Shown here: in pieces, positions 1 through 64,000 of the stretch
How positions within the stretch are numbered: position 1 is the first letter of the stretch
How the letters are laid out: the number at the start of each line of letters is the position of its first letter
Origin: Vulcanimicrobiales bacterium
Lineage (GTDB): Bacteria > Vulcanimicrobiota > Vulcanimicrobiia > Vulcanimicrobiales > Vulcanimicrobiaceae
DNA length: 64,000 nucleotides
NCBI GenBank assembly: GCA_038231455.1
Contig: JBBRLI010000006.1
Span: 64,001-128,000, forward strand
Reading direction: 5' to 3'
The notes under the pieces: model-generated
Seen by the model: the letters and a program-made list of their open reading frames with translations, nothing else
The model's database searches: none
Told to the model about the DNA's origin: nothing
Made by a program: the position numbers and the translations under genes

Positions 1-322
1 CGGTATTTCGATGTATCTCTTCGAGTGGCTCGGCATCGGCGATGCGGATTTCGTCGATGCGGTACGCACGCTCAAAACCGACGAGGCGATCGTCGCCTGG
101 ATTCACGAACGTACCGATGCAACGCAGTACGACGATATCAATATGCGCCTTTCGACGCGTGCGATTCGCGATGACGAACACTTTGAGGCGGTGCTTCCGG
201 CCTACCCGTTACTGAACGAACATCCGCACTTGCGAAATTGGTTTGAGATTTTCGATCTCGACGATGAGTGGATTTTCGATCAGAAAAACCGCAAACACGT
301 GCCGAGCGGTCAGTACGACTAG
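1..322 (+). CDS. DUF5069-like protein, probably 5'-truncated by window edge
   Basis: ORF 11..322; LFEWLGI..DFVDAV...DEAIVAWI and WFEIFDLDD resemble DUF5069. Confidence 0.55.
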   Translation, partial: GISMYLFEWLGIGDADFVDAVRTLKTDEAIVAWIHERTDATQYDDINMRLSTRAIRDDEHFEAVLPAYPLLNEHPHLRNWFEIFDLDDEWIFDQKNRKHVPSGQYD

Positions 323-861
323 TGGAGCTACCGCAAGTCGGCGAGCACGCGCCGGACGTCGTCCTCGCATTGCCGATTCCGCGGCCCGCGCTCGTCTTGT
401 GGCTGCGGCACGTCGGTTGACGATTCTTCGCTGAGCCGCTCGCGCAGTTGCGCGAACTCGACCGGGACTTCGCCGCACTCGGCGTGAGCGTACGCGCGAT
501 CACGATCGGCTCGCAAGACAAAGCCGAGAGATTTTGCGCGATTCACAACCCCGAGGCGATCTGCATCGGCGATGTCGACATGCACACGTATAAGGCGATG
601 GGGTTCGATGATTTCGATCTGACGAAACTCAAGACGACGCCCGCGCTCACCGCACGTCGCGCAGAAAATGAAGCCGCCGGATTCGTTCAAAACTGGGACG
701 AAACGAAAATCGAGGATGCCGCGCAAAATCCGGGAGCCGCACTCATCGATCGCGACGGCGTGCTGCGCTGGATCTACCGCGGCGTCCATCCCGGCGATTT
801 GCCCGCGCTAAAGGCGATGTTCGACGTGACGAAACGGTCGATCGAACCGGGTCGGACGTAG
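322..861 (+). CDS. AhpC/TSA-like (peroxiredoxin-like, SelL-related) thioredoxin-fold protein, probable selenoprotein
   Basis: GTG at 322 is in frame with ORF 448..861. MELPQVGEHAPD...LWLRHVG-TGA(418-420)-RFFAEPLAQLRE places the TGA at the redox Cys position of RHxGCxxC; C-terminal QNPGAALIDRDGVLRWIYRG. Confidence 0.75.
433..459 (+). promoter_or_regulatory. Putative bacterial SECIS hairpin
   Basis: GAG-ccgc-TCGCGC-agtt-GCGCGA-a-CTC; the G-containing apical loop starts 25 nt after the TGA. Confidence 0.55.
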
Positions 862-1137
862 CTAGTCGTCGATGATTTCCGGGCGCGCCGACGTGGGTCG
901 GCGCGTGAGATGCCAGAAGCCGCAGTACGTGCACTCATAGGTCGAGAGCTTCATGCCGTTCATCGCGGCGATCGCTCGTGCTTCGCCTTCGCTCTTGTAC
1001 GGCTGCTTCGATGCGCAACTGCGCGCGATGTCTTTGTCTTGATCCGCTTCGATGTTCGTGCGGTTACGTAGGTAAAACGCCATGAGCGATTCGGGCTCGC
1101 TCGGCGTCTTGCTGCGACCGGGTTTCCGGCGCGCCAC
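862..1137 (-). CDS. Small hypothetical protein with Cys/His zinc-finger-like motif
   Basis: C..K..Y...EA and YECTYCGFWHLT motifs; fits the minus-strand gene run. Confidence 0.65.
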   Translation of the reverse strand: MARRKPGRSKTPSEPESLMAFYLRNRTNIEADQDKDIARSCASKQPYKSEGEARAIAAMNGMKLSTYECTYCGFWHLTRRPTSARPEIIDD

Positions 1138-1143
1138 GTGGGC

Positions 1144-1758
1144 TTAGAGCCAGCGAACGGCGTCGTCGAGCGAGCGGCGCTCTTTGCGCGCGGCAACGAG
1201 CGGCTGCATCGGATTTCCGACGACGAGACTCGTGAATATTTTGAATCCCGGCTCGACGCCGAGCAGGGCCATCATCTCTTTTTGAAAGGCGAGTCCGCGC
1301 GTCCAACTTGTAAATTGGCTCGCAAGGCCCGCGGCCGTCGCCTCGAGCGACATCGCCATGAGCGCACACGCGCAGGCCTCGGATGATTCGGGATACCGGT
1401 CGTCTTGCAATACGACGATAGCGATGCCGTTTTCCGGCAGCACGTGACCGGAAGCTTGGCGTTGGAGGCCGGCTTCGTATTCGGGGTTTTTCAGGCGCTT
1501 ATTCATCGCACCGAAGAGTCCGCGCATCTTCATGAACGTGTCGCGCGATTTGTTCGCACCGGCGCGGAGCTGTTCGTACTTCTCACGGTCGCGCACCACG
1601 ACGAAACGGAACGGCTGCGTGTTGAAGAGTGATGGCGCATTCCGGCCCGCATCGAGAACCCGGCGTAGCGCCATCGGCGGGAGCGGCCCCGGCGCGAATG
1701 CTCGAGCGTGGCTGGTCCGTTCGAGGAGCGCAAGGGCGCCCGGAACGGCGGGGGTCAT
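1144..1758 (-). CDS. Nitroreductase family protein
   Basis: RTSHARAF, APSLFNTQPFRFVVV, terminal RRSLDDAVRW. Confidence 0.85.
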   Translation of the reverse strand: MTPAVPGALALLERTSHARAFAPGPLPPMALRRVLDAGRNAPSLFNTQPFRFVVVRDREKYEQLRAGANKSRDTFMKMRGLFGAMNKRLKNPEYEAGLQRQASGHVLPENGIAIVVLQDDRYPESSEACACALMAMSLEATAAGLASQFTSWTRGLAFQKEMMALLGVEPGFKIFTSLVVGNPMQPLVAARKERRSLDDAVRWL

Positions 1759-2282
1759 GGCGTGGGTTTTGGCCTCGGTGTCGATTTGGTGATGTCCTTG
1801 AGATCGGGCAGAGTGACCGATTTCTGCTTCTGGGCATCGAGTTCAGCCCGGCGCGAGGCCTTGTGCTCCATATTGAGCGCGGCGCCTTCGGCATTCGGGT
1901 CGACGCCGCCGGCCGAGACCAGTTTGACGTCGCGCGTCACGCCACCGTGGGCGGGCGTGTAGTCGTAGGAGAGCCGGTAGACGCCCGAGATCGCGCTGCC
2001 GTCTTCTTTGCGGATAAACGCCTGCAAGACGTTTCCGTAGGTGCGGGCGTTGAACCCGACGTCCTTGCACGGCTTGACCGAGCGGACTTTCGTTACCTGA
2101 CCGAGTTTATTGACCTCGACCGTGTATTCCGTGTGCAACGGAACCTTGGGCAGTACCGACTTTGGCTGGGCTTTCGTCAGGTTGATCGGAGCCGCGGCTG
2201 GCGCTGGCGAGGCGGCCTCTGCCGATCCGGCGCCGAGCCAAGCGAGCGCGGCTGCCGCCGCGAGGATGCGCAGCGCGTTCAA
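1755..2282 (-). CDS. Secreted protein with TonB C-terminal-like domain
   Basis: Signal peptide; YTVEVNKLGQVTKVRSVK pattern. Confidence 0.5.
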   Translation of the reverse strand: MNALRILAAAAALAWLGAGSAEAASPAPAAAPINLTKAQPKSVLPKVPLHTEYTVEVNKLGQVTKVRSVKPCKDVGFNARTYGNVLQAFIRKEDGSAISGVYRLSYDYTPAHGGVTRDVKLVSAGGVDPNAEGAALNMEHKASRRAELDAQKQKSVTLPDLKDITKSTPRPKPTP

Positions 2283-2523
2283 TTACGTGAAATCGCCGCA
2301 AACGCAGCGCCACAGGAAGCGCACGCAACGATCACTTGGAACGTTGCCGCGGCTGCGCGTAATTCTCGGACATTCTTATCGTGTTCATCGCACCCACAGT
2401 AACGACACGGTATCGATGTCGAGTTCCCTTTTGGCCGTTCGTCGTCCACATCCACGCGATTTCCCGCTGATGGATATGTGCCCTCTCGCGGGATGGCGTC
2501 GCGTTCCAAGCGAACTTAGGGCG

Positions 2524-2940
2524 ATGTTCAAACGTGTTGCGCTCGTTCTTTCGCTTGTGGTTTTGCTTGCCGGCTGCAAGGAGAGCAAGCCCGGATCCGC
2601 CGTGTCGTTCGTCGGCATCGGCAGTACGGTGATTACCGATACGACGATCGTTCCCAGCAGCGATGCCAATCCGACGCTCTCCGGCACGAGTGTGAACTAC
2701 CTGATCATGAAGATCACCTACACGAATGATGGGAACGTCGATACGACGCCGCTCATCAACCACTTTATTTTGACGGACAACTCGGGCAACCGGATCGCCG
2801 CGACCGATCAGGGATCGGGCGCTCTCACGGGTATCTCGAACTACGTCGGGATCGTGAAGAAGGGCGACAAGCACGACTACACGATTGCCTTCCGCGCGCA
2901 AACCTCGACGCTTGCGGGAACGGTCGGCTACGAACCGTAG
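2524..2940 (+). CDS. Lipoprotein, DUF4352-like
   Basis: MFKRVALVLSLVVLLAGC lipobox; F.LTD..G motif; start refined within ORF 2110..2940. Confidence 0.65.
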   Translation: MFKRVALVLSLVVLLAGCKESKPGSAVSFVGIGSTVITDTTIVPSSDANPTLSGTSVNYLIMKITYTNDGNVDTTPLINHFILTDNSGNRIAATDQGSGALTGISNYVGIVKKGDKHDYTIAFRAQTSTLAGTVGYEP

Positions 2941-5308
2941 ATTTGGGGCGCTAATCGGAGCGCTGGTGCTGCTGCTTGCAACACCGGCCGGCGCGGCGCG
3001 GCCGCTGCTCGATTCGCACCAGTGGGATTCGTATTTCGCGCTGTACGCTCGAGACGCAAGCGTGCCATGGAAGCACCCTGCCGTTCGGCTCGATACGTTC
3101 TCCGGCGCCCCGGTCGAATTTGCCGCATACGCAGCGGATCCGGCGGACGTGATCGTCGCGGGGGCGTATGCGAAGCCGCGTCCGCTCGATGTGTCGCATC
3201 GCGTGCCCGTTACGCGCTGGAAGTTTACGCCGCCGCCGGGCTATCAATTCGAAGCAAACGACGTCGAGCTGCCGCTCACCGATCGCGAAGGGTTCTACGT
3301 GATCGAAGCGCGGCGCGGCGATGCAACGCAGCAAGTGTGGGTGAATCTCTCCCGCATCGCGCTCCTCACCAAAGAATCGCCGGGCGGAACGCTGGTCTAC
3401 GCGACGGATTTACGGACGGGTCGCGCGATGCGCGCGATGTCGGTCTCGTATCTCGTCGGTTCGACACTCGTGCCGGGCAAAACCGACGAGCAAGGCATCT
3501 CTCGTCTTCCCTCCGGCACGCGAGCGCGTTTTGCGCTCGCACAATCCGGTAAGTCCTGGGCGTTTGTGTCGTTCTTGCCGCAATCGCCGGTGCCGACGAG
3601 CCTGGTGGGTGTGCGCGTGGAGCGCGGTGTCGTGCGTGCAGGCGATCGCGTGCGTGCAATCGGGTTCGCACGCAAACGTGTCGGCCCGACATTCCGGCCC
3701 GCAACGGGCGAGGCGAAAGTGTCGCTGCTCGTGCGCGGCCGCGCGATTGCGACGGCACTCTCCAAACTCGATAGTGCGGGTGCGTTTTCCGCTGAGGTGA
3801 CCGTCCCCGCTGATGTCTCAACGGGCGAAGCGGTGGTACTCGCGACGAGCGGCAGCGCAACGGGCGGTGCGACCGTGCGGATCGAGGGCGGCGGCGATCT
3901 GACACTTGCAATCGTTGCGCCGTGCACGACATCGTGCCCCGCAGAAAGCGCCTTTCCGATCACGGTAAGCGCGCATCGCGCGAACGTTGCGGTACCGAAT
4001 GCCGACGTGCATGTGAAGATCGCGCGCACACCGCATATTTTGCCGCCCGGCGAACCCGAAGAGACGGTCCATTGGGGCACGACGACCGTCTTCGATCAAA
4101 CCGTCCGCACCGATGCCGCGGGCAACGCGAGGGTGACGATTCCGGCCAACAGCGACGGGCTCGCGTCGACGTACGGTATCGCTGCCTCGACGTCCTCGAC
4201 GATCGCACAGTCGCAGATCTCCGCGCCAACGGCCAAAATCGCGCTGTCGGTCGATCCGCTCAAAGAAGCGATCGACGTCGGCGAGGCCGCCGCGATCGAC
4301 GTGCGCGCGTTCGACGCGCTGGACGGCAATCCGACGCCGAATATAACGGTCAATGTCAAGCTGACGCACGGCGTGACCGTCCAGGTCGATCGCGTGAAAC
4401 TCGACGCGCAAGGTCGCGGTCGAGCGACCTTTCACGACGTTGCGCTCGGCACGAATTTCGTGACGGCCGATGTCGATATCGAGGGGCGTCATGCCTTTGA
4501 TGCGGCATCCGTGACCGTCGCTCCGAGCGCGCTCGGAGCGACGACGACTTTGCGCAGTTCGGAGATCGCGCTCGTCCCGGATAAGGCGCGCTACAAACCC
4601 GGTGAGAAGCTCAACCTCAGCGCGGTTCTCGCGGGCGCGACGGGTGATGCGATCCTCACGCTCGAGGGTGCGCGGCCGTACGAGGCCCATACGGTCACCA
4701 CGCGCGACGGTCGGGCGACGGCGTCATTCACGGTGCCGGAGAGTTTCGGCGATTGCTATATCGGCGCGGCGTTCGTCAAAGACGGCGCTCTCGCATACAG
4801 TACGCTCAAGATCGCGATCGACGGGCCGGGGCATCCGCGCCTGACCGCGCTCTCCGCGGATAAAGCTTCTTACGCGCCGGGTGAGGTTGCGAAGATCACC
4901 GTGCACGACGGCGATTTCAAAGGGACGTCGACAATCGCGGTGCGCCTTGCCGACGGCCGCTCGGCGCGCAGCGCAAGTTTTGACGATGCACCGGGACTGC
5001 TCGCGGTCGCCGGAACGACGTCGCAAGATATTGCCTCGATCGATCCCACCTGGCACGCGTATGTGGCACCCGCAAAATCGACCGCCGGTGATATCTTCGC
5101 CTTCGATCGTCCCCGTGCGCGTGTCGCGCCCGAAAGCGCGCTTGCGGTCGCTGCACCGCGGAACTTCGTGTGGAAAATCGAACGCGTCGAACGCGAAACG
5201 ATCGACGTCACGCTTCCCAAAGAAAAAGGCCGCTTCGTGCTCTCACTTCTCAAGCTCACCGATGACGGCGATGTTGGCGCTGCGACCATTCCGATCGTGG
5301 TGCAGTAG
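2885..5308 (+). CDS. Secreted alpha-2-macroglobulin MG/Ig-like domain protein (true start probably near 2940-2970)
   Basis: Signal-peptide-like segment; GKTDEQG, DKARYKPGE and DKASYAPGE MG-domain motifs; no thioester CxEQ motif. Confidence 0.65.
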   Translation: MPSARKPRRLRERSATNRRFGALIGALVLLLATPAGAARPLLDSHQWDSYFALYARDASVPWKHPAVRLDTFSGAPVEFAAYAADPADVIVAGAYAKPRPLDVSHRVPVTRWKFTPPPGYQFEANDVELPLTDREGFYVIEARRGDATQQVWVNLSRIALLTKESPGGTLVYATDLRTGRAMRAMSVSYLVGSTLVPGKTDEQGISRLPSGTRARFALAQSGKSWAFVSFLPQSPVPTSLVGVRVERGVVRAGDRVRAIGFARKRVGPTFRPATGEAKVSLLVRGRAIATALSKLDSAGAFSAEVTVPADVSTGEAVVLATSGSATGGATVRIEGGGDLTLAIVAPCTTSCPAESAFPITVSAHRANVAVPNADVHVKIARTPHILPPGEPEETVHWGTTTVFDQTVRTDAAGNARVTIPANSDGLASTYGIAASTSSTIAQSQISAPTAKIALSVDPLKEAIDVGEAAAIDVRAFDALDGNPTPNITVNVKLTHGVTVQVDRVKLDAQGRGRATFHDVALGTNFVTADVDIEGRHAFDAASVTVAPSALGATTTLRSSEIALVPDKARYKPGEKLNLSAVLAGATGDAILTLEGARPYEAHTVTTRDGRATASFTVPESFGDCYIGAAFVKDGALAYSTLKIAIDGPGHPRLTALSADKASYAPGEVAKITVHDGDFKGTSTIAVRLADGRSARSASFDDAPGLLAVAGTTSQDIASIDPTWHAYVAPAKSTAGDIFAFDRPRARVAPESALAVAAPRNFVWKIERVERETIDVTLPKEKGRFVLSLLKLTDDGDVGAATIPIVVQ

Positions 5309-7959
5309 TGCAGCAAGAGATGGAACTCGGGTCAACCGTGCCGCCGCCCGAGAGCGCACGGCTCATGCTGCTCGATACGTACGGGCTCGTGTACCGCGCG
5401 TTCTTCGCGCTGCCAATGCTCACAACAGTCGCGGGAATGCCGATCAACGCGGCCTACGGTTTCACGATGATGCTCACCAAGATCATCGCCGACGAGAAGC
5501 CGACGCACGTGATCGCGGCGTTCGACAAAGGCTTGCCGGCGGCACGCATCAAGCTCTATCCCGAATATAAAGCGCAACGCGAATCGACGCCCGACGAACT
5601 GCGCCCGCAGTTCGCACTCGTGCGCAAGATTCTCGGCACGTACAAGATCCCGATCATCGAAGTGGACGGCGAAGAAGCCGATGACGTAATCGCGACGCTC
5701 GCGCGGCAAGCGGGGGAAGCGTTGCAGCACGTTGCCGTCGTGACAGGGGATCTCGATCTCTTGCAAATCGTCGACGAGCGCACGACCGTGCTCACGACGC
5801 GGCGCGGTATCACGGATCTCGGCCGGTACGACACGGCCGCCGTGCGCGAGCGCTTCGACCTCGAGCCGCTGCAATTGCCCGACTATCGCGGTCTCAAAGG
5901 CGATCCGTCCGATAATTTGCCGGGGATTCCGGGCGTGGGTGAAAAGACGGCGATCAAATTGATCAAAGCGGCGGGCTCGCTCGATGCGTTGCTCGCCGAT
6001 CCGAACCTTGCCGGCAAAGAGAAGCTCGCAAATCTGATTCGCGAATATGGCGCGCAGGCAAAAGTGTGCCGCGATGTCTCGGTCATCGGACGCGACCTCC
6101 CGATTTCGATCGACTGGGCACACGCGACGTTCACGCAGCCGCCGGCAGACGATCTCTATCATCTCTACCGCGAACTCGAGTTCAAGACGCTGCTGAATAA
6201 GCTCGATGTGACGCCGAGCGCCGAGGCCGCTCCCACCGAAGAGCGGCTGCACGGAAACTACGCGACGTTCGTAAACGCGACGGATCCGCCGGACTTCGTT
6301 AAACTCCGCGAACTGCTCGACGCCGCAGGTTCTGCGGATCGTGTCGCGGTTGCCATGCACGATGAGACGATCGGTATCTCAACGCAAGACGGCACCGGTT
6401 TTTCTTTTCTTGCAAGCGCCCTCGCACAAGCGCCCGTTCGCGCATCCTTCGAACGGGTTTGGACGACGGGTGGCGCGCTCGTCACGCACGACGTGAAGAT
6501 GCTGATCGTCAAACTTGGGCTCGAGCCGCGCTACGCGCACGATGACGTGATGATCGCCGCGCATTTACTCGATGGGCGTTCGTTTGCAAAGCTCGATGAT
6601 GCCGCGCGCGCGTTTCTGAGTGTTGGCTTGCCCGATGAAGTGGCGGCGTTTGCCGATGCCACCTACCGATTAGCGTTTGTCTTGCGCGCGGAACTCGAAC
6701 GTCGCGACCAGCTCGCTCTCTATACCGATGTGGAGCTTCCGCTAGCAACGGTGCTGGCGAAGTGCGAGCTCGCCGGAATCGCACTCGACCCCGCCGCGCT
6801 CGGCGATCTCTCCGCGACGGTCGATGCCGCCGTCGAACGTCTTGCCGCCGAAATTTACGATATCGCCGGCGAAACATTCAACATCGGGTCGCCGCAGCAA
6901 CTCGGACGGATCCTCTTCGACCAATTGGGACTGCCGCACGGCGGCAAGAACAAAACCGGCTATGCGACGGGCGTCGAAGTGCTGCAGGGACTTGCGCGCA
7001 TCTACCCGGTTGCGGCAAAGGTGCTCGAATACCGCGAAGTTACCAAACTCAAGAATACCTACATCGACGTTCTGCCAACGCTTGTCGATGCGCACTCGCG
7101 CGTCCACACCTTCTTCAATCAAACCTCGACTGCGACCGGACGTCTTTCATCGACGAATCCGAATTTGCAAAACATCCCCGTGCGCAGCGATCTTGGGCGC
7201 CAAGTGCGGCTTGCGTTCGTGGCACCGCGGGCCGACCGGATTCTGCTCGCCGCCGACTACTCGCAGATCGAACTGCGGCTCATGGCGCACCTCTCGGGTG
7301 ATGAGGCGATGCGTGCGGCTTTTCACGAAGGTCAGGACATCCACGACTTCACCGCGCGCCGCATCTTCGATATCGGACCGTTTGCAGAAGTCTCGCCCAA
7401 TCAGCGGCGCATGGCGAAGGCCGTCAATTTTGGATTGCTCTACGGCATGTCCGATTTTGGTTTAGCGCAGCGTTTGGAGATCGAGCGGGCCGAAGCAAAA
7501 GCGATTAGCACGGCCTACTTCGCGCGCTTTCCCGGCGTCCGCGCCTACATCGACGCGTGTTTGGAAGAGGGACGCGACCGAGGCTACGTGAGCACACTAC
7601 TCGGTCGGCGGCGATTCATGCCCGATCTTCGCGCGCGCAACTACGGCCTGCGCGCCGCCGCCGAACGCGAGGCAACAAACGCCCCGCTTCAAGGCAGCGC
7701 GGCCGATCTCATGAAGCTCGCGATGGTGCGCCTCGATCGGCGACTCGCAAACGAATCGGTCGATGCCCAGATGCTCTTGCAAATTCACGACGAGTTGATC
7801 TTTGAGGTCGCGATCGCCGATGTCGATGCCGTGGCTCGTATCGTGAAGACGGAGATGGAAGGCTCGATTGCTCTAAGCGTGCCGATCGAAGTGACCCTGA
7901 AGACGGGAAGTACGTGGTACGACGTTCAGAATTTCGAGGCAGCGGACGATGATGCGTAG
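5308..7959 (+). CDS. polA: DNA polymerase I
   Basis: 5'-3' exonuclease (LLD..YRAFFALP, EADDVIATL, GDPSDNLPGIPGVGEKTA); polymerase motifs DYSQIELR, KAVNFGLLYG, QIHDEL. Confidence 0.98.
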   Translation: MQQEMELGSTVPPPESARLMLLDTYGLVYRAFFALPMLTTVAGMPINAAYGFTMMLTKIIADEKPTHVIAAFDKGLPAARIKLYPEYKAQRESTPDELRPQFALVRKILGTYKIPIIEVDGEEADDVIATLARQAGEALQHVAVVTGDLDLLQIVDERTTVLTTRRGITDLGRYDTAAVRERFDLEPLQLPDYRGLKGDPSDNLPGIPGVGEKTAIKLIKAAGSLDALLADPNLAGKEKLANLIREYGAQAKVCRDVSVIGRDLPISIDWAHATFTQPPADDLYHLYRELEFKTLLNKLDVTPSAEAAPTEERLHGNYATFVNATDPPDFVKLRELLDAAGSADRVAVAMHDETIGISTQDGTGFSFLASALAQAPVRASFERVWTTGGALVTHDVKMLIVKLGLEPRYAHDDVMIAAHLLDGRSFAKLDDAARAFLSVGLPDEVAAFADATYRLAFVLRAELERRDQLALYTDVELPLATVLAKCELAGIALDPAALGDLSATVDAAVERLAAEIYDIAGETFNIGSPQQLGRILFDQLGLPHGGKNKTGYATGVEVLQGLARIYPVAAKVLEYREVTKLKNTYIDVLPTLVDAHSRVHTFFNQTSTATGRLSSTNPNLQNIPVRSDLGRQVRLAFVAPRADRILLAADYSQIELRLMAHLSGDEAMRAAFHEGQDIHDFTARRIFDIGPFAEVSPNQRRMAKAVNFGLLYGMSDFGLAQRLEIERAEAKAISTAYFARFPGVRAYIDACLEEGRDRGYVSTLLGRRRFMPDLRARNYGLRAAAEREATNAPLQGSAADLMKLAMVRLDRRLANESVDAQMLLQIHDELIFEVAIADVDAVARIVKTEMEGSIALSVPIEVTLKTGSTWYDVQNFEAADDDA

Positions 7960-8449
7960 CCTGGTGTTGCCGATGCTCGTGCTCGTGCTCGCGTGCGCCG
8001 GCGCCGCGCGTGCCGATGATCCCGCGTGCGCGACGGCGACGCCGTATCCGACCAGCGGCGCGACGACGATCGAACTCACCGCTCCGCACGCGAAACTGCA
8101 CGTGCAAGTCGTCGCTAGCTACGCAACGCGCGAACGCGGGCTCATGTGTATCACCGCACTGCCGGAAAATGTCGGCATGATCTTTGTTTTTCCCACCCCG
8201 GGTAAACTGAATTTCTGGATGAAAGATACGCGCATTCCGCTCGACATGGTGTGGGTCGCAAGCGATGGCGTCGTGACGGCCGTCGCGGCAAAGGTTCCGC
8301 GCACGAAGCCGGGCACGCCGGATGACGAGATCGCAACGCGGCAAGGCGAGGGCCGCTATGTGATCGAGCTCGCCGCGGGCGCCGCGGCACGCGCGGGTAT
8401 CAAGCGCGGGACGAAACTCACGCTACCGCCACTTTCCGCGAGCGACTGA
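7949..8449 (+). CDS. DUF192 domain protein
   Basis: RERGLM, GMIFVF, FWMKDTRIPLDM, YVIELAAG. Confidence 0.9.
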   Translation: MMRSLVLPMLVLVLACAGAARADDPACATATPYPTSGATTIELTAPHAKLHVQVVASYATRERGLMCITALPENVGMIFVFPTPGKLNFWMKDTRIPLDMVWVASDGVVTAVAAKVPRTKPGTPDDEIATRQGEGRYVIELAAGAAARAGIKRGTKLTLPPLSASD

Positions 8450-9279
8450 TGCACGGCCGAACGCTCCTCGGCGCGTTTGCCGCGGCGTTCGTTCTCACCG
8501 CGCGCGCCAGCGCGCAGACCGATGCCGATCTGAGGCCCGACCAGCTACTCGTGCGCGCGAAGCTGACGTACCACGCGCATCCGCTTCCGCCGTTCGTCGT
8601 CTATACACTCGAACGACACGAACGCTCTGAGGGCACGATCGATTTTGCCGACACGTACAACTTGCGGCTCTGGTGTCGCACGAGCGATAACTCGTGCCTT
8701 GCGCGACGGCTGGTGAACGGTCGCGTGAGCGGCCCGCTCGAAAATCTGTTTCCGCGATTTAACGCCCCGATCGATCCCGGTCCGCCGACCGTCGATCTCT
8801 TCGAACCGCCACCGCCCGCAAAGACGGTCCTACCCAAGCCGGCCGAGGCCGCACCTGCCGCGAATATTCCGTCGATCGGCACGGTGCGGGTCACGACGGA
8901 ATTTGATTTTCGTGCGCGCGGCGCGCGTCGCCTCGGCGAGACGATCGAACTTTCGGTCGAACCCCGACGTGACCCCGATCGCAACCGTGCGCAGACGATG
9001 ATCGTCGATGCCAAGTCGTTTGAATTGCGCCAAGTCATCGCACGCGATCGCCTGTACTTCCTGGGAAGCCCCACGAGCTATCCCGAGACCTTTACGATCG
9101 ATTTGCAAATGCTGGGCGGCCGGCCGGTTCTCAAGATGATCCACGGCCGGACCGGTGAGGGTCTCGATTCGGAAGTCACCTATCTCTACCGAGACATTTC
9201 GTTCCCGGCTACGTTACCGGACTGGTATTTCGTTCCCGCGACCTACGGCGCGCATGTCGCCGATGCTCCCGAAAGCTAA
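8449..9279 (+). CDS. Secreted hypothetical protein (paralog of 9288..10142)
   Basis: Signal peptide; shared motifs DPGPPT.D.FEP, RDP.RNR, FPAT.PDWYF. Confidence 0.75.
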   Translation: MHGRTLLGAFAAAFVLTARASAQTDADLRPDQLLVRAKLTYHAHPLPPFVVYTLERHERSEGTIDFADTYNLRLWCRTSDNSCLARRLVNGRVSGPLENLFPRFNAPIDPGPPTVDLFEPPPPAKTVLPKPAEAAPAANIPSIGTVRVTTEFDFRARGARRLGETIELSVEPRRDPDRNRAQTMIVDAKSFELRQVIARDRLYFLGSPTSYPETFTIDLQMLGGRPVLKMIHGRTGEGLDSEVTYLYRDISFPATLPDWYFVPATYGAHVADAPES

Positions 9280-9287
9280 CCGAACGC

Positions 9288-10142
9288 ATGATGAAAACCG
9301 GAGCCGCGCTTCTCGCGCTCGCGCTCACCGCCGCTTCTCCCGCGCCCGAGGTGACGCCCTCACCCACGCCGCAGCGCGTCCTCGCGATCATCCGCAACCA
9401 ATTTCGCTTGCATCGCCCGCCGCCGCCGTTTATTCAATACACGATCCAGCGCGTTCAGAAGACGGACCGTGGCTATCCCGACTACTCCGCGAGCTATACC
9501 GAGAAACTCTGGACGCGCAACCTCGATCGCGCCGCGCTCAAGCGTCGCGTCTTCCCGTACGGGGGGCTGGGACCGCCGGAGTTCGAGCGCCCGGCTTTCA
9601 ACGAAGACCGCGATCCAGGTCCGCCCACAGCCGACATCTTCGAACCGGCGCCAAAGAAGCCGACCAAAGTATCCGACGTTCCGACTCCGGAGCCGAACGC
9701 CACGGTGTTCAAGACGATCGGAACCGTCACGGCGACCGGCGAATACGACTACTACGTGGACGATCTCAAGATCGAAGCAAACCTCGTACACTTGACGCTG
9801 CGTCCGGTGCGCGATCCGGAGCGTAACCGGCTACGCGAAGTTTACGCCAACAAAGACACCTTCGAAGTCACGCGACTCATCGCGCACGATCGGCTTTTCG
9901 TCCAAGGCGATAAAATCTACGATACGACCTTCGACATTCGTGTGGGCTCGCTTGAGGGTCACCCGGTCGTCACGAGCATTCACGGCGAAGTCGGTAAGGC
10001 AAGCGACGGCAGCGACTACATCGGCGACGGGAAAACCGTCGACTACACGTTCACGGAGATCAAGTTTCCAGCGACGATGCCGGATTGGTATTTTAACAAC
10101 CGAACGTATGCGCAGCACCAACAAGAAGTCCCGAGCAAATAA
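9288..10142 (+). CDS. Secreted hypothetical protein (paralog of 8449..9279)
   Basis: Signal peptide; same shared motifs. Confidence 0.75.
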   Translation: MMKTGAALLALALTAASPAPEVTPSPTPQRVLAIIRNQFRLHRPPPPFIQYTIQRVQKTDRGYPDYSASYTEKLWTRNLDRAALKRRVFPYGGLGPPEFERPAFNEDRDPGPPTADIFEPAPKKPTKVSDVPTPEPNATVFKTIGTVTATGEYDYYVDDLKIEANLVHLTLRPVRDPERNRLREVYANKDTFEVTRLIAHDRLFVQGDKIYDTTFDIRVGSLEGHPVVTSIHGEVGKASDGSDYIGDGKTVDYTFTEIKFPATMPDWYFNNRTYAQHQQEVPSK

Positions 10143-10173
10143 AAAAAGAGAGACGATTTCGTCTCTCTTTTTT
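10141..10173. terminator. Bidirectional intrinsic terminator
   Basis: AAAAAAAGAGAGACG-attt-CGTCTCTCTTTTTT between convergent genes. Confidence 0.9.
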
Positions 10174-10187
10174 AACCAGTTCGAAAA

Positions 10188-11027
10188 CTAGTGAGCGAGT
10201 TGGTCCAGCATCGCCGGGATCGCTGCAAGCTCCGCAGCGGTTGCGGGGCGCACCGTGCGTGGTTGCACGGCCATCGTCTGGCGCTTCACATCGAACGCCG
10301 TTGCGGCGTTGACGCTAAACGATGAGATGTTGAGGAGCGTTCCGCTGATGGTAAGATTTGCAAATCCGACTCCGCGTGCAAAACCGAACCCGAAGCTACT
10401 CGTACTCTGCGTTAGCACTTCTTGCGCCACGTTGTTGATCGTCGTATTCGCACCGAGGGTCTGCGTACCGCCGACCGATGTGATATTCGATGTCGCCGGA
10501 TATGCCGACGAACCCGCGCCCGCGGCAAAGCCGAACGATTCACCGGCCGTCGGCGCATCGTCGATAACGACGACGCCCGGGACCTTCCCGTCGAGTGAAT
10601 ACTCCAAGGTCAGAACCGTGTTGCCGCCGTCTTGTGAGAGGCCGGTGAAATACGTTACCGCATGTCCCGCATAGGTGCCGCTCGGGTAGCTGCCTTTGGA
10701 GTAGTAGAAGATCCCGGATTGCACGCCGGCCGGCGAGTACAAGCCGATGCCTTCGGTTTTTATGCCTTGGATCGCGCAGCCATTGCACGAAAGACTGATC
10801 GAACCGAGATCCCGCATCGTACCGCCGCTGGTGTACGTCCACGTATTCCCCGCGGTGAGCGGCAAGTATTGGGTTGCGGACGTATTCGCTACCGTGTTCG
10901 GCGGCGCGGTCGGCGTGGAGACCGGCGAACTTCCACCGCCGCCGCCGCCGCATGCCGTGAGCGGAACGAACAAAGCGAAAGCAGCACCCATCAAAGCGCG
11001 ACGCGCCAGGATTGAAATTTTTGTCAC
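10188..11027 (-). CDS. Lipoprotein, hypothetical
   Basis: Lipobox LTAC followed by poly-Gly; YLPLTAGNTWTY motif. Confidence 0.75.
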   Translation of the reverse strand: MTKISILARRALMGAAFALFVPLTACGGGGGGSSPVSTPTAPPNTVANTSATQYLPLTAGNTWTYTSGGTMRDLGSISLSCNGCAIQGIKTEGIGLYSPAGVQSGIFYYSKGSYPSGTYAGHAVTYFTGLSQDGGNTVLTLEYSLDGKVPGVVVIDDAPTAGESFGFAAGAGSSAYPATSNITSVGGTQTLGANTTINNVAQEVLTQSTSSFGFGFARGVGFANLTISGTLLNISSFSVNAATAFDVKRQTMAVQPRTVRPATAAELAAIPAMLDQLAH

Positions 11028-11141
11028 CCGAGTACACCCCTATGCGTGCGGCCACGTGCAAAAGGCACGGAGCCAGTATTGAGTTGTCGTTCGCCACGGA
11101 ACCGGAGCGAATCTCTTTCGAGCCGCATCGGTTTCTCGTAG

Positions 11142-11960
11142 ATGGTGCCTGAATTACCGGAAGTCGAGACGATCGCGCGTGGACTCGCAAACAACATCGT
11201 CGGCAAGACGATCGAGACCGCCGAGGTCTTCATGTTGAAGATCGTCGTCCATCCGCCGGGGCAGAGTTTGAACGACCACCTCGCCGGCGAGACAATCGCC
11301 GCCGTCGGTCGGCGCGCGAAATTCGTCGTTATGACGCTCGTGTCGGGTCGTAAAATTACGGTTCATTTGCGAATGACCGGTCGCTTGATCGTCCAGCCTG
11401 CGGGCACCCGGGAACCCGAGCCGTACACCCACGTTTTACTCACGTTTACCGACGAAACGCGCCTGTGCTTTGCCGATATGCGGCAGTTTGGGCGGATGCG
11501 GCTCTTAGAGCGGGGCGATCCGTGGGACGCGGACGGTGGGATCGAGCCCCTTTCCGAGGGGTTTACCTCGGAACGGTTTGTGAGTATGCTGGACGGACGC
11601 AGGACTCCCATCAAAAGCTTTTTGCTCGATCAAAAGCAGATCGCTGGGATTGGGAACATCTATGCGTGTGAAGCGCTCTGGGCGGCGGGGATTCGTCCCA
11701 CCCGGCCAGCGCACAAACTCACCAAACCGGCTCGCCGGCGTCTCCACGAAGCCTTACGCACCGTTCTGTCCGTGGCATGTGAAATGCGCGGAACGAGCGT
11801 CGACGACTATGTCGATGCCGAGGGCCTCAAAGGGGGCTTCCAAAACGTCTTAACCGTCTATGGCCGCCTTGGCGAGCCATGTCCACGCTGCGGGCAACCA
11901 ATCGTGCGGACGGTCCTCGGACAACGCGGAACCTGGTGGTGCCGCGGATGCCAAAAATAA
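11142..11960 (+). CDS. mutM: Formamidopyrimidine-DNA glycosylase
   Basis: N-terminal PELPEVET, HLRMTG, GIGNIYACE, C-terminal CPRCG...CRGCQ zinc finger. Confidence 0.97.
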   Translation: MVPELPEVETIARGLANNIVGKTIETAEVFMLKIVVHPPGQSLNDHLAGETIAAVGRRAKFVVMTLVSGRKITVHLRMTGRLIVQPAGTREPEPYTHVLLTFTDETRLCFADMRQFGRMRLLERGDPWDADGGIEPLSEGFTSERFVSMLDGRRTPIKSFLLDQKQIAGIGNIYACEALWAAGIRPTRPAHKLTKPARRRLHEALRTVLSVACEMRGTSVDDYVDAEGLKGGFQNVLTVYGRLGEPCPRCGQPIVRTVLGQRGTWWCRGCQK

Positions 11961-11988
11961 CAAGAATCACTCGGGCTACTTTTGTCCC

Positions 11989-12091
11989 CTTCGGACCCCC
12001 TCGCGAGCGATCGTGAAGCCGAATTGGACCCGGGCCCAGAGTTTGGGGGACTTGCGTGAACCCACGCAAGTGGTCCGTCGCTCATCCGAAG
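11989..12091 (+). promoter_or_regulatory. Structured 5' leader of rpsA
   Basis: Nested complementary segments CTTCGGA/TCCGAAG, GAGCGA/TCGCTC, GGACC/GGTCC, ACTTGCGTG/CACGCAAGT. Confidence 0.5.
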
Positions 12092-12092
12092 C

Positions 12093-13298
12093 ATGCGACT
12101 TCATCGAACGACGCGACCGATTTATGAGGAAACACTTATCACTACCGAATTAGCGCCTGCCCCGGTCATCGAAGAAGAAGAAGACCAGCTCGCTCTCGAG
12201 CAGCGCCTCTACGAAGAGAGCCTCAAAGTTCTCGACGAAGGCCAGGTCCTGACCGGCGTCATCGTCGCAAAATACCAAGACGAATTGCTCGTCGACATCG
12301 GCGGCAAGTCCGAAGGTACGCTTCCCTTCCGCGAGCTGTCGCTTGCGATCGAACCAAAAGAACTCAAAGTCGGTGACACCCTCGAAGTCATGATCCACCG
12401 GATCGATGACCAAGATGGTTCCTTATTCCTGAGCGAACGCCGCGCGCGCGCACTCAAGACGTGGGAAAAAGTTATCGCAGCGCACGACAACGATGAAGTG
12501 ATCGAAGCAACGGTCACGCAAGTCGTCAAGGGCGGCGTTCTGGTCGACCTCGGCATGCGCGGCTTCGTCCCCGCATCGCAGATCCGTCGTCAGCCCGTCG
12601 GCAACCTCGACGAACTCGTCGGCAAACGTCTGCGCCTCAAAGTGATCGACCTCGATCACAAACGCCATCGGGTCGTGCTCTCGCAGCGCCAAGTTCTGGA
12701 AGAAGAACTCAACCAGAAGAAACAGGAACTGCTCGGCACCCTGACCGTCGGTCAGATCCGCGAAGGCGTCGTCGTTCGTCTTGCAGAGTTCGGCGCATTC
12801 GTCGACCTCGGCGGCATCGACGGCCTCATCCACAACAGCGAACTCTCGTACGCCCGCATCAAGCACCCCTCAGAGGTGGTGAAGATCGGCGACGTCGTCT
12901 CGGTCGAAGTGATGAAGTTCGATCCCGACGCGAAGAAAGTTTCGCTCTCGCTCAAGCACGCGTTGCCCGACCCGTGGGTCGAGCACGCCGACAAGCTGTT
13001 CGAATCGAACAAGCTCGTCGCGCAAATCGTCAAAGTCACCCCGAACTATCTTCTGGTCGAGATCGTCCCCGGTGTGCTCGCGATGGTGCCCAAAGGCGAA
13101 TTCGATCCGGCCAAGCAGTATAGCCCCGGCGAAGAAGTCGACGTTACGCTGCTCACGATCAATCAGGGAACGCGCCGTATCACCGGCTCGATCCAACACG
13201 TCGCGGACGTTGCGCCCGAAGAACTCGATTACGTTGCCGAAGAACTCGGCGGCGGATTCGGAACCCTCGGCGCGGAGTTGGCAGCTCAGAACGTCTAA
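12093..13298 (+). CDS. rpsA: 30S ribosomal protein S1 (short 4-domain type); start may be ATC at 12138
   Basis: S1 repeats: [48 protein letters not shown]. Confidence 0.93.
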
Positions 13299-13299
13299 G

Positions 13300-13905
13300 C
13301 TGCGCGTCGGTCTCACCGGCGGAATAGGTTCGGGGAAGAACGCGGTCGCCGCGTTCTTTTCTGATTCTGGCGCCACCATCATCGACGCCGACGCGCTCGC
13401 GCGCGATGTCGTCGCGCCCGGGACCGGCGGTCTTACCGAAATCGCGCGCTTCTGGCCGCAGACCATCGTCGAGGGCGCGCTCGATCGGGCGAAACTCTCG
13501 GCGGTCGTTTTTTCCGATCCACATGCACGCGAGACGCTTGAGGCAATCGTGCATCCGCGCGTCCGCGCTCGCGCCGCCGACCTCGAGGCGCAAGCGCCTT
13601 CGAACAGCATCGTCGTGCACATGATCCCGCTACTCTTCGAGGGCGACTACTGGCGGGAGTGTGATGTGAACGTGCTGGTGTATGCGCCAATCGAAGATCG
13701 GATTGCGCGCGTGATGAAACGCGACGGCCTCTCGCGGGCCGAGATTGAAGCGCGCATGGTGGCGCAAATCGATCAAGAGAAAGCCCGGAAGATGGCCGAT
13801 TACGTGATCGAAAACGACGAGGATCTCGCGACGCTCATTCAGCGCGCGGCCGACGTGCTCGGGGCGCTTTCGATGTTCCGTCAGAAACCGGGCGAACGCA
13901 ACTGA
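13300..13905 (+). CDS. coaE: Dephospho-CoA kinase
   Basis: RVGLTGGIGSGK P-loop, IDADALAR, IVHPRV, IPLLFE; probable CTG start just after the rpsA stop. Confidence 0.93.
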   Translation: MRVGLTGGIGSGKNAVAAFFSDSGATIIDADALARDVVAPGTGGLTEIARFWPQTIVEGALDRAKLSAVVFSDPHARETLEAIVHPRVRARAADLEAQAPSNSIVVHMIPLLFEGDYWRECDVNVLVYAPIEDRIARVMKRDGLSRAEIEARMVAQIDQEKARKMADYVIENDEDLATLIQRAADVLGALSMFRQKPGERN

Positions 13906-13918
13906 AGGCATCCCTTGC

Positions 13919-14584
13919 ATGGTCCCTTTCGCGACGCTCGAAGAGAGCCGCATGATCGCGCGGGAGTCGATAGAGCTCAACGTTTTCGAGACGGCCTATT
14001 CGCTGAAGTTTCCCGAGCGGGCGCCCGGGCATCTCGATGAATTTAAACACATGCTGCCGCCGGGACCCGACGCTGCGGGTGTGCCGATTCACGTCGAACC
14101 GCAAGGTCGGCAAGAATGGGTGCTCGTCGTTAATGGACTCGTGCCGGACGGGGCGCCCGAGAGCGAACTCGCCGTCGTCGCGTTGCCGCGCACCGATACG
14201 TTTCTCGTCGCGGCGCGCGGCGGTGAAGCGTACGGCGTGTACGTCGATCGTCCCGGCCAGTATTTGCCGCTGACCAAAGGCGTCACCGGCATTCGGCCGA
14301 TGCGCAGCCGCGAGTGCGTGCTCTTCACGACGACGGCCGGTGTTGAGTGTTGGGCGCGCACCGGTAAACGCTGGTCGGTCCCATTCAAAGGCTTCCCCGA
14401 TATCCGCATTGTCGATGCGACGCAGGCCGACGTCGTCGTCTACGGACACGACACGACCCGCTCGAATACGCCGGTGTGGTATGCAATCGGCATCAGCGAC
14501 GGGCGTTCCAAGCCCATCAATCCGCTGCCCGATATCAAAACCGATGGGCTGCCGTTCCTCGATAAGCGGAACGCCCTCAACTAG
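13919..14584 (+). CDS. Hypothetical protein
   Basis: 221-aa ORF co-oriented with coaE. Confidence 0.65.
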   Translation: MVPFATLEESRMIARESIELNVFETAYSLKFPERAPGHLDEFKHMLPPGPDAAGVPIHVEPQGRQEWVLVVNGLVPDGAPESELAVVALPRTDTFLVAARGGEAYGVYVDRPGQYLPLTKGVTGIRPMRSRECVLFTTTAGVECWARTGKRWSVPFKGFPDIRIVDATQADVVVYGHDTTRSNTPVWYAIGISDGRSKPINPLPDIKTDGLPFLDKRNALN

Positions 14585-14628
14585 AGAGACGAAGCGGAAG
14601 TGGCGGAGTGCATCGCGTAGACGCGCCG

Positions 14629-16354
14629 ATGATCATACGCCGTCTCGCCGCCATCGTTGCCGCCATGCTAGTTGCATCGTCGCCTCGCACCGGCGCGAGC
14701 CGCGACGCCTCTTGCGGAACTTGAGTCGCAGTACTATCGCGCACGATGGGCGATGGAACCGACGAGCGCGACCGGGGCCGGGATTCATGATTTCGATGCG
14801 CAGCTGGCGGACTACAGCGCGCAAGGCTATGCGCAACGAACGGCGTTCGCGCACAGCTGGCTAAAGCGGTTGAGCGGCTTGAACGAAGCAACGTTTGCAG
14901 CCGACGATCGGTATGACATCGCGATTTGGAAAGGTTCGCTCGAGCGCGATCTGATGGACCTCGAAGAATCACAGACGTGGCGCCACAACCCCGCATCGTA
15001 CACAAGCGCTGCATCGTACGCGATTTACGGCCTTTTCTCGCGAGACTTTGCGCCGCTCGCCGATCGCATGCGGTCGGCTCTGGCGCGCGAACGCGCGATC
15101 CCGGCGATGCTCGCCGCTGCTGCGACCAACGTGACGACGGTCGACCCGATCACGGCGAAACTCGCCGCTGCAAACATGCGCGGTACGTTGAGGTTTTTCC
15201 GCGATACCGTTCCAGCGGCGTTTGCCGACGTGAAGGACGATACGCTGCAAGCGCAATTCAAACCCGTTAACGATGCGGTCGTCGCTTCGGTCCAGAAGTA
15301 CATCGACGCGGAGACCGCAGGCTCCCTCGCGCATCCGAGCGGCACGTTCGCGATTGGCGCCGATCAGTTCGCCCGTCGTCTTGCCCTGCAAGAAGGTCGC
15401 GCGCTACCGCTTGCGACCTACGAGCGCGTCGGAATCGCGGCGCTCACGGCGACGAAAGATCAGTTCATCGCGCTCGCAAAGCAAATCGATCCGAGCAAAA
15501 CTCCGCAAGAAGTCGCCGATGCACTTGGTGCCGATCATCCCGCCGCAGACGATCTCGTCGGGACGGCACAGCGCGAAATCGCTACCTTGCGCGCGTTCGT
15601 CCAAGCAAAGCATCTCGTTACGCTGCCCACGGAAAACAACGTCCTCGTTCGTGAGACGCCGATCTTCAATCGCGAAACGTCGTTTGCATCGATGAACACG
15701 CCGGGCGCGTTCGAGAAGAACGCGACCCAAGCGTACTACTACGTTACGCCGGTCGATCCGACGTGGACCGCCTCGCAGACCGCATCGCATCTGGGCTTCT
15801 TCAACAACTATGCATTCCCGATCGTCACCGCGCACGAAGTGATGCCGGGACACTACATCAACTTCGTCTTGGACAAAACGCAAGGTCTCTCGATGGTACG
15901 CGCGCTCTCGGGCAACCCGTCGTATAGCGAAGGTTGGGCGCACTACTGCGAGCAGATGATGGTCGACGATGGCTGGGGCAACGGCGATCCGAAAGTGCGA
16001 CTCTCGCAACTCCAACAAGCTTTGCAGCGCGAAGCCCGATATATCATTGGCTTACGCGAGCACACGCAAGGCATGACGGTCGAGCAAGCCGCGGCGTTCT
16101 TTCACGAGAGCACGTTCTATGGCGAGGCTCCCTCACAGCGCGAAGCGCTGCGCGGAACGCAAGATCCGCTCTACGGCTACTACACGCTGGGAAAACTGGA
16201 GATCCTCAAACTGCGCGCGGACTATCAAAAGAAATTGGGCGCGGCATATACGCTCCAAGGCTTCCACGACGCGTTCCTCGCGCACGGCAACCCGCCGATC
16301 GGCATCATGCGCCAAATTCTCCTTGGCAAAGACGACGACGGAGCGTTACTCTAG
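14629..16354 (+). CDS. DUF885 family protein; apparent +1 frameshift in signal peptide (main ORF 14672..16354)
   Basis: AHEVMPGHY, SEGWAHYCE, YYTLGKLEILKLR, FHDAFL; signal peptide MIIRRLAAIVAAMLVASS lies in another frame. Confidence 0.85.
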
Positions 16355-16458
16355 CCGCTTTATTGGATTTTCGTTGCTCGCGTTATGTCACTATCCTGAC
16401 TCGCAGAGAGAGGAGCTTGCGGGAGTGAAATGCGGACCGCTGCGACGAGAAGTGACCG

Positions 16459-17205
16459 CTACGGCGTGGGCGTGGCCGTGGGCGTTGGCTCCGGCGTTTC
16501 GTCCGGGTCGCGTAGCGGCATGAAGCGCGCGACGGAAAACTGCGTGCCCAGCTCGTTGATGTCGACGTAGCCGTGGACGGCGTAAATGCCGACGGCGCCG
16601 ATGCCGAGTGCGCGTGAGAGGTGGATTGCGCCCGTGCCATCGGAGAGGGTGGTGATCCCCTTCGCTACCGACGGCGTGCCGACGATCGTTGCGATCGTGC
16701 CGTTCTTTGCCTTGAGTGCGCGGTCGATCGGCAGTGGCGGTGCGTAGACGAGCGTTCGATCCACAATCGGCGAGAACGTTTTTCCGAGCATCACAACGTG
16801 AACGGTGTACGATCCGCTCGCGAGCGCATGACGGTCGTTGGTCGTTCCTTCGAGCACATAGTTGGCGAGTTGATACACGCCCGGGGCAACCGAAATCGTG
16901 CGGCCGATTTCGATCGGTTTGTGCTCGAATGCGGACGACCAGAGCACGTGGTCTTGCTCGCGAATTTCAAGCAGAAACGTTTCCGCGTTCGCGAAGGCGA
17001 CATCGATTGATTTGAGCGAGCGGTTACGAATCCCGATGCGCACCGTCACCGGCGAGAGCACATCGATCGGCCCGTTCGGCACGAGCACGATTTCGGGGGA
17101 AAGCAACGGGGTGATATTTGGCGGGTGCGGCGCGGTTGTCGCGCGCGCGGTTACGCCGAGCGACGAGGCAAGCGAACCGAGAAGAAACGTCGCGCGATCG
17201 ATCAT
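16459..17205 (-). CDS. Exported protein with BsuPI-like domain (Tat-like signal)
   Basis: MIDRATFLLG N-terminus; N...IDVAF....F.LEI...LWSS pattern; PT tail. Confidence 0.55.
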   Translation of the reverse strand: MIDRATFLLGSLASSLGVTARATTAPHPPNITPLLSPEIVLVPNGPIDVLSPVTVRIGIRNRSLKSIDVAFANAETFLLEIREQDHVLWSSAFEHKPIEIGRTISVAPGVYQLANYVLEGTTNDRHALASGSYTVHVVMLGKTFSPIVDRTLVYAPPLPIDRALKAKNGTIATIVGTPSVAKGITTLSDGTGAIHLSRALGIGAVGIYAVHGYVDINELGTQFSVARFMPLRDPDETPEPTPTATPTP

Positions 17206-17217
17206 GTTCGTTTTATC

Positions 17218-17880
17218 TTACTCGCGTTTGCATGCGAAGGGAAATGCACGCGGCTGAACGAGCGTGATCGTTCGCTGTGCGACGCGGAGTAATCCGACAT
17301 CGGCGAGGACGCTGAGTTCCTTCGTGAGTGTCTCGCGGCTGGTGCCGATTAGGTCGGCGAGGTCTTTATGCGTGAGATTGAGTGCGATGCGAAGCGTCCC
17401 GTCGGGCTCTTCGACGCCGTGTTCGCCAGCAAGCTTGCCAAGGACGTCGACGAGACGGCCGGGCACACTCTTGCCGGCGAGTTCCGTGAGTTCTTGTTCG
17501 GCGCTGGTGAGCCGACGGGCGATTCCGCGCGCAAAGGCGCGTGCGATGATGGCATCGGATCGCAGGAGTTTCTCGAACGGGGCGGCAGGGATCGTCGCTA
17601 CGTCACTTGCTTCGATCGCGATTGCGCTTGTCGCGCGGCGCTGCGGATCGCTCATCCAGGTGAGTTCGCCGAAAATATCGCCGGCGCTGCGAATCCCGAC
17701 GATCGCCTCCGAACCGGTAGCCGACGTGCGCACGATTTTCACGCGTCCCGCGATCACGAAGTGTACGCCTTCGGCTTTATCGTCGGAGGCATACAATGTC
17801 TCGCCGCGTGCGATTTTGCGCGAACGGGACAGTGCGACGATCTCGGCGCGCTGCATCTCGGGAAGATCGCTGAGATTCAT
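17218..17880 (-). CDS. Crp/Fnr family transcriptional regulator
   Basis: cNMP domain GDIFGE..RRATSA; HTH LTHKDLADLIGTSRETLTKEL; ATG at 17880. Confidence 0.92.
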   Translation of the reverse strand: MNLSDLPEMQRAEIVALSRSRKIARGETLYASDDKAEGVHFVIAGRVKIVRTSATGSEAIVGIRSAGDIFGELTWMSDPQRRATSAIAIEASDVATIPAAPFEKLLRSDAIIARAFARGIARRLTSAEQELTELAGKSVPGRLVDVLGKLAGEHGVEEPDGTLRIALNLTHKDLADLIGTSRETLTKELSVLADVGLLRVAQRTITLVQPRAFPFACKRE

Positions 17881-19469
17881 CCGCCGCCTCGTAGTGCGCG
17901 CCCCGGTCGCGCTCGCGTCGCTTCGCCGTTCCGAACGACGGCTTGCCCATTGACGAACACATCCCGAATCCCCGTCGGGCGCGCATACGGCCGTTCGTAA
18001 GTCGCGGTGTCGCGCACGGTCAGCGGATCGAAAACGACGAGGTCGGCGTATGCACCGACGGCGATCGTCCCGCGGTCGCGCAGTCCAAAGATCTGCGCGG
18101 GGAGTGCGGTCATCCGGCGCACCGCTTCTTCGAGTGCGAAGGTGCGGCGCTCGCGCACGTAGCGACCGAAGACGCGCGGGAAGCAACCGTACGTGCGCGG
18201 GTGCGGGACACCGCGTGCCGTTATGCCCTCGAAGGCACGAGCCGATGCATCGCTGCCGATACAGGTAAACTCCGCACCCATCACGGTTGCGACATCATCT
18301 TCACTCATCGTGAAGAACGCACACTGCACGTCGAGGTCTTCCTCATCGAGCAGTCGCAGCGCGGCGCGCGCGGGAGAGAGCCGCCACTGCTCGGCGATTT
18401 CATCGATACGCATTCCGGCGACCCAAGCGTTGCGTTCGGATGCGACATCGGTCACGAGAATGTCGTGCCAAGTATCGCCGCCGGAAAGATTGCGCTGCAG
18501 GTTGAGTCCGAGCATCACGGAGACGGCGATTTCGGGATCGCGCAGGCGCTCGAGCGTTGCCGCCGTTCCGCCGCTTCGTATTGCATCCGGCAAAATGGTG
18601 GCAAGCTCGGTCCAACTCGCAACGTACGGATACACATCGGTATGCACGGACATCCCGCGCGCACGCGCACGGTCGATCAGTTCGAGCGATTGGTGTACTT
18701 TGCCCCAATTCTTGCGACCTGCGGCTTTGTGATGCGAACATTGCACCGCAACGTCTGCACCCTCCCCGATTGCAAGCGCCTCTTCGACCGCTTCGATCAA
18801 ATCATCACCTTCGTTACGAATATGCGAGGCGTACAGCGGTTTGCCGGCTTCGCGCGCCGCACGCGCACAAGCGATGAGTTCGGCACGATCGGCATACCGG
18901 CCGGGTTCGTAAATGAGGCCGCTCGAAATGCCGAGCGCACCTTGCTCGACGCTCTCGTAGATGAGGCGTGTGAGCGCCCGGAGTTCGAAGTCCTCGAGCC
19001 GTCGGTCGTCGGGACCGCTGATTACCGCGCGTGCGCTGCCAAGACCGATAAGCGTGGCAACGTTGAGCGCGACGCCGTTCTTCTCAACGAGCTCGAAGAA
19101 TTCGTGCAAGTCGGACCAGTCGACGTCCGCGCGGTACGTTTTCATTTCCGCACGCGCTTTTTCTAGTGCCAACCCGCCTAGGGGAGCAACCGACGTGCCG
19201 CAGTTGCCGCCAATGTCCGTTGTCACACCTTGATAAATTTTGCCTAAAGCACGCCCATCGATGAGCCAAAGTCCATCAGAGTGGGAATGAACGTCGATAT
19301 AACCCGGTGAGACGGCAAGCCCCGAACACGCGATACGCTCCACGGCATCGCGCTCGCGAGCATCACCGATGTGCACGATTCGATCGCCCGCAAGCGCGAT
19401 ATCGGTCACAAACGGTGCACTACCGCTTCCGTCATAAATCGCTGCAGATTCAAAAATAGTCGTTAACAA
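17877..19469 (-). CDS. N-acyl-D-amino-acid deacylase (amidohydrolase)
   Basis: PGYIDVHSHSD, GNCG, SHIRNE, PHPRTYGCFPR, ADLVVFD. Confidence 0.9.
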   Translation of the reverse strand: MLTTIFESAAIYDGSGSAPFVTDIALAGDRIVHIGDARERDAVERIACSGLAVSPGYIDVHSHSDGLWLIDGRALGKIYQGVTTDIGGNCGTSVAPLGGLALEKARAEMKTYRADVDWSDLHEFFELVEKNGVALNVATLIGLGSARAVISGPDDRRLEDFELRALTRLIYESVEQGALGISSGLIYEPGRYADRAELIACARAAREAGKPLYASHIRNEGDDLIEAVEEALAIGEGADVAVQCSHHKAAGRKNWGKVHQSLELIDRARARGMSVHTDVYPYVASWTELATILPDAIRSGGTAATLERLRDPEIAVSVMLGLNLQRNLSGGDTWHDILVTDVASERNAWVAGMRIDEIAEQWRLSPARAALRLLDEEDLDVQCAFFTMSEDDVATVMGAEFTCIGSDASARAFEGITARGVPHPRTYGCFPRVFGRYVRERRTFALEEAVRRMTALPAQIFGLRDRGTIAVGAYADLVVFDPLTVRDTATYERPYARPTGIRDVFVNGQAVVRNGEATRARPGRALRGGG

Positions 19470-19473
19470 CCGA

Positions 19474-19498
19474 GTTTAACCTAGTCCTGCCAGGGTAC
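19474..19498 (+). promoter_or_regulatory. SigB/SigF-type general-stress promoter
   Basis: GTTTAA-N13-GGGTAC, 46 nt upstream of the KGG stress genes. Confidence 0.7.
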
Positions 19499-19544
19499 GA
19501 ACGTACCGATGGCCCGATAGCTCGAAGGGGGTTCGTACCAAGCC

Positions 19545-19775
19545 ATGTCAACAGAAGATAAAGCCACAGTCAATACCGGCGGCATGAGTGTCCGCGAAGC
19601 CGGCAAGCGCGGCGGCGATCGCGTCAAAGCCAAATACGGTTCGGAGTTTTACGAAACGATCGGACGTAAAGGCGGAGAAGCGACCAAAGAAAAGTATGGC
19701 CCGTCGTTTTACGAAGAGATCGGCCAAAAAGGCGGCCAAAAACTGAAACGTCCGGCCGGAGAGCCCACGAAGTAA
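19545..19775 (+). CDS. KGG-repeat general stress protein (GsiB/Em-like)
   Basis: MSVREAGKRGG and FYE.IG.KGG repeats. Confidence 0.9.
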   Translation: MSTEDKATVNTGGMSVREAGKRGGDRVKAKYGSEFYETIGRKGGEATKEKYGPSFYEEIGQKGGQKLKRPAGEPTK

Positions 19776-19778
19776 GGG

Positions 19779-20168
19779 ATGGCAGATTCGAAGAAACCAG
19801 CCACCGCACGCAAGGCGGCCGCGGGCGTCGCTGCGCCCCCGGCCAAAGATGGCGTCGCTAAAGAACCCGGTGGGGAAATGTCGGTACGCGAAGCCGGCAA
19901 AAAAGGCGGCGACACGGTCCGTGACCGTTATGGTTCCGGTTTCTACGAAGAGATTGGCCGCAAGGGCGGTCAGGCGACGCGCGAGCGTCACGGCGCCGAG
20001 TTCTACGAAGCAATCGGTCAAAAAGGCGGCAAGGTCGTCAAAGAAAAATATGGCGCCGACTTCTACGAGCAAATCGGACACAAGGGTGGACAGAAGGTCA
20101 AGAAGCTGATCGCCGACGCGAAAAAAAGCGCGGCCGAGGCGGAAGCAAAAGCCAAACAAAAAGACTAG
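19779..20168 (+). CDS. KGG-repeat general stress protein (GsiB/Em-like)
   Basis: MSVREAGKKGG plus three FYExIGxKGG repeats. Confidence 0.9.
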   Translation: MADSKKPATARKAAAGVAAPPAKDGVAKEPGGEMSVREAGKKGGDTVRDRYGSGFYEEIGRKGGQATRERHGAEFYEAIGQKGGKVVKEKYGADFYEQIGHKGGQKVKKLIADAKKSAAEAEAKAKQKD

Positions 20169-20677
20169 CGGCAAATGCCGCGGCGCACGAGACGGCGGAA
20201 TTCCGCCGCCATCGCGCGTCGGTCGGCGTTGAAGTCGGGTTGCAGCGTCATCACAAGGCCGCGCGGCGTCGACCAAATGTAGCCGTTTGCGCGCTGGGCG
20301 TGCAACGTTGGGAAGGTGTGCACATCCGTGCATTCGCCTTCTTTTTTTGCGCTCGCGTAGGCGACGAGCGATTGGCCACGCTGCGGCCACTCGGAGAGCG
20401 CAAATCGTTTTCCATTCATCGCGTACTCGAGGCCGATGCCCCAGTTTTTCGGGTTATCGCCGCCAAAGAATGCGGGCAACATCGCAACGTCGATATAGTC
20501 GCGCGCCGGCAAGTACGGCCGGAAGGCGACTTTGCGGCGTGCTTCATCGAGCGAGAATGTTTTTCCGCGACTACCGATGAGGGTTGGCTCGGGTGTTGCG
20601 ACCGGGGCAGCGGCTTTCGCCGTGCAACCGGCGCACGCGATGATGAGGACCGCTGCGAGAAAAGCACGCGCGTTCAT
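20165..20677 (-). CDS. Putative lipoprotein
   Basis: Hydrophobic N-terminus with CAGC lipobox-like motif. Confidence 0.65.
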   Translation of the reverse strand: MNARAFLAAVLIIACAGCTAKAAAPVATPEPTLIGSRGKTFSLDEARRKVAFRPYLPARDYIDVAMLPAFFGGDNPKNWGIGLEYAMNGKRFALSEWPQRGQSLVAYASAKKEGECTDVHTFPTLHAQRANGYIWSTPRGLVMTLQPDFNADRRAMAAEFRRLVRRGICR

Positions 20678-20702
20678 AGAGAGAGCCGCTTCGGAGCCGG
20701 GA

Positions 20703-21245
20703 CTACATCGTCCCGCGGATTTTTCCGAGCTTGGTTTCGCCGGTCTTCACATTCCAGCTAAGATGGTCGACGTGGAGCACGATGTCGCCCTGGGTGAAGG
20801 TGCTTGGGTGCGCGAGCACCAGCGTTTGGCTAAATGAGTTCCAGACGGCCGAATCGCTTGTGAACGTGCGCACTTTGCCGTTCTCGGGGGCTTGGATCGT
20901 GACCGGCCCGGTCAGCGAGAAATCGTTCGAAGCGGTGTTGATCGTTGCGTGTTGTGCCTGGAGGCGCACGGGAGGCTTCCCTTTGCGGAAAAGCTTGCCG
21001 TCGCGGATGCCGTCGAGGTCTGCCGTTACCTGATCGGTGCTCATGCGGATCCGGTCGTAATCCAGCGACCACGAGCGGCCGTCGAGCCGGTGTCCCTCGG
21101 CCTGACCGTGCTGGATCGTTGTCGGTTGGAGCGTAGGCGCCGCCGGCGTATCGAGGCCCGCCTGGTAGATGCCGAGCCCGAAACCGATGACCGCGATGAG
21201 GCCGACCGTCCAGGCGACGGGCTTGAACCAGCGCGGCAGCGTCAT
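20703..21245 (-). CDS. lptC: LptC-like LPS export periplasmic protein
   Basis: Single N-terminal TM helix, beta-jellyroll-like pattern, lpt context. Confidence 0.6.
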   Translation of the reverse strand: MTLPRWFKPVAWTVGLIAVIGFGLGIYQAGLDTPAAPTLQPTTIQHGQAEGHRLDGRSWSLDYDRIRMSTDQVTADLDGIRDGKLFRKGKPPVRLQAQHATINTASNDFSLTGPVTIQAPENGKVRTFTSDSAVWNSFSQTLVLAHPSTFTQGDIVLHVDHLSWNVKTGETKLGKIRGTM

Positions 21246-22735
21246 GCCTTACGCCGTACGAGGAATGGGCCGAGTGCCAAAACCAGGAGCGCGAATCCGA
21301 TTGGCTGCGGGCCGATGTTCGCGTACGGGCCGGGCTGTGGTACCCCGACGGTGCCGACGACGACGGTTTGCGTGTCGAGTTCCGAGGCTTGGGTGTAGCG
21401 GCCGTCCGGCGCGATGATCCCCGAGACGCCGGTGGACGCCGCTCGCAGAACCCAGCGTCCCGTCTCGATCGCGCGAAGCGAGGCGATTTGCGCGTGTTGG
21501 TAGGGGCCGGCAGACTCGCCGAACCACGCATCGTCGGTTGCGACGGTAAGCAACTGTGACCCGTGCTGCGCCTGATCGACCGCCAGACCTCCGAACATCG
21601 ACTCCCAGCAGATGAGCGGCGAGAACGCCAGACCGTTCGGATCGATGATGCCGCGATCGGTCCCGCGCGAAAAATCGGAGATGAGATTCGTAAAAGGCAA
21701 ACTTCGCAGCGCCGCACCGCCGGGAAGAAACTCGGCGAACGGAACGAGTTGGCGTTTGCGATAGATCGCCATCGGCGCGCCGCCGGTGCCGTACACCCAG
21801 AGCGCGTTGTAGTAGCCTGCGGTATCTGCTTGAAACGCACCGACGACGAGCATCGCGTCGAGCGATTTTGCTAGCGCCCCGAATTGCATGGAAAGTCCGG
21901 CGTTCGCGGGGTTTCCAAGATCCGTTGTGATAACGGTCTCGGGCCAGAGAATCAACCGCACGTGCTGGTTTGCAAGCGTTTTCGTTCGTGTGGTGTAGCG
22001 GTCGATCGCGAGCTTAAGCGATTCGCCGGAATGTTCGTTCTTGAGTGACTGCTTGATATCGCCTTGTACGGCTGCAACGCGTGTGGTCGGCGTGAGGATT
22101 GCGCGAGCGGGCCACGCGAAATTCGCCGCGACCGTCGCGACGATCACCGTACCGACGACGACCGCACATGCGCGCACGCGTTCGCGCGAACGATCGAGTA
22201 CCGCCGCAGCTGCATACGCCGCCGATATCGCCACCGCGAACGTGAGTCCATACCCGCCGACGAATGCCGCAAGCGGCGCAAGCGGTGTGGACACGAACGG
22301 AGGAGCAATCTGTCCGAGCGGCACGCCGAGCGTTCCACTGCTGCGTAGCCATTCGAACACCACGAACGCCGCCGCGGCGACGAGCGGCACCAGCGGCGCG
22401 GCAACGTGGCGCACGGCATACGCCGTGACCAAGCCCGCAAGCGCGAAGGCAAAGGCCTCGGCTACGGCAGGCCCGCACGAGAGCAGAAAGGCGAAAGGCC
22501 CAAGAAACGCGCCGGCCGTCTCACCGAACCACGAAAAGCAGAGCGCGAAGTACAAAAATCCCGCAACATATCCTAGGCCAAAGGCGGCTTTGGGTTTTGC
22601 GCGCATCCAAACGGCAAAGAGACCCGTAAGTGCAACGGGGCTTAGCCAAGCCGCGTTCAGCTTGGGGAAGGCCGCCGCAAGAGCGAGCGCACACAACAAA
22701 ACGACGGCGATCGGCGCCGCGCGTGAGGGATTCAT
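21242..22735 (-). CDS. lnt: Apolipoprotein N-acyltransferase
   Basis: TM N-terminus; WPET, YRKRQLVPFAE, ICWES nitrilase triad; QHAQIASLRAIETGR. Confidence 0.93.
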   Translation of the reverse strand: MNPSRAAPIAVVLLCALALAAAFPKLNAAWLSPVALTGLFAVWMRAKPKAAFGLGYVAGFLYFALCFSWFGETAGAFLGPFAFLLSCGPAVAEAFAFALAGLVTAYAVRHVAAPLVPLVAAAAFVVFEWLRSSGTLGVPLGQIAPPFVSTPLAPLAAFVGGYGLTFAVAISAAYAAAAVLDRSRERVRACAVVVGTVIVATVAANFAWPARAILTPTTRVAAVQGDIKQSLKNEHSGESLKLAIDRYTTRTKTLANQHVRLILWPETVITTDLGNPANAGLSMQFGALAKSLDAMLVVGAFQADTAGYYNALWVYGTGGAPMAIYRKRQLVPFAEFLPGGAALRSLPFTNLISDFSRGTDRGIIDPNGLAFSPLICWESMFGGLAVDQAQHGSQLLTVATDDAWFGESAGPYQHAQIASLRAIETGRWVLRAASTGVSGIIAPDGRYTQASELDTQTVVVGTVGVPQPGPYANIGPQPIGFALLVLALGPFLVRRKA

Positions 22736-23516
22736 GGTTCGTACACTTGCTCTAGTCGTCGTCATGTTCTCGCTGATGCTTGCGGCGTGTGGCCGTCAGG
22801 TGACCGGACTCAATGGTTCGGGGACGACCAACTCGATTCCAAGCGGTCAGATGCTGATCCGCTTTCGGACGCTTGCGCCCCTCGACCTCACGGCCAACCG
22901 CTACGTGATTGTCTTCAACACGATCGGTAACGGGCAGCAGCCCTATGCGAACGGGTTCATAACGGGCCTCACCAACTATTCGTTCACGTTCGTCGTCGGC
23001 GCGACCGGCGGTGTCGCGCAGTTCCCGCTCCTCAACGAGTACTATTTCCCGCCCGGCTCGCAGCAAGCACAGTCATTCAGCGTGCCGATTAACTCGCAGC
23101 AAGTGCAGTTCAACCCCAATTCCAACGGCAGCGGCACGGAGTTCACGCTGACCTTCCAGCGCACCGCCCTCCTGTGTGCACCCGTCCCGAACCCTGCGGC
23201 ATCGCCGTCGGCCACACCCTCCGCGACCCCCACGCCCGCACCGACCGGAACGGGCGCAACGCCGGCCCCGTCCCCCACGCCCGCCTGCGCGACGCTCGGC
23301 GGTCGCTCGTCGACCTGGAATATCAACTTCATCACAACAGACGCGAATAGTCTGCCGATCGATGCGCTCGGTGCCTCGGGCAAAGACGACGTGTCCTTCC
23401 AGCTGCAAGTCGACACGACGACCTCCTTCGATAAGCAGATTCAGCGCGCAACGCAGCTTCAGATCAACCCGCAAAGCGCGCAGATCGCCGGCGGCGAAAT
23501 CATCAATTCACCGTAG
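22734..23516 (+). CDS. Lipoprotein, hypothetical
   Basis: MVRTLALVVVMFSLMLAACGRQ lipobox; PT/PS linker flanked by two Cys. Confidence 0.75.
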   Translation: MVRTLALVVVMFSLMLAACGRQVTGLNGSGTTNSIPSGQMLIRFRTLAPLDLTANRYVIVFNTIGNGQQPYANGFITGLTNYSFTFVVGATGGVAQFPLLNEYYFPPGSQQAQSFSVPINSQQVQFNPNSNGSGTEFTLTFQRTALLCAPVPNPAASPSATPSATPTPAPTGTGATPAPSPTPACATLGGRSSTWNINFITTDANSLPIDALGASGKDDVSFQLQVDTTTSFDKQIQRATQLQINPQSAQIAGGEIINSP

Positions 23517-23545
23517 CTCCCCGCGAAAGCGGGTAAGGACTTCCT

Positions 23546-23713
23546 ATGAGCACACACACCCAACCGTGCGAACACGCGGAATGTCACTGCGTCGTCGTGG
23601 GTCCCGTCGAGGGCGCCTCATACTGCAGCGACGTTTGCCGCGAGCGCGACAATCAAAGCGAAGAGATGGAAGTCGGCTGCGAGTGCGGCCACTCACCCTG
23701 CGACTCGGAGTAG
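23546..23713 (+). CDS. Bacterial metallothionein-like protein (55 aa)
   Basis: RBS AAGGA; MSTHTQPCEHAECHCVVVGPVEGASYCSDVCRERDNQSEEMEVGCECGHSPCDSE; 8 Cys, 4 His. Confidence 0.8.
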   Translation: MSTHTQPCEHAECHCVVVGPVEGASYCSDVCRERDNQSEEMEVGCECGHSPCDSE

Positions 23714-23714
23714 C

Positions 23715-26309
23715 TTAGTAGTTTCCGAAGGATTGCGGAATGATCGGTCCTTGGCTCCCGAGGCCGAAGTTTGCAGAGCGGCTCGGGAACGCTAAGAGTT
23801 CGATTCCCACGTTGACCGTTTTGAGGCTCTGGTTGTACTGGAGCCGCACTTCGTAACAATTCCCGACGATGTGGCTGTAATAGATCGTCTTGTTCTCGAG
23901 TCGGCCGCGCGCTTTCCAATTCACGTTGGTGAAGAACTGCAATTCACTATCGCGCCCGAAGGGCGTGAGAATCTGTACGTTGGTCGTGGCAAAACCGTTG
24001 CCGGGTCCTGGCACGTACGCGCCGCCGAGCGCGACGGAGGAGCGGCGCGAGGGACGGGCGCTCAGCTGATAGCTCAACGGCTGTGCTTGGCGGTTGAAGA
24101 ACGTGCCGTCCGAGAGCGTGAGCACGTACGAATCGCCATTGAAGATGCGCAGCACGTCTTGCGCCCCATGCGATGCTCCCGAGATAATCTCGTAGGTTTT
24201 GAACGGTTCGGCCTGCGGCCCGTTGGAGTTGTTCTCGTTGTATTGGATGAGGTTACTGAAATGCGTGCCTAGCGGCGTCGTCAGCGTCATATTCTGCGCG
24301 ACTGATGCTTTGAGATCGCCGGTCCCGAACGCGTCTTGCTTGACGTTTACACCGGCGGAGAAATCACTGCGACCGAGGTGTAAGAGCGCGGGACCGAAGT
24401 TGAACGCCCCTTCGTAAGCTTCGGTCGCGATGCCGGTTTGGCGTTCGCTGTATTCGCCGATCGTAAACTGGGTGCTGATCGGAAACGCGCGGAAGCGCGG
24501 CAAGAGGTTATTTGGGCGGATCTGCAATTCGGGAAGCTTGTCGATGCCCGAGGGTGCGGCCGATTCCGTCTTGTCGATCGTCAGATCGTAGCTTGCGCCG
24601 AGACTCTGCAAGTGCGTGAGCGTATTGAAGTGCAGCGTGTCGATCTTCGTTTTGGCCGTCGTCGTCGTGGCGTTGGTGGTGTTGGTGGTGTAGCTGATGT
24701 TCTCGGCTTGCGTGAGGTTCTGCGTGATCGTGCGCTGATCGACAAAGCCGAAGTTGTTCGAACTCTGATAGCCGCTCGTTTGATTGCGCTGGAACGTGTA
24801 GGACTGCGAGGTCTTCCCCGCCGCGTGCGCGACCGATCCGTTGTAATTGTAGTTTGGTGGGAGGCTGATGCCCGTCCCGTAGTTGCCCGTGTAGGCGGCG
24901 CTAAATTGTCCGCGCAACGTTGGCGAGAAATTCTCGGACTCATCGACATTCAGGTTCGTCGCCGTCGAATTCGAGTACCCGCGATATTTGCGCGAGAAGA
25001 CGTTAACGTTCGCGAGGCGCTTGTTGTTCTTGCGTTTGAACGTCGCGACGTAGCCCAAACCGTAGCCGGTCTTTTGATAATATTCCAGGCGATAGTAGCC
25101 GAAGTAATCGTCGCTCGGAGCAAATCCCAAACGCGCGCGAACGTAGACGCCGTCGACCTGTGAGTAACCGATCTCCGGGATGAAGCCGGCGGCTTTATTC
25201 GGACCTTGATCGTGTTTGAGCGGAATGATCAGCACGGGGATATAGAGGATCGCGAGTGCTCCAAGAAAGAGCACGGCGCTGCGCGCGATGAGTTTGTCAT
25301 CGGGCTTGAGGTCGATGCTCTTGGCTTCGACGTGATAGCCGCCGCGCGGATTCTCGCACGTCGTAAACGACGCACGGTCACCGTGTGAATTGCCGTTGCG
25401 ATCGGTCGTAAGCGTCTTTGCTTTGAAATAAAATTTGCCGCGCTCGACGCCTTGCGTGGTCTCGCCATGCCCGTTGAGCAGCGTGGCTTTGCGCGTGACC
25501 GTATCGAAGCGAATCGAATCGGCGTAGATGACCGAGTCTTCAAGCTTATTGCGGATGTACGGGTGCCCGGTCATATCGATATAGCGCTTGCCGTCATAGT
25601 GCGCGTGGTCGGCGACGATGACGCCATCGGTATAGAGCAAGTTGACGTTGCCATCCGCATCGGCGGGTTCGCCGTCGTTCGTATTTCCGGTTACTTGATC
25701 GGCGAGAATCGCAAACTCGCTAATGCCGAGCGTTGGCACGGGCTTCGGCGTGTCGCTTGGCGTAGCGCTCGGCGCCGCGCTTGCGGATGCCGATGCGCCC
25801 GTCGCTGGTGAGCCGCTTGGACTTGGACTCGGCGTCGGTGTGACGCGTTGGAGTAAAACGGGACCTGATGATGCGCTAGCACTTGGCGAGGGCGTGGGAA
25901 TCGGCGGTGGAGACGGGGCGCCCGGTGTCGGCGTCGGTAGCGGAATGAGCAACTGCGTCGGCCCATTGGGTGCGCGTGGCACGGGGATGAGTGTCGGCGA
26001 CGGACTCGGACTAGGTGATGCGCTCGCGCTCGCAGTTGGACTTGCGCTTGCACCCTCACTCGGAACGGGCGAGGGGCTCGTCACTTGCGCGACCGTAAGC
26101 GGTTCGCGCGTCTCGCGCGTGTCGCGCGTGTCGCGCGTCGCGTGTGTGGCGCACGAATGCGAGGCGAGCAGGTCGAGCGCTCGATTCGCGTCTGCGGACG
26201 TCGAATCAGCCGCAGCCGGGGCGGCGGATGCGGGCAGCGTATGTCCGAGAACGAGCACGAGCGCAACGAACGTGGCGAGCCACGCGCGTGCGGGAGCGAT
26301 TCGAATCAA
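23715..26309 (-). CDS. lptD: LptD-like LPS assembly outer-membrane protein
   Basis: Signal peptide, PS-rich linker, OstA-like region, ASFTTCENP..YHV.A motif, beta-barrel-like C-terminus; ORF extends to 26375. Confidence 0.75.
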   Translation of the reverse strand: MIRIAPARAWLATFVALVLVLGHTLPASAAPAAADSTSADANRALDLLASHSCATHATRDTRDTRETREPLTVAQVTSPSPVPSEGASASPTASASASPSPSPSPTLIPVPRAPNGPTQLLIPLPTPTPGAPSPPPIPTPSPSASASSGPVLLQRVTPTPSPSPSGSPATGASASASAAPSATPSDTPKPVPTLGISEFAILADQVTGNTNDGEPADADGNVNLLYTDGVIVADHAHYDGKRYIDMTGHPYIRNKLEDSVIYADSIRFDTVTRKATLLNGHGETTQGVERGKFYFKAKTLTTDRNGNSHGDRASFTTCENPRGGYHVEAKSIDLKPDDKLIARSAVLFLGALAILYIPVLIIPLKHDQGPNKAAGFIPEIGYSQVDGVYVRARLGFAPSDDYFGYYRLEYYQKTGYGLGYVATFKRKNNKRLANVNVFSRKYRGYSNSTATNLNVDESENFSPTLRGQFSAAYTGNYGTGISLPPNYNYNGSVAHAAGKTSQSYTFQRNQTSGYQSSNNFGFVDQRTITQNLTQAENISYTTNTTNATTTTAKTKIDTLHFNTLTHLQSLGASYDLTIDKTESAAPSGIDKLPELQIRPNNLLPRFRAFPISTQFTIGEYSERQTGIATEAYEGAFNFGPALLHLGRSDFSAGVNVKQDAFGTGDLKASVAQNMTLTTPLGTHFSNLIQYNENNSNGPQAEPFKTYEIISGASHGAQDVLRIFNGDSYVLTLSDGTFFNRQAQPLSYQLSARPSRRSSVALGGAYVPGPGNGFATTNVQILTPFGRDSELQFFTNVNWKARGRLENKTIYYSHIVGNCYEVRLQYNQSLKTVNVGIELLAFPSRSANFGLGSQGPIIPQSFGNY
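26104..26139. repeat. Four 9-bp tandem repeats inside lptD (TRD/TRE)
   Basis: TCGCGCGTS x4. Confidence 0.8.
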
Positions 26310-26311
26310 CC

Positions 26312-27484
26312 TTACCGGTCTTCTTGAAAGATGAGAATCCCGCCCGCGATTGCGAGCACGATATTCGGTGTCCATGCAGCAACGTACGGATCGAGCACAT
26401 TGTTCTTCGCAAGTGCGGCGGTCGTTGCCGAGAGTGCGTAGTAAACGAAGAGCATTAGCCCCGAGAGCGTCATGCCGAGCGCCCGGCCTTTTTTGCCGAA
26501 CTTCACCGCGAGCGGCAGCGCGATAATGATCGAGATCATTGCCGCAAACGGATAGGCAAGCTTCTGCGCCAGGGTTATTTTGCGCAAGACAAGATCGGGT
26601 CCACCGAAGCCCGTTTGCTCGCGCACCTTGATATCTTTACTGAGCGTCTTGCTGTCCATGGTGTACGGGTCTTGCGAAGACGAACTCAGGAACTCGTTTT
26701 GCATTTCGCCGAGGGGTAAGCCGATCGAGACGTCTTGGCCAACAACGACACCCGCAACGTTGCCGGTGGGGCCATACGTTGTTATGCGCGTGTCGAGCAG
26801 CTTCAACGTCGAGCCCTCGATGTATGCTTTTTGAGCCGTAGTCGTTTTGATAAAATTCGATGTCCGACCGCGTTCGAAGATCATGACGTCGTTCATCGTC
26901 TTCTTGTCGGTTGCTGCATCGACCGCGACATGGCCGACGTAAAACGTACGGCCCGTCATCGGATCCTGGCGGAAAATTTGCGGATCGATCGGCAACGTCG
27001 TCGTCTTGTACACAATTTGATAGAACGTGCGCGTCGAGAGGTCCGTCGTGACCGGCACGAGTTTCTCGTCGATTGCGTAGGAGAGTCCGAAGATCGCGAT
27101 GCCCATGATCAGCGGTGTGCGTGCGATGCGCCAAAATGGGACACCCGATGTACGCAAAGCGGTCATCTCGTTGTCGGCGACGAGTCGGCCGAACGCGATG
27201 AGCGTGCCGAAGAGACACGCGAACGGAAAGGCAAGTGGCGTCGCTTGCGGCACGCGGAAGAGCAAGAAGCGCATCACGAGAAAAAACGGCGCGCCTTTGT
27301 TGATGATGTAGTCGGCGGCGACGAAAAAGATGTTGATGAACCAGAAGAGCAAGAACGCGCCGAACCCATAGACCAGCGGCGGCCACATCTCGTTCAGAAT
27401 ATATTGGTCGAGAATCGGCAGCAATCTGCCAAGTGGTGAGATCGGGGCGAAGGCGACGTTGCGCCGCGCCGGGATCGAAGCCAT
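26312..27484 (-). CDS. LptF/LptG family permease
   Basis: ILDQYIL, GRLVADNEMTALRTSG, AAWTPNI. Confidence 0.92.
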   Translation of the reverse strand: MASIPARRNVAFAPISPLGRLLPILDQYILNEMWPPLVYGFGAFLLFWFINIFFVAADYIINKGAPFFLVMRFLLFRVPQATPLAFPFACLFGTLIAFGRLVADNEMTALRTSGVPFWRIARTPLIMGIAIFGLSYAIDEKLVPVTTDLSTRTFYQIVYKTTTLPIDPQIFRQDPMTGRTFYVGHVAVDAATDKKTMNDVMIFERGRTSNFIKTTTAQKAYIEGSTLKLLDTRITTYGPTGNVAGVVVGQDVSIGLPLGEMQNEFLSSSSQDPYTMDSKTLSKDIKVREQTGFGGPDLVLRKITLAQKLAYPFAAMISIIIALPLAVKFGKKGRALGMTLSGLMLFVYYALSATTAALAKNNVLDPYVAAWTPNIVLAIAGGILIFQEDR

Positions 27485-27491
27485 CAGCGAA

Positions 27492-27965
27492 CTATTTTCC
27501 GCCGAACGCCGCCGTCACACGGGCGACGTACGCGCGCGTCTCGGCGAAGTTCGGGACGCCGTGCGCGGCATCGACGGCCCCGGGGCCTGCGTTATACGCC
27601 GCGACGGCAAGGGTGACGTTGCCGCGATAGCGCGCGAGTAAATCGTGGAGGTAGCGCGTGCCGCCGCTGACGTTGGCCCACGGGTCAAACGGGTTGCCGA
27701 CGCCGTACTGAGCAGCCGTGCCCGGCATGAGCTGCATGAGCCCTTGCGCCCCGGAACGCGAGATGGCACTTGGATCGCCATTGGATTCCGCCGAAATCAT
27801 CGCAGAGACGAGGCGCTCCGGCACGTCGTTTGCAAGTGACTCCTGGTGGACGATCGTCTGAAGCGTCCCGGGGGCCACCGAGTGGGTGCCGCCGGGCACA
27901 AGGCCATTCGAGCCGCACCCGAAGAGTGAGCCAAGGAGAACGGCGATAAGGAGACGGCGCTTCAC
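27492..27965 (-). CDS. Lytic transglycosylase (SLT domain) lipoprotein
   Basis: AES, GAQGLMQLMP, AAYNAGPG, ETRAYV; LFGC lipobox. Confidence 0.92.
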   Translation of the reverse strand: MKRRLLIAVLLGSLFGCGSNGLVPGGTHSVAPGTLQTIVHQESLANDVPERLVSAMISAESNGDPSAISRSGAQGLMQLMPGTAAQYGVGNPFDPWANVSGGTRYLHDLLARYRGNVTLAVAAYNAGPGAVDAAHGVPNFAETRAYVARVTAAFGGK

Positions 27966-28067
27966 AGATGAGCTTCTTTCGGGTGGTTCAAAAAAGCCGC
28001 CTCTCGGAACGAGTCGACTCTCCTTAGTATCGGCAACGTGCTCCGGCAGAAAGAGTTCCCCGAACGC

Positions 28068-28229
28068 TCACTTTGAGGCGCGCCTTGACGAATCGAGCCC
28101 GACAAATACGGCATAGAACGTGCCGAGTGACAAGCAGGCGCACGATCCGATCGCGATCGCGAGGGCGAAGGGACCGACCCAGAGTGCCATGACCGCCGCG
28201 ATTTCCACAAGGAGCGCTGTGCCGATCAA
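28068..28229 (-). CDS. Small two-TM membrane protein (about 53 aa)
   Basis: TTG start; LIGTALLVEIAAVMALWVGPFALAIAIGSCACLSLGTFYAVFVGLDSSRRASK; not in ORF track. Confidence 0.5.
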   Translation of the reverse strand: MIGTALLVEIAAVMALWVGPFALAIAIGSCACLSLGTFYAVFVGLDSSRRASK

Positions 28230-28354
28230 CCATGCCGTTCTTGAGATGGGCCCCCCGGGAGTTTCAGCGGAAAGGATATGATGGTATTGCGCGTTCTACT
28301 GTCCAAGCGCGACTGGAGCCGCTATCCGGCGGTCGGCCCAACGTTGGAGGTTTG

Positions 28355-28933
28355 TTGAAACGTTTCATTGCGGCCGGTTTTTTCTCAGCCTTGCTGCTCG
28401 CCTCAAGCGTGTGCTCGGCTGCCGAGCCGCTCTCCGACGAGCAACGTCTTGCGGAACAGCGCACGGCAATGATGCGTTTCGCGTTGCTGGATGGCGTCTG
28501 GCGCGGTCCGGCAACGACGACGCTTCGCGACGGAACCCGGCGAACAATCACGCAGACGGAACGCATCGGACCATTTCTCGACGGAACGGTACGCGTAATC
28601 GAAGGCCGCGGATATGACGAAAACGGCGTCGTCCGTTTCAATGCTTTCGGAACGATCTCATACGATCCCTCAACGCAAGCGTTCACGCTGCATTCTTACG
28701 CCCAGAGCTACGTTGGCGATTATCCGTTTCTAGCAACGGCCGATGGCTACGAGTGGACGTTCCCGGCGGGACCCGTGCGCATCCGCTACACGGCAAAAAT
28801 CGCCGATGGAAATTTTCGCGAAATTGGGGAGCGGATTCTTCCCGGCGCTCCGACGGTAACGATTTTTGAGATGAACCTCCGACGGATCGCGGATGCGACC
28901 TGGCCGGCAGGTGGGGCAGTCGCTCCGCGCTGA
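28355..28933 (+). CDS. Secreted DUF1579-like protein
   Basis: RBS GGAGG plus TTG; signal peptide; LDGVWRG, QTERIGPFLDG, FEMNLRR. Confidence 0.7.
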   Translation: MKRFIAAGFFSALLLASSVCSAAEPLSDEQRLAEQRTAMMRFALLDGVWRGPATTTLRDGTRRTITQTERIGPFLDGTVRVIEGRGYDENGVVRFNAFGTISYDPSTQAFTLHSYAQSYVGDYPFLATADGYEWTFPAGPVRIRYTAKIADGNFREIGERILPGAPTVTIFEMNLRRIADATWPAGGAVAPR

Positions 28934-28994
28934 GCCAGTGACCGTGTCGGAGGATGCACGCCTGCCGTGGAACCGGTGACCAACCGGTCCCGCT

Positions 28995-30179
28995 TTAAGC
29001 CACGGTCGTCCGCAAGCTCTCGATCGAATGGACGTGGCGATACAATTGATCGCGCAGAAGCTCCGGCTTGCCCGCCTCGCGCAGCGATTTGACGGTTTCG
29101 TTTCCGAACCAATACGATGCGAGAAACGGGCCGCGGAATGGATGGAGTGCCATCCCGGTGCGCACCGTTGACCAGGATTCTTGAGCGAATCCGACGTCGC
29201 ACAGATACGCGATCGATTGCGCTTTGGTCCACCCGCTCACGTGCAAATGCCACGCGGCGTTCGTACCGACGGCCGTTTGCAGGCGCCGAACGCCGATTTG
29301 CGCGGCGTCGTTGTCATCTTCAACCCAGTCGATGAGATCGATGCCTTGATCGCCGATGCCCTCCTGCACCGCGCCCGTCACGGCATTCGCCGTGCAGAGG
29401 AGCGCATCGGGTGGCGACTCGCCACGCTCGGCGACTGCACGCGTTGAGAGCAACTGCGTCGAATGGCCCGGGAACACTTCGTGCGCGACTAAGTGTTTGA
29501 GCGCCGCGCGCGTTACGCGCACGTCGAGATTGATATCCATGTTGCCGTCTTCGAACGAGCATCGGCCCGCGTACGGAACGTTGCGCACGGCGTTGAGTCG
29601 CATCGTGTAATCGCCGGTCGGCCAGATCATCGCATCGGTTCGCCGCTGGGCTTCGGCCATCAATTCTTCGAAGACCGCCGGGATCGCCTCGGGCTCGAGA
29701 TACCGTCCCGTTTGCCACGTCCGCACGCGTTCGCCAAGCGTTCCGGTCGTGTAGCCGAGCCGCACCAGCAACGCGTCGAGTTCGTCGTGAAGCGCAGCGA
29801 TGGTTGCATCGGGGACCGGTTCTGCGGGAACGCCGACAAGGTCCGTAAGCTTTTCTTGAAAGCTCAACTGTTCGCCTGAAAAAAGACGCACGGCGGCGCG
29901 CAGCGAGCGCACCATCCCGAACAAGAACGTCTTGCGCGCCGCACGCGAAATGTCCGCGATGCGTGCTTCGAGCGAATCGAGCGCGTGATGAGCGGATTGC
30001 CAACTTGCAAGTGTCGCGCCCGGCACGATGTCCTTGCCGAGATAGATGGGAACGAGCCCCTCGGTATCGAGTGCTCCCTCGCCTTTGCTGATCGAACGTT
30101 CGAGCGCGTCGATGCCGAGCGTCATCGCGGTCAGTTCGCGTCCGAGTTCGAAATCAAGGGCGTCTTCGTCGGTGGTCAA
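28995..30179 (-). CDS. DUF885-related zincin-like protein
   Basis: AHEVFPGH and QEGIG motifs; no signal peptide. Confidence 0.6.
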   Translation of the reverse strand: MTTDEDALDFELGRELTAMTLGIDALERSISKGEGALDTEGLVPIYLGKDIVPGATLASWQSAHHALDSLEARIADISRAARKTFLFGMVRSLRAAVRLFSGEQLSFQEKLTDLVGVPAEPVPDATIAALHDELDALLVRLGYTTGTLGERVRTWQTGRYLEPEAIPAVFEELMAEAQRRTDAMIWPTGDYTMRLNAVRNVPYAGRCSFEDGNMDINLDVRVTRAALKHLVAHEVFPGHSTQLLSTRAVAERGESPPDALLCTANAVTGAVQEGIGDQGIDLIDWVEDDNDAAQIGVRRLQTAVGTNAAWHLHVSGWTKAQSIAYLCDVGFAQESWSTVRTGMALHPFRGPFLASYWFGNETVKSLREAGKPELLRDQLYRHVHSIESLRTTVA

Positions 30180-30239
30180 AACGTCATCCGTCGCGATCCT
30201 AGCTGAACAAGGCGTTCATCGAACTTTAGGCAACCGAAC

Positions 30240-30253
30240 CCTTGATGTCAAGG
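30240..30253. promoter_or_regulatory. Palindromic operator candidate in divergent promoter
   Basis: CCTTGA-tg-TCAAGG. Confidence 0.4.
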
Positions 30254-30266
30254 AGCGTTTTGTAAG

Positions 30267-31208
30267 GTGCCCTCATCGCAAAAGCGACCGCATGGCGTAT
30301 GCGCGGCCGCCCTCACGCCGCTGACCGCAGATCTTCTCCCCGACACCGGTGCCGCCGTCGCGCACATCCGCCGTTTGCTCGCGGCGGGGTGCGATGCGAT
30401 CAATCTGCTCGGGACGACGGGCGAAGCTTCGTCGTTTTCACTGCGGCAGCGCTTGAGCATCATGGAGGCGGTCGCCGCTGCCGGATTACCGCTCGATGTC
30501 ATCATGGTCGGCACGGGAGCGCCCTCGCTTGACGATACCCTCGCATTAACACGCGCGGCGATCGACCTCGGTTATGCCGGGCAACTCGTCATTCCGCCGT
30601 ACTACTTCAAGGGGATCATCGATGACGGAATCGTGCGCTACTACACGACGTTAATCGAGCGGATCGCCGACGCGCGGTTCCGGCTGTATCTCTACCATTT
30701 TCCGCAGGTCAGCTCGGTCGGCTTCTCGCCCGCCGTTGTGGCGCGAATCGCAGCGGCATATCCCGAAGCGCTTGCTGGGCTCAAAGACAGTTCCGGCGTC
30801 GCCGGCTATCCCGAGTCGATCGTTGCGGTTGCCCCGAGGATCGATGTGTTTCCGAGTTCGGAGGCGCTCCTCTCGGTTTGTCGCACGCGTGGTTTTGCCG
30901 GTGTCATCTCCGCAACACTCAACGTCACAGCGCCGCTCGCGGGGCGCGTGTGGGCGCAGTCGATTGCGGGGCCTGAGGCTGCCGCTGACTTGCAAGATGC
31001 GCTCGGTGCCATTCGCGCGGCGATCGCGCAGCACCAACTCGTGCCGGCCCTGCGTGCCGTAATCGCTGCGATGCTTGCCGACGATGCGTGGCTGCGCGTG
31101 CTCCCGCCCCTCGTTGAAATCGACCACGTCTCATCGGCGGCGCTGCTGTCCAAGCTCGCCGCCATCCCGCATTTCAACGAACTCAGAGCAACACTCGCGT
31201 GCGCGTAA
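30267..31208 (+). CDS. DapA/NanA family class I aldolase/dehydratase
   Basis: LGTTGE, LYLYHFPQ, GLKDSSG. Confidence 0.9.
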   Translation: MPSSQKRPHGVCAAALTPLTADLLPDTGAAVAHIRRLLAAGCDAINLLGTTGEASSFSLRQRLSIMEAVAAAGLPLDVIMVGTGAPSLDDTLALTRAAIDLGYAGQLVIPPYYFKGIIDDGIVRYYTTLIERIADARFRLYLYHFPQVSSVGFSPAVVARIAAAYPEALAGLKDSSGVAGYPESIVAVAPRIDVFPSSEALLSVCRTRGFAGVISATLNVTAPLAGRVWAQSIAGPEAAADLQDALGAIRAAIAQHQLVPALRAVIAAMLADDAWLRVLPPLVEIDHVSSAALLSKLAAIPHFNELRATLACA

Positions 31209-32278
31209 CCATCATCGGGGCCGGCGCGATCGGCGGCCTCGCGGGCGCCTATATGACGAAGGCCGGACATGATGTCGTGCTCGTCGATCGCTGGAAAGAA
31301 CACGTCGATGCGCTCAACGCACAGGGCGTGTTTATCGATGGGATACGCGGTGAGATGCGCGTTCCGGTACGCGCGCTCTTGCCCGAACAACTTGACGGGA
31401 CACTCGAGGCAATTTTGATTGCAACGAAATCGCAACATACAGCAGATGCCGTGCGGCAGCTGTTGCCGCGCTTTGACGATAACACGTTTGTCGTTTCGTT
31501 TCAGAACGGATTCAACGAACCGATGATCGCCGATATCCTGAGCGAAGCGGGGATCGGCGGCATGGAACGCGTGATCGGCTCGATTCCAAATTATGGCGGC
31601 GCGCTCGTGGATCCGGGACATCTCGAACACGTCCATGAGGGGGCGATCCAGCTTGGCGAAATGACCGGTGCGCGCACGGCGCGACTAAGCGAACTCGCCG
31701 CGATGCTCGGCTCGCTGACGAACGTTCAGCTCTCGGACAACGTGTGGGGACAGATTTGGGCGAAGGAAGTGTACTCGGCGCAAGTCGTCTTCTCGGCGCT
31801 CGTCGATGCCTCGATCGGCGAATCGCTCGGTAACGAACGCTATGCACGCATTGCCGGAGCGGTCGTCCGAGAAGCGTTGGAAATCGCTGAAGCGAGTGGC
31901 ATCGCCGTCGAAGCATTCGATTTTTTCGACCCCGCGAACTATCGGCCAAAAACCCCGGACGACACGAAAAAACTGATCGCGAACATCAATCATGCCATTT
32001 GGCTTTTGAAAAAAGATCAGCAACCGCAGACCCATCAATTCCGCAAGAAAGGGTCGGGTATCTGGTGGGACATCGTGTACCGGAACCGGCCATCCGAGGT
32101 GCGTGCCTCGAGCGGAAAACTCGTCGAGTACGGAGAGCGTGCCCGTGCCGACACGCGCCTGAACGCGAAGCTCAATTCGATGATCTATGAGATTGAGGCC
32201 GGCGAGCGCCGACTCGGCTTTCACAATTTCGACGAACTTGAAGCGTACGTCGCATCGATCGGAAAGACGCTGCCGTGA
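31199..32278 (+). CDS. Ketopantoate reductase family protein
   Basis: IIGAGAIGG, ATKS, SFQNG, IWAK. Confidence 0.85.
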   Translation: MRVTIIGAGAIGGLAGAYMTKAGHDVVLVDRWKEHVDALNAQGVFIDGIRGEMRVPVRALLPEQLDGTLEAILIATKSQHTADAVRQLLPRFDDNTFVVSFQNGFNEPMIADILSEAGIGGMERVIGSIPNYGGALVDPGHLEHVHEGAIQLGEMTGARTARLSELAAMLGSLTNVQLSDNVWGQIWAKEVYSAQVVFSALVDASIGESLGNERYARIAGAVVREALEIAEASGIAVEAFDFFDPANYRPKTPDDTKKLIANINHAIWLLKKDQQPQTHQFRKKGSGIWWDIVYRNRPSEVRASSGKLVEYGERARADTRLNAKLNSMIYEIEAGERRLGFHNFDELEAYVASIGKTLP

Positions 32279-33378
32279 GCGCGGCCCCGCTCGGCGTTGG
32301 CGTGATCGGGGCGCACCGCTGGGCGGAAGAGGCGCATCTGCCCGGCTATGCCGCGTACGACCGAGCCAAGCTCGTCGCGATCTGCGATGTCGAGCGCGAC
32401 CGCGCCGAGGCGATGGCCAAAGCGTTCGGGATTCCGCGCGTCTATACGGATCATCGCGCATTACTCGCCGATCCCGATGTTGCGATGGTCGATGTTTGCA
32501 CGCCGACGCACACGCATCTGCCGCTGAGCCTCGATGCGATCGCCGCGGGTAAACACGTCTTGAGTGAGAAGCCGCTCGCCGACCACGCGCGCGATGCGTT
32601 CGCCGCTGCTGCTGCCGCCGATGCGCGCGGCGTGCGGACGAAACTCGGGTTTACCTTTCGCTACTCGCCGGCGATGCGACGGCTACGCGAGTGGATCGCC
32701 GATGGAACGCTCGGCGAAATTTTCCACATCCACGGTTTCGAGCAGAATTCGCAGTTTCTCGATCCAGATTTTCCGCTGCGCCAAGTACCGCCGGACGCCC
32801 CGCGCGGGGAACTGATCCCCGCATCGATCGTCGGGTACGGTTCGCATCTCGTCGACTTGATGCGGTGGTGCGGCGGCGAACTCGCAGCGGTTTGCGGCAC
32901 GATGCAAAACTTTATCCCCGAGCGAGTCATCCGCGGCACGCCCGGGCGCCAGCGCATCACAATTGAAGATGGCACCGTGGCAATTGTCGAGTTCGCCTCG
33001 GGCGCGCAAGGCCTCTTGCAAACATCGTTTATCGCCATCGGCAACTATCCGGGCGTCGAGATTCGCGTGTACGGGTCCAAAGGCGCTGCGATCGCTCGAT
33101 TGATCGCCGAACACGGCGTTGCGGAAACGCTGAGGTTTGCAAGTGCGGGTGACGTCGATTTTCGCAGCGTCCCGGCGGAACCCGCGAGTTTTCCGCCGGG
33201 AACCGATCTTGCAACACCCTGGCCCGAGCTGTACTACCGCAACCTCGTTCGGCACTTCGTCGACGAGATCGTCGATGAGCGCGCGCCCGAGTGCACGTTC
33301 TACGATGGAGCGAAGAGCCAAGAGATCGTCAATGCCGTTGTGCGTTCGCATCGAGAGCGGGCTTGGGTGACGATCTGA
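32275..33378 (+). CDS. Gfo/Idh/MocA oxidoreductase
   Basis: VGVIGA, GKHVLSEKPLA, RYSP. Confidence 0.9.
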   Translation: MSAAPLGVGVIGAHRWAEEAHLPGYAAYDRAKLVAICDVERDRAEAMAKAFGIPRVYTDHRALLADPDVAMVDVCTPTHTHLPLSLDAIAAGKHVLSEKPLADHARDAFAAAAAADARGVRTKLGFTFRYSPAMRRLREWIADGTLGEIFHIHGFEQNSQFLDPDFPLRQVPPDAPRGELIPASIVGYGSHLVDLMRWCGGELAAVCGTMQNFIPERVIRGTPGRQRITIEDGTVAIVEFASGAQGLLQTSFIAIGNYPGVEIRVYGSKGAAIARLIAEHGVAETLRFASAGDVDFRSVPAEPASFPPGTDLATPWPELYYRNLVRHFVDEIVDERAPECTFYDGAKSQEIVNAVVRSHRERAWVTI

Positions 33379-34970
33379 GCGCGTTCGATTCGCTCGTCAC
33401 GGACGCGCTGCACGTTTTTTGGAGCCGACATCCGGTCGGTGCTTCGTTTGCAGGTGAAACGGCGTTCGACCACCGGTTGCCCGATGCGTCCGCGGGTGCG
33501 ATCGCAGAAGGCGATGCGCACGTGCGCGACATTCTTCGCCGCTTCGATGACGTTCCGACCCCGGATACGTCGGCGGCGCGCATCGATGCACGAATGCTCC
33601 GGTCGCACTTTGCCGTCGAACTCACGCCGTACGCGCGCCGGGCGCGCTATGAAAATCCCGCGTGGTATACGGGCGAGATCGCCTTTGGGATCATCGCGCA
33701 TCTGTTGCCGTCGGATGTGCCGCGCGACCCGGCGGGCTTGCGCGCGCGGATCGCGGAGATTCCCGACTTTCTGCGCGATGCCAGCGCGCATCTCGCCAAG
33801 CGGCCACTTCCGGCACCATGGGTCGAACGCGCACGCGGTGAAATCGCGGCGATCCGGCGGCTCTTGGAGAACGCGCTACCGCAGCATCCACTTGGGGCGC
33901 TTGTTGATTCCGGAACGACCGCAAACGCGCTCGACGCGCTCGGCCGGTTCGTTACAACGTTCGAGGATGCGCCGGATAGTGCGTTCGCAGCGGGCGAAGC
34001 ACATTTGCAACTCGTGATGCAGAAGCTGCACGCGATCGAGGAAACACCGCAGGCGCTGGAACGGCGCGCACGGCGCGCATTCGACGACGCGCTTGGCGCG
34101 CTCGAAGAGCGCGCGCGTGATCGCGATGCGTCGCGTCCCTGGCGCGATCAGATTCAGTCGATTGGCGAGATCGGTCCCGAGCGTTCCGGTGCCTTGCAAT
34201 CGTACGCGGATTGGCACGCGCGTGCGATGCGCGACGCTCAGACCTTGCTCTCACCCGCCGACGACTATGCCTTAAACTTCGCCGAATTGCCGGCGTGGGC
34301 GGCCCTTATCGCAAACGATTTATATTTCTTGTTCTACCGGTCGCCCGCGGCGCAAAATCCCGGTATTGGAAGCACCTACTGGGTCACACCGCTCGCTGCG
34401 AGCGACGATGAGATCCGCCGCGCACACAATACCGCAGCAGTCAAGCTGATTCACGCGGTGCATCACGGCAGCATCGGGCATCACACCCAAAACGCGCGCG
34501 CCCGCGTAGCTGGCGCGCGAACCGCTCGCATCGCCGGCACCGATGCGGCGAGCGGCATTGCCATGCTGGGTGCCGGAACGATGGTCGAGGGATGGGCGTG
34601 TTACGCCGAGGACCTGCTCGATGAAGTGCCGGGTTTTTATACGGACGGCGAGCAACTGATGCTCGCGTACTTCGAATTGCGGAACGCAGCGAGTTGCATT
34701 GCCGACATCCAACTGCATTTGCAGACGTGGACGCTTGCGGAGATGCGGCGGTTCTACCGTGAGGACGCGGCGTTTGCGCCGTCTCGAATCGGACCCGAGA
34801 CGATCCGCAATTCGATGTTTCCGGGCAGCCGCTTGATGTATTGGTACGGCACCGATGCGATCAAGTCGCTGCGTCGTTCCGTCCCGCTTGCGACAAAGAC
34901 GTTTCACGACACGCTCCTTGGATTTGGTTCGGCCCCCGTCGCCTCGATCGCTCGGGAGATGCTGCGCTGA
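33363..34970 (+). CDS. DUF885 family protein (degenerate metal motif)
   Basis: FDHRLPD, VHHGSIGHH, VEGWACYAE, FHDTLL. Confidence 0.8.
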   Translation: MGDDLSAFDSLVTDALHVFWSRHPVGASFAGETAFDHRLPDASAGAIAEGDAHVRDILRRFDDVPTPDTSAARIDARMLRSHFAVELTPYARRARYENPAWYTGEIAFGIIAHLLPSDVPRDPAGLRARIAEIPDFLRDASAHLAKRPLPAPWVERARGEIAAIRRLLENALPQHPLGALVDSGTTANALDALGRFVTTFEDAPDSAFAAGEAHLQLVMQKLHAIEETPQALERRARRAFDDALGALEERARDRDASRPWRDQIQSIGEIGPERSGALQSYADWHARAMRDAQTLLSPADDYALNFAELPAWAALIANDLYFLFYRSPAAQNPGIGSTYWVTPLAASDDEIRRAHNTAAVKLIHAVHHGSIGHHTQNARARVAGARTARIAGTDAASGIAMLGAGTMVEGWACYAEDLLDEVPGFYTDGEQLMLAYFELRNAASCIADIQLHLQTWTLAEMRRFYREDAAFAPSRIGPETIRNSMFPGSRLMYWYGTDAIKSLRRSVPLATKTFHDTLLGFGSAPVASIAREMLR

Positions 34971-36592
34971 TGTTTTGTCGTCCGATGCTGGCTTTGGCGA
35001 TGGCGCTGCTCGCGCTTGGCGGATGTTCGCCGGGGGGCAACACCGGACGTGACGGTCGCGCGCACTGGCTGCGAATCGCGACCGGTCTTGGCGACCCGAA
35101 CAGCCTTAACATTCACTTCGACCCATCGGGTACGACGGGTGACGTCGCCGAACTCACGCAGGCCTACTTCGTGCGCTACGATCGCTTCGCAAAACCGGTC
35201 CCCGAACTGATCACTGAAATACCGACGCAAGCAAATCACGGAATCAGTTCGGACGGCAAGACGATTACCTGGCACTTGCGTCAAGGTGTCAAATGGTCCG
35301 ATGGTGAGCCGTTCACCGGCGATGATGTGGTGTTCACGGTCAACGCGATCAACAATCCCGCAAACAACGAAGAACAAGGAACGTCGGGCTGGGAAGAGAT
35401 CGCATCGATGGATCAGCCGGGCACCTACACGGTGCGCTTCCATCTCAAGCGGTCGTACGGAAGTTACTTGCCGCTGTATTTTGGTACGGCGTCAAACGAA
35501 CCGTGCATTCTGCCGAAGCATCTCCTGGGTTCGTTGCCCAACATCAATACCGCAGCGTACAATGCCAAACCCGTTGGCATCGGTCCCTTTCGCATCACGG
35601 CGTGGCGGCGCGGCGATGCAATCGAGATGGAAGCCAATCCCAACTACTGGCGCGGAAAACCAAAACTCGCCGGCATCACCTTCAAGTTACTTGCGTCCCA
35701 AGAGACGCTCGTGACGCAGATGCAGACGGGCGAGGTCGATCTCTGGCCGCTCTTGCCGCCGAGCTACGCTGAGCGGCTGCGCGGCGTGCCATCGCTCACC
35801 GTGAAAACTGAGCCGAATTACCGCACCACCAATCTTGATTTCGTCTATACACGTCCGATCGTTGCGGATCTCCGCTTCCGTCAGGCGATACGCGCGGCGC
35901 TGGATCGCCCTCGCATGGTAAGAACCGTGCTGCATGGATACGGCTCCGTTCACGATGGCGTGGTGATTCCACTCGATCCGCCGGGCGAACATGACGCGAT
36001 CACAGCGTACGATCCGTCGAACGCGCGCCGTCTACTCGATTCGACGGGTTGGCATCTCGGCGCCGATGGCATTCGCGTCAAGAACGGCGAGCGACTCGTA
36101 ATGCATCTGGTGTATCAGATTGGAACCGTGGAGATCGAGCAGACCGTCGAAGACGTTCGTGCGATGCTCAAAGATGTCGGAGTTGAAGTTTCTTCGCGGA
36201 AGTATGCGCCCAATCTCTTCCGGGCACCGGCGAATATGGGCGGCATTCTCTATGGCGGGAAGTTCGAGATGGCGATCTATCCTCGCACGCTGCAAGCCGT
36301 CTCCGATGTCAACGGACTGTACGGATGTGCGACCGTGCCGCCGCACGGCGAGAATGCCACACGATATTGCAATCCGGCGGTCGACCGTCTGATCGTCGAT
36401 GTCGAGAACTCGTACGATGACGCGCTGCGACGCAAGCTCTTCGCGCACGTCCAGGAGAAAATCGTGACGGACGTTCCAACGATCATGCTCTACGTTTGGC
36501 GTGGTGGTTATGCGTACAATAAAAACGTGAAGGGTCTGCAGCCGCCCATCCTCACGCCGTTCGATGATATGATGAATGTCGATGTGGAGTAG
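34970..36592 (+). CDS. Peptide/nickel ABC transporter substrate-binding lipoprotein (SBP family 5)
   Basis: LGGC lipobox, LRQGVKWSDGEPFTGDDVVFT, GIGPF, NPNYWRGKP. Confidence 0.92.
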   Translation: MFCRPMLALAMALLALGGCSPGGNTGRDGRAHWLRIATGLGDPNSLNIHFDPSGTTGDVAELTQAYFVRYDRFAKPVPELITEIPTQANHGISSDGKTITWHLRQGVKWSDGEPFTGDDVVFTVNAINNPANNEEQGTSGWEEIASMDQPGTYTVRFHLKRSYGSYLPLYFGTASNEPCILPKHLLGSLPNINTAAYNAKPVGIGPFRITAWRRGDAIEMEANPNYWRGKPKLAGITFKLLASQETLVTQMQTGEVDLWPLLPPSYAERLRGVPSLTVKTEPNYRTTNLDFVYTRPIVADLRFRQAIRAALDRPRMVRTVLHGYGSVHDGVVIPLDPPGEHDAITAYDPSNARRLLDSTGWHLGADGIRVKNGERLVMHLVYQIGTVEIEQTVEDVRAMLKDVGVEVSSRKYAPNLFRAPANMGGILYGGKFEMAIYPRTLQAVSDVNGLYGCATVPPHGENATRYCNPAVDRLIVDVENSYDDALRRKLFAHVQEKIVTDVPTIMLYVWRGGYAYNKNVKGLQPPILTPFDDMMNVDVE

Positions 36593-36595
36593 TCG

Positions 36596-37627
36596 TTGGT
36601 TGTCATGATTTCAAGCCCGCTCGAAGCGGAACTCGTCGAGCGCGTGCGCGCCGTCGATGGCGTGAGCGAAGTGCTGTACGATTCGGCGCTCCTACCCGAA
36701 ATTCGTTACCCAAACGATCATGGCGGACGACCGCGCAAGCGCGACGCTGCGGGTGACGCTAAATGGAATACGATGATCGCTCGCGCGAACGTCCTCTTCG
36801 GATACCCGGATGAGAGCAGCGCGGGGCTTCGGGAGTCGCTCGAACTCGGCCAAGCCGTTCGTTTCGTTCAAGGGACCTCCGCGGGCATGGGCGCCCACGT
36901 GCGCCGTGCACAGTTCGATGCAGCGACCCTTGCCCGCGTGCGATTTGCATCGGCCGCGGGGGTGCATGCGGGGATGCTTGCTGAATTCGTTTTTTACGGT
37001 TTGCTCGCGCTGCGAAAAGACGCCCGGCGGCTCCAGCGGATTCGAGACGCGCGTGGGTGGGATCATTTCGTCATGGGTGAGCTCGATGGCTCGACGATCG
37101 GAATTCTCGGAATGGGCCAGATCGGCGTCGCGATCGCGAAGCGTGCACGCGCTTTCGGGATGTCGGTGATCGCAGTGAACCGGACGGGTGCACCGCACGA
37201 CCTCGCTGATCGGACGGTCGCGATGAGCCAACTGCTCGCGATCGCTCCGGAATGTGATGCGATCGTCGTGACCTTACCAATTACCGATTTGACGACCGGA
37301 CTAGTAAATGCATCCGTTGTCGCCGCCCTTCCAAAACATGCGATCGTCGTAAATGTCGGGCGTGGTGCGGTAATCGATCAAATGGCGCTGATCGACGCGC
37401 TCACGGAAGGCCGACTTACGGGTGCCGTGCTCGATGTGTTCACGGAAGAGCCGCTTCCGGCGGACAATCCGCTGTGGACGATGGACAACGTGATTTTCAG
37501 TCCGCATACCGCTGCCATTTCGATGCGTGAGAACGTTCGTATCGTCGATGTATTCTGCGAGAATCTCAAGCGGTTACGGAACGGTGCAGCGTTGAAAAAC
37601 GCGCTTAATTTGACTGAGTTCTACTAG
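36596..37627 (+). CDS. D-2-hydroxyacid dehydrogenase
   Basis: GILGMGQIG, NVGRG, LDVFTEEPLP, SPHTA. Confidence 0.9.
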   Translation: MVVMISSPLEAELVERVRAVDGVSEVLYDSALLPEIRYPNDHGGRPRKRDAAGDAKWNTMIARANVLFGYPDESSAGLRESLELGQAVRFVQGTSAGMGAHVRRAQFDAATLARVRFASAAGVHAGMLAEFVFYGLLALRKDARRLQRIRDARGWDHFVMGELDGSTIGILGMGQIGVAIAKRARAFGMSVIAVNRTGAPHDLADRTVAMSQLLAIAPECDAIVVTLPITDLTTGLVNASVVAALPKHAIVVNVGRGAVIDQMALIDALTEGRLTGAVLDVFTEEPLPADNPLWTMDNVIFSPHTAAISMRENVRIVDVFCENLKRLRNGAALKNALNLTEFY

Positions 37628-37648
37628 GGCGATTCGCTCGCTCGCTAC

Positions 37649-37673
37649 GTTTCGTCTTGAAGTGCGGGGGTAG
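37649..37673 (+). promoter_or_regulatory. SigB/SigF-type promoter candidate
   Basis: GTTT-N15-GGGTAG upstream of 37831. Confidence 0.45.
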
Positions 37674-37830
37674 AAATCTTTCGCGACCACCACACGTACG
37701 ACGACAGCGGTAACAAGGGCCCGCGAGGCGTCGGCGGCGAGCAGGCTTTTCGTCCTTTCGACCTGCACGCAGTGGTGCGCATTCGATCCGCCGTGCCGCC
37801 CGCACGGCCCCTCTGAATCGAGGACGAACG

Positions 37831-38421
37831 ATGGACGAACAAGACGGACAGAGTGAGGGCAAGCGAGCCCGAGACGAGATACTCGACCGGGTCTTACTTC
37901 CCGCCTGGATTGCCTGCGGATTTATGGACTATCTCGTTCACCGTCGATCGCGAATCGAAACCACCAGCGGAACCCACGAATCGCTGACCCATCTGCTGAT
38001 GCTCGCGTCTGCGTCCAGCGGCGTGCTCGCTCGGTTATTCTTTGAATCGAATGAGTCGGTGATCGCAATCATGGGTGCCTCGGCGCTTGCACATGAGGCA
38101 ATCGTTCTGTGGGATATCGCGTACGCAACAAAAGCGCGACCACCGTCGGCGACCGAGCAGCACATACATAGCTTCCTCGAAGTACTGCCGTTCACGCAAT
38201 TGGCATTAACGGTGTGCGCGCATCCCAAACCAACCGCGGCACTCATCGGACTTGGCTTCCGGAAACGGCGGCTTGTTTTGCAGCCGAAGAAGGCGATCTT
38301 CACGCCGTTTAACGTGACGATCGTGTTAGCGGCGACGATCTTTCAAATCGTACCGTACGTGGAAGAATTCATTCGTTGCTATCGACATTGGCCGTCGCTT
38401 CTGCCGCGACGACTTGCCTGA
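37831..38421 (+). CDS. Hypothetical membrane protein
   Basis: Four hydrophobic segments; HRRSRIETTSG..ES..H, EQHIHSFLEVLP, PYVEEFIRC. Confidence 0.75.
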   Translation: MDEQDGQSEGKRARDEILDRVLLPAWIACGFMDYLVHRRSRIETTSGTHESLTHLLMLASASSGVLARLFFESNESVIAIMGASALAHEAIVLWDIAYATKARPPSATEQHIHSFLEVLPFTQLALTVCAHPKPTAALIGLGFRKRRLVLQPKKAIFTPFNVTIVLAATIFQIVPYVEEFIRCYRHWPSLLPRRLA

Positions 38422-38608
38422 ATCGAAATGGTTCGCTCAGGAGACGCGCGCGATACTCCTCATCTTGCTTGAGAACGCTGTTTACGACGTCGCCTGCATT
38501 CAACGTGCACGCACAAGCCGCACCGAAATTCCGCATCGACGAGCATCCGTCGGCCGAATGGATGCCGATTGCATGGTGACAGGAGTTGCAAGTCAGTAAC
38601 GCATCCAT
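38369..38608 (-). CDS. Small Cys/His-rich protein (79 aa)
   Basis: RBS AAGGA; CNSCHHAIGIH...GC...CAC; overlaps the 3' end of the convergent gene. Confidence 0.55.
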   Translation of the reverse strand: MDALLTCNSCHHAIGIHSADGCSSMRNFGAACACTLNAGDVVNSVLKQDEEYRARLLSEPFRFRQVVAAEATANVDSNE

Positions 38609-38644
38609 GGAGGCATCCTTTTGCGGCAAGAAAGTGATTGCTTC

Positions 38645-38669
38645 GTTCCCCTGAATCTAAAGTTTAAAC
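38645..38669 (-). promoter_or_regulatory. SigB/SigF-type promoter candidate
   Basis: Minus strand GTTTAA-N13-GGGAAC, 36 nt upstream of ATG 38608. Confidence 0.55.
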
Positions 38670-38751
38670 ACCTAGGGGGCGGTAGCCGCGTTTTTCGGCC
38701 CGGGCGCGAGCCAAACGCAAAAATGCGACGTGCCGATTCGTCGATCCAAAG

Positions 38752-39315
38752 CTATGAAGCTGGAATATCTTTTGCCGCGATAATCGCTCGAGATCCGAGA
38801 ATGATCGCGCGGGCAATATCCGCTGAGGTGCACGTTGTCGAATCGTCAAGCCAGGAGACGATCGGCGCGATTGTAACGGCGGCGATTTGCACTGCGACCA
38901 AGCGTAGCGGCAATCGCGGCTTCCCGCCGCCGGTCGCGCATCGGGCTCGCAAGCCTTCTTCGATAAGTTCTGTTAAAAGCGATAGGGCCAAGGTGTTCGC
39001 TGACCCGCTCAGCAGCGCGCTGGCAAGGCGGCGTTGTTCCCACATGTGGGCGATCATACGTTCGACGGCCACGATGTCGCCGTGCACGTGCGCGTTTGCA
39101 AGAATTGCGAGTAGCGGGACGAGACTCTCCCGCAGCATGTGTTCTTTATTTTCAAACTGTTCGTAAAACGTTGAGCGTCCAACGTCGGCGAGAGCGACGA
39201 TATCGAGAACCGTGACATCATCGTATCCGCGTTCGAGCAGCAGACGATCGAAAGCGGTTATGAGCGAATTGCGCGTTCGTTCGCTTCGGCGGTCTGCTTT
39301 TGGCGGCTTAAACAT
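38752..39315 (-). CDS. TetR/AcrR family regulator
   Basis: DRRSERTR...GYDDVTVLDIVALADVGRSTFYEQFENK. Confidence 0.92.
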   Translation of the reverse strand: MFKPPKADRRSERTRNSLITAFDRLLLERGYDDVTVLDIVALADVGRSTFYEQFENKEHMLRESLVPLLAILANAHVHGDIVAVERMIAHMWEQRRLASALLSGSANTLALSLLTELIEEGLRARCATGGGKPRLPLRLVAVQIAAVTIAPIVSWLDDSTTCTSADIARAIILGSRAIIAAKDIPAS

Positions 39316-39325
39316 CGGATTTACC

Positions 39326-39351
39326 CCGGACATTACGATGAATGTGTCCGG
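39326..39351. promoter_or_regulatory. Putative TetR operator
   Basis: CCGGACA-N12-TGTCCGG between divergent tetR and membrane protein genes. Confidence 0.6.
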
Positions 39352-39438
39352 AAGCGGACAACCCATTCCTCACATTCTTGTTTCGCCGCAGAGACGCTGT
39401 TATCGTTTTCCCGAATCGCTAACGTCTGGAGACGAAGC

Positions 39439-40113
39439 ATGGAAGTATCGACCGAGCCGAGCGACGGGCTTCCGCGGGGACACGTGGCCGGGGTGGTGAT
39501 CCTCACGTGTACCGCGCTGACGCTCTTCGCAATCGCGCATCATCCGACCGTACGGCATTCCACAATCGAGACCGGGATCGTGCAGATCGTGCGACTAGCG
39601 TCGCTCGACCGTCTGGTCCATGGAGCCCTAATTACCATCACGCTAGCACTCGATTTTGCTTTCGTGGTGTTTGCGATACGTTGCGGCATCTACCGGCAGA
39701 GTGTGATCGCGGGCCTGATTGCCTACGCGGTCGGCTCCGCCGCGATTATCGGCGCGGCGCTCGTCGATGGTTTCGTCATTCCCCTGATCGCCGAGCAGTA
39801 CGTTTCGCTCTCCCGTGGGATGACGGCGGCTGCGATCATGTTTTCGTTCTGTTCCTTCGAGATCGAAGCGCTCACCCGGTTCGGTCTTATCGCGACGTCC
39901 GTGGCGATTTTTGCGTGGTCCGTCCCGTTGGCGCGTCGAGCTGGTTCACTCCGACCTGCTGGCGTTGCGGGCGTCCTTTCGGCGATTGTTTCTCTTGTGA
40001 TTTTGGCGATGACGCGCACACCGCTCGATCCGGCGACCCTGACGCTGCTTCTCGGCGCACAAGGCATTTGGAATGTAGCGGCGGCGGTCATGCTGTTACG
40101 ACGCAGTCTTTAA
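39439..40113 (+). CDS. Hypothetical multi-TM membrane protein
   Basis: About 6 hydrophobic segments; AHHP, VHGALI, DGFVIP. Confidence 0.75.
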   Translation: MEVSTEPSDGLPRGHVAGVVILTCTALTLFAIAHHPTVRHSTIETGIVQIVRLASLDRLVHGALITITLALDFAFVVFAIRCGIYRQSVIAGLIAYAVGSAAIIGAALVDGFVIPLIAEQYVSLSRGMTAAAIMFSFCSFEIEALTRFGLIATSVAIFAWSVPLARRAGSLRPAGVAGVLSAIVSLVILAMTRTPLDPATLTLLLGAQGIWNVAAAVMLLRRSL

Positions 40114-40133
40114 GTCATCGACGTCGCTTTCGG

Positions 40134-40526
40134 CTACTTGACGATTTCTTTGATGTTGGCAGTGCCGCTCTTTCCGCCGGCCATCACGTTTATTGCAAAG
40201 TCCCACTCGGTTGCATAGTTGAGCGTCGTCTGTACCGAATATGTGCCGTCGCCGTTATCCGTGGCGTTGAGTTTTGGGCCTGCCATCGACATCGTCGGCA
40301 TATCGCTTTTGATTGAGACGATCGCGTCCTTGAGTGGACTGCTGTTCGCGTCTTTGACCGTGAAGGTGATCGTCTCCGGGCCTTGCTTGGGCGGATCCGG
40401 CGAGAATTGGGTCGCGACTTTGAAGTCGCCGGCATCTTGAAACGTTGCCGTGGCGACATCGGACTTGGGCGAGCATGCTGACAAGACGCTCGCGAAGATC
40501 ACGGGGATAACGAGACGGGCATTCAT
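40134..40526 (-). CDS. YtkA/FixH-like lipoprotein
   Basis: LSAC lipobox; PDPPKQG, DMPTMSM, GDGTY. Confidence 0.75.
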   Translation of the reverse strand: MNARLVIPVIFASVLSACSPKSDVATATFQDAGDFKVATQFSPDPPKQGPETITFTVKDANSSPLKDAIVSIKSDMPTMSMAGPKLNATDNGDGTYSVQTTLNYATEWDFAINVMAGGKSGTANIKEIVK

Positions 40527-41809
40527 TCTGGTCGATCTCCTGGAGTGAGGGGAGGTGTGGTAAAATCGCCGGCGGCGTGCTGGACGGCTGATACGGCAAG
40601 ATCGTAGCGCGCAAGACTACGCACGACCGCTTCGCGCGCCGATGCAGTCACGGCGAGCGCATCGAGCGTCTCCGTTTCGATTGCCTTGCCAGCTTGCCGG
40701 CGTAAAAAAGAAAGTCGAAGCTGCTCTTCTGCATCGGTCTGGCCCGCGGTTGCCGTTGATAAATTTCGTGTCGCCGCCTCGAGCTCGCGCCACGCATCGG
40801 CGACATCGCGCTTGGTGGCGCTTCGCACTTGGTCGCGTGCAGTGACCGCTTTGTCGAAGTCGGCTTGCGCTTTCGAGCGTGTCGATTGCCGCGCCGAGCC
40901 ATCGAGCACCGGCAACGCGATCGTGAGTTGGAGTTGACTACCGCTTGGGCCGAGGTTCGGAACGGACCGCCCGTTATACGTTTGCACCGTAAGCGTCGCG
41001 TTCGGTGTGTATGCGGCGTGGGCGGATGCAATCGAACTTTGAAGCGCGCGTATCCGCTGCTCCGCGACGAGGATTCCCGGCCGTCGTGCAAGCGCACGGT
41101 CGAGCACCGCCGCGCGCGTTTGGTCAAACACGACGCGGGCAAGCGGATCGACGGAAAAATCCGTTCGGTCGAGATCGAGCACGGCGGCCAGGTCGAATGA
41201 TGCTTGATCGCGCTCCGCGCGCGCATCTTCGAGTCCTTGCCGCGCTGTCGCCAAGGCTGCCCGGCTGCGAAGGGTGGCGAATTTTGCGGACTTCCCCGCT
41301 GCGACGCGTTGCTCGGTAAGGCGAAGTTGCGCTTCTTGATCGGTGAGTGAAGCCGTCCGGCTAAGAACGATCGCATCGGCAAGTTGAATGCGGCGATAGG
41401 CGGCAATCGTCGTGAATACCGCGTCATTCGTCGATGCGTCAACACTTGCTTCGGCGGCGCGTGCATTCTGTACGGCCGCACGCGCTGCAAGCGCTGTCGC
41501 CGGTGTAAAGAGCGGGACCGAGAGCGTTGCTGCGCCGTAAGCTTGTCGCGCGATCGGTAATCCAAGTTGCGGCTCGTTCCCCGCTAACAGATTCGCGCTG
41601 ATGCCGATTTGCGGACGCAGCGTTGCAGCCGCAGCGTTGGCGTCCGCTCGGGCCGATGCCGCATCGGCACGCGCCATGCGAATGTCGAAGCCGGCGGAGC
41701 GAACGCGCGTGAGGGCCTCTTCGAGCGTAAAAGTATGCGGTGTCTGCGCTGAGAACGCCGGCAACGCGCAAACGAGAACAAAGACGCACGTGAAGGCAAT
41801 CCTACGCAT
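40523..41809 (-). CDS. TolC family outer-membrane efflux protein
   Basis: Signal peptide, TLEEAL, duplicated helical/barrel repeats; RND context. Confidence 0.88.
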   Translation of the reverse strand: MRRIAFTCVFVLVCALPAFSAQTPHTFTLEEALTRVRSAGFDIRMARADAASARADANAAAATLRPQIGISANLLAGNEPQLGLPIARQAYGAATLSVPLFTPATALAARAAVQNARAAEASVDASTNDAVFTTIAAYRRIQLADAIVLSRTASLTDQEAQLRLTEQRVAAGKSAKFATLRSRAALATARQGLEDARAERDQASFDLAAVLDLDRTDFSVDPLARVVFDQTRAAVLDRALARRPGILVAEQRIRALQSSIASAHAAYTPNATLTVQTYNGRSVPNLGPSGSQLQLTIALPVLDGSARQSTRSKAQADFDKAVTARDQVRSATKRDVADAWRELEAATRNLSTATAGQTDAEEQLRLSFLRRQAGKAIETETLDALAVTASAREAVVRSLARYDLAVSAVQHAAGDFTTPPLTPGDRPE

Positions 41810-44800
41810 GGGCACTCCGTTCATTCCGCGACCGAATCCGCAGACCCAGTTCGTCGAACCCGGCGTAGAGTACCGGCACGACAAAAAGCGTGAGGACCGT
41901 TGAGATCGACAAGCCGCCGATTATCACGGTCGCGAGCGGTGCGTATGCATCGATGCCCGTCTTCGGGAAGAACGCAACCGGAATGAGGACGACCAGGCTA
42001 ACAATCGTCGTCATGAGGATCGGTCGCAGACGTACGGGACCGGCTTGGAGGATGGCCTCGATTCGCGAGAGCCCCTTCGCGCGGTTGTGAATGATCAGAT
42101 CGAGCAGCAGAATGGCATTGCTGACCGCCATGCCATTCGCAACGACGATTCCGAGGATTGAGACCGTCGAGAGGTTTTGATGCGCGAGCATCAAGCCGCC
42201 AAAAACGCCGAGAAGTTCGAGCGGGATCGCAAGCAGCATCACGAGCGGGTGGGTAACCGAACGAAACTGCGCGACCAGTAAAAGAAACACAAAGACAATC
42301 GCGACTTTCATCGCACCCAGAAGCCGGTCGAACGATTGCGTCATCTCAGTCATGTCGCCGCGCATCGCGATCGCGTAGCCTTTCGGAAAGGTGACTTGTG
42401 CGATTGACCCCATGATCGTATCCATGTCGAGCGCCATCTCGCCACGTGCACCTTTGCGATAGTAGCCGAGAACCGCAACGCTCGGGCGAAGCCCGTCGTG
42501 TTCGATGAGCGTCGGGCCGTCGTGACGGTCGATTTGGGCAATCGTGGAGAGCGCGACACTCGTTCCGTTCTTGCCGACGATCTGAACGGCCGCAAGATCG
42601 GCGCTCGTCGCTCGATCGCTCGCGTCGTAGCGCAGCAAAATCGTGCTGTGACGGAGGTTTTGCTGATTGAAGTACTCCGTCGTGAGCCCGCCGTGCGTTG
42701 CATAGTACGCTTGCTGCGTCACCTCGTCGGGCGTAAGACCGAGTTGGGCTGCACGGGCGCGGTCGACCGTTATAACGCGCTGCGGCTGCAGCATACTTGA
42801 GGATGTCGAGACTTGCACCATACCGGGAACGCTCTTTGCGACGCCCGCGACCTGCGCGGCGAGACGCTCGACGACGGCGACGTCGGGTCCCGTGACCAGT
42901 AATTCGACAGGCGCGTCGTTACTCGCCATCACGTCGCTTCCCATTTCTTTGAGCGCCACGCGACGCAGGCCCGGGATGGTTCGCAACGTTTGTGCGTACA
43001 CCCCGTCCATGATCGACCAAATACTCCGCTTGCGCTCTTCTTTCGGCTTAAACGTTATCAAATAAGAAGCCGAATTGACGGTGCCCATTGCCGTTCCGGT
43101 GGCGTAACCACCGGCGGTCGCCTCACCGATCTCGCCCGAGACGCGCTGCACGTCCGGTTGGGCGAGCAGAATCTGCTCGAAACGTTTGGCCTTCTCCGAG
43201 GTCGCCGCAAACGACGTCCCCGCTGTCGTCTCGAAATAAGCCGATGCTTGGCCCGTATCGGCAAGCGGCATCATCTCGCTGCCGATCAGCGGCGCAAATT
43301 GGATTGCTGCGTACGTGAGAATCGCCGCAATCGCCAAGACCGCCGTTGTATTGCGTAAACTCCACTGCAGGCTCGAGCGGTAGCTCCCCTCGAGTTTGAC
43401 AAGCCCACGCCGCGTGGGTGCGAGGAGTCTGCGCACGCCGTCATCGATGCGCGAACGCCAGTGCGGTGCATGCTCACCTTCACCGTTGAAGAGATATGCC
43501 GCAAGGAGCGGCGTGAGTGTTACCGACACGATGAGCGAGGCGATAAGTGCGAAGACGATCGGCCACACGAGCCCCATAAACATGATCTGGGTGATGCCGC
43601 CGCTGAGGAGTAATGGCACGAGCGCGAGGACCATTACTCCGGTGGCAGCAGCGATTGGCAAGATCACTTCGCGTGTGCCTTCGATTGCCGCCTCGCGTGA
43701 TGTGCGACCTTCGCCGAGCTTGCGATGCACGGAGTGGATGACGACGATCGAGTCATCGACTAGCCGACCGATTGCAAGCAGCAAACCGATGAGTGTCGAG
43801 CTATTGATCGAGAGATGCATCGGGACGAACAGCAACACGGCCAGGCCCAAGCACGTCGGGATCGAGGTCATGACGATTGCCGTCGCGCTGACATCTTCGA
43901 GAAAGATCAGGAGCACGAAGCCTGCGAGCACGACGCTGACGATCAGCTCCTCGAGCATGTTGCGATTGAGGTCGGACACAAACCGTGCGTTGTCGTAAGC
44001 CGGCGTGAAGGAGAGACCGGGGTTTTCTGCTTCGATCGTTCTGAGTCGTTCGTTGACCGCTGCGATCACCTGCGGCGAACTCGCGTCGGGGTTTTCGACG
44101 ATCGAGACTTCGACGCTCTCTTTGCCGTTAAAGCGATAAGCTGCACGCTGTTCTGCTGCGCCGTCGCGAACGGCGGCGAGGTCGCGCACGAATATCGTTC
44201 GATCGCCACTCGTCATCACGGGCAAGTCCAGCACGTCTTGGGCCGAGCGGATGCGCTGATCGTCGCGGACGATCGTCTCACGGTTCTTGCCGGTGAGCGT
44301 TCCACCAGAGCGGCTGATGTTTTGCTTGTCGATGGCATCGCGAAGATCGACCATCGAGAGACCCGATGCGCCGAGCGCTGCACGATCGGCGATCACTTGC
44401 AGTTGACGTTGCAGCCCGCCGAAGGGGTACACGTTCTGCACGCCCTCGACGCCTTTCAACTCACGCACGACATCGTTTGCGATGAATTCGCGCAGGCGAA
44501 CGGGATCCCAGCCGATGCCGCTCACGGCGAGTTGCAGGACCGGCGTGTTGAGCGGGTCGACCGGTACGACGTAGGACGGTTTGAGATTCGCGCGATCGTA
44601 CGGCAGATCGCCTTCGGCTTGTTTGACGAGTTGCTGAACGTCCACGAGCGCGCGTTGCATGTCGGCGCCATAGGGAAATTGTAAGGTGACCGTTGAGAGA
44701 CCGTCTTGCGAAATCGATCGAACGAAGCGGACGCCTTTGAGGTCGGTCATGCGTTCTTCGATCGGTTTGGAAAAGTACGTCTCGGTTTCTTCTGCCGAGT

Positions 44801-44972
44801 AGCCGGGCGTCATCGTGACGACGGCGACGATCGGGCTTGGCACGTACGGCATCATACGGGTCGGAAGCAAGAAGATGACGGCTGCAATTGCCGCGATGAC
44901 GAGCGCAACGTATATCGCGATGACGGCGAACGGATTCTTGAGCGACCAGGCGGGGACGTCAAACGATTTCAC
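41802..44972 (-). CDS. RND efflux permease (AcrB/CusA superfamily)
   Basis: 1056 aa; AIGRLVDDSIVV, NAILLLD, RLRPILMTT, PLATVIIGGL. Confidence 0.95.
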   Translation of the reverse strand: MKSFDVPAWSLKNPFAVIAIYVALVIAAIAAVIFLLPTRMMPYVPSPIVAVVTMTPGYSAEETETYFSKPIEERMTDLKGVRFVRSISQDGLSTVTLQFPYGADMQRALVDVQQLVKQAEGDLPYDRANLKPSYVVPVDPLNTPVLQLAVSGIGWDPVRLREFIANDVVRELKGVEGVQNVYPFGGLQRQLQVIADRAALGASGLSMVDLRDAIDKQNISRSGGTLTGKNRETIVRDDQRIRSAQDVLDLPVMTSGDRTIFVRDLAAVRDGAAEQRAAYRFNGKESVEVSIVENPDASSPQVIAAVNERLRTIEAENPGLSFTPAYDNARFVSDLNRNMLEELIVSVVLAGFVLLIFLEDVSATAIVMTSIPTCLGLAVLLFVPMHLSINSSTLIGLLLAIGRLVDDSIVVIHSVHRKLGEGRTSREAAIEGTREVILPIAAATGVMVLALVPLLLSGGITQIMFMGLVWPIVFALIASLIVSVTLTPLLAAYLFNGEGEHAPHWRSRIDDGVRRLLAPTRRGLVKLEGSYRSSLQWSLRNTTAVLAIAAILTYAAIQFAPLIGSEMMPLADTGQASAYFETTAGTSFAATSEKAKRFEQILLAQPDVQRVSGEIGEATAGGYATGTAMGTVNSASYLITFKPKEERKRSIWSIMDGVYAQTLRTIPGLRRVALKEMGSDVMASNDAPVELLVTGPDVAVVERLAAQVAGVAKSVPGMVQVSTSSSMLQPQRVITVDRARAAQLGLTPDEVTQQAYYATHGGLTTEYFNQQNLRHSTILLRYDASDRATSADLAAVQIVGKNGTSVALSTIAQIDRHDGPTLIEHDGLRPSVAVLGYYRKGARGEMALDMDTIMGSIAQVTFPKGYAIAMRGDMTEMTQSFDRLLGAMKVAIVFVFLLLVAQFRSVTHPLVMLLAIPLELLGVFGGLMLAHQNLSTVSILGIVVANGMAVSNAILLLDLIIHNRAKGLSRIEAILQAGPVRLRPILMTTIVSLVVLIPVAFFPKTGIDAYAPLATVIIGGLSISTVLTLFVVPVLYAGFDELGLRIRSRNERSAHA

Positions 44973-46864
44973 GTGCGACTCTCGGTAATGGTCTGACCTT
45001 CTTGGAGCGTAGCGGCGCCTTCGACGACGACGCGCGCTTTCCGATCGAGGTCGCCGCTCACCGTAGCGCTACTGCCGTCATCGGAACGGACGCGCACGGG
45101 AACGCGATGCGCCGTTCCGTTAACATCCGTCCAGACCGCCGCATCGGAACCGGAGCCGATGATCGCCGCGCTCGGGACGGCGGTCGTGCCCGAAAACGCT
45201 CGGCGGCGTGCATGAATTGTCACGCGGACGAATCCGCCCGGCACGAATCCGTGCGCGCCGTTTTCCACGATTGCCTCGACGAGTGCCGTATGCGATGTCG
45301 CATCGGCGATCGGGGAGATCGACGTCACCCGACCGCGAACGAGCGTATCGTCCGCACGGCGCGCTTCGATCGGCGTCCCGACAACGATGTCCGGAAGATC
45401 TTGCTGCGCGACGTTTGCCTGGACGCGGAGCCGGCGAACGACGGCGATTCGTGCGATCGTTGTTCCCGCTTGCACGAACACACCGGGATCGACCAGTCTT
45501 TTGACGACGATCGCATCGTCGGGACTGACGACCGATGTAAATCCGGCCAAGGTCCGTTCGGTCAACGCTTGCGCCGCAGCTCGATCTGCGGCCGCGTGTG
45601 CGGCACTCGCTTGCGCGCGCATCTGCTCGACACCGGCACCCGCATCGGCTAGTTTTCTCGAAGAGACGATCACTTGTTGTTCGAGTGAGGCAACTTTTTC
45701 TGTCGCCGTGCGATACGCAGCGTCGGCAGCGGCTCGTTGGGCGCGCTCGTCTTGATAGTCTTGCATCGATACGGCGCCTTGATCGAGCAGCGACTTTTCA
45801 CGAAGGAGTTCGTTCTCCCAGTAGGAGCGGGATTCGGCCTTTGCCACGCGCTCGGACCGGGCGGCTACAAGATCGTGCGTCATCGCCGCGCGATCTGCTT
45901 GCGCGATTACCACGCCGTTTGGTGCATGGTGATTTGCCTCAACGTCTGCGGCCCGCGCAACGGCGGCTTGACTGGCGGCGTCGGCTGCCGCTGCGATTGC
46001 GCGGCTTTGCAGATCGGGCGCATCGAGTCGCGCGATCACTTGCCCCGCGCGAACGTCGTCGCCGGCATACACGGAGAAGTCGCGGAGAATACCGGGTGCA
46101 CGCGTGACGATATCTTGTATCAAGTACGGTGCAATCGAACCGGTCACATGAATGTCAGCGGATGCATCGCTTGATTGCACGGGGGCAAGCGTCACGGGAG
46201 TCGCCGCATTCCCGCTGATCGTCGACATCGCGGCCATATCCATCGCCGGTGCGGCATAGCGCGCGGAGACGAGTGCGAGAACCCCGATGAGGACCGTCGC
46301 GCCGCCGAGGATGCCAAGGGTGAGCGGTCGACGATCGCGCCGCATGACCACAAGGATGATGCCAGCGAGAAGAACGACGGCGAGGGCGATCGCTGCAACG
46401 CGCCACGCATCGGGATTTCCGGGAGATGATGACATGCTGCCCATCGCAGCCGTCGCGCCGGCGCCTTCTCCGGCAACGGCGAATCGATACGTCGCCGTGC
46501 CGGTTACGCCGCCGGAAAAGTGGACGGTAATGGCCCACGTCGTCGCCATCGCCACGGACATCCCGATTGTCCACTGCCCGGGACCCGTTTTATGAAGATC
46601 GCCGCTTGGACCATTCATCGACATCGTGGGCATCGCCGAGGAGAACGACGCGGTCGTTCGTGCGATTGCGTCGGCCGGCGCGCCGATGAGTTGGAGCGTC
46701 CCGGTGATGTGTCCCGTAGTCGGCGGATCGGGAAACAATTCGAGCGTCGCCTGCGCAGCGCCGACCGACACAACCATTGTCGATGCCATCGCAGAACTCG
46801 GCACGAGCGCGAGTACCAAAGCGAAGATCGCAACGACGAATTGGCTGGAGACAAGTCGATTCAA
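44969..46864 (-). CDS. RND membrane fusion protein with N-terminal YtkA-like domain
   Basis: RBS AAGGA plus TTG 46864; AMPTMSM domain, two TM segments, lipoyl-like GDDVRAGQVIARLD, coiled coil. Confidence 0.85.
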   Translation of the reverse strand: MNRLVSSQFVVAIFALVLALVPSSAMASTMVVSVGAAQATLELFPDPPTTGHITGTLQLIGAPADAIARTTASFSSAMPTMSMNGPSGDLHKTGPGQWTIGMSVAMATTWAITVHFSGGVTGTATYRFAVAGEGAGATAAMGSMSSSPGNPDAWRVAAIALAVVLLAGIILVVMRRDRRPLTLGILGGATVLIGVLALVSARYAAPAMDMAAMSTISGNAATPVTLAPVQSSDASADIHVTGSIAPYLIQDIVTRAPGILRDFSVYAGDDVRAGQVIARLDAPDLQSRAIAAAADAASQAAVARAADVEANHHAPNGVVIAQADRAAMTHDLVAARSERVAKAESRSYWENELLREKSLLDQGAVSMQDYQDERAQRAAADAAYRTATEKVASLEQQVIVSSRKLADAGAGVEQMRAQASAAHAAADRAAAQALTERTLAGFTSVVSPDDAIVVKRLVDPGVFVQAGTTIARIAVVRRLRVQANVAQQDLPDIVVGTPIEARRADDTLVRGRVTSISPIADATSHTALVEAIVENGAHGFVPGGFVRVTIHARRRAFSGTTAVPSAAIIGSGSDAAVWTDVNGTAHRVPVRVRSDDGSSATVSGDLDRKARVVVEGAATLQEGQTITESRT

Positions 46865-46899
46865 AGTGCTACGTTCCTTAGCAGATGCGTTCAAAAAAA

Positions 46900-47877
46900 T
46901 TACATGACCATGTGCGATGAGGCGGCATGATCGCACGGCGTCGGGTTGATGAGCGACGCTGCTGCCGGTGCGATGCCGAAGAGCATGACGGCGACGATGA
47001 TCGTCGAGACATACACGCGATTCCATGCGGACAATGCGACCGGCCGATCGCCTTGCACGAGCAAAGCGCGCAGACGTCGGCGAAAGCTGGAGTTTCCATG
47101 CAGGGCCGCCATGTTTGCTACGCGGCTGCGAGTGCAGGTAAAGGTCAACAATGCCCCGGCGAGATCTTCGGGCGATGCGTGACGCAGAGCGTGTGCGTCA
47201 GCAGCGAATTCGCGTGCGTCGCGGTAGATCGAAACGAACGCCGACGATGGCATCGGAAAAAGATCGACAAGAAAGGCGATCGCCGCTGCGACGGCTTGAT
47301 CGCCACGCCGTGCGTGACCGCGTTCGTGAAGAAGTGCCGCCGCAAGCTCCGCATCGTTCATATCGCGTAGCGTGCGCGACGAGACGATGACCGCCGGGCG
47401 GTGGACACGAGCGAGCGCGCAGAATGGCTCGTCGAGCGGTAACTCGCGCACGGAGACGGCAATCTGCAAAGCGATCTTGGCGAGTCGATCCGACGGTGCA
47501 ACGGTGATGCGCAGAAGTGCGCTCGATTCCGCCGCGCGCCGACGCGCGAGAACGGTTGCTCGGAGGAGGGAGAGGACGAGAACGGTCGCGATGATGGCGT
47601 AAAGCACGCGTCCGGCCTCAGTTTGGAAACATGCCGCATGCACGCCACCGATCAAAGCAGCGACCGCGAGCGCGAGGACGAGCGTTCCGGGAAGAATCGC
47701 CGCAATCGATGCGAGCGCCGCTTGCCAAGTCGCGTCGCCGGACATCTTACGTAGCGAACCAAGCGCGAGCCGCAATGCCGCCCACGCGGCAAGCGGAACC
47801 ACGAGGAGCGCGCAGGCGGACGAGAGCAGCACGCCGCTGCGAAAGCAGTCGGCAAAAAATAAGCCGAAGTCAGGCAC
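46900..47877 (-). CDS. M56/BlaR1-like membrane metallopeptidase
   Basis: TM segments, LLHERGH, REFAAD; follows blaI-like gene. Confidence 0.85.
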   Translation of the reverse strand: MPDFGLFFADCFRSGVLLSSACALLVVPLAAWAALRLALGSLRKMSGDATWQAALASIAAILPGTLVLALAVAALIGGVHAACFQTEAGRVLYAIIATVLVLSLLRATVLARRRAAESSALLRITVAPSDRLAKIALQIAVSVRELPLDEPFCALARVHRPAVIVSSRTLRDMNDAELAAALLHERGHARRGDQAVAAAIAFLVDLFPMPSSAFVSIYRDAREFAADAHALRHASPEDLAGALLTFTCTRSRVANMAALHGNSSFRRRLRALLVQGDRPVALSAWNRVYVSTIIVAVMLFGIAPAAASLINPTPCDHAASSHMVM

Positions 47878-48304
47878 GGCGTGCCTCGGCGCGTTTGGCG
47901 GCTAAGAGCTTGGCAAATTCTTCGTAGCTCTCATCATCGTTTGCGAGTTCGCCCGCAATATGCGCGAGGAGCGGATTGCGCTGGCTTCTATAGAGAGGGC
48001 GAAGCACGTCGCCGATCACCGATGCTTGGAACGCTTCACGCGAAATCGCCGGGATAAACAGGTTCGCTCGCCCGGCCGACTTTTTGTTCAGGTGGAGCTT
48101 ATTTACGAGATTCTGCATGATCGTCTTGACCGTCGAATAGGCGAGCGTCTTACCCTCACCGGACTTCTCGATTTCGGTCATCACATCGCTGACGGCCATC
48201 CAATCGCCATATGCCCACATGATCTCGATCACGCGAGATTCGAGTGGGCCAAGGGCGCTGGCCGTATCGTCGGCGCCACCGATGCGGATCGTACGCAAAC
48301 TCAT
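47870..48304 (-). CDS. BlaI/MecI/CopY family repressor
   Basis: LGPLESRVIEIMW, LAYSTVKTIMQNLVNK. Confidence 0.92.
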   Translation of the reverse strand: MSLRTIRIGGADDTASALGPLESRVIEIMWAYGDWMAVSDVMTEIEKSGEGKTLAYSTVKTIMQNLVNKLHLNKKSAGRANLFIPAISREAFQASVIGDVLRPLYRSQRNPLLAHIAGELANDDESYEEFAKLLAAKRAEARRA

Positions 48305-48378
48305 CTGCTAAGGACGCTAGCATATGCCTCGCAGCCGGTCAATCGGATATCATGCAGCGTACGTTCCGCAGTCCTGTA

Positions 48379-48421
48379 TTGACTTAATTGGATACAAGGC
48401 ATAGAATCGAAATATGTCGAT
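48379..48421 (+). promoter_or_regulatory. Sigma70 promoter (leaderless) with ArsR operator
   Basis: TTGACT-N17-TAGAAT-N6-ATG; inverted repeat ATCGA-N6-TCGAT at 48406-48421. Confidence 0.7.
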
Positions 48422-48746
48422 ACAACGTTGTTGCCCGCCGGCCGTCGTCGATGACTCGGATCGCTCGGAGCAGTCCAGCCTTTTTAAGGCGCTCGGAGAT
48501 CCCCATCGCCTGGCCATGCTCGCGACGCTAGCGCGGACGGATGACGAGGTCTGCGTTTGCGACTTCACCAGCGCCTTGCCCTTAGAGCAACCGACGATAT
48601 CACACCACCTCCGATTGCTTCGCGACGCACGCTTGGTTACGTCCGAGCGACGCGGTACATGGGTGTACTATCGCCTGGCAAGCGATGCGTCTGAACGCAT
48701 TGACGCCGCACTACGCTCGGTACTTCCGCAGAAAGTTCTTGCATGA
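48414..48746 (+). CDS. arsR: ArsR/SmtB arsenic-responsive repressor
   Basis: FKALGDPHRL, EVCVCD, QPTISHHL; N-terminal CC. Confidence 0.92.
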   Translation: MSIQRCCPPAVVDDSDRSEQSSLFKALGDPHRLAMLATLARTDDEVCVCDFTSALPLEQPTISHHLRLLRDARLVTSERRGTWVYYRLASDASERIDAALRSVLPQKVLA

Positions 48747-49144
48747 AGATGCATCTGAACCTCGCGACGCGCGACCTCGAAGGCAGCATCGCATTTTACT
48801 CAACGCTCTTTGCCGCCAAGCCGTCCAAGCAACTCCCCGATTACGCGCTCTTTATCACCGAGCACCCGGGACTCGAATTGGCGCTCGATCTCGACCTCGG
48901 CGCTCGAATCGGTGTCAGTGAGCATTTCGGTATCGTTGTCGATTCGCCGCACGAAGTCGATGCTCAGATCGAGCGATTGCGGAATGCCGGCTACGCAGTC
49001 GATATCGAACGTGGCGAGACGTGCTGCTATGCAAATCAAACGAAAGTTTGGGCGAGTGACCCGGAAGGGCGACGTTGGGAGACCTACTTCGTTCACGAAG
49101 AAACCGAGGCGCGCGACGACGATCAGACATCATGCTGCACCTAG
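48743..49144 (+). CDS. arsI: ArsI/CadI family VOC metalloenzyme
   Basis: HLNL, HFGI, TCCYA.Q.KVW..DPEG..WE. Confidence 0.85.
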   Translation: MKMHLNLATRDLEGSIAFYSTLFAAKPSKQLPDYALFITEHPGLELALDLDLGARIGVSEHFGIVVDSPHEVDAQIERLRNAGYAVDIERGETCCYANQTKVWASDPEGRRWETYFVHEETEARDDDQTSCCT

Positions 49145-49163
49145 GTCTCGATTTGGAGAAGGT

Positions 49164-49880
49164 GTGAATTATCGCGCAGTCGCCGCCGAATTTTTTGGCT
49201 CGGTCTTCTTGCTCTTGGCCGTCGTCGGGTCGGGAATTATGGCGGAACGGCTTAGCGGCGGAAACGTCGGCGTCGCGCTCCTTGCGAACACCATCGCGAC
49301 CGGTGGAGCCCTCATCGCGCTTATTTTAGCTTTCGGACCCGTATCCGGCGCGCACTTCAATCCAGCCGTGACCCTGGCCGATGCGTGGCAACGCGGACTC
49401 GCTTGGTCGATGGTCATGCCGTATTTTATCGCTCAGATCGCTGGCGCAATACTTGGGACGGCGCTTGCGAACACGCTGTTCGGCCTGCCGGTTTTTTTTG
49501 CTTCGCACCACTCGCGCTCGGGCGCGGTCCTGCTCGTTAGTGAGTTCGTCGCGACCTTTGGGCTGCTCGCCGTCATCTGGGGCTGCGTACGCTCGCGCCC
49601 ATCGGTAACTCCGTTTGCCGTCGCCGCATATATCGTTGGGGCATACTGGTTCACGCCGTCCACCTCGTTCGCAAATCCCGCTGTGACGATCGCTCGTTCA
49701 CTCACCGATACGTTCGCGGGGATTCGGCCGCAAGATGCCCCGGGTTTTATCATCGTTCAGTTCGCCGGTGCAATCGCGGCGACCGCGCTCTTCGCCTGGC
49801 TAGCCCCGATCTCTTCGGCCACGGCAAAAGCCGTTGTCGTCCCACATTCGAAGGAGAGCCGTGAACTTGTCAGCCGCTAA
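49164..49880 (+). CDS. MIP/aquaglyceroporin (AqpS-like arsenite channel)
   Basis: SGAHFNPAV and STSFANPAV; ars context. Confidence 0.9.
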   Translation: MNYRAVAAEFFGSVFLLLAVVGSGIMAERLSGGNVGVALLANTIATGGALIALILAFGPVSGAHFNPAVTLADAWQRGLAWSMVMPYFIAQIAGAILGTALANTLFGLPVFFASHHSRSGAVLLVSEFVATFGLLAVIWGCVRSRPSVTPFAVAAYIVGAYWFTPSTSFANPAVTIARSLTDTFAGIRPQDAPGFIIVQFAGAIAATALFAWLAPISSATAKAVVVPHSKESRELVSR

Positions 49881-50280
49881 CCAGACGCCATTCGTGTTGT
49901 TCGTTTGTCGGCACAACACCGGCCGTTCGCAGATGGCGGAAGCGTATCTGCGGCACTTCGCGGGCGATAAAATCGAAGTCGCCTCAGCGGGAACGATCGC
50001 CGCCGCGGTCCCCGATCCGCGCGTTGTCGCGATCATGGCGGAGGATGGTATCGATATCAGTGCTGCGCGGCCAAAACTGCTCGACGCGGAGAAAGCCAAG
50101 ATCGCCGATCGCATTATAACGATGGGTTGCGATGTTGAAGGCGTGCCTCGGATCGATGCAGATTGGGGTCTTGCCGATCCCAAAGGTCAGCCGCCTGAGG
50201 CCGTTCGCGAGATTCGGAACACGATCAAAGAAAAAGCCCGCGAGTTAGCGGCCGCCCTACTTGGAACGAACAAAGCTTAG
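49861..50280 (+). CDS. arsC: Arsenate reductase (LMW-PTP family)
   Basis: LFVCRHNTGRSQMAEA, ITMGC, DWGLADPKG. Confidence 0.85.
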   Translation: MNLSAANQTPFVLFVCRHNTGRSQMAEAYLRHFAGDKIEVASAGTIAAAVPDPRVVAIMAEDGIDISAARPKLLDAEKAKIADRIITMGCDVEGVPRIDADWGLADPKGQPPEAVREIRNTIKEKARELAAALLGTNKA

Positions 50281-50330
50281 ACTCGGTGGGGTCTGCCCCG
50301 ACGCCGACTTGCAAGGACCGTGCATCACCT

Positions 50331-53300
50331 TTAAACGGTGATCGCCATTCCGCGATAAATACGCGAACGATAGCGACTGTCGTCGGCGGCGGGTAGTGGG
50401 CCGGATTCAAGGACGAGCGCGCGCGCGAAACGGTCGAGTTCTTCTTGTTGCTCGCTCGTATTACGCGGTTCTTCGCTTTGCACACGGCGCGTGACGTTGA
50501 TCTGATTGACCGGCACTTCATGCACGAGACGTTCGTTCTCGACGGCAATCGTTGCGGTAAGGGCGTGCAGTGTGGTCTTGATGAAATTCGCCAGCGCAAA
50601 TTCCACCGGGTTGCCGCCAAATGGAACGTCGGGGGAGACGAAGACCAGTCGCACGTCTTCGAGCAGTGACACCGTTCGTGCGACGCGAAAGTGATTGGTG
50701 ATATTCTCCTCGATCATCGCTTCGAATCCGGGTCCATCGAGAGCGTGATCGCCTTCGAAAAGCGCGTTCGGTAAGAGACCGAGCGGCATGGAGACGACAG
50801 CCGCCGGGTTCGGATATTCGCTCAGTGCGCGATCGAGCCCGGTCTCGAGGTCCGCGCCGATGACGATGTCGACGATGCGTTCCGCGATCGTCGATCCGAC
50901 GCGTTGACGGACGTGTTTTACTGCTTGTTGCGTGCACGTGATTAGCACCACGCGATCGACGCCGCACTCTTCGACATACGCACGGGCCGCGCGCACCATG
51001 TGTTCGATCGGATGCTCGCCGACGATCCAGACGTTTCGCCCGCGCAGTTGCGCCACGCGCTCGTCCTTCGAGCGACCGAAGAGTTCTCGCTCGGTAATCG
51101 AGCGTTCTTGGCGCAGACCGCCCGAGGGTTGAAACGTTTCGCCCGAGACGGCGCGATCGGCAAGGAAGTACACCGTCGCAAGCGCGACTTCGAGTTCGCT
51201 CGGCATATGCTGCAAATGCAGCATTTTTAGCACCCCCGACCGCACTTTTTCCGCTTCGCGTTCGACCTCGCGCGGTGCAAAGAATGGTTCGGCGGGACGT
51301 TGTGCGATGCCGCATTTGACGTCATCTGAGAGACGATGGCTGCGCTGCAAACGCTCGCAAAGCTTTCGTGAGATATCTTCGTCCATCAGCGCCGTAGCGA
51401 ATGATGAACCTTCGCTTGCGGCCGCCCCCTTCACGATTGCATCGCAGAGATTGCGCAGCGTCGCGGGCGTTGAAGGATCAGCGATGATCTCCGCAATGTC
51501 GTTCCGCATTGCCGCCTGCAGGAACAGATGCGTTTCGCCGCCCGTGCGCACGTGCGCGATCGCCGCGGCGTAGATTGCATTCAGTCTCTTTGCGGCTAAA
51601 ATCAGCTTGCCGCGGCGTTCGAAGAGACCCGGTCCGCCGCCCGTGCCGGCGAGACGGTCGCCCGCAACCGGTCCTGGGGCGATTGCGTTGATTTGAATTT
51701 CGGGACCGACGAATTGCGCGAGCGTCTCGACGATTGCGCGCTGCCCGGCTTTGGATACGGCATAGTCGCTTCGATTGGGATAGGCGACGGCAACGTATTT
51801 CTCTCCGCCGAAGTACGAGCTAACGTTAAGAATGTAGCCGCTGCCGCGCTTTTTCATCTCTGGAACGACGCGCGCCATCAGCGCAAAGTTCGAGATCAGG
51901 TTGGCTTTGAGCGTTCGGCGCCAGCTCTCGAGCGGCATATCGACGACCATTTGTTCGGCCCCCGCTATCCCGGCATTGTTAATGAGATAGTCGATCGAAC
52001 CGAACCGGGAAAGACCACGATCGATCGCAAGGGCGAGCGTCGCGTCGTCTGCGACATCGACGCCGTCGAGTGTTTCGATTCGCGCCGCGGCGTCGTCGTA
52101 GCCGATGGCCGTGAGTTCGCTAACGATATTCTTGCGCATCGTTGCGAGTTGATCCGCACGACGCGCAGCGATGATCACCCGCGCGCCCGCGATTGCCAGC
52201 AGTCGAGCGATCTGGCCGCCAATACCGGCGGAACCTCCCGTAATGAAGGCGACTTTGCCGCGATGGAGGCCGATGAGGCTCTCGCTTGCGCCAAACGTAG
52301 CGCGGGTCGCGCCCGTGCCTTCGCCAAGCGAATCGGGTAAGTACAGATTCACGGGCTTCGTGCGCCGGTTGGTGTAAAGAAGTTTCGCTGTCCACGCCGC
52401 TGCGAACCGCAGCCCTTCGTCTTCGGTATTCGTCCAGCGCACGATTTGATTTGACCAGTCGGCAAAGGGCCGTTTACCAGCCGACGCGTCGAGTTCCGAT
52501 TCGTCACGCCAAACGCGCACGAGCTGTTCTACCGCGGCGCGCCAGATATCGCCATAGACGTTGCCGCGACCGTCGTCTCCGTTCCCGAGAAAAACGACGC
52601 GCGGGTTAGCGCCGATGCGGGCGGTACTCCAATACCGTCCGAGTTCGCGCGCAATCACGATCGCGCCCACGATCTCGCCGTCCAAGAACGCGTCGACGTC
52701 CTCATCGCTGGCGTCGGCCAGCGGCTTGGTGAAATGCTTGGGACCGAACGCGGGCAAAATGACGGCGCCGTGCACGGCACCCGATGTGCGCCGCAACATC
52801 GTTGCGACCGCGTCGGGATCGCGCCGGTCGAGTGCGAGCGTGCGAATGTTGCGATCGAGTTCCAAGTCTCCGAGCTTCGAAGATGCGCTCGTGAGCGCCG
52901 CGTCGTTTGGGACGCTAAGCAAGACCGTAGCTCCGCATTCCGCGTGCGCTCGTGCAACGGCGATGCCGGCTTCGACATCTTCGCCTGAGACGACAAGCAC
53001 GGTACGTCCCGACGCATCGACGATGCGTAGACCGGGACGTGCGGTAAACGTGCTGCGACTTTCCTGTCGCACAAGCATGCCGTGCGTGATCTCGAAGTTG
53101 TGTCCGCTGATCGCGCCCGAATCGTCACTGCCGAGAAAAACCGTCGTGGATGCCACATCGCCAATCGTCGGAAACGGTGTGGCAGGAATGGCGTCCGTGC
53201 CGCCGTTCCGTGAGAGCGTCATCATATCGGTGATCTCGTTTGCCGTGGTGCCGGAAGGCGCGCTGCGGAGGGCGTCCATCGAAGCAAATACGCTATGGAT

Positions 53301-53966
53301 GCGCTCGCTCTCGATCGGGCCGGGAAAGACGGTATTCACGCGAATGCCGCGCTCGCCAAGTTCGTATGCCAGGCGCCGCGACCACGCATTGAGTGCAGCC
53401 TTTGGTACGACGTACCCCGCGCGTCCGAAATAGGCCGTGCGCGAAAAAATTGTGGAAATATTAATGATCGAGGCACCCGGCGCCAAATGTGGAGCTGCGG
53501 CGCGTACGACATTCCATGCCACGCCGAAAAGGTTTCGAGCGGCATCGCCGACCGTCTCGGTGTCGCTTGCACCACCCGCTCGCAGACGCTCGAGATCCGC
53601 GTTCGATATCGGCACGTTTTCGAGTTGTTGGCGTGGTCCGGCGGACCCGGCATTATTCACCAGGACGTCAATTCGGCCGAAGTGCTCGAGGATGCGTGCA
53701 ATACCCGCACGCGCTTGCACGGGATCGCCTGCGTCAAATGGGCTCACGAAGATGCGATCGGCATCAACGTCGGTCTCGGCGATCAGCTTGATTCGGGCGT
53801 TGGCAAGTTTGTCGCCGTCACGCCCGACCATGGCAATCCGTGCTCCCTCAGCAAGGTAACGGCGCGATATTTCGCCGCCAATATTGCCCGCGGCTCCCGT
53901 GATGACCGCGACCTTGCCCGCAAGTCGCAAAACGGGGAGAGACCGGACCGAGTCGACTGAAGCCAT
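50331..53966 (-). CDS. mcr: Bifunctional malonyl-CoA reductase (Chloroflexus-type, malonyl-CoA to 3-hydroxypropionate)
   Basis: About 1211 aa tandem SDR. N-half: ITGAAGNIG, NNAGSAGP, FSRTAYFGRAGYVVPK, PGPIESERI. C-half: ITGGSAGIGGQI, SSYFGGEK...YPNRSDYAVSKAGQR, SGETFQPSGGL. C-terminus IYRGMAITV. Confidence 0.9.
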   Translation of the reverse strand: MASVDSVRSLPVLRLAGKVAVITGAAGNIGGEISRRYLAEGARIAMVGRDGDKLANARIKLIAETDVDADRIFVSPFDAGDPVQARAGIARILEHFGRIDVLVNNAGSAGPRQQLENVPISNADLERLRAGGASDTETVGDAARNLFGVAWNVVRAAAPHLAPGASIINISTIFSRTAYFGRAGYVVPKAALNAWSRRLAYELGERGIRVNTVFPGPIESERIHSVFASMDALRSAPSGTTANEITDMMTLSRNGGTDAIPATPFPTIGDVASTTVFLGSDDSGAISGHNFEITHGMLVRQESRSTFTARPGLRIVDASGRTVLVVSGEDVEAGIAVARAHAECGATVLLSVPNDAALTSASSKLGDLELDRNIRTLALDRRDPDAVATMLRRTSGAVHGAVILPAFGPKHFTKPLADASDEDVDAFLDGEIVGAIVIARELGRYWSTARIGANPRVVFLGNGDDGRGNVYGDIWRAAVEQLVRVWRDESELDASAGKRPFADWSNQIVRWTNTEDEGLRFAAAWTAKLLYTNRRTKPVNLYLPDSLGEGTGATRATFGASESLIGLHRGKVAFITGGSAGIGGQIARLLAIAGARVIIAARRADQLATMRKNIVSELTAIGYDDAAARIETLDGVDVADDATLALAIDRGLSRFGSIDYLINNAGIAGAEQMVVDMPLESWRRTLKANLISNFALMARVVPEMKKRGSGYILNVSSYFGGEKYVAVAYPNRSDYAVSKAGQRAIVETLAQFVGPEIQINAIAPGPVAGDRLAGTGGGPGLFERRGKLILAAKRLNAIYAAAIAHVRTGGETHLFLQAAMRNDIAEIIADPSTPATLRNLCDAIVKGAAASEGSSFATALMDEDISRKLCERLQRSHRLSDDVKCGIAQRPAEPFFAPREVEREAEKVRSGVLKMLHLQHMPSELEVALATVYFLADRAVSGETFQPSGGLRQERSITERELFGRSKDERVAQLRGRNVWIVGEHPIEHMVRAARAYVEECGVDRVVLITCTQQAVKHVRQRVGSTIAERIVDIVIGADLETGLDRALSEYPNPAAVVSMPLGLLPNALFEGDHALDGPGFEAMIEENITNHFRVARTVSLLEDVRLVFVSPDVPFGGNPVEFALANFIKTTLHALTATIAVENERLVHEVPVNQINVTRRVQSEEPRNTSEQQEELDRFARALVLESGPLPAADDSRYRSRIYRGMAITV

Positions 53967-54019
53967 CCTGAACGTGATCCCCACAAGAGAAGAAGCCGTT
54001 GGTCGCCAGAAGCCCCCTT

Positions 54020-54060
54020 ATAATACCCAACCATTGATGAATAGCAACCCATCCAATGGT
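54020..54060 (-). promoter_or_regulatory. Putative mcr promoter with inverted-repeat operator
   Basis: Minus strand TTGCTA-N16-TATTAT; ACCATTG-N17-CAATGGT (54030-54060) spans the -35. Confidence 0.5.
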
Positions 54061-54179
54061 AGAATCTTTGGCGGGGTCTGCCTGAACCGGAAAAAATCTT
54101 CCGGGGGAGGACGCCTGTCGGTAGCCGGGCGAGTCGGGCTGCCGGATACCGAGAACCGAATAGACATCAACGGCGCCCG

Positions 54180-56702
54180 CTACGGGAGATGTAGACGGAT
54201 CGCGTGCCAGACGAGGCCCGGCTCGTACCGGTGGGTCACGACGCCCGTCTCGTGATCCATGGCGTAGAGTCGTAGCCAGCGATTATCGACCAGGTTGCGG
54301 ACCGAATCGTGCTTCGCGATAACGGCATCCATCGCGGCCGTTGGAGCAGCGATGATCACATTGAGACGTTGCGGCTCGTGCATGAACCGCTCCCCATCGT
54401 GCACCGATTGCCAGGGAAGCCCAACCCGAAGATCGCCAGCGTTCCCTTCGAGCACCCCAAGACACCCGGTGACGTTGTGTAAGACCTTATTGCCGGCGCC
54501 GAAGAGTCGATTGTTCACGACCGAACCGTAATATTGAAGATTGATCCAGCTTGCAACGACCATCGGCGCCACCATGATCAGTTCGAGGACGCCGCGGGTC
54601 GTGTCGAGATCGAAGCGGTAATCGTGCAAAAAGGCGCGGCCTTCGAAATCGATGCCGCGCGTGAACTCACGCGGCGCGGCGATGAATGCCGCGTTGTTTG
54701 CCAGTGCCCATTCGGGCCGCACTTGCGCCCAATCGCGGCTACGCACCAGCACGCGACGGTCCGTGTTCTCATCGACCGGGATACCCATGAGCGGCGCGCG
54801 TTCGCGCCGCGTGATCGCGCTCGAGGTTCGAAGCCACCCGTGAACGTCGGTAATTAGCGGGCGATGCGAGCTTGGCAACCGATCCTCATCGTAGATCGTA
54901 ATTTCATCGGTCGTTGTGTCGTGCAGGCAGCCTAGGAACCATGTATCATCTGGAATATCGATTCCGCGGCTACGCAGGCCGACGCGAACACCCGGATCGT
55001 TGCAGATGTCCGCTGCCACGCGCGCGTTGGCCTCGCCGGTATGCCCGCCACATGCTCCGCAATCGAGTCCCGATGCGTGCGGGTTGTTGACGGTCGTGCT
55101 ACCGTGACCGACCATCATGACCAGCGGCGCGAAGTTTCCTTTCATTGACATCGCGCCGAGCACGGCTTCCGCCATGTCGATCTTTTTTTCATCGGTAAAT
55201 CCGGTCGGGCTTCCGCCATCGTTACGCGCCTCGATTTCGGGACCGAGCTTTTGAATCGTCGTCGCGTCAAGACCGTCCGTATTGGGGTCGGTGGTCGGTC
55301 GCGTGAGTGCAAGGCTATCGGTCAGAATTTTACCCGCGAACAAGATGCCGCCGGTTTTGACGAAAATGAACGATGAAACAGCCGAGAGTTTAAACGACTT
55401 CCAGGCCTTATACGCGCGTCGTCGCAAGAGCCGCAGACCGAGGATCTCGGCGTTATCATCGCGCGAGACGCTTTGAACGACTTGTCGTACCGTAAATGCG
55501 GGCGTGAGCAGGACGGGACACTGCGCACCTCCGCGCAGGTGTCCGATCGGCACGTACTCGATCGGGTAGCCAAAGAAACCCGCAAATCCAATCGTTTGCA
55601 CACCCGGCGCTACGCTCTCTAAGGCCCGCCGGTACACTTCGGAACGAACGTCGATGCAGAAAGCCGCTTGCAACTGCGGGCGCGCAGCAACTGCAACGAC
55701 GGCGGGGGATCCGAGCTTCGCGAGAAGCCGCCGCTCGTACGCCGCCTCGTATGCTTCTTGCGCAAGAATATCGATGCTCAGTTCGGGATCATCCCCGAGT
55801 CGCTCGTCCAGCGGAATTGAGGCAGCGTCGTGCATCGCGCGCTCCCAAGCAGAACGGAATTCCGTATCGGAGCGTTGCATGAAAAGCGCGTATCCCCAAA
55901 CCACGCGGATCGCGAGCAACTGAACCAGTGCATCGTTGGTGCCGCCGTAGAGTTCGCTCTCCCAGACGAGATACCGCGCGTACGATGCCCAACCCGCGAT
56001 GTCGAGGAGCGTTTGATGCAAGTACTCGACGAGTGCACGCGGTGGGACGCCGAGCTTCTCGACGACTTCCGCGATAGCTGCGACGGGATCAGCCGGCATG
56101 CTTGCCACGATCCGGCGGAAGCCGGCGATGCCCATGACTTCGGGATTGCGATCGTACTGCATTGCTGCGCGCCACGCGGCAAACGGTCGTAGTTCGCGCT
56201 CGGGTAATTGCCAGACCGTCTGTCCTTCATCAAAATACGCCGCGCTGAATCGTGAAATCTCATCGATCATGAACGCGGTGCCCGAGACCTGGCGATTGCC
56301 CTCGGCGAGCGCGTCGATGATCTCCGCGACACTAGCGACGTGCGCGGGGTGCTTTCTGCGTGCACCTTCCTCCAGCGCGAGCGACTCTTTGAATTCCGCT
56401 ACCGTCTTGGGTGCCTGCCATTCGTGCGGCGCAGCGAAGAGCGCCGTCGCGATATCGGCGTCTTCGATTCGTCCGCTCGCGAGCGCTTCGCGGTAGAACG
56501 AGCGCGGCATCAGCATATCGGCACGCGCCACCCGGTACATCGTGGCGCACGTCGCGTGAAAGCTTTGGTGCGTGAATCCAAGAAATGGATTGACGGCGAC
56601 AAAGTGTTTGAGCGGCCAGAGCGGCGCAATGCGATTGCAGGCTTGTGCGATCACCGATTCGAGATCGATTGTCTTGAGCGTTTCGGGAACGTTGAGGGTC
56701 AT
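54180..56702 (-). CDS. dabA: DabA (DUF2309) beta-carbonic-anhydrase-like subunit of DIC pump
   Basis: IAPLWPLKHFVAVNPFLG; Zn ligands FCIDVRSE, GHGS, LDCGACGG; WAQVRPEW; WINLQYY. Confidence 0.95.
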   Translation of the reverse strand: MTLNVPETLKTIDLESVIAQACNRIAPLWPLKHFVAVNPFLGFTHQSFHATCATMYRVARADMLMPRSFYREALASGRIEDADIATALFAAPHEWQAPKTVAEFKESLALEEGARRKHPAHVASVAEIIDALAEGNRQVSGTAFMIDEISRFSAAYFDEGQTVWQLPERELRPFAAWRAAMQYDRNPEVMGIAGFRRIVASMPADPVAAIAEVVEKLGVPPRALVEYLHQTLLDIAGWASYARYLVWESELYGGTNDALVQLLAIRVVWGYALFMQRSDTEFRSAWERAMHDAASIPLDERLGDDPELSIDILAQEAYEAAYERRLLAKLGSPAVVAVAARPQLQAAFCIDVRSEVYRRALESVAPGVQTIGFAGFFGYPIEYVPIGHLRGGAQCPVLLTPAFTVRQVVQSVSRDDNAEILGLRLLRRRAYKAWKSFKLSAVSSFIFVKTGGILFAGKILTDSLALTRPTTDPNTDGLDATTIQKLGPEIEARNDGGSPTGFTDEKKIDMAEAVLGAMSMKGNFAPLVMMVGHGSTTVNNPHASGLDCGACGGHTGEANARVAADICNDPGVRVGLRSRGIDIPDDTWFLGCLHDTTTDEITIYDEDRLPSSHRPLITDVHGWLRTSSAITRRERAPLMGIPVDENTDRRVLVRSRDWAQVRPEWALANNAAFIAAPREFTRGIDFEGRAFLHDYRFDLDTTRGVLELIMVAPMVVASWINLQYYGSVVNNRLFGAGNKVLHNVTGCLGVLEGNAGDLRVGLPWQSVHDGERFMHEPQRLNVIIAAPTAAMDAVIAKHDSVRNLVDNRWLRLYAMDHETGVVTHRYEPGLVWHAIRLHLP

Positions 56703-56705
56703 TTG

Positions 56706-58316
56706 CTACAACGGCCTCGCGGTGGATGAGAGCGGTTTTGGCGCGGGCGCCGGCCAGAGGCGCACGACGATACGGTTCGCTAGCGTGTTGACATACAGGC
56801 CGTTTGCAACGTGGGCATACATCGCGCGCCATCGGGGCGAAGTAAAGCGGCCCGGCACCCAGTTTTGCAAAAACACGATAACGGCAAAGGCCACGATGAC
56901 CGCTCCGACCAGGGCGATGTCGAGCGGGCCGCGGGCAGGCGCCGCCGGCACCGCGCCGGCAAGCAGAAATTCCATCGTGTACTGGAGGCCAAAATACGCC
57001 GCTGCGATCGCGATGGCCGTCAGCACGGTCCGGCCGACAACGTAGAAGTTGGGCCGGTTTTCAATGCTGCGCGCGAGCAGGTGGACGATGCTGAGCAGCA
57101 GCGTTGCGCCGAGCGCGAACACGCCCGGCTTTTCGGCGATGTCCGCGCCGAAGAGGCGCCCGACGATCGCGACCGCAGCAATGACCATGATGATGACGAA
57201 AATCAAACGCCCCGCGTTCGGTTTGCCTTCGGGCTTTGGCGTGTACGAAGCGCGGGAGATGTCGATCACGCTACCCGAGGATAAGAACGCGTGTGCTTTG
57301 TAGCATGAGTGCGCGACGATGTGCAGGAGCGCTGCGGGAAACGCTCCGATTCCGCACTCGAAGAGCATAAATCCCATCTGCGCCACCGTCGAGTACGCGA
57401 GTGTCACCTTGATGGAACTCTGGGTTAGCATCACCACCGAGCCAAAGAGCGCGGTGAAGCCGCCCACGATGACCAGCGTGTCGAGCGCAGGCAGCGAGAG
57501 CACGATTAAACCGGCAAAGCGCAAGACAAGAAAACCACCGGCATTGATGATGCCGGCGTGCAGCAGCGAAGAAACGGGTGTCGGCGTTTCCATCACTTCG
57601 ATCAGCCAACCGTGTGTCGGGAATTGGGCCGAGGTGAGCAGTGCCGCTAGCACCAGCAACATCGCGGCAACCGAGATGCCGCCGGGCACCGTTGCACCGT
57701 GCAACGCGGCGACGCCGGCGAATACCACACCGTAATCGAGGCTCCCGAAATTGAAGTAGATGAGCACGGCGGCTGCGACGATGCACGTCTCAGCAAGCCG
57801 GCTGACAATAAACTTCTTGCGTCCGGCGAGCACGGCTGCGGGACGGCCGGGATAGAACAAGAGTAATTGCTGCAGGCAGAGCGCCGTCGCGATCCAGGCG
57901 AAGGCGAGCAGCGCTACGTTTCCGGCAATAATTGCGATCAGAATCGAGGCGAGCGTGAGGCAGAGGAATCGCGTGAAACGTACATGCGCCGGATCGCCGT
58001 CGAGGTAGTTCTTGCTGTACAGCGTGACGATGACGCCGACGAAAGCAACGAGGCAATACATCGTGGCGCTAAGCGAGTCGAGGTAGAGTGCCAAGCCGAC
58101 CCCATTCGCACCGAGTGTCTCGGTGTGGAGCGGCCCCTTCGCAACAACCGCGACCGCCGCCGAAACGGCGGTAAGTAGCGCGACGCCGGCGGCCGCAATC
58201 GCGAGCCGATTATACCGTACGGCGGCGCGCAATTTCCGTTCTCCGGGTAGCAGTCCGACCAAGAGCAAACCAATTGGCCCCGCAGCGGCCAGCCACAAGC
58301 TATTCACCCAAGTCAA
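56706..58316 (-). CDS. dabB: DabB (NuoL/ND5-like) membrane subunit of DIC pump
   Basis: SAQFPTHGWLIEVMETPTPVSSLLHAG, STVAQMGFM, HIVAHSCYKAHAFL; adjacent to dabA; no other nuo genes nearby. Confidence 0.93.
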   Translation of the reverse strand: MTWVNSLWLAAAGPIGLLLVGLLPGERKLRAAVRYNRLAIAAAGVALLTAVSAAVAVVAKGPLHTETLGANGVGLALYLDSLSATMYCLVAFVGVIVTLYSKNYLDGDPAHVRFTRFLCLTLASILIAIIAGNVALLAFAWIATALCLQQLLLFYPGRPAAVLAGRKKFIVSRLAETCIVAAAVLIYFNFGSLDYGVVFAGVAALHGATVPGGISVAAMLLVLAALLTSAQFPTHGWLIEVMETPTPVSSLLHAGIINAGGFLVLRFAGLIVLSLPALDTLVIVGGFTALFGSVVMLTQSSIKVTLAYSTVAQMGFMLFECGIGAFPAALLHIVAHSCYKAHAFLSSGSVIDISRASYTPKPEGKPNAGRLIFVIIMVIAAVAIVGRLFGADIAEKPGVFALGATLLLSIVHLLARSIENRPNFYVVGRTVLTAIAIAAAYFGLQYTMEFLLAGAVPAAPARGPLDIALVGAVIVAFAVIVFLQNWVPGRFTSPRWRAMYAHVANGLYVNTLANRIVVRLWPAPAPKPLSSTARPL

Positions 58317-58432
58317 CGTACGCCACGCCTTTCGTTTAAAACACTCGTGATGGAGTTAATCAAAGCGAGGCCGCCTAAAAGGGAGGCGACGATCACTCGA
58401 ACGAGCCCTGCAGGGACTGGACACACGAATCG

Positions 58433-58474
58433 CATAACATGAACTCTATTGCATGTTTTGATACCATAGTCGCG
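58433..58474. promoter_or_regulatory. Operator inverted repeat and leaderless promoter of wHTH regulator
   Basis: AACATG-N10-CATGTT (58436-58457); TG-a-TACCAT-N6-GTG(58474). Confidence 0.55.
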
Positions 58475-58782
58475 TGAGTGTCGTCAAGAAGCGCGCCGTC
58501 GGATCCGAGGCGCGAACCGGCTGGACGTTTTTGACCAATCACGCGCATGTCTTGATCGCGCTTACGCGCGACCCGTTAGCGCGTGTTCGAGACCTCGCGC
58601 TCTCGGTTGGCATCACCGAGCGAGCGATTTTGCAAATCCTTTCCGACCTCGAAGCGGGCGGCGTGATCGAGCGCCTGCGCGAGGGCCGCCGGAACACCTA
58701 CCGGATCAATAAAGAGGTCCGTTTGCGACACCCGCTCGAGTCCAACCACCGAATCGATGAGCTTCTGACGCTCGCGCGATAA
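58474..58782 (+). CDS. Winged-helix (MarR/ArsR-like) regulator, divergent from dabBA
   Basis: WTFLTNHAHVL, RDLALSVGITERA, REGRRNTY, LRHPLE. Confidence 0.85.
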   Translation: MSVVKKRAVGSEARTGWTFLTNHAHVLIALTRDPLARVRDLALSVGITERAILQILSDLEAGGVIERLREGRRNTYRINKEVRLRHPLESNHRIDELLTLAR

Positions 58783-58970
58783 GCCGCATCGCGAATGGCG
58801 AGGCAAATCCAGAACCGGTTCGCTCACTGATGTAAATCGCGGCTTCGCCATATTCTGATTCAGGCGCAGCACGTCGGTGTCGGCAGCTTCCTGAGTTCAT
58901 TTGTCGCGTCGCTCGATGGCGGCTCCGCGGTGGACACAACACTTGCCCTGGGGAGGCCCGAGGGCGTATA

Positions 58971-59006
58971 GTGGGTGAAAGTGGTGTCTAGTGGGAGCTA
59001 GTGGGG
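58971..59006 (+). promoter_or_regulatory. MraZ-binding direct repeats (dcw promoter)
   Basis: GTGG(G/T) at 58971, 58981, 58991 and 59001 (10-bp period), overlapping the TATAGT -10. Confidence 0.85.
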
Positions 59007-59013
59007 ATATTTT

Positions 59014-59460
59014 TTGGCCGCCGATCGACCGCTCTTTACCGGGTCAGTCGAACACAGCCTTGACGACAAGGGTCGCCTCGTCGTGCCCGCCCGCTTCCGC
59101 GAACGCCTCGGCGCCGGCTTCTTCTTAACGATCGCCGAGCCCGACCCGTGCCTCGCCCTCTACCCGGCCCCGACGTGGGCCGAGTTCTGCGCCAAGCTCG
59201 AAGCCGCGCCGACTAAGGACGCGCGCTACCGGAGCTTCGTCCGGCACGTCTTCGCGAATACGGAAGAACTCTCGTGCGATAACCAGGGACGCCTCGTCAT
59301 CCCCGGTCATCTGCGTGCCCACGCGAAAATCGAAAAAGACGTTGTCTCCGTTGGTTCGCTCACGCGTATCGAAGTCTGGGGTCGCGAACGCTATAAAGAG
59401 CAAGCCAAGGCTGCGGCGACGGAGTTGTTCGACTTCGCCACCGAGCTTGGGCTGTATTAG
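59014..59460 (+). CDS. mraZ: Transcriptional regulator MraZ
   Basis: LDDKGRLVVPARFR, DNQGRLVIP, IEVW. Confidence 0.96.
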   Translation: MAADRPLFTGSVEHSLDDKGRLVVPARFRERLGAGFFLTIAEPDPCLALYPAPTWAEFCAKLEAAPTKDARYRSFVRHVFANTEELSCDNQGRLVIPGHLRAHAKIEKDVVSVGSLTRIEVWGRERYKEQAKAAATELFDFATELGLY

Positions 59461-59463
59461 TGC

Positions 59464-60345
59464 GTGGGGCACGTCTCCGTATTGCCCGCCGAGTCAATCG
59501 CGGCGCTTGCTCTCGTCCCGGACGGCACGTATGTCGATGCGACGTTCGGAGCGGGCGGTCATACGGCGTTGATGCTCGCGGCACTCTCGCCCGCGGGGCG
59601 GATCGTTGCCTTCGATGCGGATCCCGACGCGCGCGAGCGCGATCTGCGGGACCCGCGCGTGACGCTCGTGCATGCAAACTTTCGCGCGTTGCGCTCGGAA
59701 TTGGAAGCGCGTGGGATCTCACAGATCGATGGGATTCTCTACGACTTGGGGACGAGTTCGATGCAACTCGATAGCGCCGATCGCGGCTTCTCGTTTCGCG
59801 AAGACGCGCCGCTCGATATGCGCATGGATCCGACGCAAGGCGAATCGGTCGCCGAACTTCTTGCCGAGCGCGAAGAAAAAGAAATCGCCGACATCATCTT
59901 TGAATTCGGCGACGAACGCGCAGCGCGCCGCATCGCGCGCGCGATCGTCCAGAAGCGTACGATTGGCCGCGTGCCGACGACGACGGGAGAACTCGCTTCG
60001 CTCGTCTCGGGCGTCGTGCATCAAGCGGGCAAGCGCGAACGCACGCATCCCGCAACGCGCACCTTTCAGGCGCTCCGTATTGCGGTCAACGACGAACTCG
60101 GCGCGTTACGCGACTCGCTCGATGCAGCGATGGGCGTCGTGAAACCCGATGGTCGGATCGCCGTCATCAGCTTTCACTCCCTCGAAGACCGCATCGTGAA
60201 GACGACCTTCCGTGACGATCCGCGCGTCGCGCGGGTGACGCGCAAACCGATCGTGCCCACAGGTGAAGAAACCGCCGCCAATCCCCGTTCGCGTAGCGCG
60301 AAGCTCCGCGTTGCCGCCGTTCTTGCTCAGGAGTCCGACGCATGA
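59464..60345 (+). CDS. rsmH: 16S rRNA m4C1402 methyltransferase
   Basis: HVSVL, DATFGAGGH, RGFSF..DAPLDMRMD, HPATRTFQALRIAVN, SFHSLEDR. Confidence 0.97.
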   Translation: MGHVSVLPAESIAALALVPDGTYVDATFGAGGHTALMLAALSPAGRIVAFDADPDARERDLRDPRVTLVHANFRALRSELEARGISQIDGILYDLGTSSMQLDSADRGFSFREDAPLDMRMDPTQGESVAELLAEREEKEIADIIFEFGDERAARRIARAIVQKRTIGRVPTTTGELASLVSGVVHQAGKRERTHPATRTFQALRIAVNDELGALRDSLDAAMGVVKPDGRIAVISFHSLEDRIVKTTFRDDPRVARVTRKPIVPTGEETAANPRSRSAKLRVAAVLAQESDA

Positions 60346-60776
60346 TTGCCCCGCAGCGAGTTCCCCAATACGAGATCCCGCGTTCGCGCGAACGCGCAAA
60401 ACAGGCTACCCGCCGACGGTCGACGCGCGCCAAAGCGCGTGCGTACGTCGGTCTTGGGCGTATCGCGGTTGCCGTCGGCCTCATCGTCGTTCCGCTCATG
60501 GTGTATGTGATGCTCACGGCGAACCTCACGGGCATGCACTATGCGGTCGCGCGCGCGGAGACGCAGCGTACGACGCTCACGGATGAAACGCAGCGCCTCG
60601 ACGATAAAATTGCGCAGCTCGAATCGCGCGAACGCCTCTCGGCCGTCGCCGCAAAACTCCATATGCACGATCCGCGCGAGTACGCGGTCGTCGCCTTACC
60701 GAATCCCGCCGCGAAGCCGAAACCCAAAGGCATTGCGTTTCTCGGGAGCATGGGCGACTGGTTCAGTCGGCAGTAG
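60342..60776 (+). CDS. ftsL: FtsL-like cell division protein
   Basis: Single TM plus coiled coil, between rsmH and the PBP gene. Confidence 0.75.
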   Translation: MIAPQRVPQYEIPRSRERAKQATRRRSTRAKARAYVGLGRIAVAVGLIVVPLMVYVMLTANLTGMHYAVARAETQRTTLTDETQRLDDKIAQLESRERLSAVAAKLHMHDPREYAVVALPNPAAKPKPKGIAFLGSMGDWFSRQ

Positions 60777-62528
60777 GTGGCCGCACGTTCGTTTTCGCGC
60801 GTCGCTCCCGGGCGCGCGAAGATCACGTTCTACGCGATCGTCGGGATCGCGCTTTTTCTTTCTTGGCGGCTCTATGACGTCCAGATCCGTCAAGGTCCGC
60901 ATTTAGCGGCGATCGCCCAAAGCCAGCGTTCCGATACGGTCGAACTCTTTGCCAAGCGCGGCACCATCACCGATCGCGAGGGCAACGTGCTCGTGCGCTC
61001 GATGCCCTCCGAGAGCGTCTCCGCCGTCCCGACGAATATCGTCGATCCGCTCAAGACCGCAACGGAACTCGCGCCGATCCTCGGCATGAAAGCGCACGAT
61101 ATCGAGCTTGCGCTGCGCGATCGTTCGCAGTTCCGCTGGCTAGCGCGAAAAATCTCGCACGACGTCGCGCTTCGCGTCGCCGCGCTCAATGTTACCGGTA
61201 TCGCGATCGTTCGGGAAGAGACGGGCACGCGCTTTACGCCTGCCGGTCATCTCGCATCGACCGTGCTTGGCTTTGTCGGCGTCGATGAATCCGGGCTCGA
61301 GGGGCTCGAGTCGGCATTCGATACGTATCTGAGAGGCACGACCGGAAAGATGAAAATCGAGGCCGATCAGTTCGGCCGTGCGATTCCATTTGCCGAGACG
61401 CGGATCATCGAAAAAGCGCACCCCGGTCGCCACATCCAACTCGCGCTCGATTCGTACTTGCAGTTCGCAACGGAACGCGCGCTGCGCGACCGCGTGCACG
61501 AATCGCACGCGCGCAGCGGCACGGCGATCGTCATGGATCCGAACACGGGCGAGATTCTCGCGCTTGCAAACGCGCCCGATTACGAGCCCGCGCACTTCTA
61601 CCGCTTTTCGGCCGACGCCAGGCGCGACCGCGCAGTGATGGATGCCTACGAGCCGGGTTCGACGTTTAAATTGATAACGGCGGCCGCCGCGCTCGAGTCG
61701 CACCATATCGGACCCAATGCCATGTTTCCAGCGCTCGATTCGCTTGAAGTCGGCGGCCGGGTCATTCACAATGCCGAGGACGGCCTGATGGCGGGCGGCG
61801 GCGGAAGCGAATCGCTCGAGCAGATCATCGCGCTCTCGCACAATGTCGGCGCGGCCGAGATCGGCATCGCGACAGGTCCGCGCGATCTTTATAAAACGAT
61901 CCGCGCGTTTGGCTTCGGCGACCCCACCAACATCGAACTTCCCGGTGAAAATCCGGGCATCGTGCCGCCGCCCGATCAGTGGAGCGGCAGCTCCACCGCG
62001 ACGATTTCGTTTGGCCATGGGATCTCGACGACGCCGATCGCGCTCGTGCGCGCGTATGCCGCAATCGCCAACGGCGGTTTGCTGCTGCGCCCGCGTATCG
62101 TACACGCACTCATCGGTGAAGACGGCGCCCCGTTCTTCACCTACCCAACGGAAATCGAACACCGCGCGATCTCTGTGCAGACCGCGGCGACCTTGCGCCG
62201 CTATCTCCGGGCCGTCGTCATGCGCGGCACCGGGAAAGACAACGCGCAAATTCCCGGGTATACGACGGCTGGGAAAACCGGCACCGCGCAAGTGGTCGAA
62301 AACGGACGCTACGAACCGGGCGAATACATCGCCTCGTTTATCGGGTATGTCCCGGCGGAACGTCCGAAGTTCGTGATTTTTGTGAAGATCGAGCGGCCGC
62401 GCGGCGTGTACTACGGCGGCACGGTCGCAGCACCGGTGTTCGCGCAACTCGCGCGCATTGCAATGCTGCATGCGGGCGTCTTGCCGACGGCGGCGGCAAA
62501 ATCGCGGCTCGCGGCGAAAGCGCCGTAA
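60777..62528 (+). CDS. ftsI: Class B penicillin-binding protein (FtsI)
   Basis: RGTITDR, EPGSTFK, SHN, KTGTAQ. Confidence 0.93.
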   Translation: MAARSFSRVAPGRAKITFYAIVGIALFLSWRLYDVQIRQGPHLAAIAQSQRSDTVELFAKRGTITDREGNVLVRSMPSESVSAVPTNIVDPLKTATELAPILGMKAHDIELALRDRSQFRWLARKISHDVALRVAALNVTGIAIVREETGTRFTPAGHLASTVLGFVGVDESGLEGLESAFDTYLRGTTGKMKIEADQFGRAIPFAETRIIEKAHPGRHIQLALDSYLQFATERALRDRVHESHARSGTAIVMDPNTGEILALANAPDYEPAHFYRFSADARRDRAVMDAYEPGSTFKLITAAAALESHHIGPNAMFPALDSLEVGGRVIHNAEDGLMAGGGGSESLEQIIALSHNVGAAEIGIATGPRDLYKTIRAFGFGDPTNIELPGENPGIVPPPDQWSGSSTATISFGHGISTTPIALVRAYAAIANGGLLLRPRIVHALIGEDGAPFFTYPTEIEHRAISVQTAATLRRYLRAVVMRGTGKDNAQIPGYTTAGKTGTAQVVENGRYEPGEYIASFIGYVPAERPKFVIFVKIERPRGVYYGGTVAAPVFAQLARIAMLHAGVLPTAAAKSRLAAKAP

Positions 62529-63967
62529 TGCTCGACATGGGGACGCTTGCTGCGTTCGTTCCCGAGGGTCGTCTCGTCGGTTCTCCCGATATCGCCATCT
62601 CGGCGCTGGCGACGGACTCGCGCCGCGTTACGCCGGGAACGGTGTTCGTTGCGCTGCGCGGCGCGCATGTGGATTCGCATGCGTTCGTCGGTCAGGCAAT
62701 CGAGCGCGGTGCCGTCGGTGTCGTTCTCGAACAAGAGCAAGCGCTCGCCGTCCCGCAACTGATCGTACCGGATGCAACGCTCGCGCTCTCAACCTTGAGT
62801 GCAAAATTCTTTGGCGATCCCTCGGCGCGCATGCACGTCGTGGGCATTACCGGAACCAACGGCAAGACAACGACGACGCACCTCGTTCGAGCAATTCTCG
62901 AGGCGGCCGGCCGTTCGTGCGGCGTGATCGGAACGCTTGGCGCTTCGCTCGGCGGTCGCGCGTGGTCGCTTGAAAACACGACGCCGCTCGCGCTCGAACT
63001 CCAGGGTCTCCTGGCGACGATGCGCGACGGCGGCGCGTCGGCGGTCGCAATGGAAGTCTCTTCGCACGCGCTCGCGCTGCACCGCGTCGATGACGTGCAT
63101 TTCGCCGTCGCGGCATTCACGAATCTCACGCGCGATCATCTCGACTTCCACGCGACGCCCGAAGCCTACGAAGCTGCGAAGCGGCGTTTGTTCGACCTCG
63201 CACCGATTGCCGTCGTCAACGTCGATGACGCCGCGGGCGTGCGGCTGGCCGAAGACCTGCGCGCGCGCGGCACGCAGACGATTGCGTACGCTATCCGTGC
63301 GAAGAATGCGGATCTCATCGCGCGCGACGTTGTCGTTCGGAGCGAAGGCTCGACCTTCACGCTCGATGACCGTTTCGTGAAACTCTCGCTTCCCGGCCGG
63401 TTCAACGTTGAGAATGCGCTCGCCGCAATCGGCATCGCCGATGCGCTCGGGATCGCGCGTTCGGTTGCGATCGAAGCACTTGCCGATGTCGCTGCGCCGC
63501 CTGGGCGCATGGAACGCATCGCAAGCGACGGCATCGATGTTATCGTCGACTATGCCCATACGCCCGATGCCCTGAGTAACGTGCTGCAAGCCGCACGCGA
63601 GGGCACGCGCGGGCGCCTGGTCGTCGTCTTCGGTTGCGGCGGCGACCGCGATCCGGGCAAGCGCCCGCAAATGGGCGCGATTGCCGCGCGGCTTGCCGAT
63701 CGCGCCATCGTGACCTCGGATAATCCACGCAGCGAAAATCCGCAAGCGATCGCCGATGCGATCCTCGTCGGTGGCAAAGGCGAGGTCGAACTCGACCGCG
63801 GCGCGGCGATCCGTCGCGCGATCGCCGATGCGCGTGCGGGCGACGTCGTGGTGATCGCGGGCAAAGGTCATGAAACATACCAGATCATCGGCGATCAGAC
63901 GCGTCACTTCGACGATCGAGAAGAAGTGCGCGCCGCGTTGGTCGCACGTTCGGCGGGTGCCGTATGA
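62528..63967 (+). CDS. murE: UDP-MurNAc-tripeptide synthetase (meso-DAP type)
   Basis: GITGTNGKTT, MEVSSHAL, DHLDFH, DYAHTPD, DNPR, AGKGHE. Confidence 0.97.
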   Translation: MLDMGTLAAFVPEGRLVGSPDIAISALATDSRRVTPGTVFVALRGAHVDSHAFVGQAIERGAVGVVLEQEQALAVPQLIVPDATLALSTLSAKFFGDPSARMHVVGITGTNGKTTTTHLVRAILEAAGRSCGVIGTLGASLGGRAWSLENTTPLALELQGLLATMRDGGASAVAMEVSSHALALHRVDDVHFAVAAFTNLTRDHLDFHATPEAYEAAKRRLFDLAPIAVVNVDDAAGVRLAEDLRARGTQTIAYAIRAKNADLIARDVVVRSEGSTFTLDDRFVKLSLPGRFNVENALAAIGIADALGIARSVAIEALADVAAPPGRMERIASDGIDVIVDYAHTPDALSNVLQAAREGTRGRLVVVFGCGGDRDPGKRPQMGAIAARLADRAIVTSDNPRSENPQAIADAILVGGKGEVELDRGAAIRRAIADARAGDVVVIAGKGHETYQIIGDQTRHFDDREEVRAALVARSAGAV

Positions 63968-64000
63968 TCGTGCGTTTTGCCGAGGCGATCTCGGCGCTCG
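63964..64000 (+). CDS. murF: Probable murF 5' fragment (window edge)
   Basis: ATGA overlap with the murE stop; identity inferred from dcw gene order only. Confidence 0.5.
   Translation, partial: MIVRFAEAISAL

Follow-up and report, generated by a model that had tools for sequence, protein, structure and literature searches.

Does a pump for inorganic carbon that is encoded next to a malonyl-CoA reductase (Mcr) supply the pathway of that enzyme, or are the two genes neighbors through rearrangement? The question is raised by a 64-kb stretch of DNA (the window) in which genes of both kinds follow one another.

Layout and integrity of the locus

The ORF calls agreed with the gene set and orientation of the original prediction: dabB, dabA, and mcr are co-oriented on the minus strand, and a small winged-helix (wHTH) gene is divergent from them (Table 1). 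Only 3 nt separate the dabB stop from the dabA start. As had also been claimed, the window holds no RuBisCO gene and no other 3-hydroxypropionate (3HP) gene. The genome is metagenome assembled (106 contigs), and the region is not syntenic with that of a sister species in the same genus (G001), which could point to an assembly or binning artefact as the source of the gene order. However, in a separate assembly (Logan), one contig of 19,190 bases spans positions 47000 to 61000 unbroken and crosses every junction with 0 differences at a flat depth of ~15, although it is probably from the same sample as the window assembly and therefore excludes an assembler-specific chimera only. The G+C content is even (0.585 to 0.648 over 48 to 64 kb), and nucleotide identity to G001 is 86.6% for the dcw genes of this contig and 82% for dabBA. 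An artefact is thus extremely improbable.

Table 1. Features of the dab-mcr locus, in window coordinates
Feature	Position	Strand	Description
wHTH gene	58474..58782	+	102 aa, divergent from dabB; putative Dab-associated small winged-helix regulator
wHTH/dabB intergenic control region	58317..58473	.	Candidate operator, inverted repeat
dabB	56706..58316	-	536 aa; membrane proton-conducting subunit, NuoL/Mrp-like
dabA	54180..56702	-	840 aa; beta-carbonic-anhydrase-like catalytic subunit of a two-subunit DAB2-type pump
dabA-mcr spacer	53985..54179	-	195 bp to the GTG of mcr; 213 bp if the likelier ATG (53966) is the start
mcr	50331..53984	-	1217 aa from GTG; last gene of the co-oriented run; bifunctional, full length

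Identity of the pump and its regulator

DabA matched PF10070 (Pfam) with 889.5 bits over profile positions 1 to 747 and chain 9rd0_A, named DabA2, with 622.8 bits. The predicted zinc ligands are all in place (C349, D351, H533, and C548), as are the beta-carbonic anhydrase (beta-CA) residue R353 and the leucine L667 of the DW...RPEW.L motif. DabB matched Proton_antipo_M (PF00361; 122.7 bits), Proton_antipo_N (PF00662; 39.9 bits), and NCBIfam NF006029 (383.5 bits; cutoff, 380) and is 87% identical to its G001 counterpart. The host genome has a second dab locus on contig C16.

The wHTH protein matched HTH_24 of Pfam weakly (23.5 bits) and an ArsR/SmtB-like NCBIfam model below the cutoff (26.1 bits). 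Homologues lie beside dabB and divergent from it in G001 (75% identity) and in the genome G183 (63%), and another (62%) is co-oriented at the second dab locus of the host. A role as mcr regulator was not upheld, as homologues accompany these three other dab loci and G001 carries wHTH-dabBA without mcr; by this distribution the protein appears to be a Dab-linked and not an Mcr-linked regulator. The wHTH/dabB region contains the inverted repeat AACATG-N10-CATGTT at 58436 to 58457, a candidate operator, and the same region has related CATG-containing palindromes in G001 (ACATGAAA-N4-TTTCATGT) and G183 (TTCATGCT-N6-AGCATGAA). A search upstream of mcr found no second copy of the repeat. A promoter-like TTGCTA-16-TATTAT lies at 54047 to 54020 in the dabA-mcr spacer, with a weak hairpin at the stop codon of dabA; promoter-like and terminator-like sites in this region were no more numerous than in shuffles, and the fold z-score was -0.05. 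Across the gap of 195 to 213 bp, co-transcription of dabA and mcr is presumptive, as are a separate promoter for mcr and co-expression of dabBA with mcr.

Mcr is complete and was acquired horizontally

Mcr matched adh_short twice (Pfam), and in a PDB search two full-length MCR chains, 8hi4_A at 1184.5 bits and 8hjw_A at 1134.5 bits, aligned end to end with its residues 18 to 1217. Full length and both YxxxK sites (Y191-K195 and Y741-K745) were confirmed. Residues tested by mutagenesis in Roseiflexus are matched in SDR1 (T178, Y185, R188, Y191, and K195) and in SDR3 with the extra domain (S723, Y735, R738, Y741, K745, R777, L787, and R791). With the catalytic residues intact, the predicted reaction is that from malonyl-CoA to 3HP. 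Mcr might instead run in the opposite sense or on another substrate, oxidizing 3HP from the environment or reducing some other acyl-CoA, and the bicarbonate supply would then be irrelevant to it. This would fit the missing Pcs partner, whose gene adjoins mcr at 57/80 other Mcr loci, and the unrelated mcr neighbors in G183 (genes for a PanE-like reductase, a chlorite-dismutase-family protein, an esterase, and a GST). However, all residues for which mutagenesis in Roseiflexus showed binding of malonyl-CoA, malonate semialdehyde, or CoA are conserved, and identity to Mcr homologues encoded beside pcs is 55 to 58%, so we consider another direction or substrate very unlikely.

The designation of this Mcr as Chloroflexus type was right for architecture but not for phylogeny. 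In the Mcr tree, it falls within a 27-row clade (SH-aLRT, 100) that contains no Chloroflexota row. Within it, a 9-row clade of the window Mcr, the Eremiobacterota Mcr of G183, and metagenome proteins of unknown taxon is nested in a proteobacterial/Gemmatimonadota group, so that a Chloroflexota affinity is not borne out. Mcr is rare in Eremiobacterota, with 2 carriers (the host and G183) among 401 genomes searched. The window Mcr was horizontally acquired.

Host metabolism and the fate of 3HP

The host RpoB shares 94% identity with a protein named Vulcanimicrobium alpinum, the other top matches being named Vulcanimicrobiaceae, Baltobacteraceae, and Eremiobacteraeota. By RpoB the host is a Vulcanimicrobiaceae-like member of the Eremiobacterota, in line with the expectation of a non-Chloroflexota host. 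It is a phototroph and has pufLM, a type II reaction centre, and, outside the window, RuBisCO, cbbR, prk, and glpX. With these CBB genes and its reaction centre, Dab need not serve Mcr; RuBisCO, prk, and the second dab locus mean that Dab may meet general or CBB-related needs.

A complete or alternative autotrophic 3HP cycle, fronted by Dab as a carbon concentrator, could draw on Mcr, parts of acetyl-CoA carboxylase (ACC), a carboxylase resembling PCC, an epimerase-like protein, and mutases. Contig C2 encodes a carboxyltransferase, a biotin carboxylase-BCCP, an epimerase-like protein, and a mutase; the genome has two further mutase-family genes and one HpcH_HpaI aldolase/lyase-family gene. However, among the 24 ORFs of 1,200 aa or more, the 20 longest all lack the Pcs domain set; five Pcs queries against the genome retrieved only generic ligase and hydratase relatives (~22 to 50% identity; best, 216 bits); and CoA_transf_3, the family-III CoA-transferase family of Mct and SmtAB, had 0 matches, in a genome whose completeness of 93.7% means that gene absences are not absolute. 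With Pcs missing, the genome has no known 3HP-consuming enzyme. The CBB genes of the host also speak against such a cycle, as do Ward 2019 (PMC6664022) and Yabe 2022 (PMC9758169), which, in the portions available, report CBB and no 3HP bi-cycle for this phylum. Autotrophy by the full bi-cycle, one option of the original prediction, is therefore largely refuted and any such cycle very improbable.

Gene order in relatives

Synteny between dab and mcr did not extend to G001 or G183. G001 has wHTH-dabBA at 82% nucleotide identity without mcr, its homology ends at the dabA stop codon, and it has no counterpart of the spacer or mcr; in G183, mcr and the dab module are on separate contigs. Compared with G001, the region is mosaic: the RND/M56 block, arsC, dabBA-wHTH, and the dcw cluster correspond to G001 contigs C4, C7, C1, and C16, respectively, and homology breaks sharply at window position 58942 and at the dabA stop. 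These breaks, the separate genes in the relatives, and the promoter-like site in the spacer favor an account in which the adjacency is a by-product of rearrangement. DabBA would then be a general inorganic-carbon supply (for anaplerosis, fatty acid synthesis, and possibly CBB), Mcr would be unrelated and separately transcribed, and their co-occurrence would reflect a shared habitat or phototrophic lifestyle.

We surveyed 80 other Mcr loci from GTDB species genomes and 20 from metagenomes, many of which had short flanks. Adjacency of dab and mcr was found at 2/100 (2/80 GTDB and 0/20 metagenome) and so is not unique to this genome. In Oceanicaulis (L038) and Novosphingobium acidiphilum DSM 19966 (L020), both alphaproteobacteria, dabB-dabA is convergent to pcs-mcr; the dabA ORF ends 76 bp after mcr in the former, and two small ORFs intervene in the latter. 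In the Mcr tree, L037 and L079 are the sisters of these two loci, and neither has dab adjacent. Because their DabA proteins are only 41% (L038) and 33% (L020) identical to that of the window, the layout is convergent, and pcs is present, the adjacency there represents independent events. Three independent adjacencies exceed what is expected for two genes in 3- to 4-Mb genomes, which argues against a by-product of rearrangement. In Sphingomonadales with both genes on one contig, they are >300 kb apart (7/7 genomes).

Co-occurrence of DabA and Mcr

Among 301 Sphingomonadales genomes, DabA was found in 16 of the 19 with Mcr and 16 of the 282 without. Mcr tracks phototrophy (pufLM in 19/19 Sphingomonadales and 18/19 other Mcr genomes), and DabA is itself enriched in phototrophs (24/48 Sphingomonadales with pufLM versus 8/253 without) and occurs in phototrophs lacking Mcr (8/29), as a shared lifestyle would predict. 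However, DabA was still enriched in Mcr carriers within the 48 pufLM genomes (16/19 versus 8/29). Fisher P values, with the centre genome left out, were 2.7e-14 for all genomes and 2.8e-4 for the pufLM subset, relatedness being ignored although the genomes are not independent. RuBisCO was matched in 0/19 Mcr-bearing Sphingomonadales and in only 1/35 of those bearing DabA or Mcr, so Dab there cannot serve RuBisCO.

In Gemmatimonadota, DabA was found in 4/6 genomes with Mcr versus 5/199 without. In Eremiobacterota, both Mcr-bearing genomes found carry the otherwise rare DabA (2/39 Mcr-lacking relatives), a further point against mere shared lifestyle. Across 80 Mcr-bearing species genomes, 46 had DabA at E <= 1e-30, with 0/6 in Steroidobacteraceae, 0/3 in Chlorobiota, and 4/14 in marine gammaproteobacteria. 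The Dab-Mcr link has comparative support from this co-occurrence across lineages, which is not universal. Taken with both sides of the evidence, rearrangement with shared lifestyle is possible rather than probable.

Proposed role

The predicted functional link from Dab through a carboxylase to Mcr fared unevenly: it is plausible in view of L038, L020, and the Sphingomonadales co-occurrence without RuBisCO, but the host CBB genes leave Dab with other possible uses. We hold it about as probable as not that DabBA and Mcr form one RuBisCO-independent, bicarbonate- and reductant-consuming branch in a phototrophic host. Two separately evolved units would have been joined, a wHTH-regulated DAB2-type DabBA and a horizontally acquired bifunctional Mcr like that of aerobic anoxygenic phototrophs. 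As a vectorial carbonic anhydrase, DabBA would use the membrane potential to drive CO2 hydration and raise cytosolic bicarbonate, which would feed acetyl-CoA carboxylase; HCO3- is the true substrate of biotin carboxylases. Mcr would draw malonyl-CoA to 3HP at a cost of 2 NADPH, and DabBA and Mcr would so act in one pathway. The branch would run when light gives plentiful energy and reductant, in a bacteriochlorophyll phototroph of the Eremiobacterota that also has the Calvin cycle. Downstream, unlinked stand-alone enzymes might activate and reduce 3HP to propionyl-CoA, which could be converted to succinyl-CoA by the propionyl-CoA carboxylase-like enzyme, the epimerase, and the mutase that the genome encodes; alternatively, the cell may release 3HP or store it as a redox valve. 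The pairing of Dab and Mcr in many light-harvesting bacteria hints at an unrecognized route of inorganic-carbon uptake, and a light-harvesting member of the little-known phylum Eremiobacterota has a bicarbonate pump adjoining malonyl-CoA reductase.

Comparison with known systems

DAB2 of Halothiobacillus neapolitanus (PDB 9RD0) and MpsAB of Staphylococcus aureus are, like the window pump, two-gene dabB-dabA systems with PF10070 and PF00361, and the window DabA shares their beta-CA zinc site and DAB-specific motifs. In contrast, no carboxysome or RuBisCO genes stand alongside the window dab genes, which are followed by mcr and have a small wHTH for control. The abstracts of PMC8567241 and PMC8552792 describe MpsAB/DAB-type systems as providing dissolved inorganic carbon for carboxylation in non-autotrophs, a point in favor of the proposed role.

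The Mcr proteins of Roseiflexus castenholzii and Chloroflexus aurantiacus (PDB 8HI4 and 8HJW) and of Porphyrobacter dokdonensis (6K8S-6K8W) equal the window Mcr in length and four-SDR architecture; the organism assignments of 8HJW and 6K8S do not come from the PDB table. Every catalytic or substrate-binding residue that PMC10470521 names is kept. Unlike the Roseiflexus and Chloroflexus enzymes, the window Mcr lies outside the Chloroflexota clade, in a phylum described in the accessible part of Ward 2019 (PMC6664022) as without an encoded bi-cycle.

The pcs-mcr loci of aerobic anoxygenic phototrophs (Erythrobacter/Porphyrobacter, Blastomonas, Gemmatimonas, and Halieaceae; "partial 3HP bi-cycle"), for which excerpts of bioRxiv 10.1101/2023.09.27.559767 and PMC13702023 propose a role in CO2 co-assimilation, share with the window a type II reaction-centre host and the same broad Mcr clade. 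However, the window host has no pcs beside mcr or elsewhere in its genome, has dabBA in the neighboring position instead, and also possesses RuBisCO and prk. The L038 and L020 clusters, like the window, physically link a DAB pump to Mcr in a pufLM-bearing genome, but differ in their convergent units and the presence of pcs, and the L020 dab operon has a divergent LysR gene where the window has the small wHTH.

Organization of the dabB-dabA-mcr locus

Three co-oriented genes, dabB, dabA, and mcr, lie on the minus strand across window positions 50331 to 58316, with a winged-helix (wHTH) gene divergent from them. This arrangement had been noted in the original prediction and is borne out by the open reading frames, family assignments, and catalytic residues. 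Translation of mcr more likely begins at the ATG at 53966 than at the GTG, which gives a protein of 1211 aa and the conserved N-terminus MASVDSVRSLPVLRLAGKV; depending on the start, the dabA-mcr spacer measures 195 to 213 bp. The spacer contains a promoter-like TTGCTA-16-TATTAT at 54047 to 54020, with site counts not above those of shuffled sequences. The possibility that the spacer forms a structured RNA or holds a terminator was rejected, as the fold z-score was -0.05 and the site counts matched shuffles.

Features of the dab-mcr locus and adjoining genes (window positions)
Feature	Position	Strand or orientation	Product and remarks
dabB	56706-58316	minus	536 aa
dabA	54180-56702	minus	840 aa; start 3 nt past dabB stop
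mcr	50331-53984	minus	1217 aa counted from GTG; 195 bp past dabA
Winged-helix (wHTH) gene	58474-58782	divergent from dabB	102 aa
Arsenic cluster	48414-50280	plus, convergent with mcr	arsR, 97.6 bits; ArsI/CadI-type VOC metalloenzyme, 127.3 bits
RND efflux block	41802-48304		RND permease (1056 aa), membrane-fusion protein (685 aa), BlaR1-like M56 peptidase, small upstream ORF

To the right of the locus lies a dcw cluster (mraZ, rsmH, a PBP, and murE). The arsenic cluster on the other side also holds a MIP-family channel and a low-molecular-weight-phosphatase-type arsC, and the direct neighbors of mcr are dabA and arsC. Of the arsenic genes, arsC alone is matched at the nucleotide level in the same-genus genome G001, on a different contig. 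The RND/M56 block, whose membrane-fusion protein is unusually long, is 64 to 73% identical in nucleotide sequence to G001 contig C4. The dcw synteny with G001 (86.6% nucleotide identity) breaks at 58942, and the homology across the dab genes (82%) ends at a second sharp breakpoint, 54207, which is essentially the dabA stop. The efflux block, arsC, dabBA-wHTH, and dcw cluster thus form a mosaic mapping to four different G001 contigs, indicating that the region is a rearrangement hot spot. The G+C content is even over the region. Positions 47000 to 61000 are also covered, with no difference and flat depth, by a 19,190-base contig from a separate assembly, whose underlying run is probably the source sample; this indicates that the gene order is not an assembler-specific artifact.

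The wHTH gene accompanies dab rather than mcr

The host genome (G000) has a second dab locus on contig C16 (L114, 9297 to 14061), in which wHTH, dabB, and dabA are all co-oriented; its wHTH protein is 62% and its DabA 43% identical to those of the window. This second locus adjoins a GntR regulator and a 3-hydroxyisobutyrate-dehydrogenase-like gene, and its DabA shares 54% identity with DabA of genome G018. The G001 dab module is closer to that of the window (protein identities of 75% for wHTH and 87% each for DabB and DabA), but G001 has no mcr, and a convergent SpoIIE-family gene comes next after dabA. In G183, a genome of another Eremiobacterota genus, the divergent wHTH/dabB-dabA layout recurs (protein identities of 63%, 57%, and 59%) and mcr is on a separate contig. 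Because the wHTH gene accompanies dab in all three of these settings, including one where mcr is absent and one where it lies elsewhere, we consider it a regulator of Dab. A candidate operator, AACATG-N10-CATGTT, lies at 58436 to 58457, and similar CATG-centered inverted repeats occur in the wHTH/dabB divergent regions of G001 (L113, about 16909 to 16928) and G183 (L208, about 5618 to 5639). Nothing resembling the candidate operator was found upstream of mcr. Regulation of mcr by the wHTH protein was rejected, as the wHTH-dabB region and the dabA-mcr spacer share no 9-mer or palindrome.

The G001 dab module (L113, 17265 to 19989) also adjoins genes for a class I/II aminotransferase and a 607-aa radical-SAM protein with a BATS (biotin and thiamin synthesis associated) domain, and an aminotransferase gene follows dabA in G183 as well (L208, 9720 to 10913). 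A tie of these neighbors to biotin metabolism is possible.

DabA and Mcr retain their characteristic residues

DabA matches the whole PF10070 profile (889.5 bits), and its best PDB match is the chain named DabA2 of 9rd0 (622.8 bits). For DabB, the matches are PF00361, PF00662, and NCBIfam NF006029 (383.5 bits; cut-off, 380). The available text of PMC13684180 describes the beta-carbonic anhydrase (beta-CA) site and the DAB motifs of DabA. The window protein keeps the zinc ligands C349, H533, and C548 and the Asp-Arg dyad D351 and R353; the C/D/H/C residues named in the original prediction are all there, and the motifs GFAGFFG and DWAQVRPEWAL (conserved Leu, L667) are also present. No other PF00361 open reading frame, and hence no second antiporter-like subunit (DabC), lies within 50331 to 58782, consistent with a two-subunit DAB2 system. 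Natural DabB-DabA fusions with PF00662, PF00361, and PF10070 domains exist in the database proteins P0280 and P0297 (1383 and 1379 aa), which are 67% identical to the window DabA. The DabA proteins P0264 and P0265 are 90 to 91% identical. A further DabA, P0379, is 66% identical and carries the name Bradyrhizobium sp. ORS 278, presumably a photosynthetic Bradyrhizobium; if so, it would fit a link of window-type DabA to phototrophs.

The Mcr protein is of the full-length bacterial type: its length is about 1220 aa, and of its four SDR domains in tandem, two are identified as catalytic by family profiles. It matches solved malonyl-CoA reductases end to end, with residues 18 to 1217 aligning to residues 4 to 1229 of 8hi4_A (1184.5 bits; 8hjw_A, 1134.5 bits). 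Residues essential for malonyl-CoA reductase function were identified by mutagenesis according to the available text of PMC10470521, which gives, in Roseiflexus (Rfx) numbering, the SDR1 triad T165, Y178, and K182 with Y172 and R175 binding malonate semialdehyde, the SDR3 triad S731, Y749, and K753 with the YxxRxxY motif (Y743 and R746) and the CoA/malonyl-binding R785, L795, and R799, and the malonyl-CoA-binding arginine R1164 of SDR4. In the alignment with 8hi4_A, the window Mcr has an intact SDR1 triad (T178, Y191, and K195) with the malonate-semialdehyde residues Y185 and R188, and an intact set for SDR3 and the extra domain (S723, Y741, K745, Y735, R738, R777, L787, and R791). Most of the mapped catalytic and substrate residues are invariant among 27 homologues, as is R1152, which lies at a C-terminal offset of 12 from Rfx R1164 and is by this offset its putative counterpart.

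Host organism and carbon metabolism

The host genome comprises 3.71 Mb on 106 contigs and is 93.67% complete; the window corresponds to C6:64001-128000. Its RpoB is 93 to 99% identical to many metagenome proteins and 94% to one named Vulcanimicrobium alpinum, with further matches named Vulcanimicrobiaceae, Candidatus Baltobacteraceae, Elarobacter, and Eremiobacteraeota. These matches place the host in the Eremiobacterota (WPS-2), of the Vulcanimicrobiaceae kind, and agree with the earlier expectation of a host outside the Chloroflexota. A Gemmatimonadota, Steroidobacteraceae, or Myxococcota host was rejected, with RpoB only about 58 to 71% identical in the three of five named genomes that gave a match, and a Chloroflexota host or donor was rejected by the RpoB matches and the Mcr trees.

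A type II reaction center is encoded by pufL and pufM (two Photo_RC genes) at C8:68186-69842, and the genome also encodes a 1325-aa CobN/Mg-chelatase-family protein. Contig C27 carries a form-I-like RuBisCO large subunit gene, a divergent cbbR, prk, and glpX. Neither of the dab loci (C6 and C16) is beside RuBisCO, an arrangement unlike that of a carboxysome-based CO2-concentrating mechanism, where DAB genes adjoin RuBisCO or carboxysome genes. This gene content matches that of phototrophic members of the phylum in the available text of PMC9758169 (Yabe 2022) and PMC6664022 (Ward 2019). On a separate contig (G000:C5:112403-118342, L089), a 1980-aa class II ribonucleotide reductase open reading frame is split by intein-splicing and LAGLIDADG domains.

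The search for partner genes suggested by the original prediction yielded carboxylases and RuBisCO but neither pcs nor mct/smtAB. Propionyl-CoA synthase (Pcs) is a trifunctional enzyme of about 1800 aa. Its domain set was absent from the 20 longest of the 24 host open reading frames of at least 1200 aa, and tblastn with five Pcs proteins gave only partial matches in the genome (at most 216 bits, mostly about 30 to 45% identity), which were generic acyl-CoA ligases and enoyl-CoA hydratases. Family III CoA-transferases (PF02515, the family of Mct and SmtAB) had no match in the 93.67% complete genome. The sole Mcl candidate by family is one HpcH_HpaI gene on C28 (110.5 bits). The complete 3-hydroxypropionate (3HP) bi-cycle is therefore excluded, within the 93.7% completeness, and the suggestion of autotrophy by this route falls. 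The carboxyltransferases present are an ACC type and two of PccB type. The genome also has genes for a biotin carboxylase-BCCP protein and for three members of the methylmalonyl-CoA mutase family, along with one for an epimerase-like protein of the glyoxalase fold; by these family assignments, a route from propionyl-CoA to succinyl-CoA is encoded. No enzyme converting 3HP to propionyl-CoA was identified in the genome. There was one weak beta-CA match.

Origin and distribution of mcr

Among 8000 candidates scored, 1239 proteins were Mcr homologues at an E value of ≤1e-50, and 535 of 600 matched stretches in GTDB species genomes encode a relative, with titles from Pseudomonadota, Gemmatimonadota, Chloroflexota, Chlorobiota, Chloracidobacterium, and Myxococcales. 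The protein atlas yielded generic SDR/Mcr clusters and no others, most commonly in Pseudomonadota. No Mcr was detected on plasmids in 72,556 PLSDB records (E ≤ 1e-50). The gene is rare in the host phylum, occurring in none of the 40 nearest relatives and in 2 of 401 genomes phylum-wide, namely the host and G183, whose Mcr is 66% identical and has neither dab nor pcs as a neighbor.

We built Mcr trees with FastTree (84 rows) and IQ-TREE in quick mode (39 rows), leaving out rows shorter than 1100 aa. In both trees, the window Mcr pairs with P0002 (90%), a database protein whose gene lies on a contig of 4,603 bases, with G183/P0003/P0005 as the sister of this pair in a 9-row clade whose support is 100. 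That clade is nested in a 27-row clade (SH-aLRT, 100) of Pseudomonadota, Gemmatimonadota, and metagenome rows, with every Chloroflexota row outside. The "Chloroflexus-type" label first given to this Mcr thus holds for its architecture but not for its phylogeny. The tree topology indicates that the window mcr was acquired horizontally, from a lineage typical of aerobic anoxygenic phototrophs.

Of 80 other mcr loci, 57 have an adjacent pcs gene, which the window locus lacks. Outside the Sphingomonadales, pufLM was found in 18 of 19 further Mcr genomes, again tying Mcr to phototrophy. The Mcr loci of Chlorobiota (Chloroherpetonaceae and Thermochlorobacteriaceae) and Chloracidobacterium MAGs (L050, L051, L085, and L064) are outside the adjacent-pcs set, and their genomes lack DabA; they provide further "orphan" Mcr genes in type I reaction center phototrophs. 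The Mcr of L063, titled Acidovorax delafieldii CCH4-A2, is almost identical to Blastomonas Mcr (branch lengths, 0.004 to 0.024); since its genome (G628) was drawn in the Sphingomonadales sample, the record is probably mislabeled or contaminated.

Association of DabA with Mcr

We scanned 80 Mcr loci with flanks of up to 10 kb for dab genes. In two of them, dabB-dabA adjoins pcs-mcr, with the Pcs domain set confirmed in both. In L038 (Oceanicaulis sp.), the convergent dabA open reading frame ends 76 bp after mcr, and in L020 (Novosphingobium acidiphilum DSM 19966), a P-II-like and an unknown open reading frame separate dab from pcs-mcr, with a divergent LysR gene. The P-II-like gene (14672 to 15064; PF00543, 59.1 bits) is directly downstream of dabA in the L020 dab operon. 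The DabA proteins of L038 and L020 are 41% and 33% identical to the window DabA, and their respective Mcr-tree sisters, L037 and L079, have no dab adjacency, which makes the window, L038, and L020 three independent joinings of dab and mcr. Synteny in relatives, proposed as a check on the pairing, fails in G001 (dab without mcr) and G183 (unlinked); adjacency is seen in the alphaproteobacterial L038 and L020. In the metagenome scan, generic SDR matches were dominant; of the 20 true Mcr loci, many with short flanks, none was adjacent to dab and none exceeded 59% identity to the window Mcr.

Co-occurrence extends beyond adjacency. DabA (E ≤ 1e-30) was present in 46 of 80 Mcr-bearing species genomes. 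In an evenly drawn sample of 301 Sphingomonadales genomes, Mcr was found in 19, all with pufLM, while DabA was found in 32 and pufLM in 48. DabA occurred in 16 of the 19 Mcr carriers versus 16 of the 282 other genomes. As the main rival explanation, a shared phototrophic niche could account for this co-occurrence, with the dab-mcr adjacency a by-product of rearrangement; we regard it as possible but less likely than a functional link. Among the pufLM-bearing Sphingomonadales themselves, DabA was present in 16 of 19 genomes with Mcr versus 8 of 29 without. The Fisher p values of 2.7e-14 (all genomes) and 2.8e-4 (phototrophs), calculated with the center genome left out, ignore relatedness and therefore overstate the significance. 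Where both genes lay on one Sphingomonadales contig, they were more than 300 kb apart (7/7). Cultured bacteria that have both genes include N. acidiphilum DSM 19966, where they adjoin, and Blastomonas natatoria DSM 3183 or a Porphyrobacter, where they are unlinked.

Similar differences were seen in Gemmatimonadota (DabA in 4 of 6 Mcr carriers versus 5 of 199 noncarriers, each count pooled from two samples) and in Eremiobacterota (2 of 2 versus 2 of 39 Mcr-lacking relatives). DabA was absent from the Mcr-bearing Steroidobacteraceae (0/6), Chlorobiota (0/3), and Chloracidobacterium (0/1); in the marine gammaproteobacterial Mcr clade, only 4 of 14 genomes had it. RuBisCO was found in 1 of 35 DabA- or Mcr-bearing Sphingomonadales genomes, one without Mcr, indicating that Dab in these genomes cannot be a RuBisCO accessory.

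Possible function and comparison with known systems

In what we see as the most economical mechanism, DabBA would raise cytosolic HCO3-, the substrate of acetyl-CoA and propionyl-CoA carboxylases, and Mcr would drain malonyl-CoA to 3HP at a cost of 2 NADPH. In a phototroph, this could form a branch that uses up bicarbonate and reductant with no requirement for RuBisCO. We are evenly divided on whether such a DabBA-carboxylase-Mcr branch operates. The central idea of the original prediction, a Dab pump feeding a carboxylase and then Mcr, survives in this reduced form, stripped of an autotrophic cycle, in a host that has CBB and with a regulator confined to dab. The broader proposal, that DAB and Mcr constitute a recurrent, light-associated, RuBisCO-independent module for bicarbonate assimilation or reductant dissipation, spread horizontally among anoxygenic phototrophs of the Pseudomonadota, Gemmatimonadota, Chloroflexota, Myxococcota, and Eremiobacterota and physically joined in the host lineage, where Mcr works without Pcs, is tentative and rather unlikely to hold as a whole. 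If it were true, there would be either an unknown route beyond 3HP or 3HP as an end product, beside a functioning Calvin cycle. The co-occurrence of DabA and Mcr across phyla is a by-product of the analysis that is directly testable.

Soils, lakes, ice, and the ocean all harbor aerobic and facultative anoxygenic phototrophs in abundance, and the CO2 uptake of these bacteria is commonly dismissed as minor anaplerosis. Should acetyl-CoA carboxylase and Mcr be fed routinely by a bicarbonate pump that the membrane potential drives, light-stimulated inorganic-carbon uptake by these supposed heterotrophs would gain a defined and testable genetic basis with dabA and mcr as simple markers. The Eremiobacterota, which have one cultured member, would then gain, in addition to the Calvin cycle, another carbon or redox branch that depends on bicarbonate; the available text of PMC9758169 and PMC6664022 reports CBB only. 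We also suggest that a natural DAB-Mcr pairing fits the design logic for producing 3HP from CO2.

The available texts on the separate parts describe Mcr with Pcs in aerobic anoxygenic phototrophs, with a possible role in CO2 co-assimilation (bioRxiv 10.1101/2023.09.27.559767 and PMC13702023), DAB/MpsAB pumps in nonautotrophs (PMC8567241 and PMC8552792), and dissolved inorganic carbon (DIC) "toolkits" in hydroxypropionate-bicycle Chloroflexota (PMC10880623). No paper tying DabA or DabB to Mcr was found, as judged by title, nor any report of Mcr in Eremiobacterota, supplementary tables being outside both searches. The locus is therefore one of known parts in a new combination, and what is new is the joining of a DAB pump with an orphan Mcr in a phototrophic member of the Eremiobacterota that also has CBB. 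Compared to the pcs-mcr module of aerobic anoxygenic phototrophs, the window locus shares a host with a type II reaction center but lacks the adjacent pcs.
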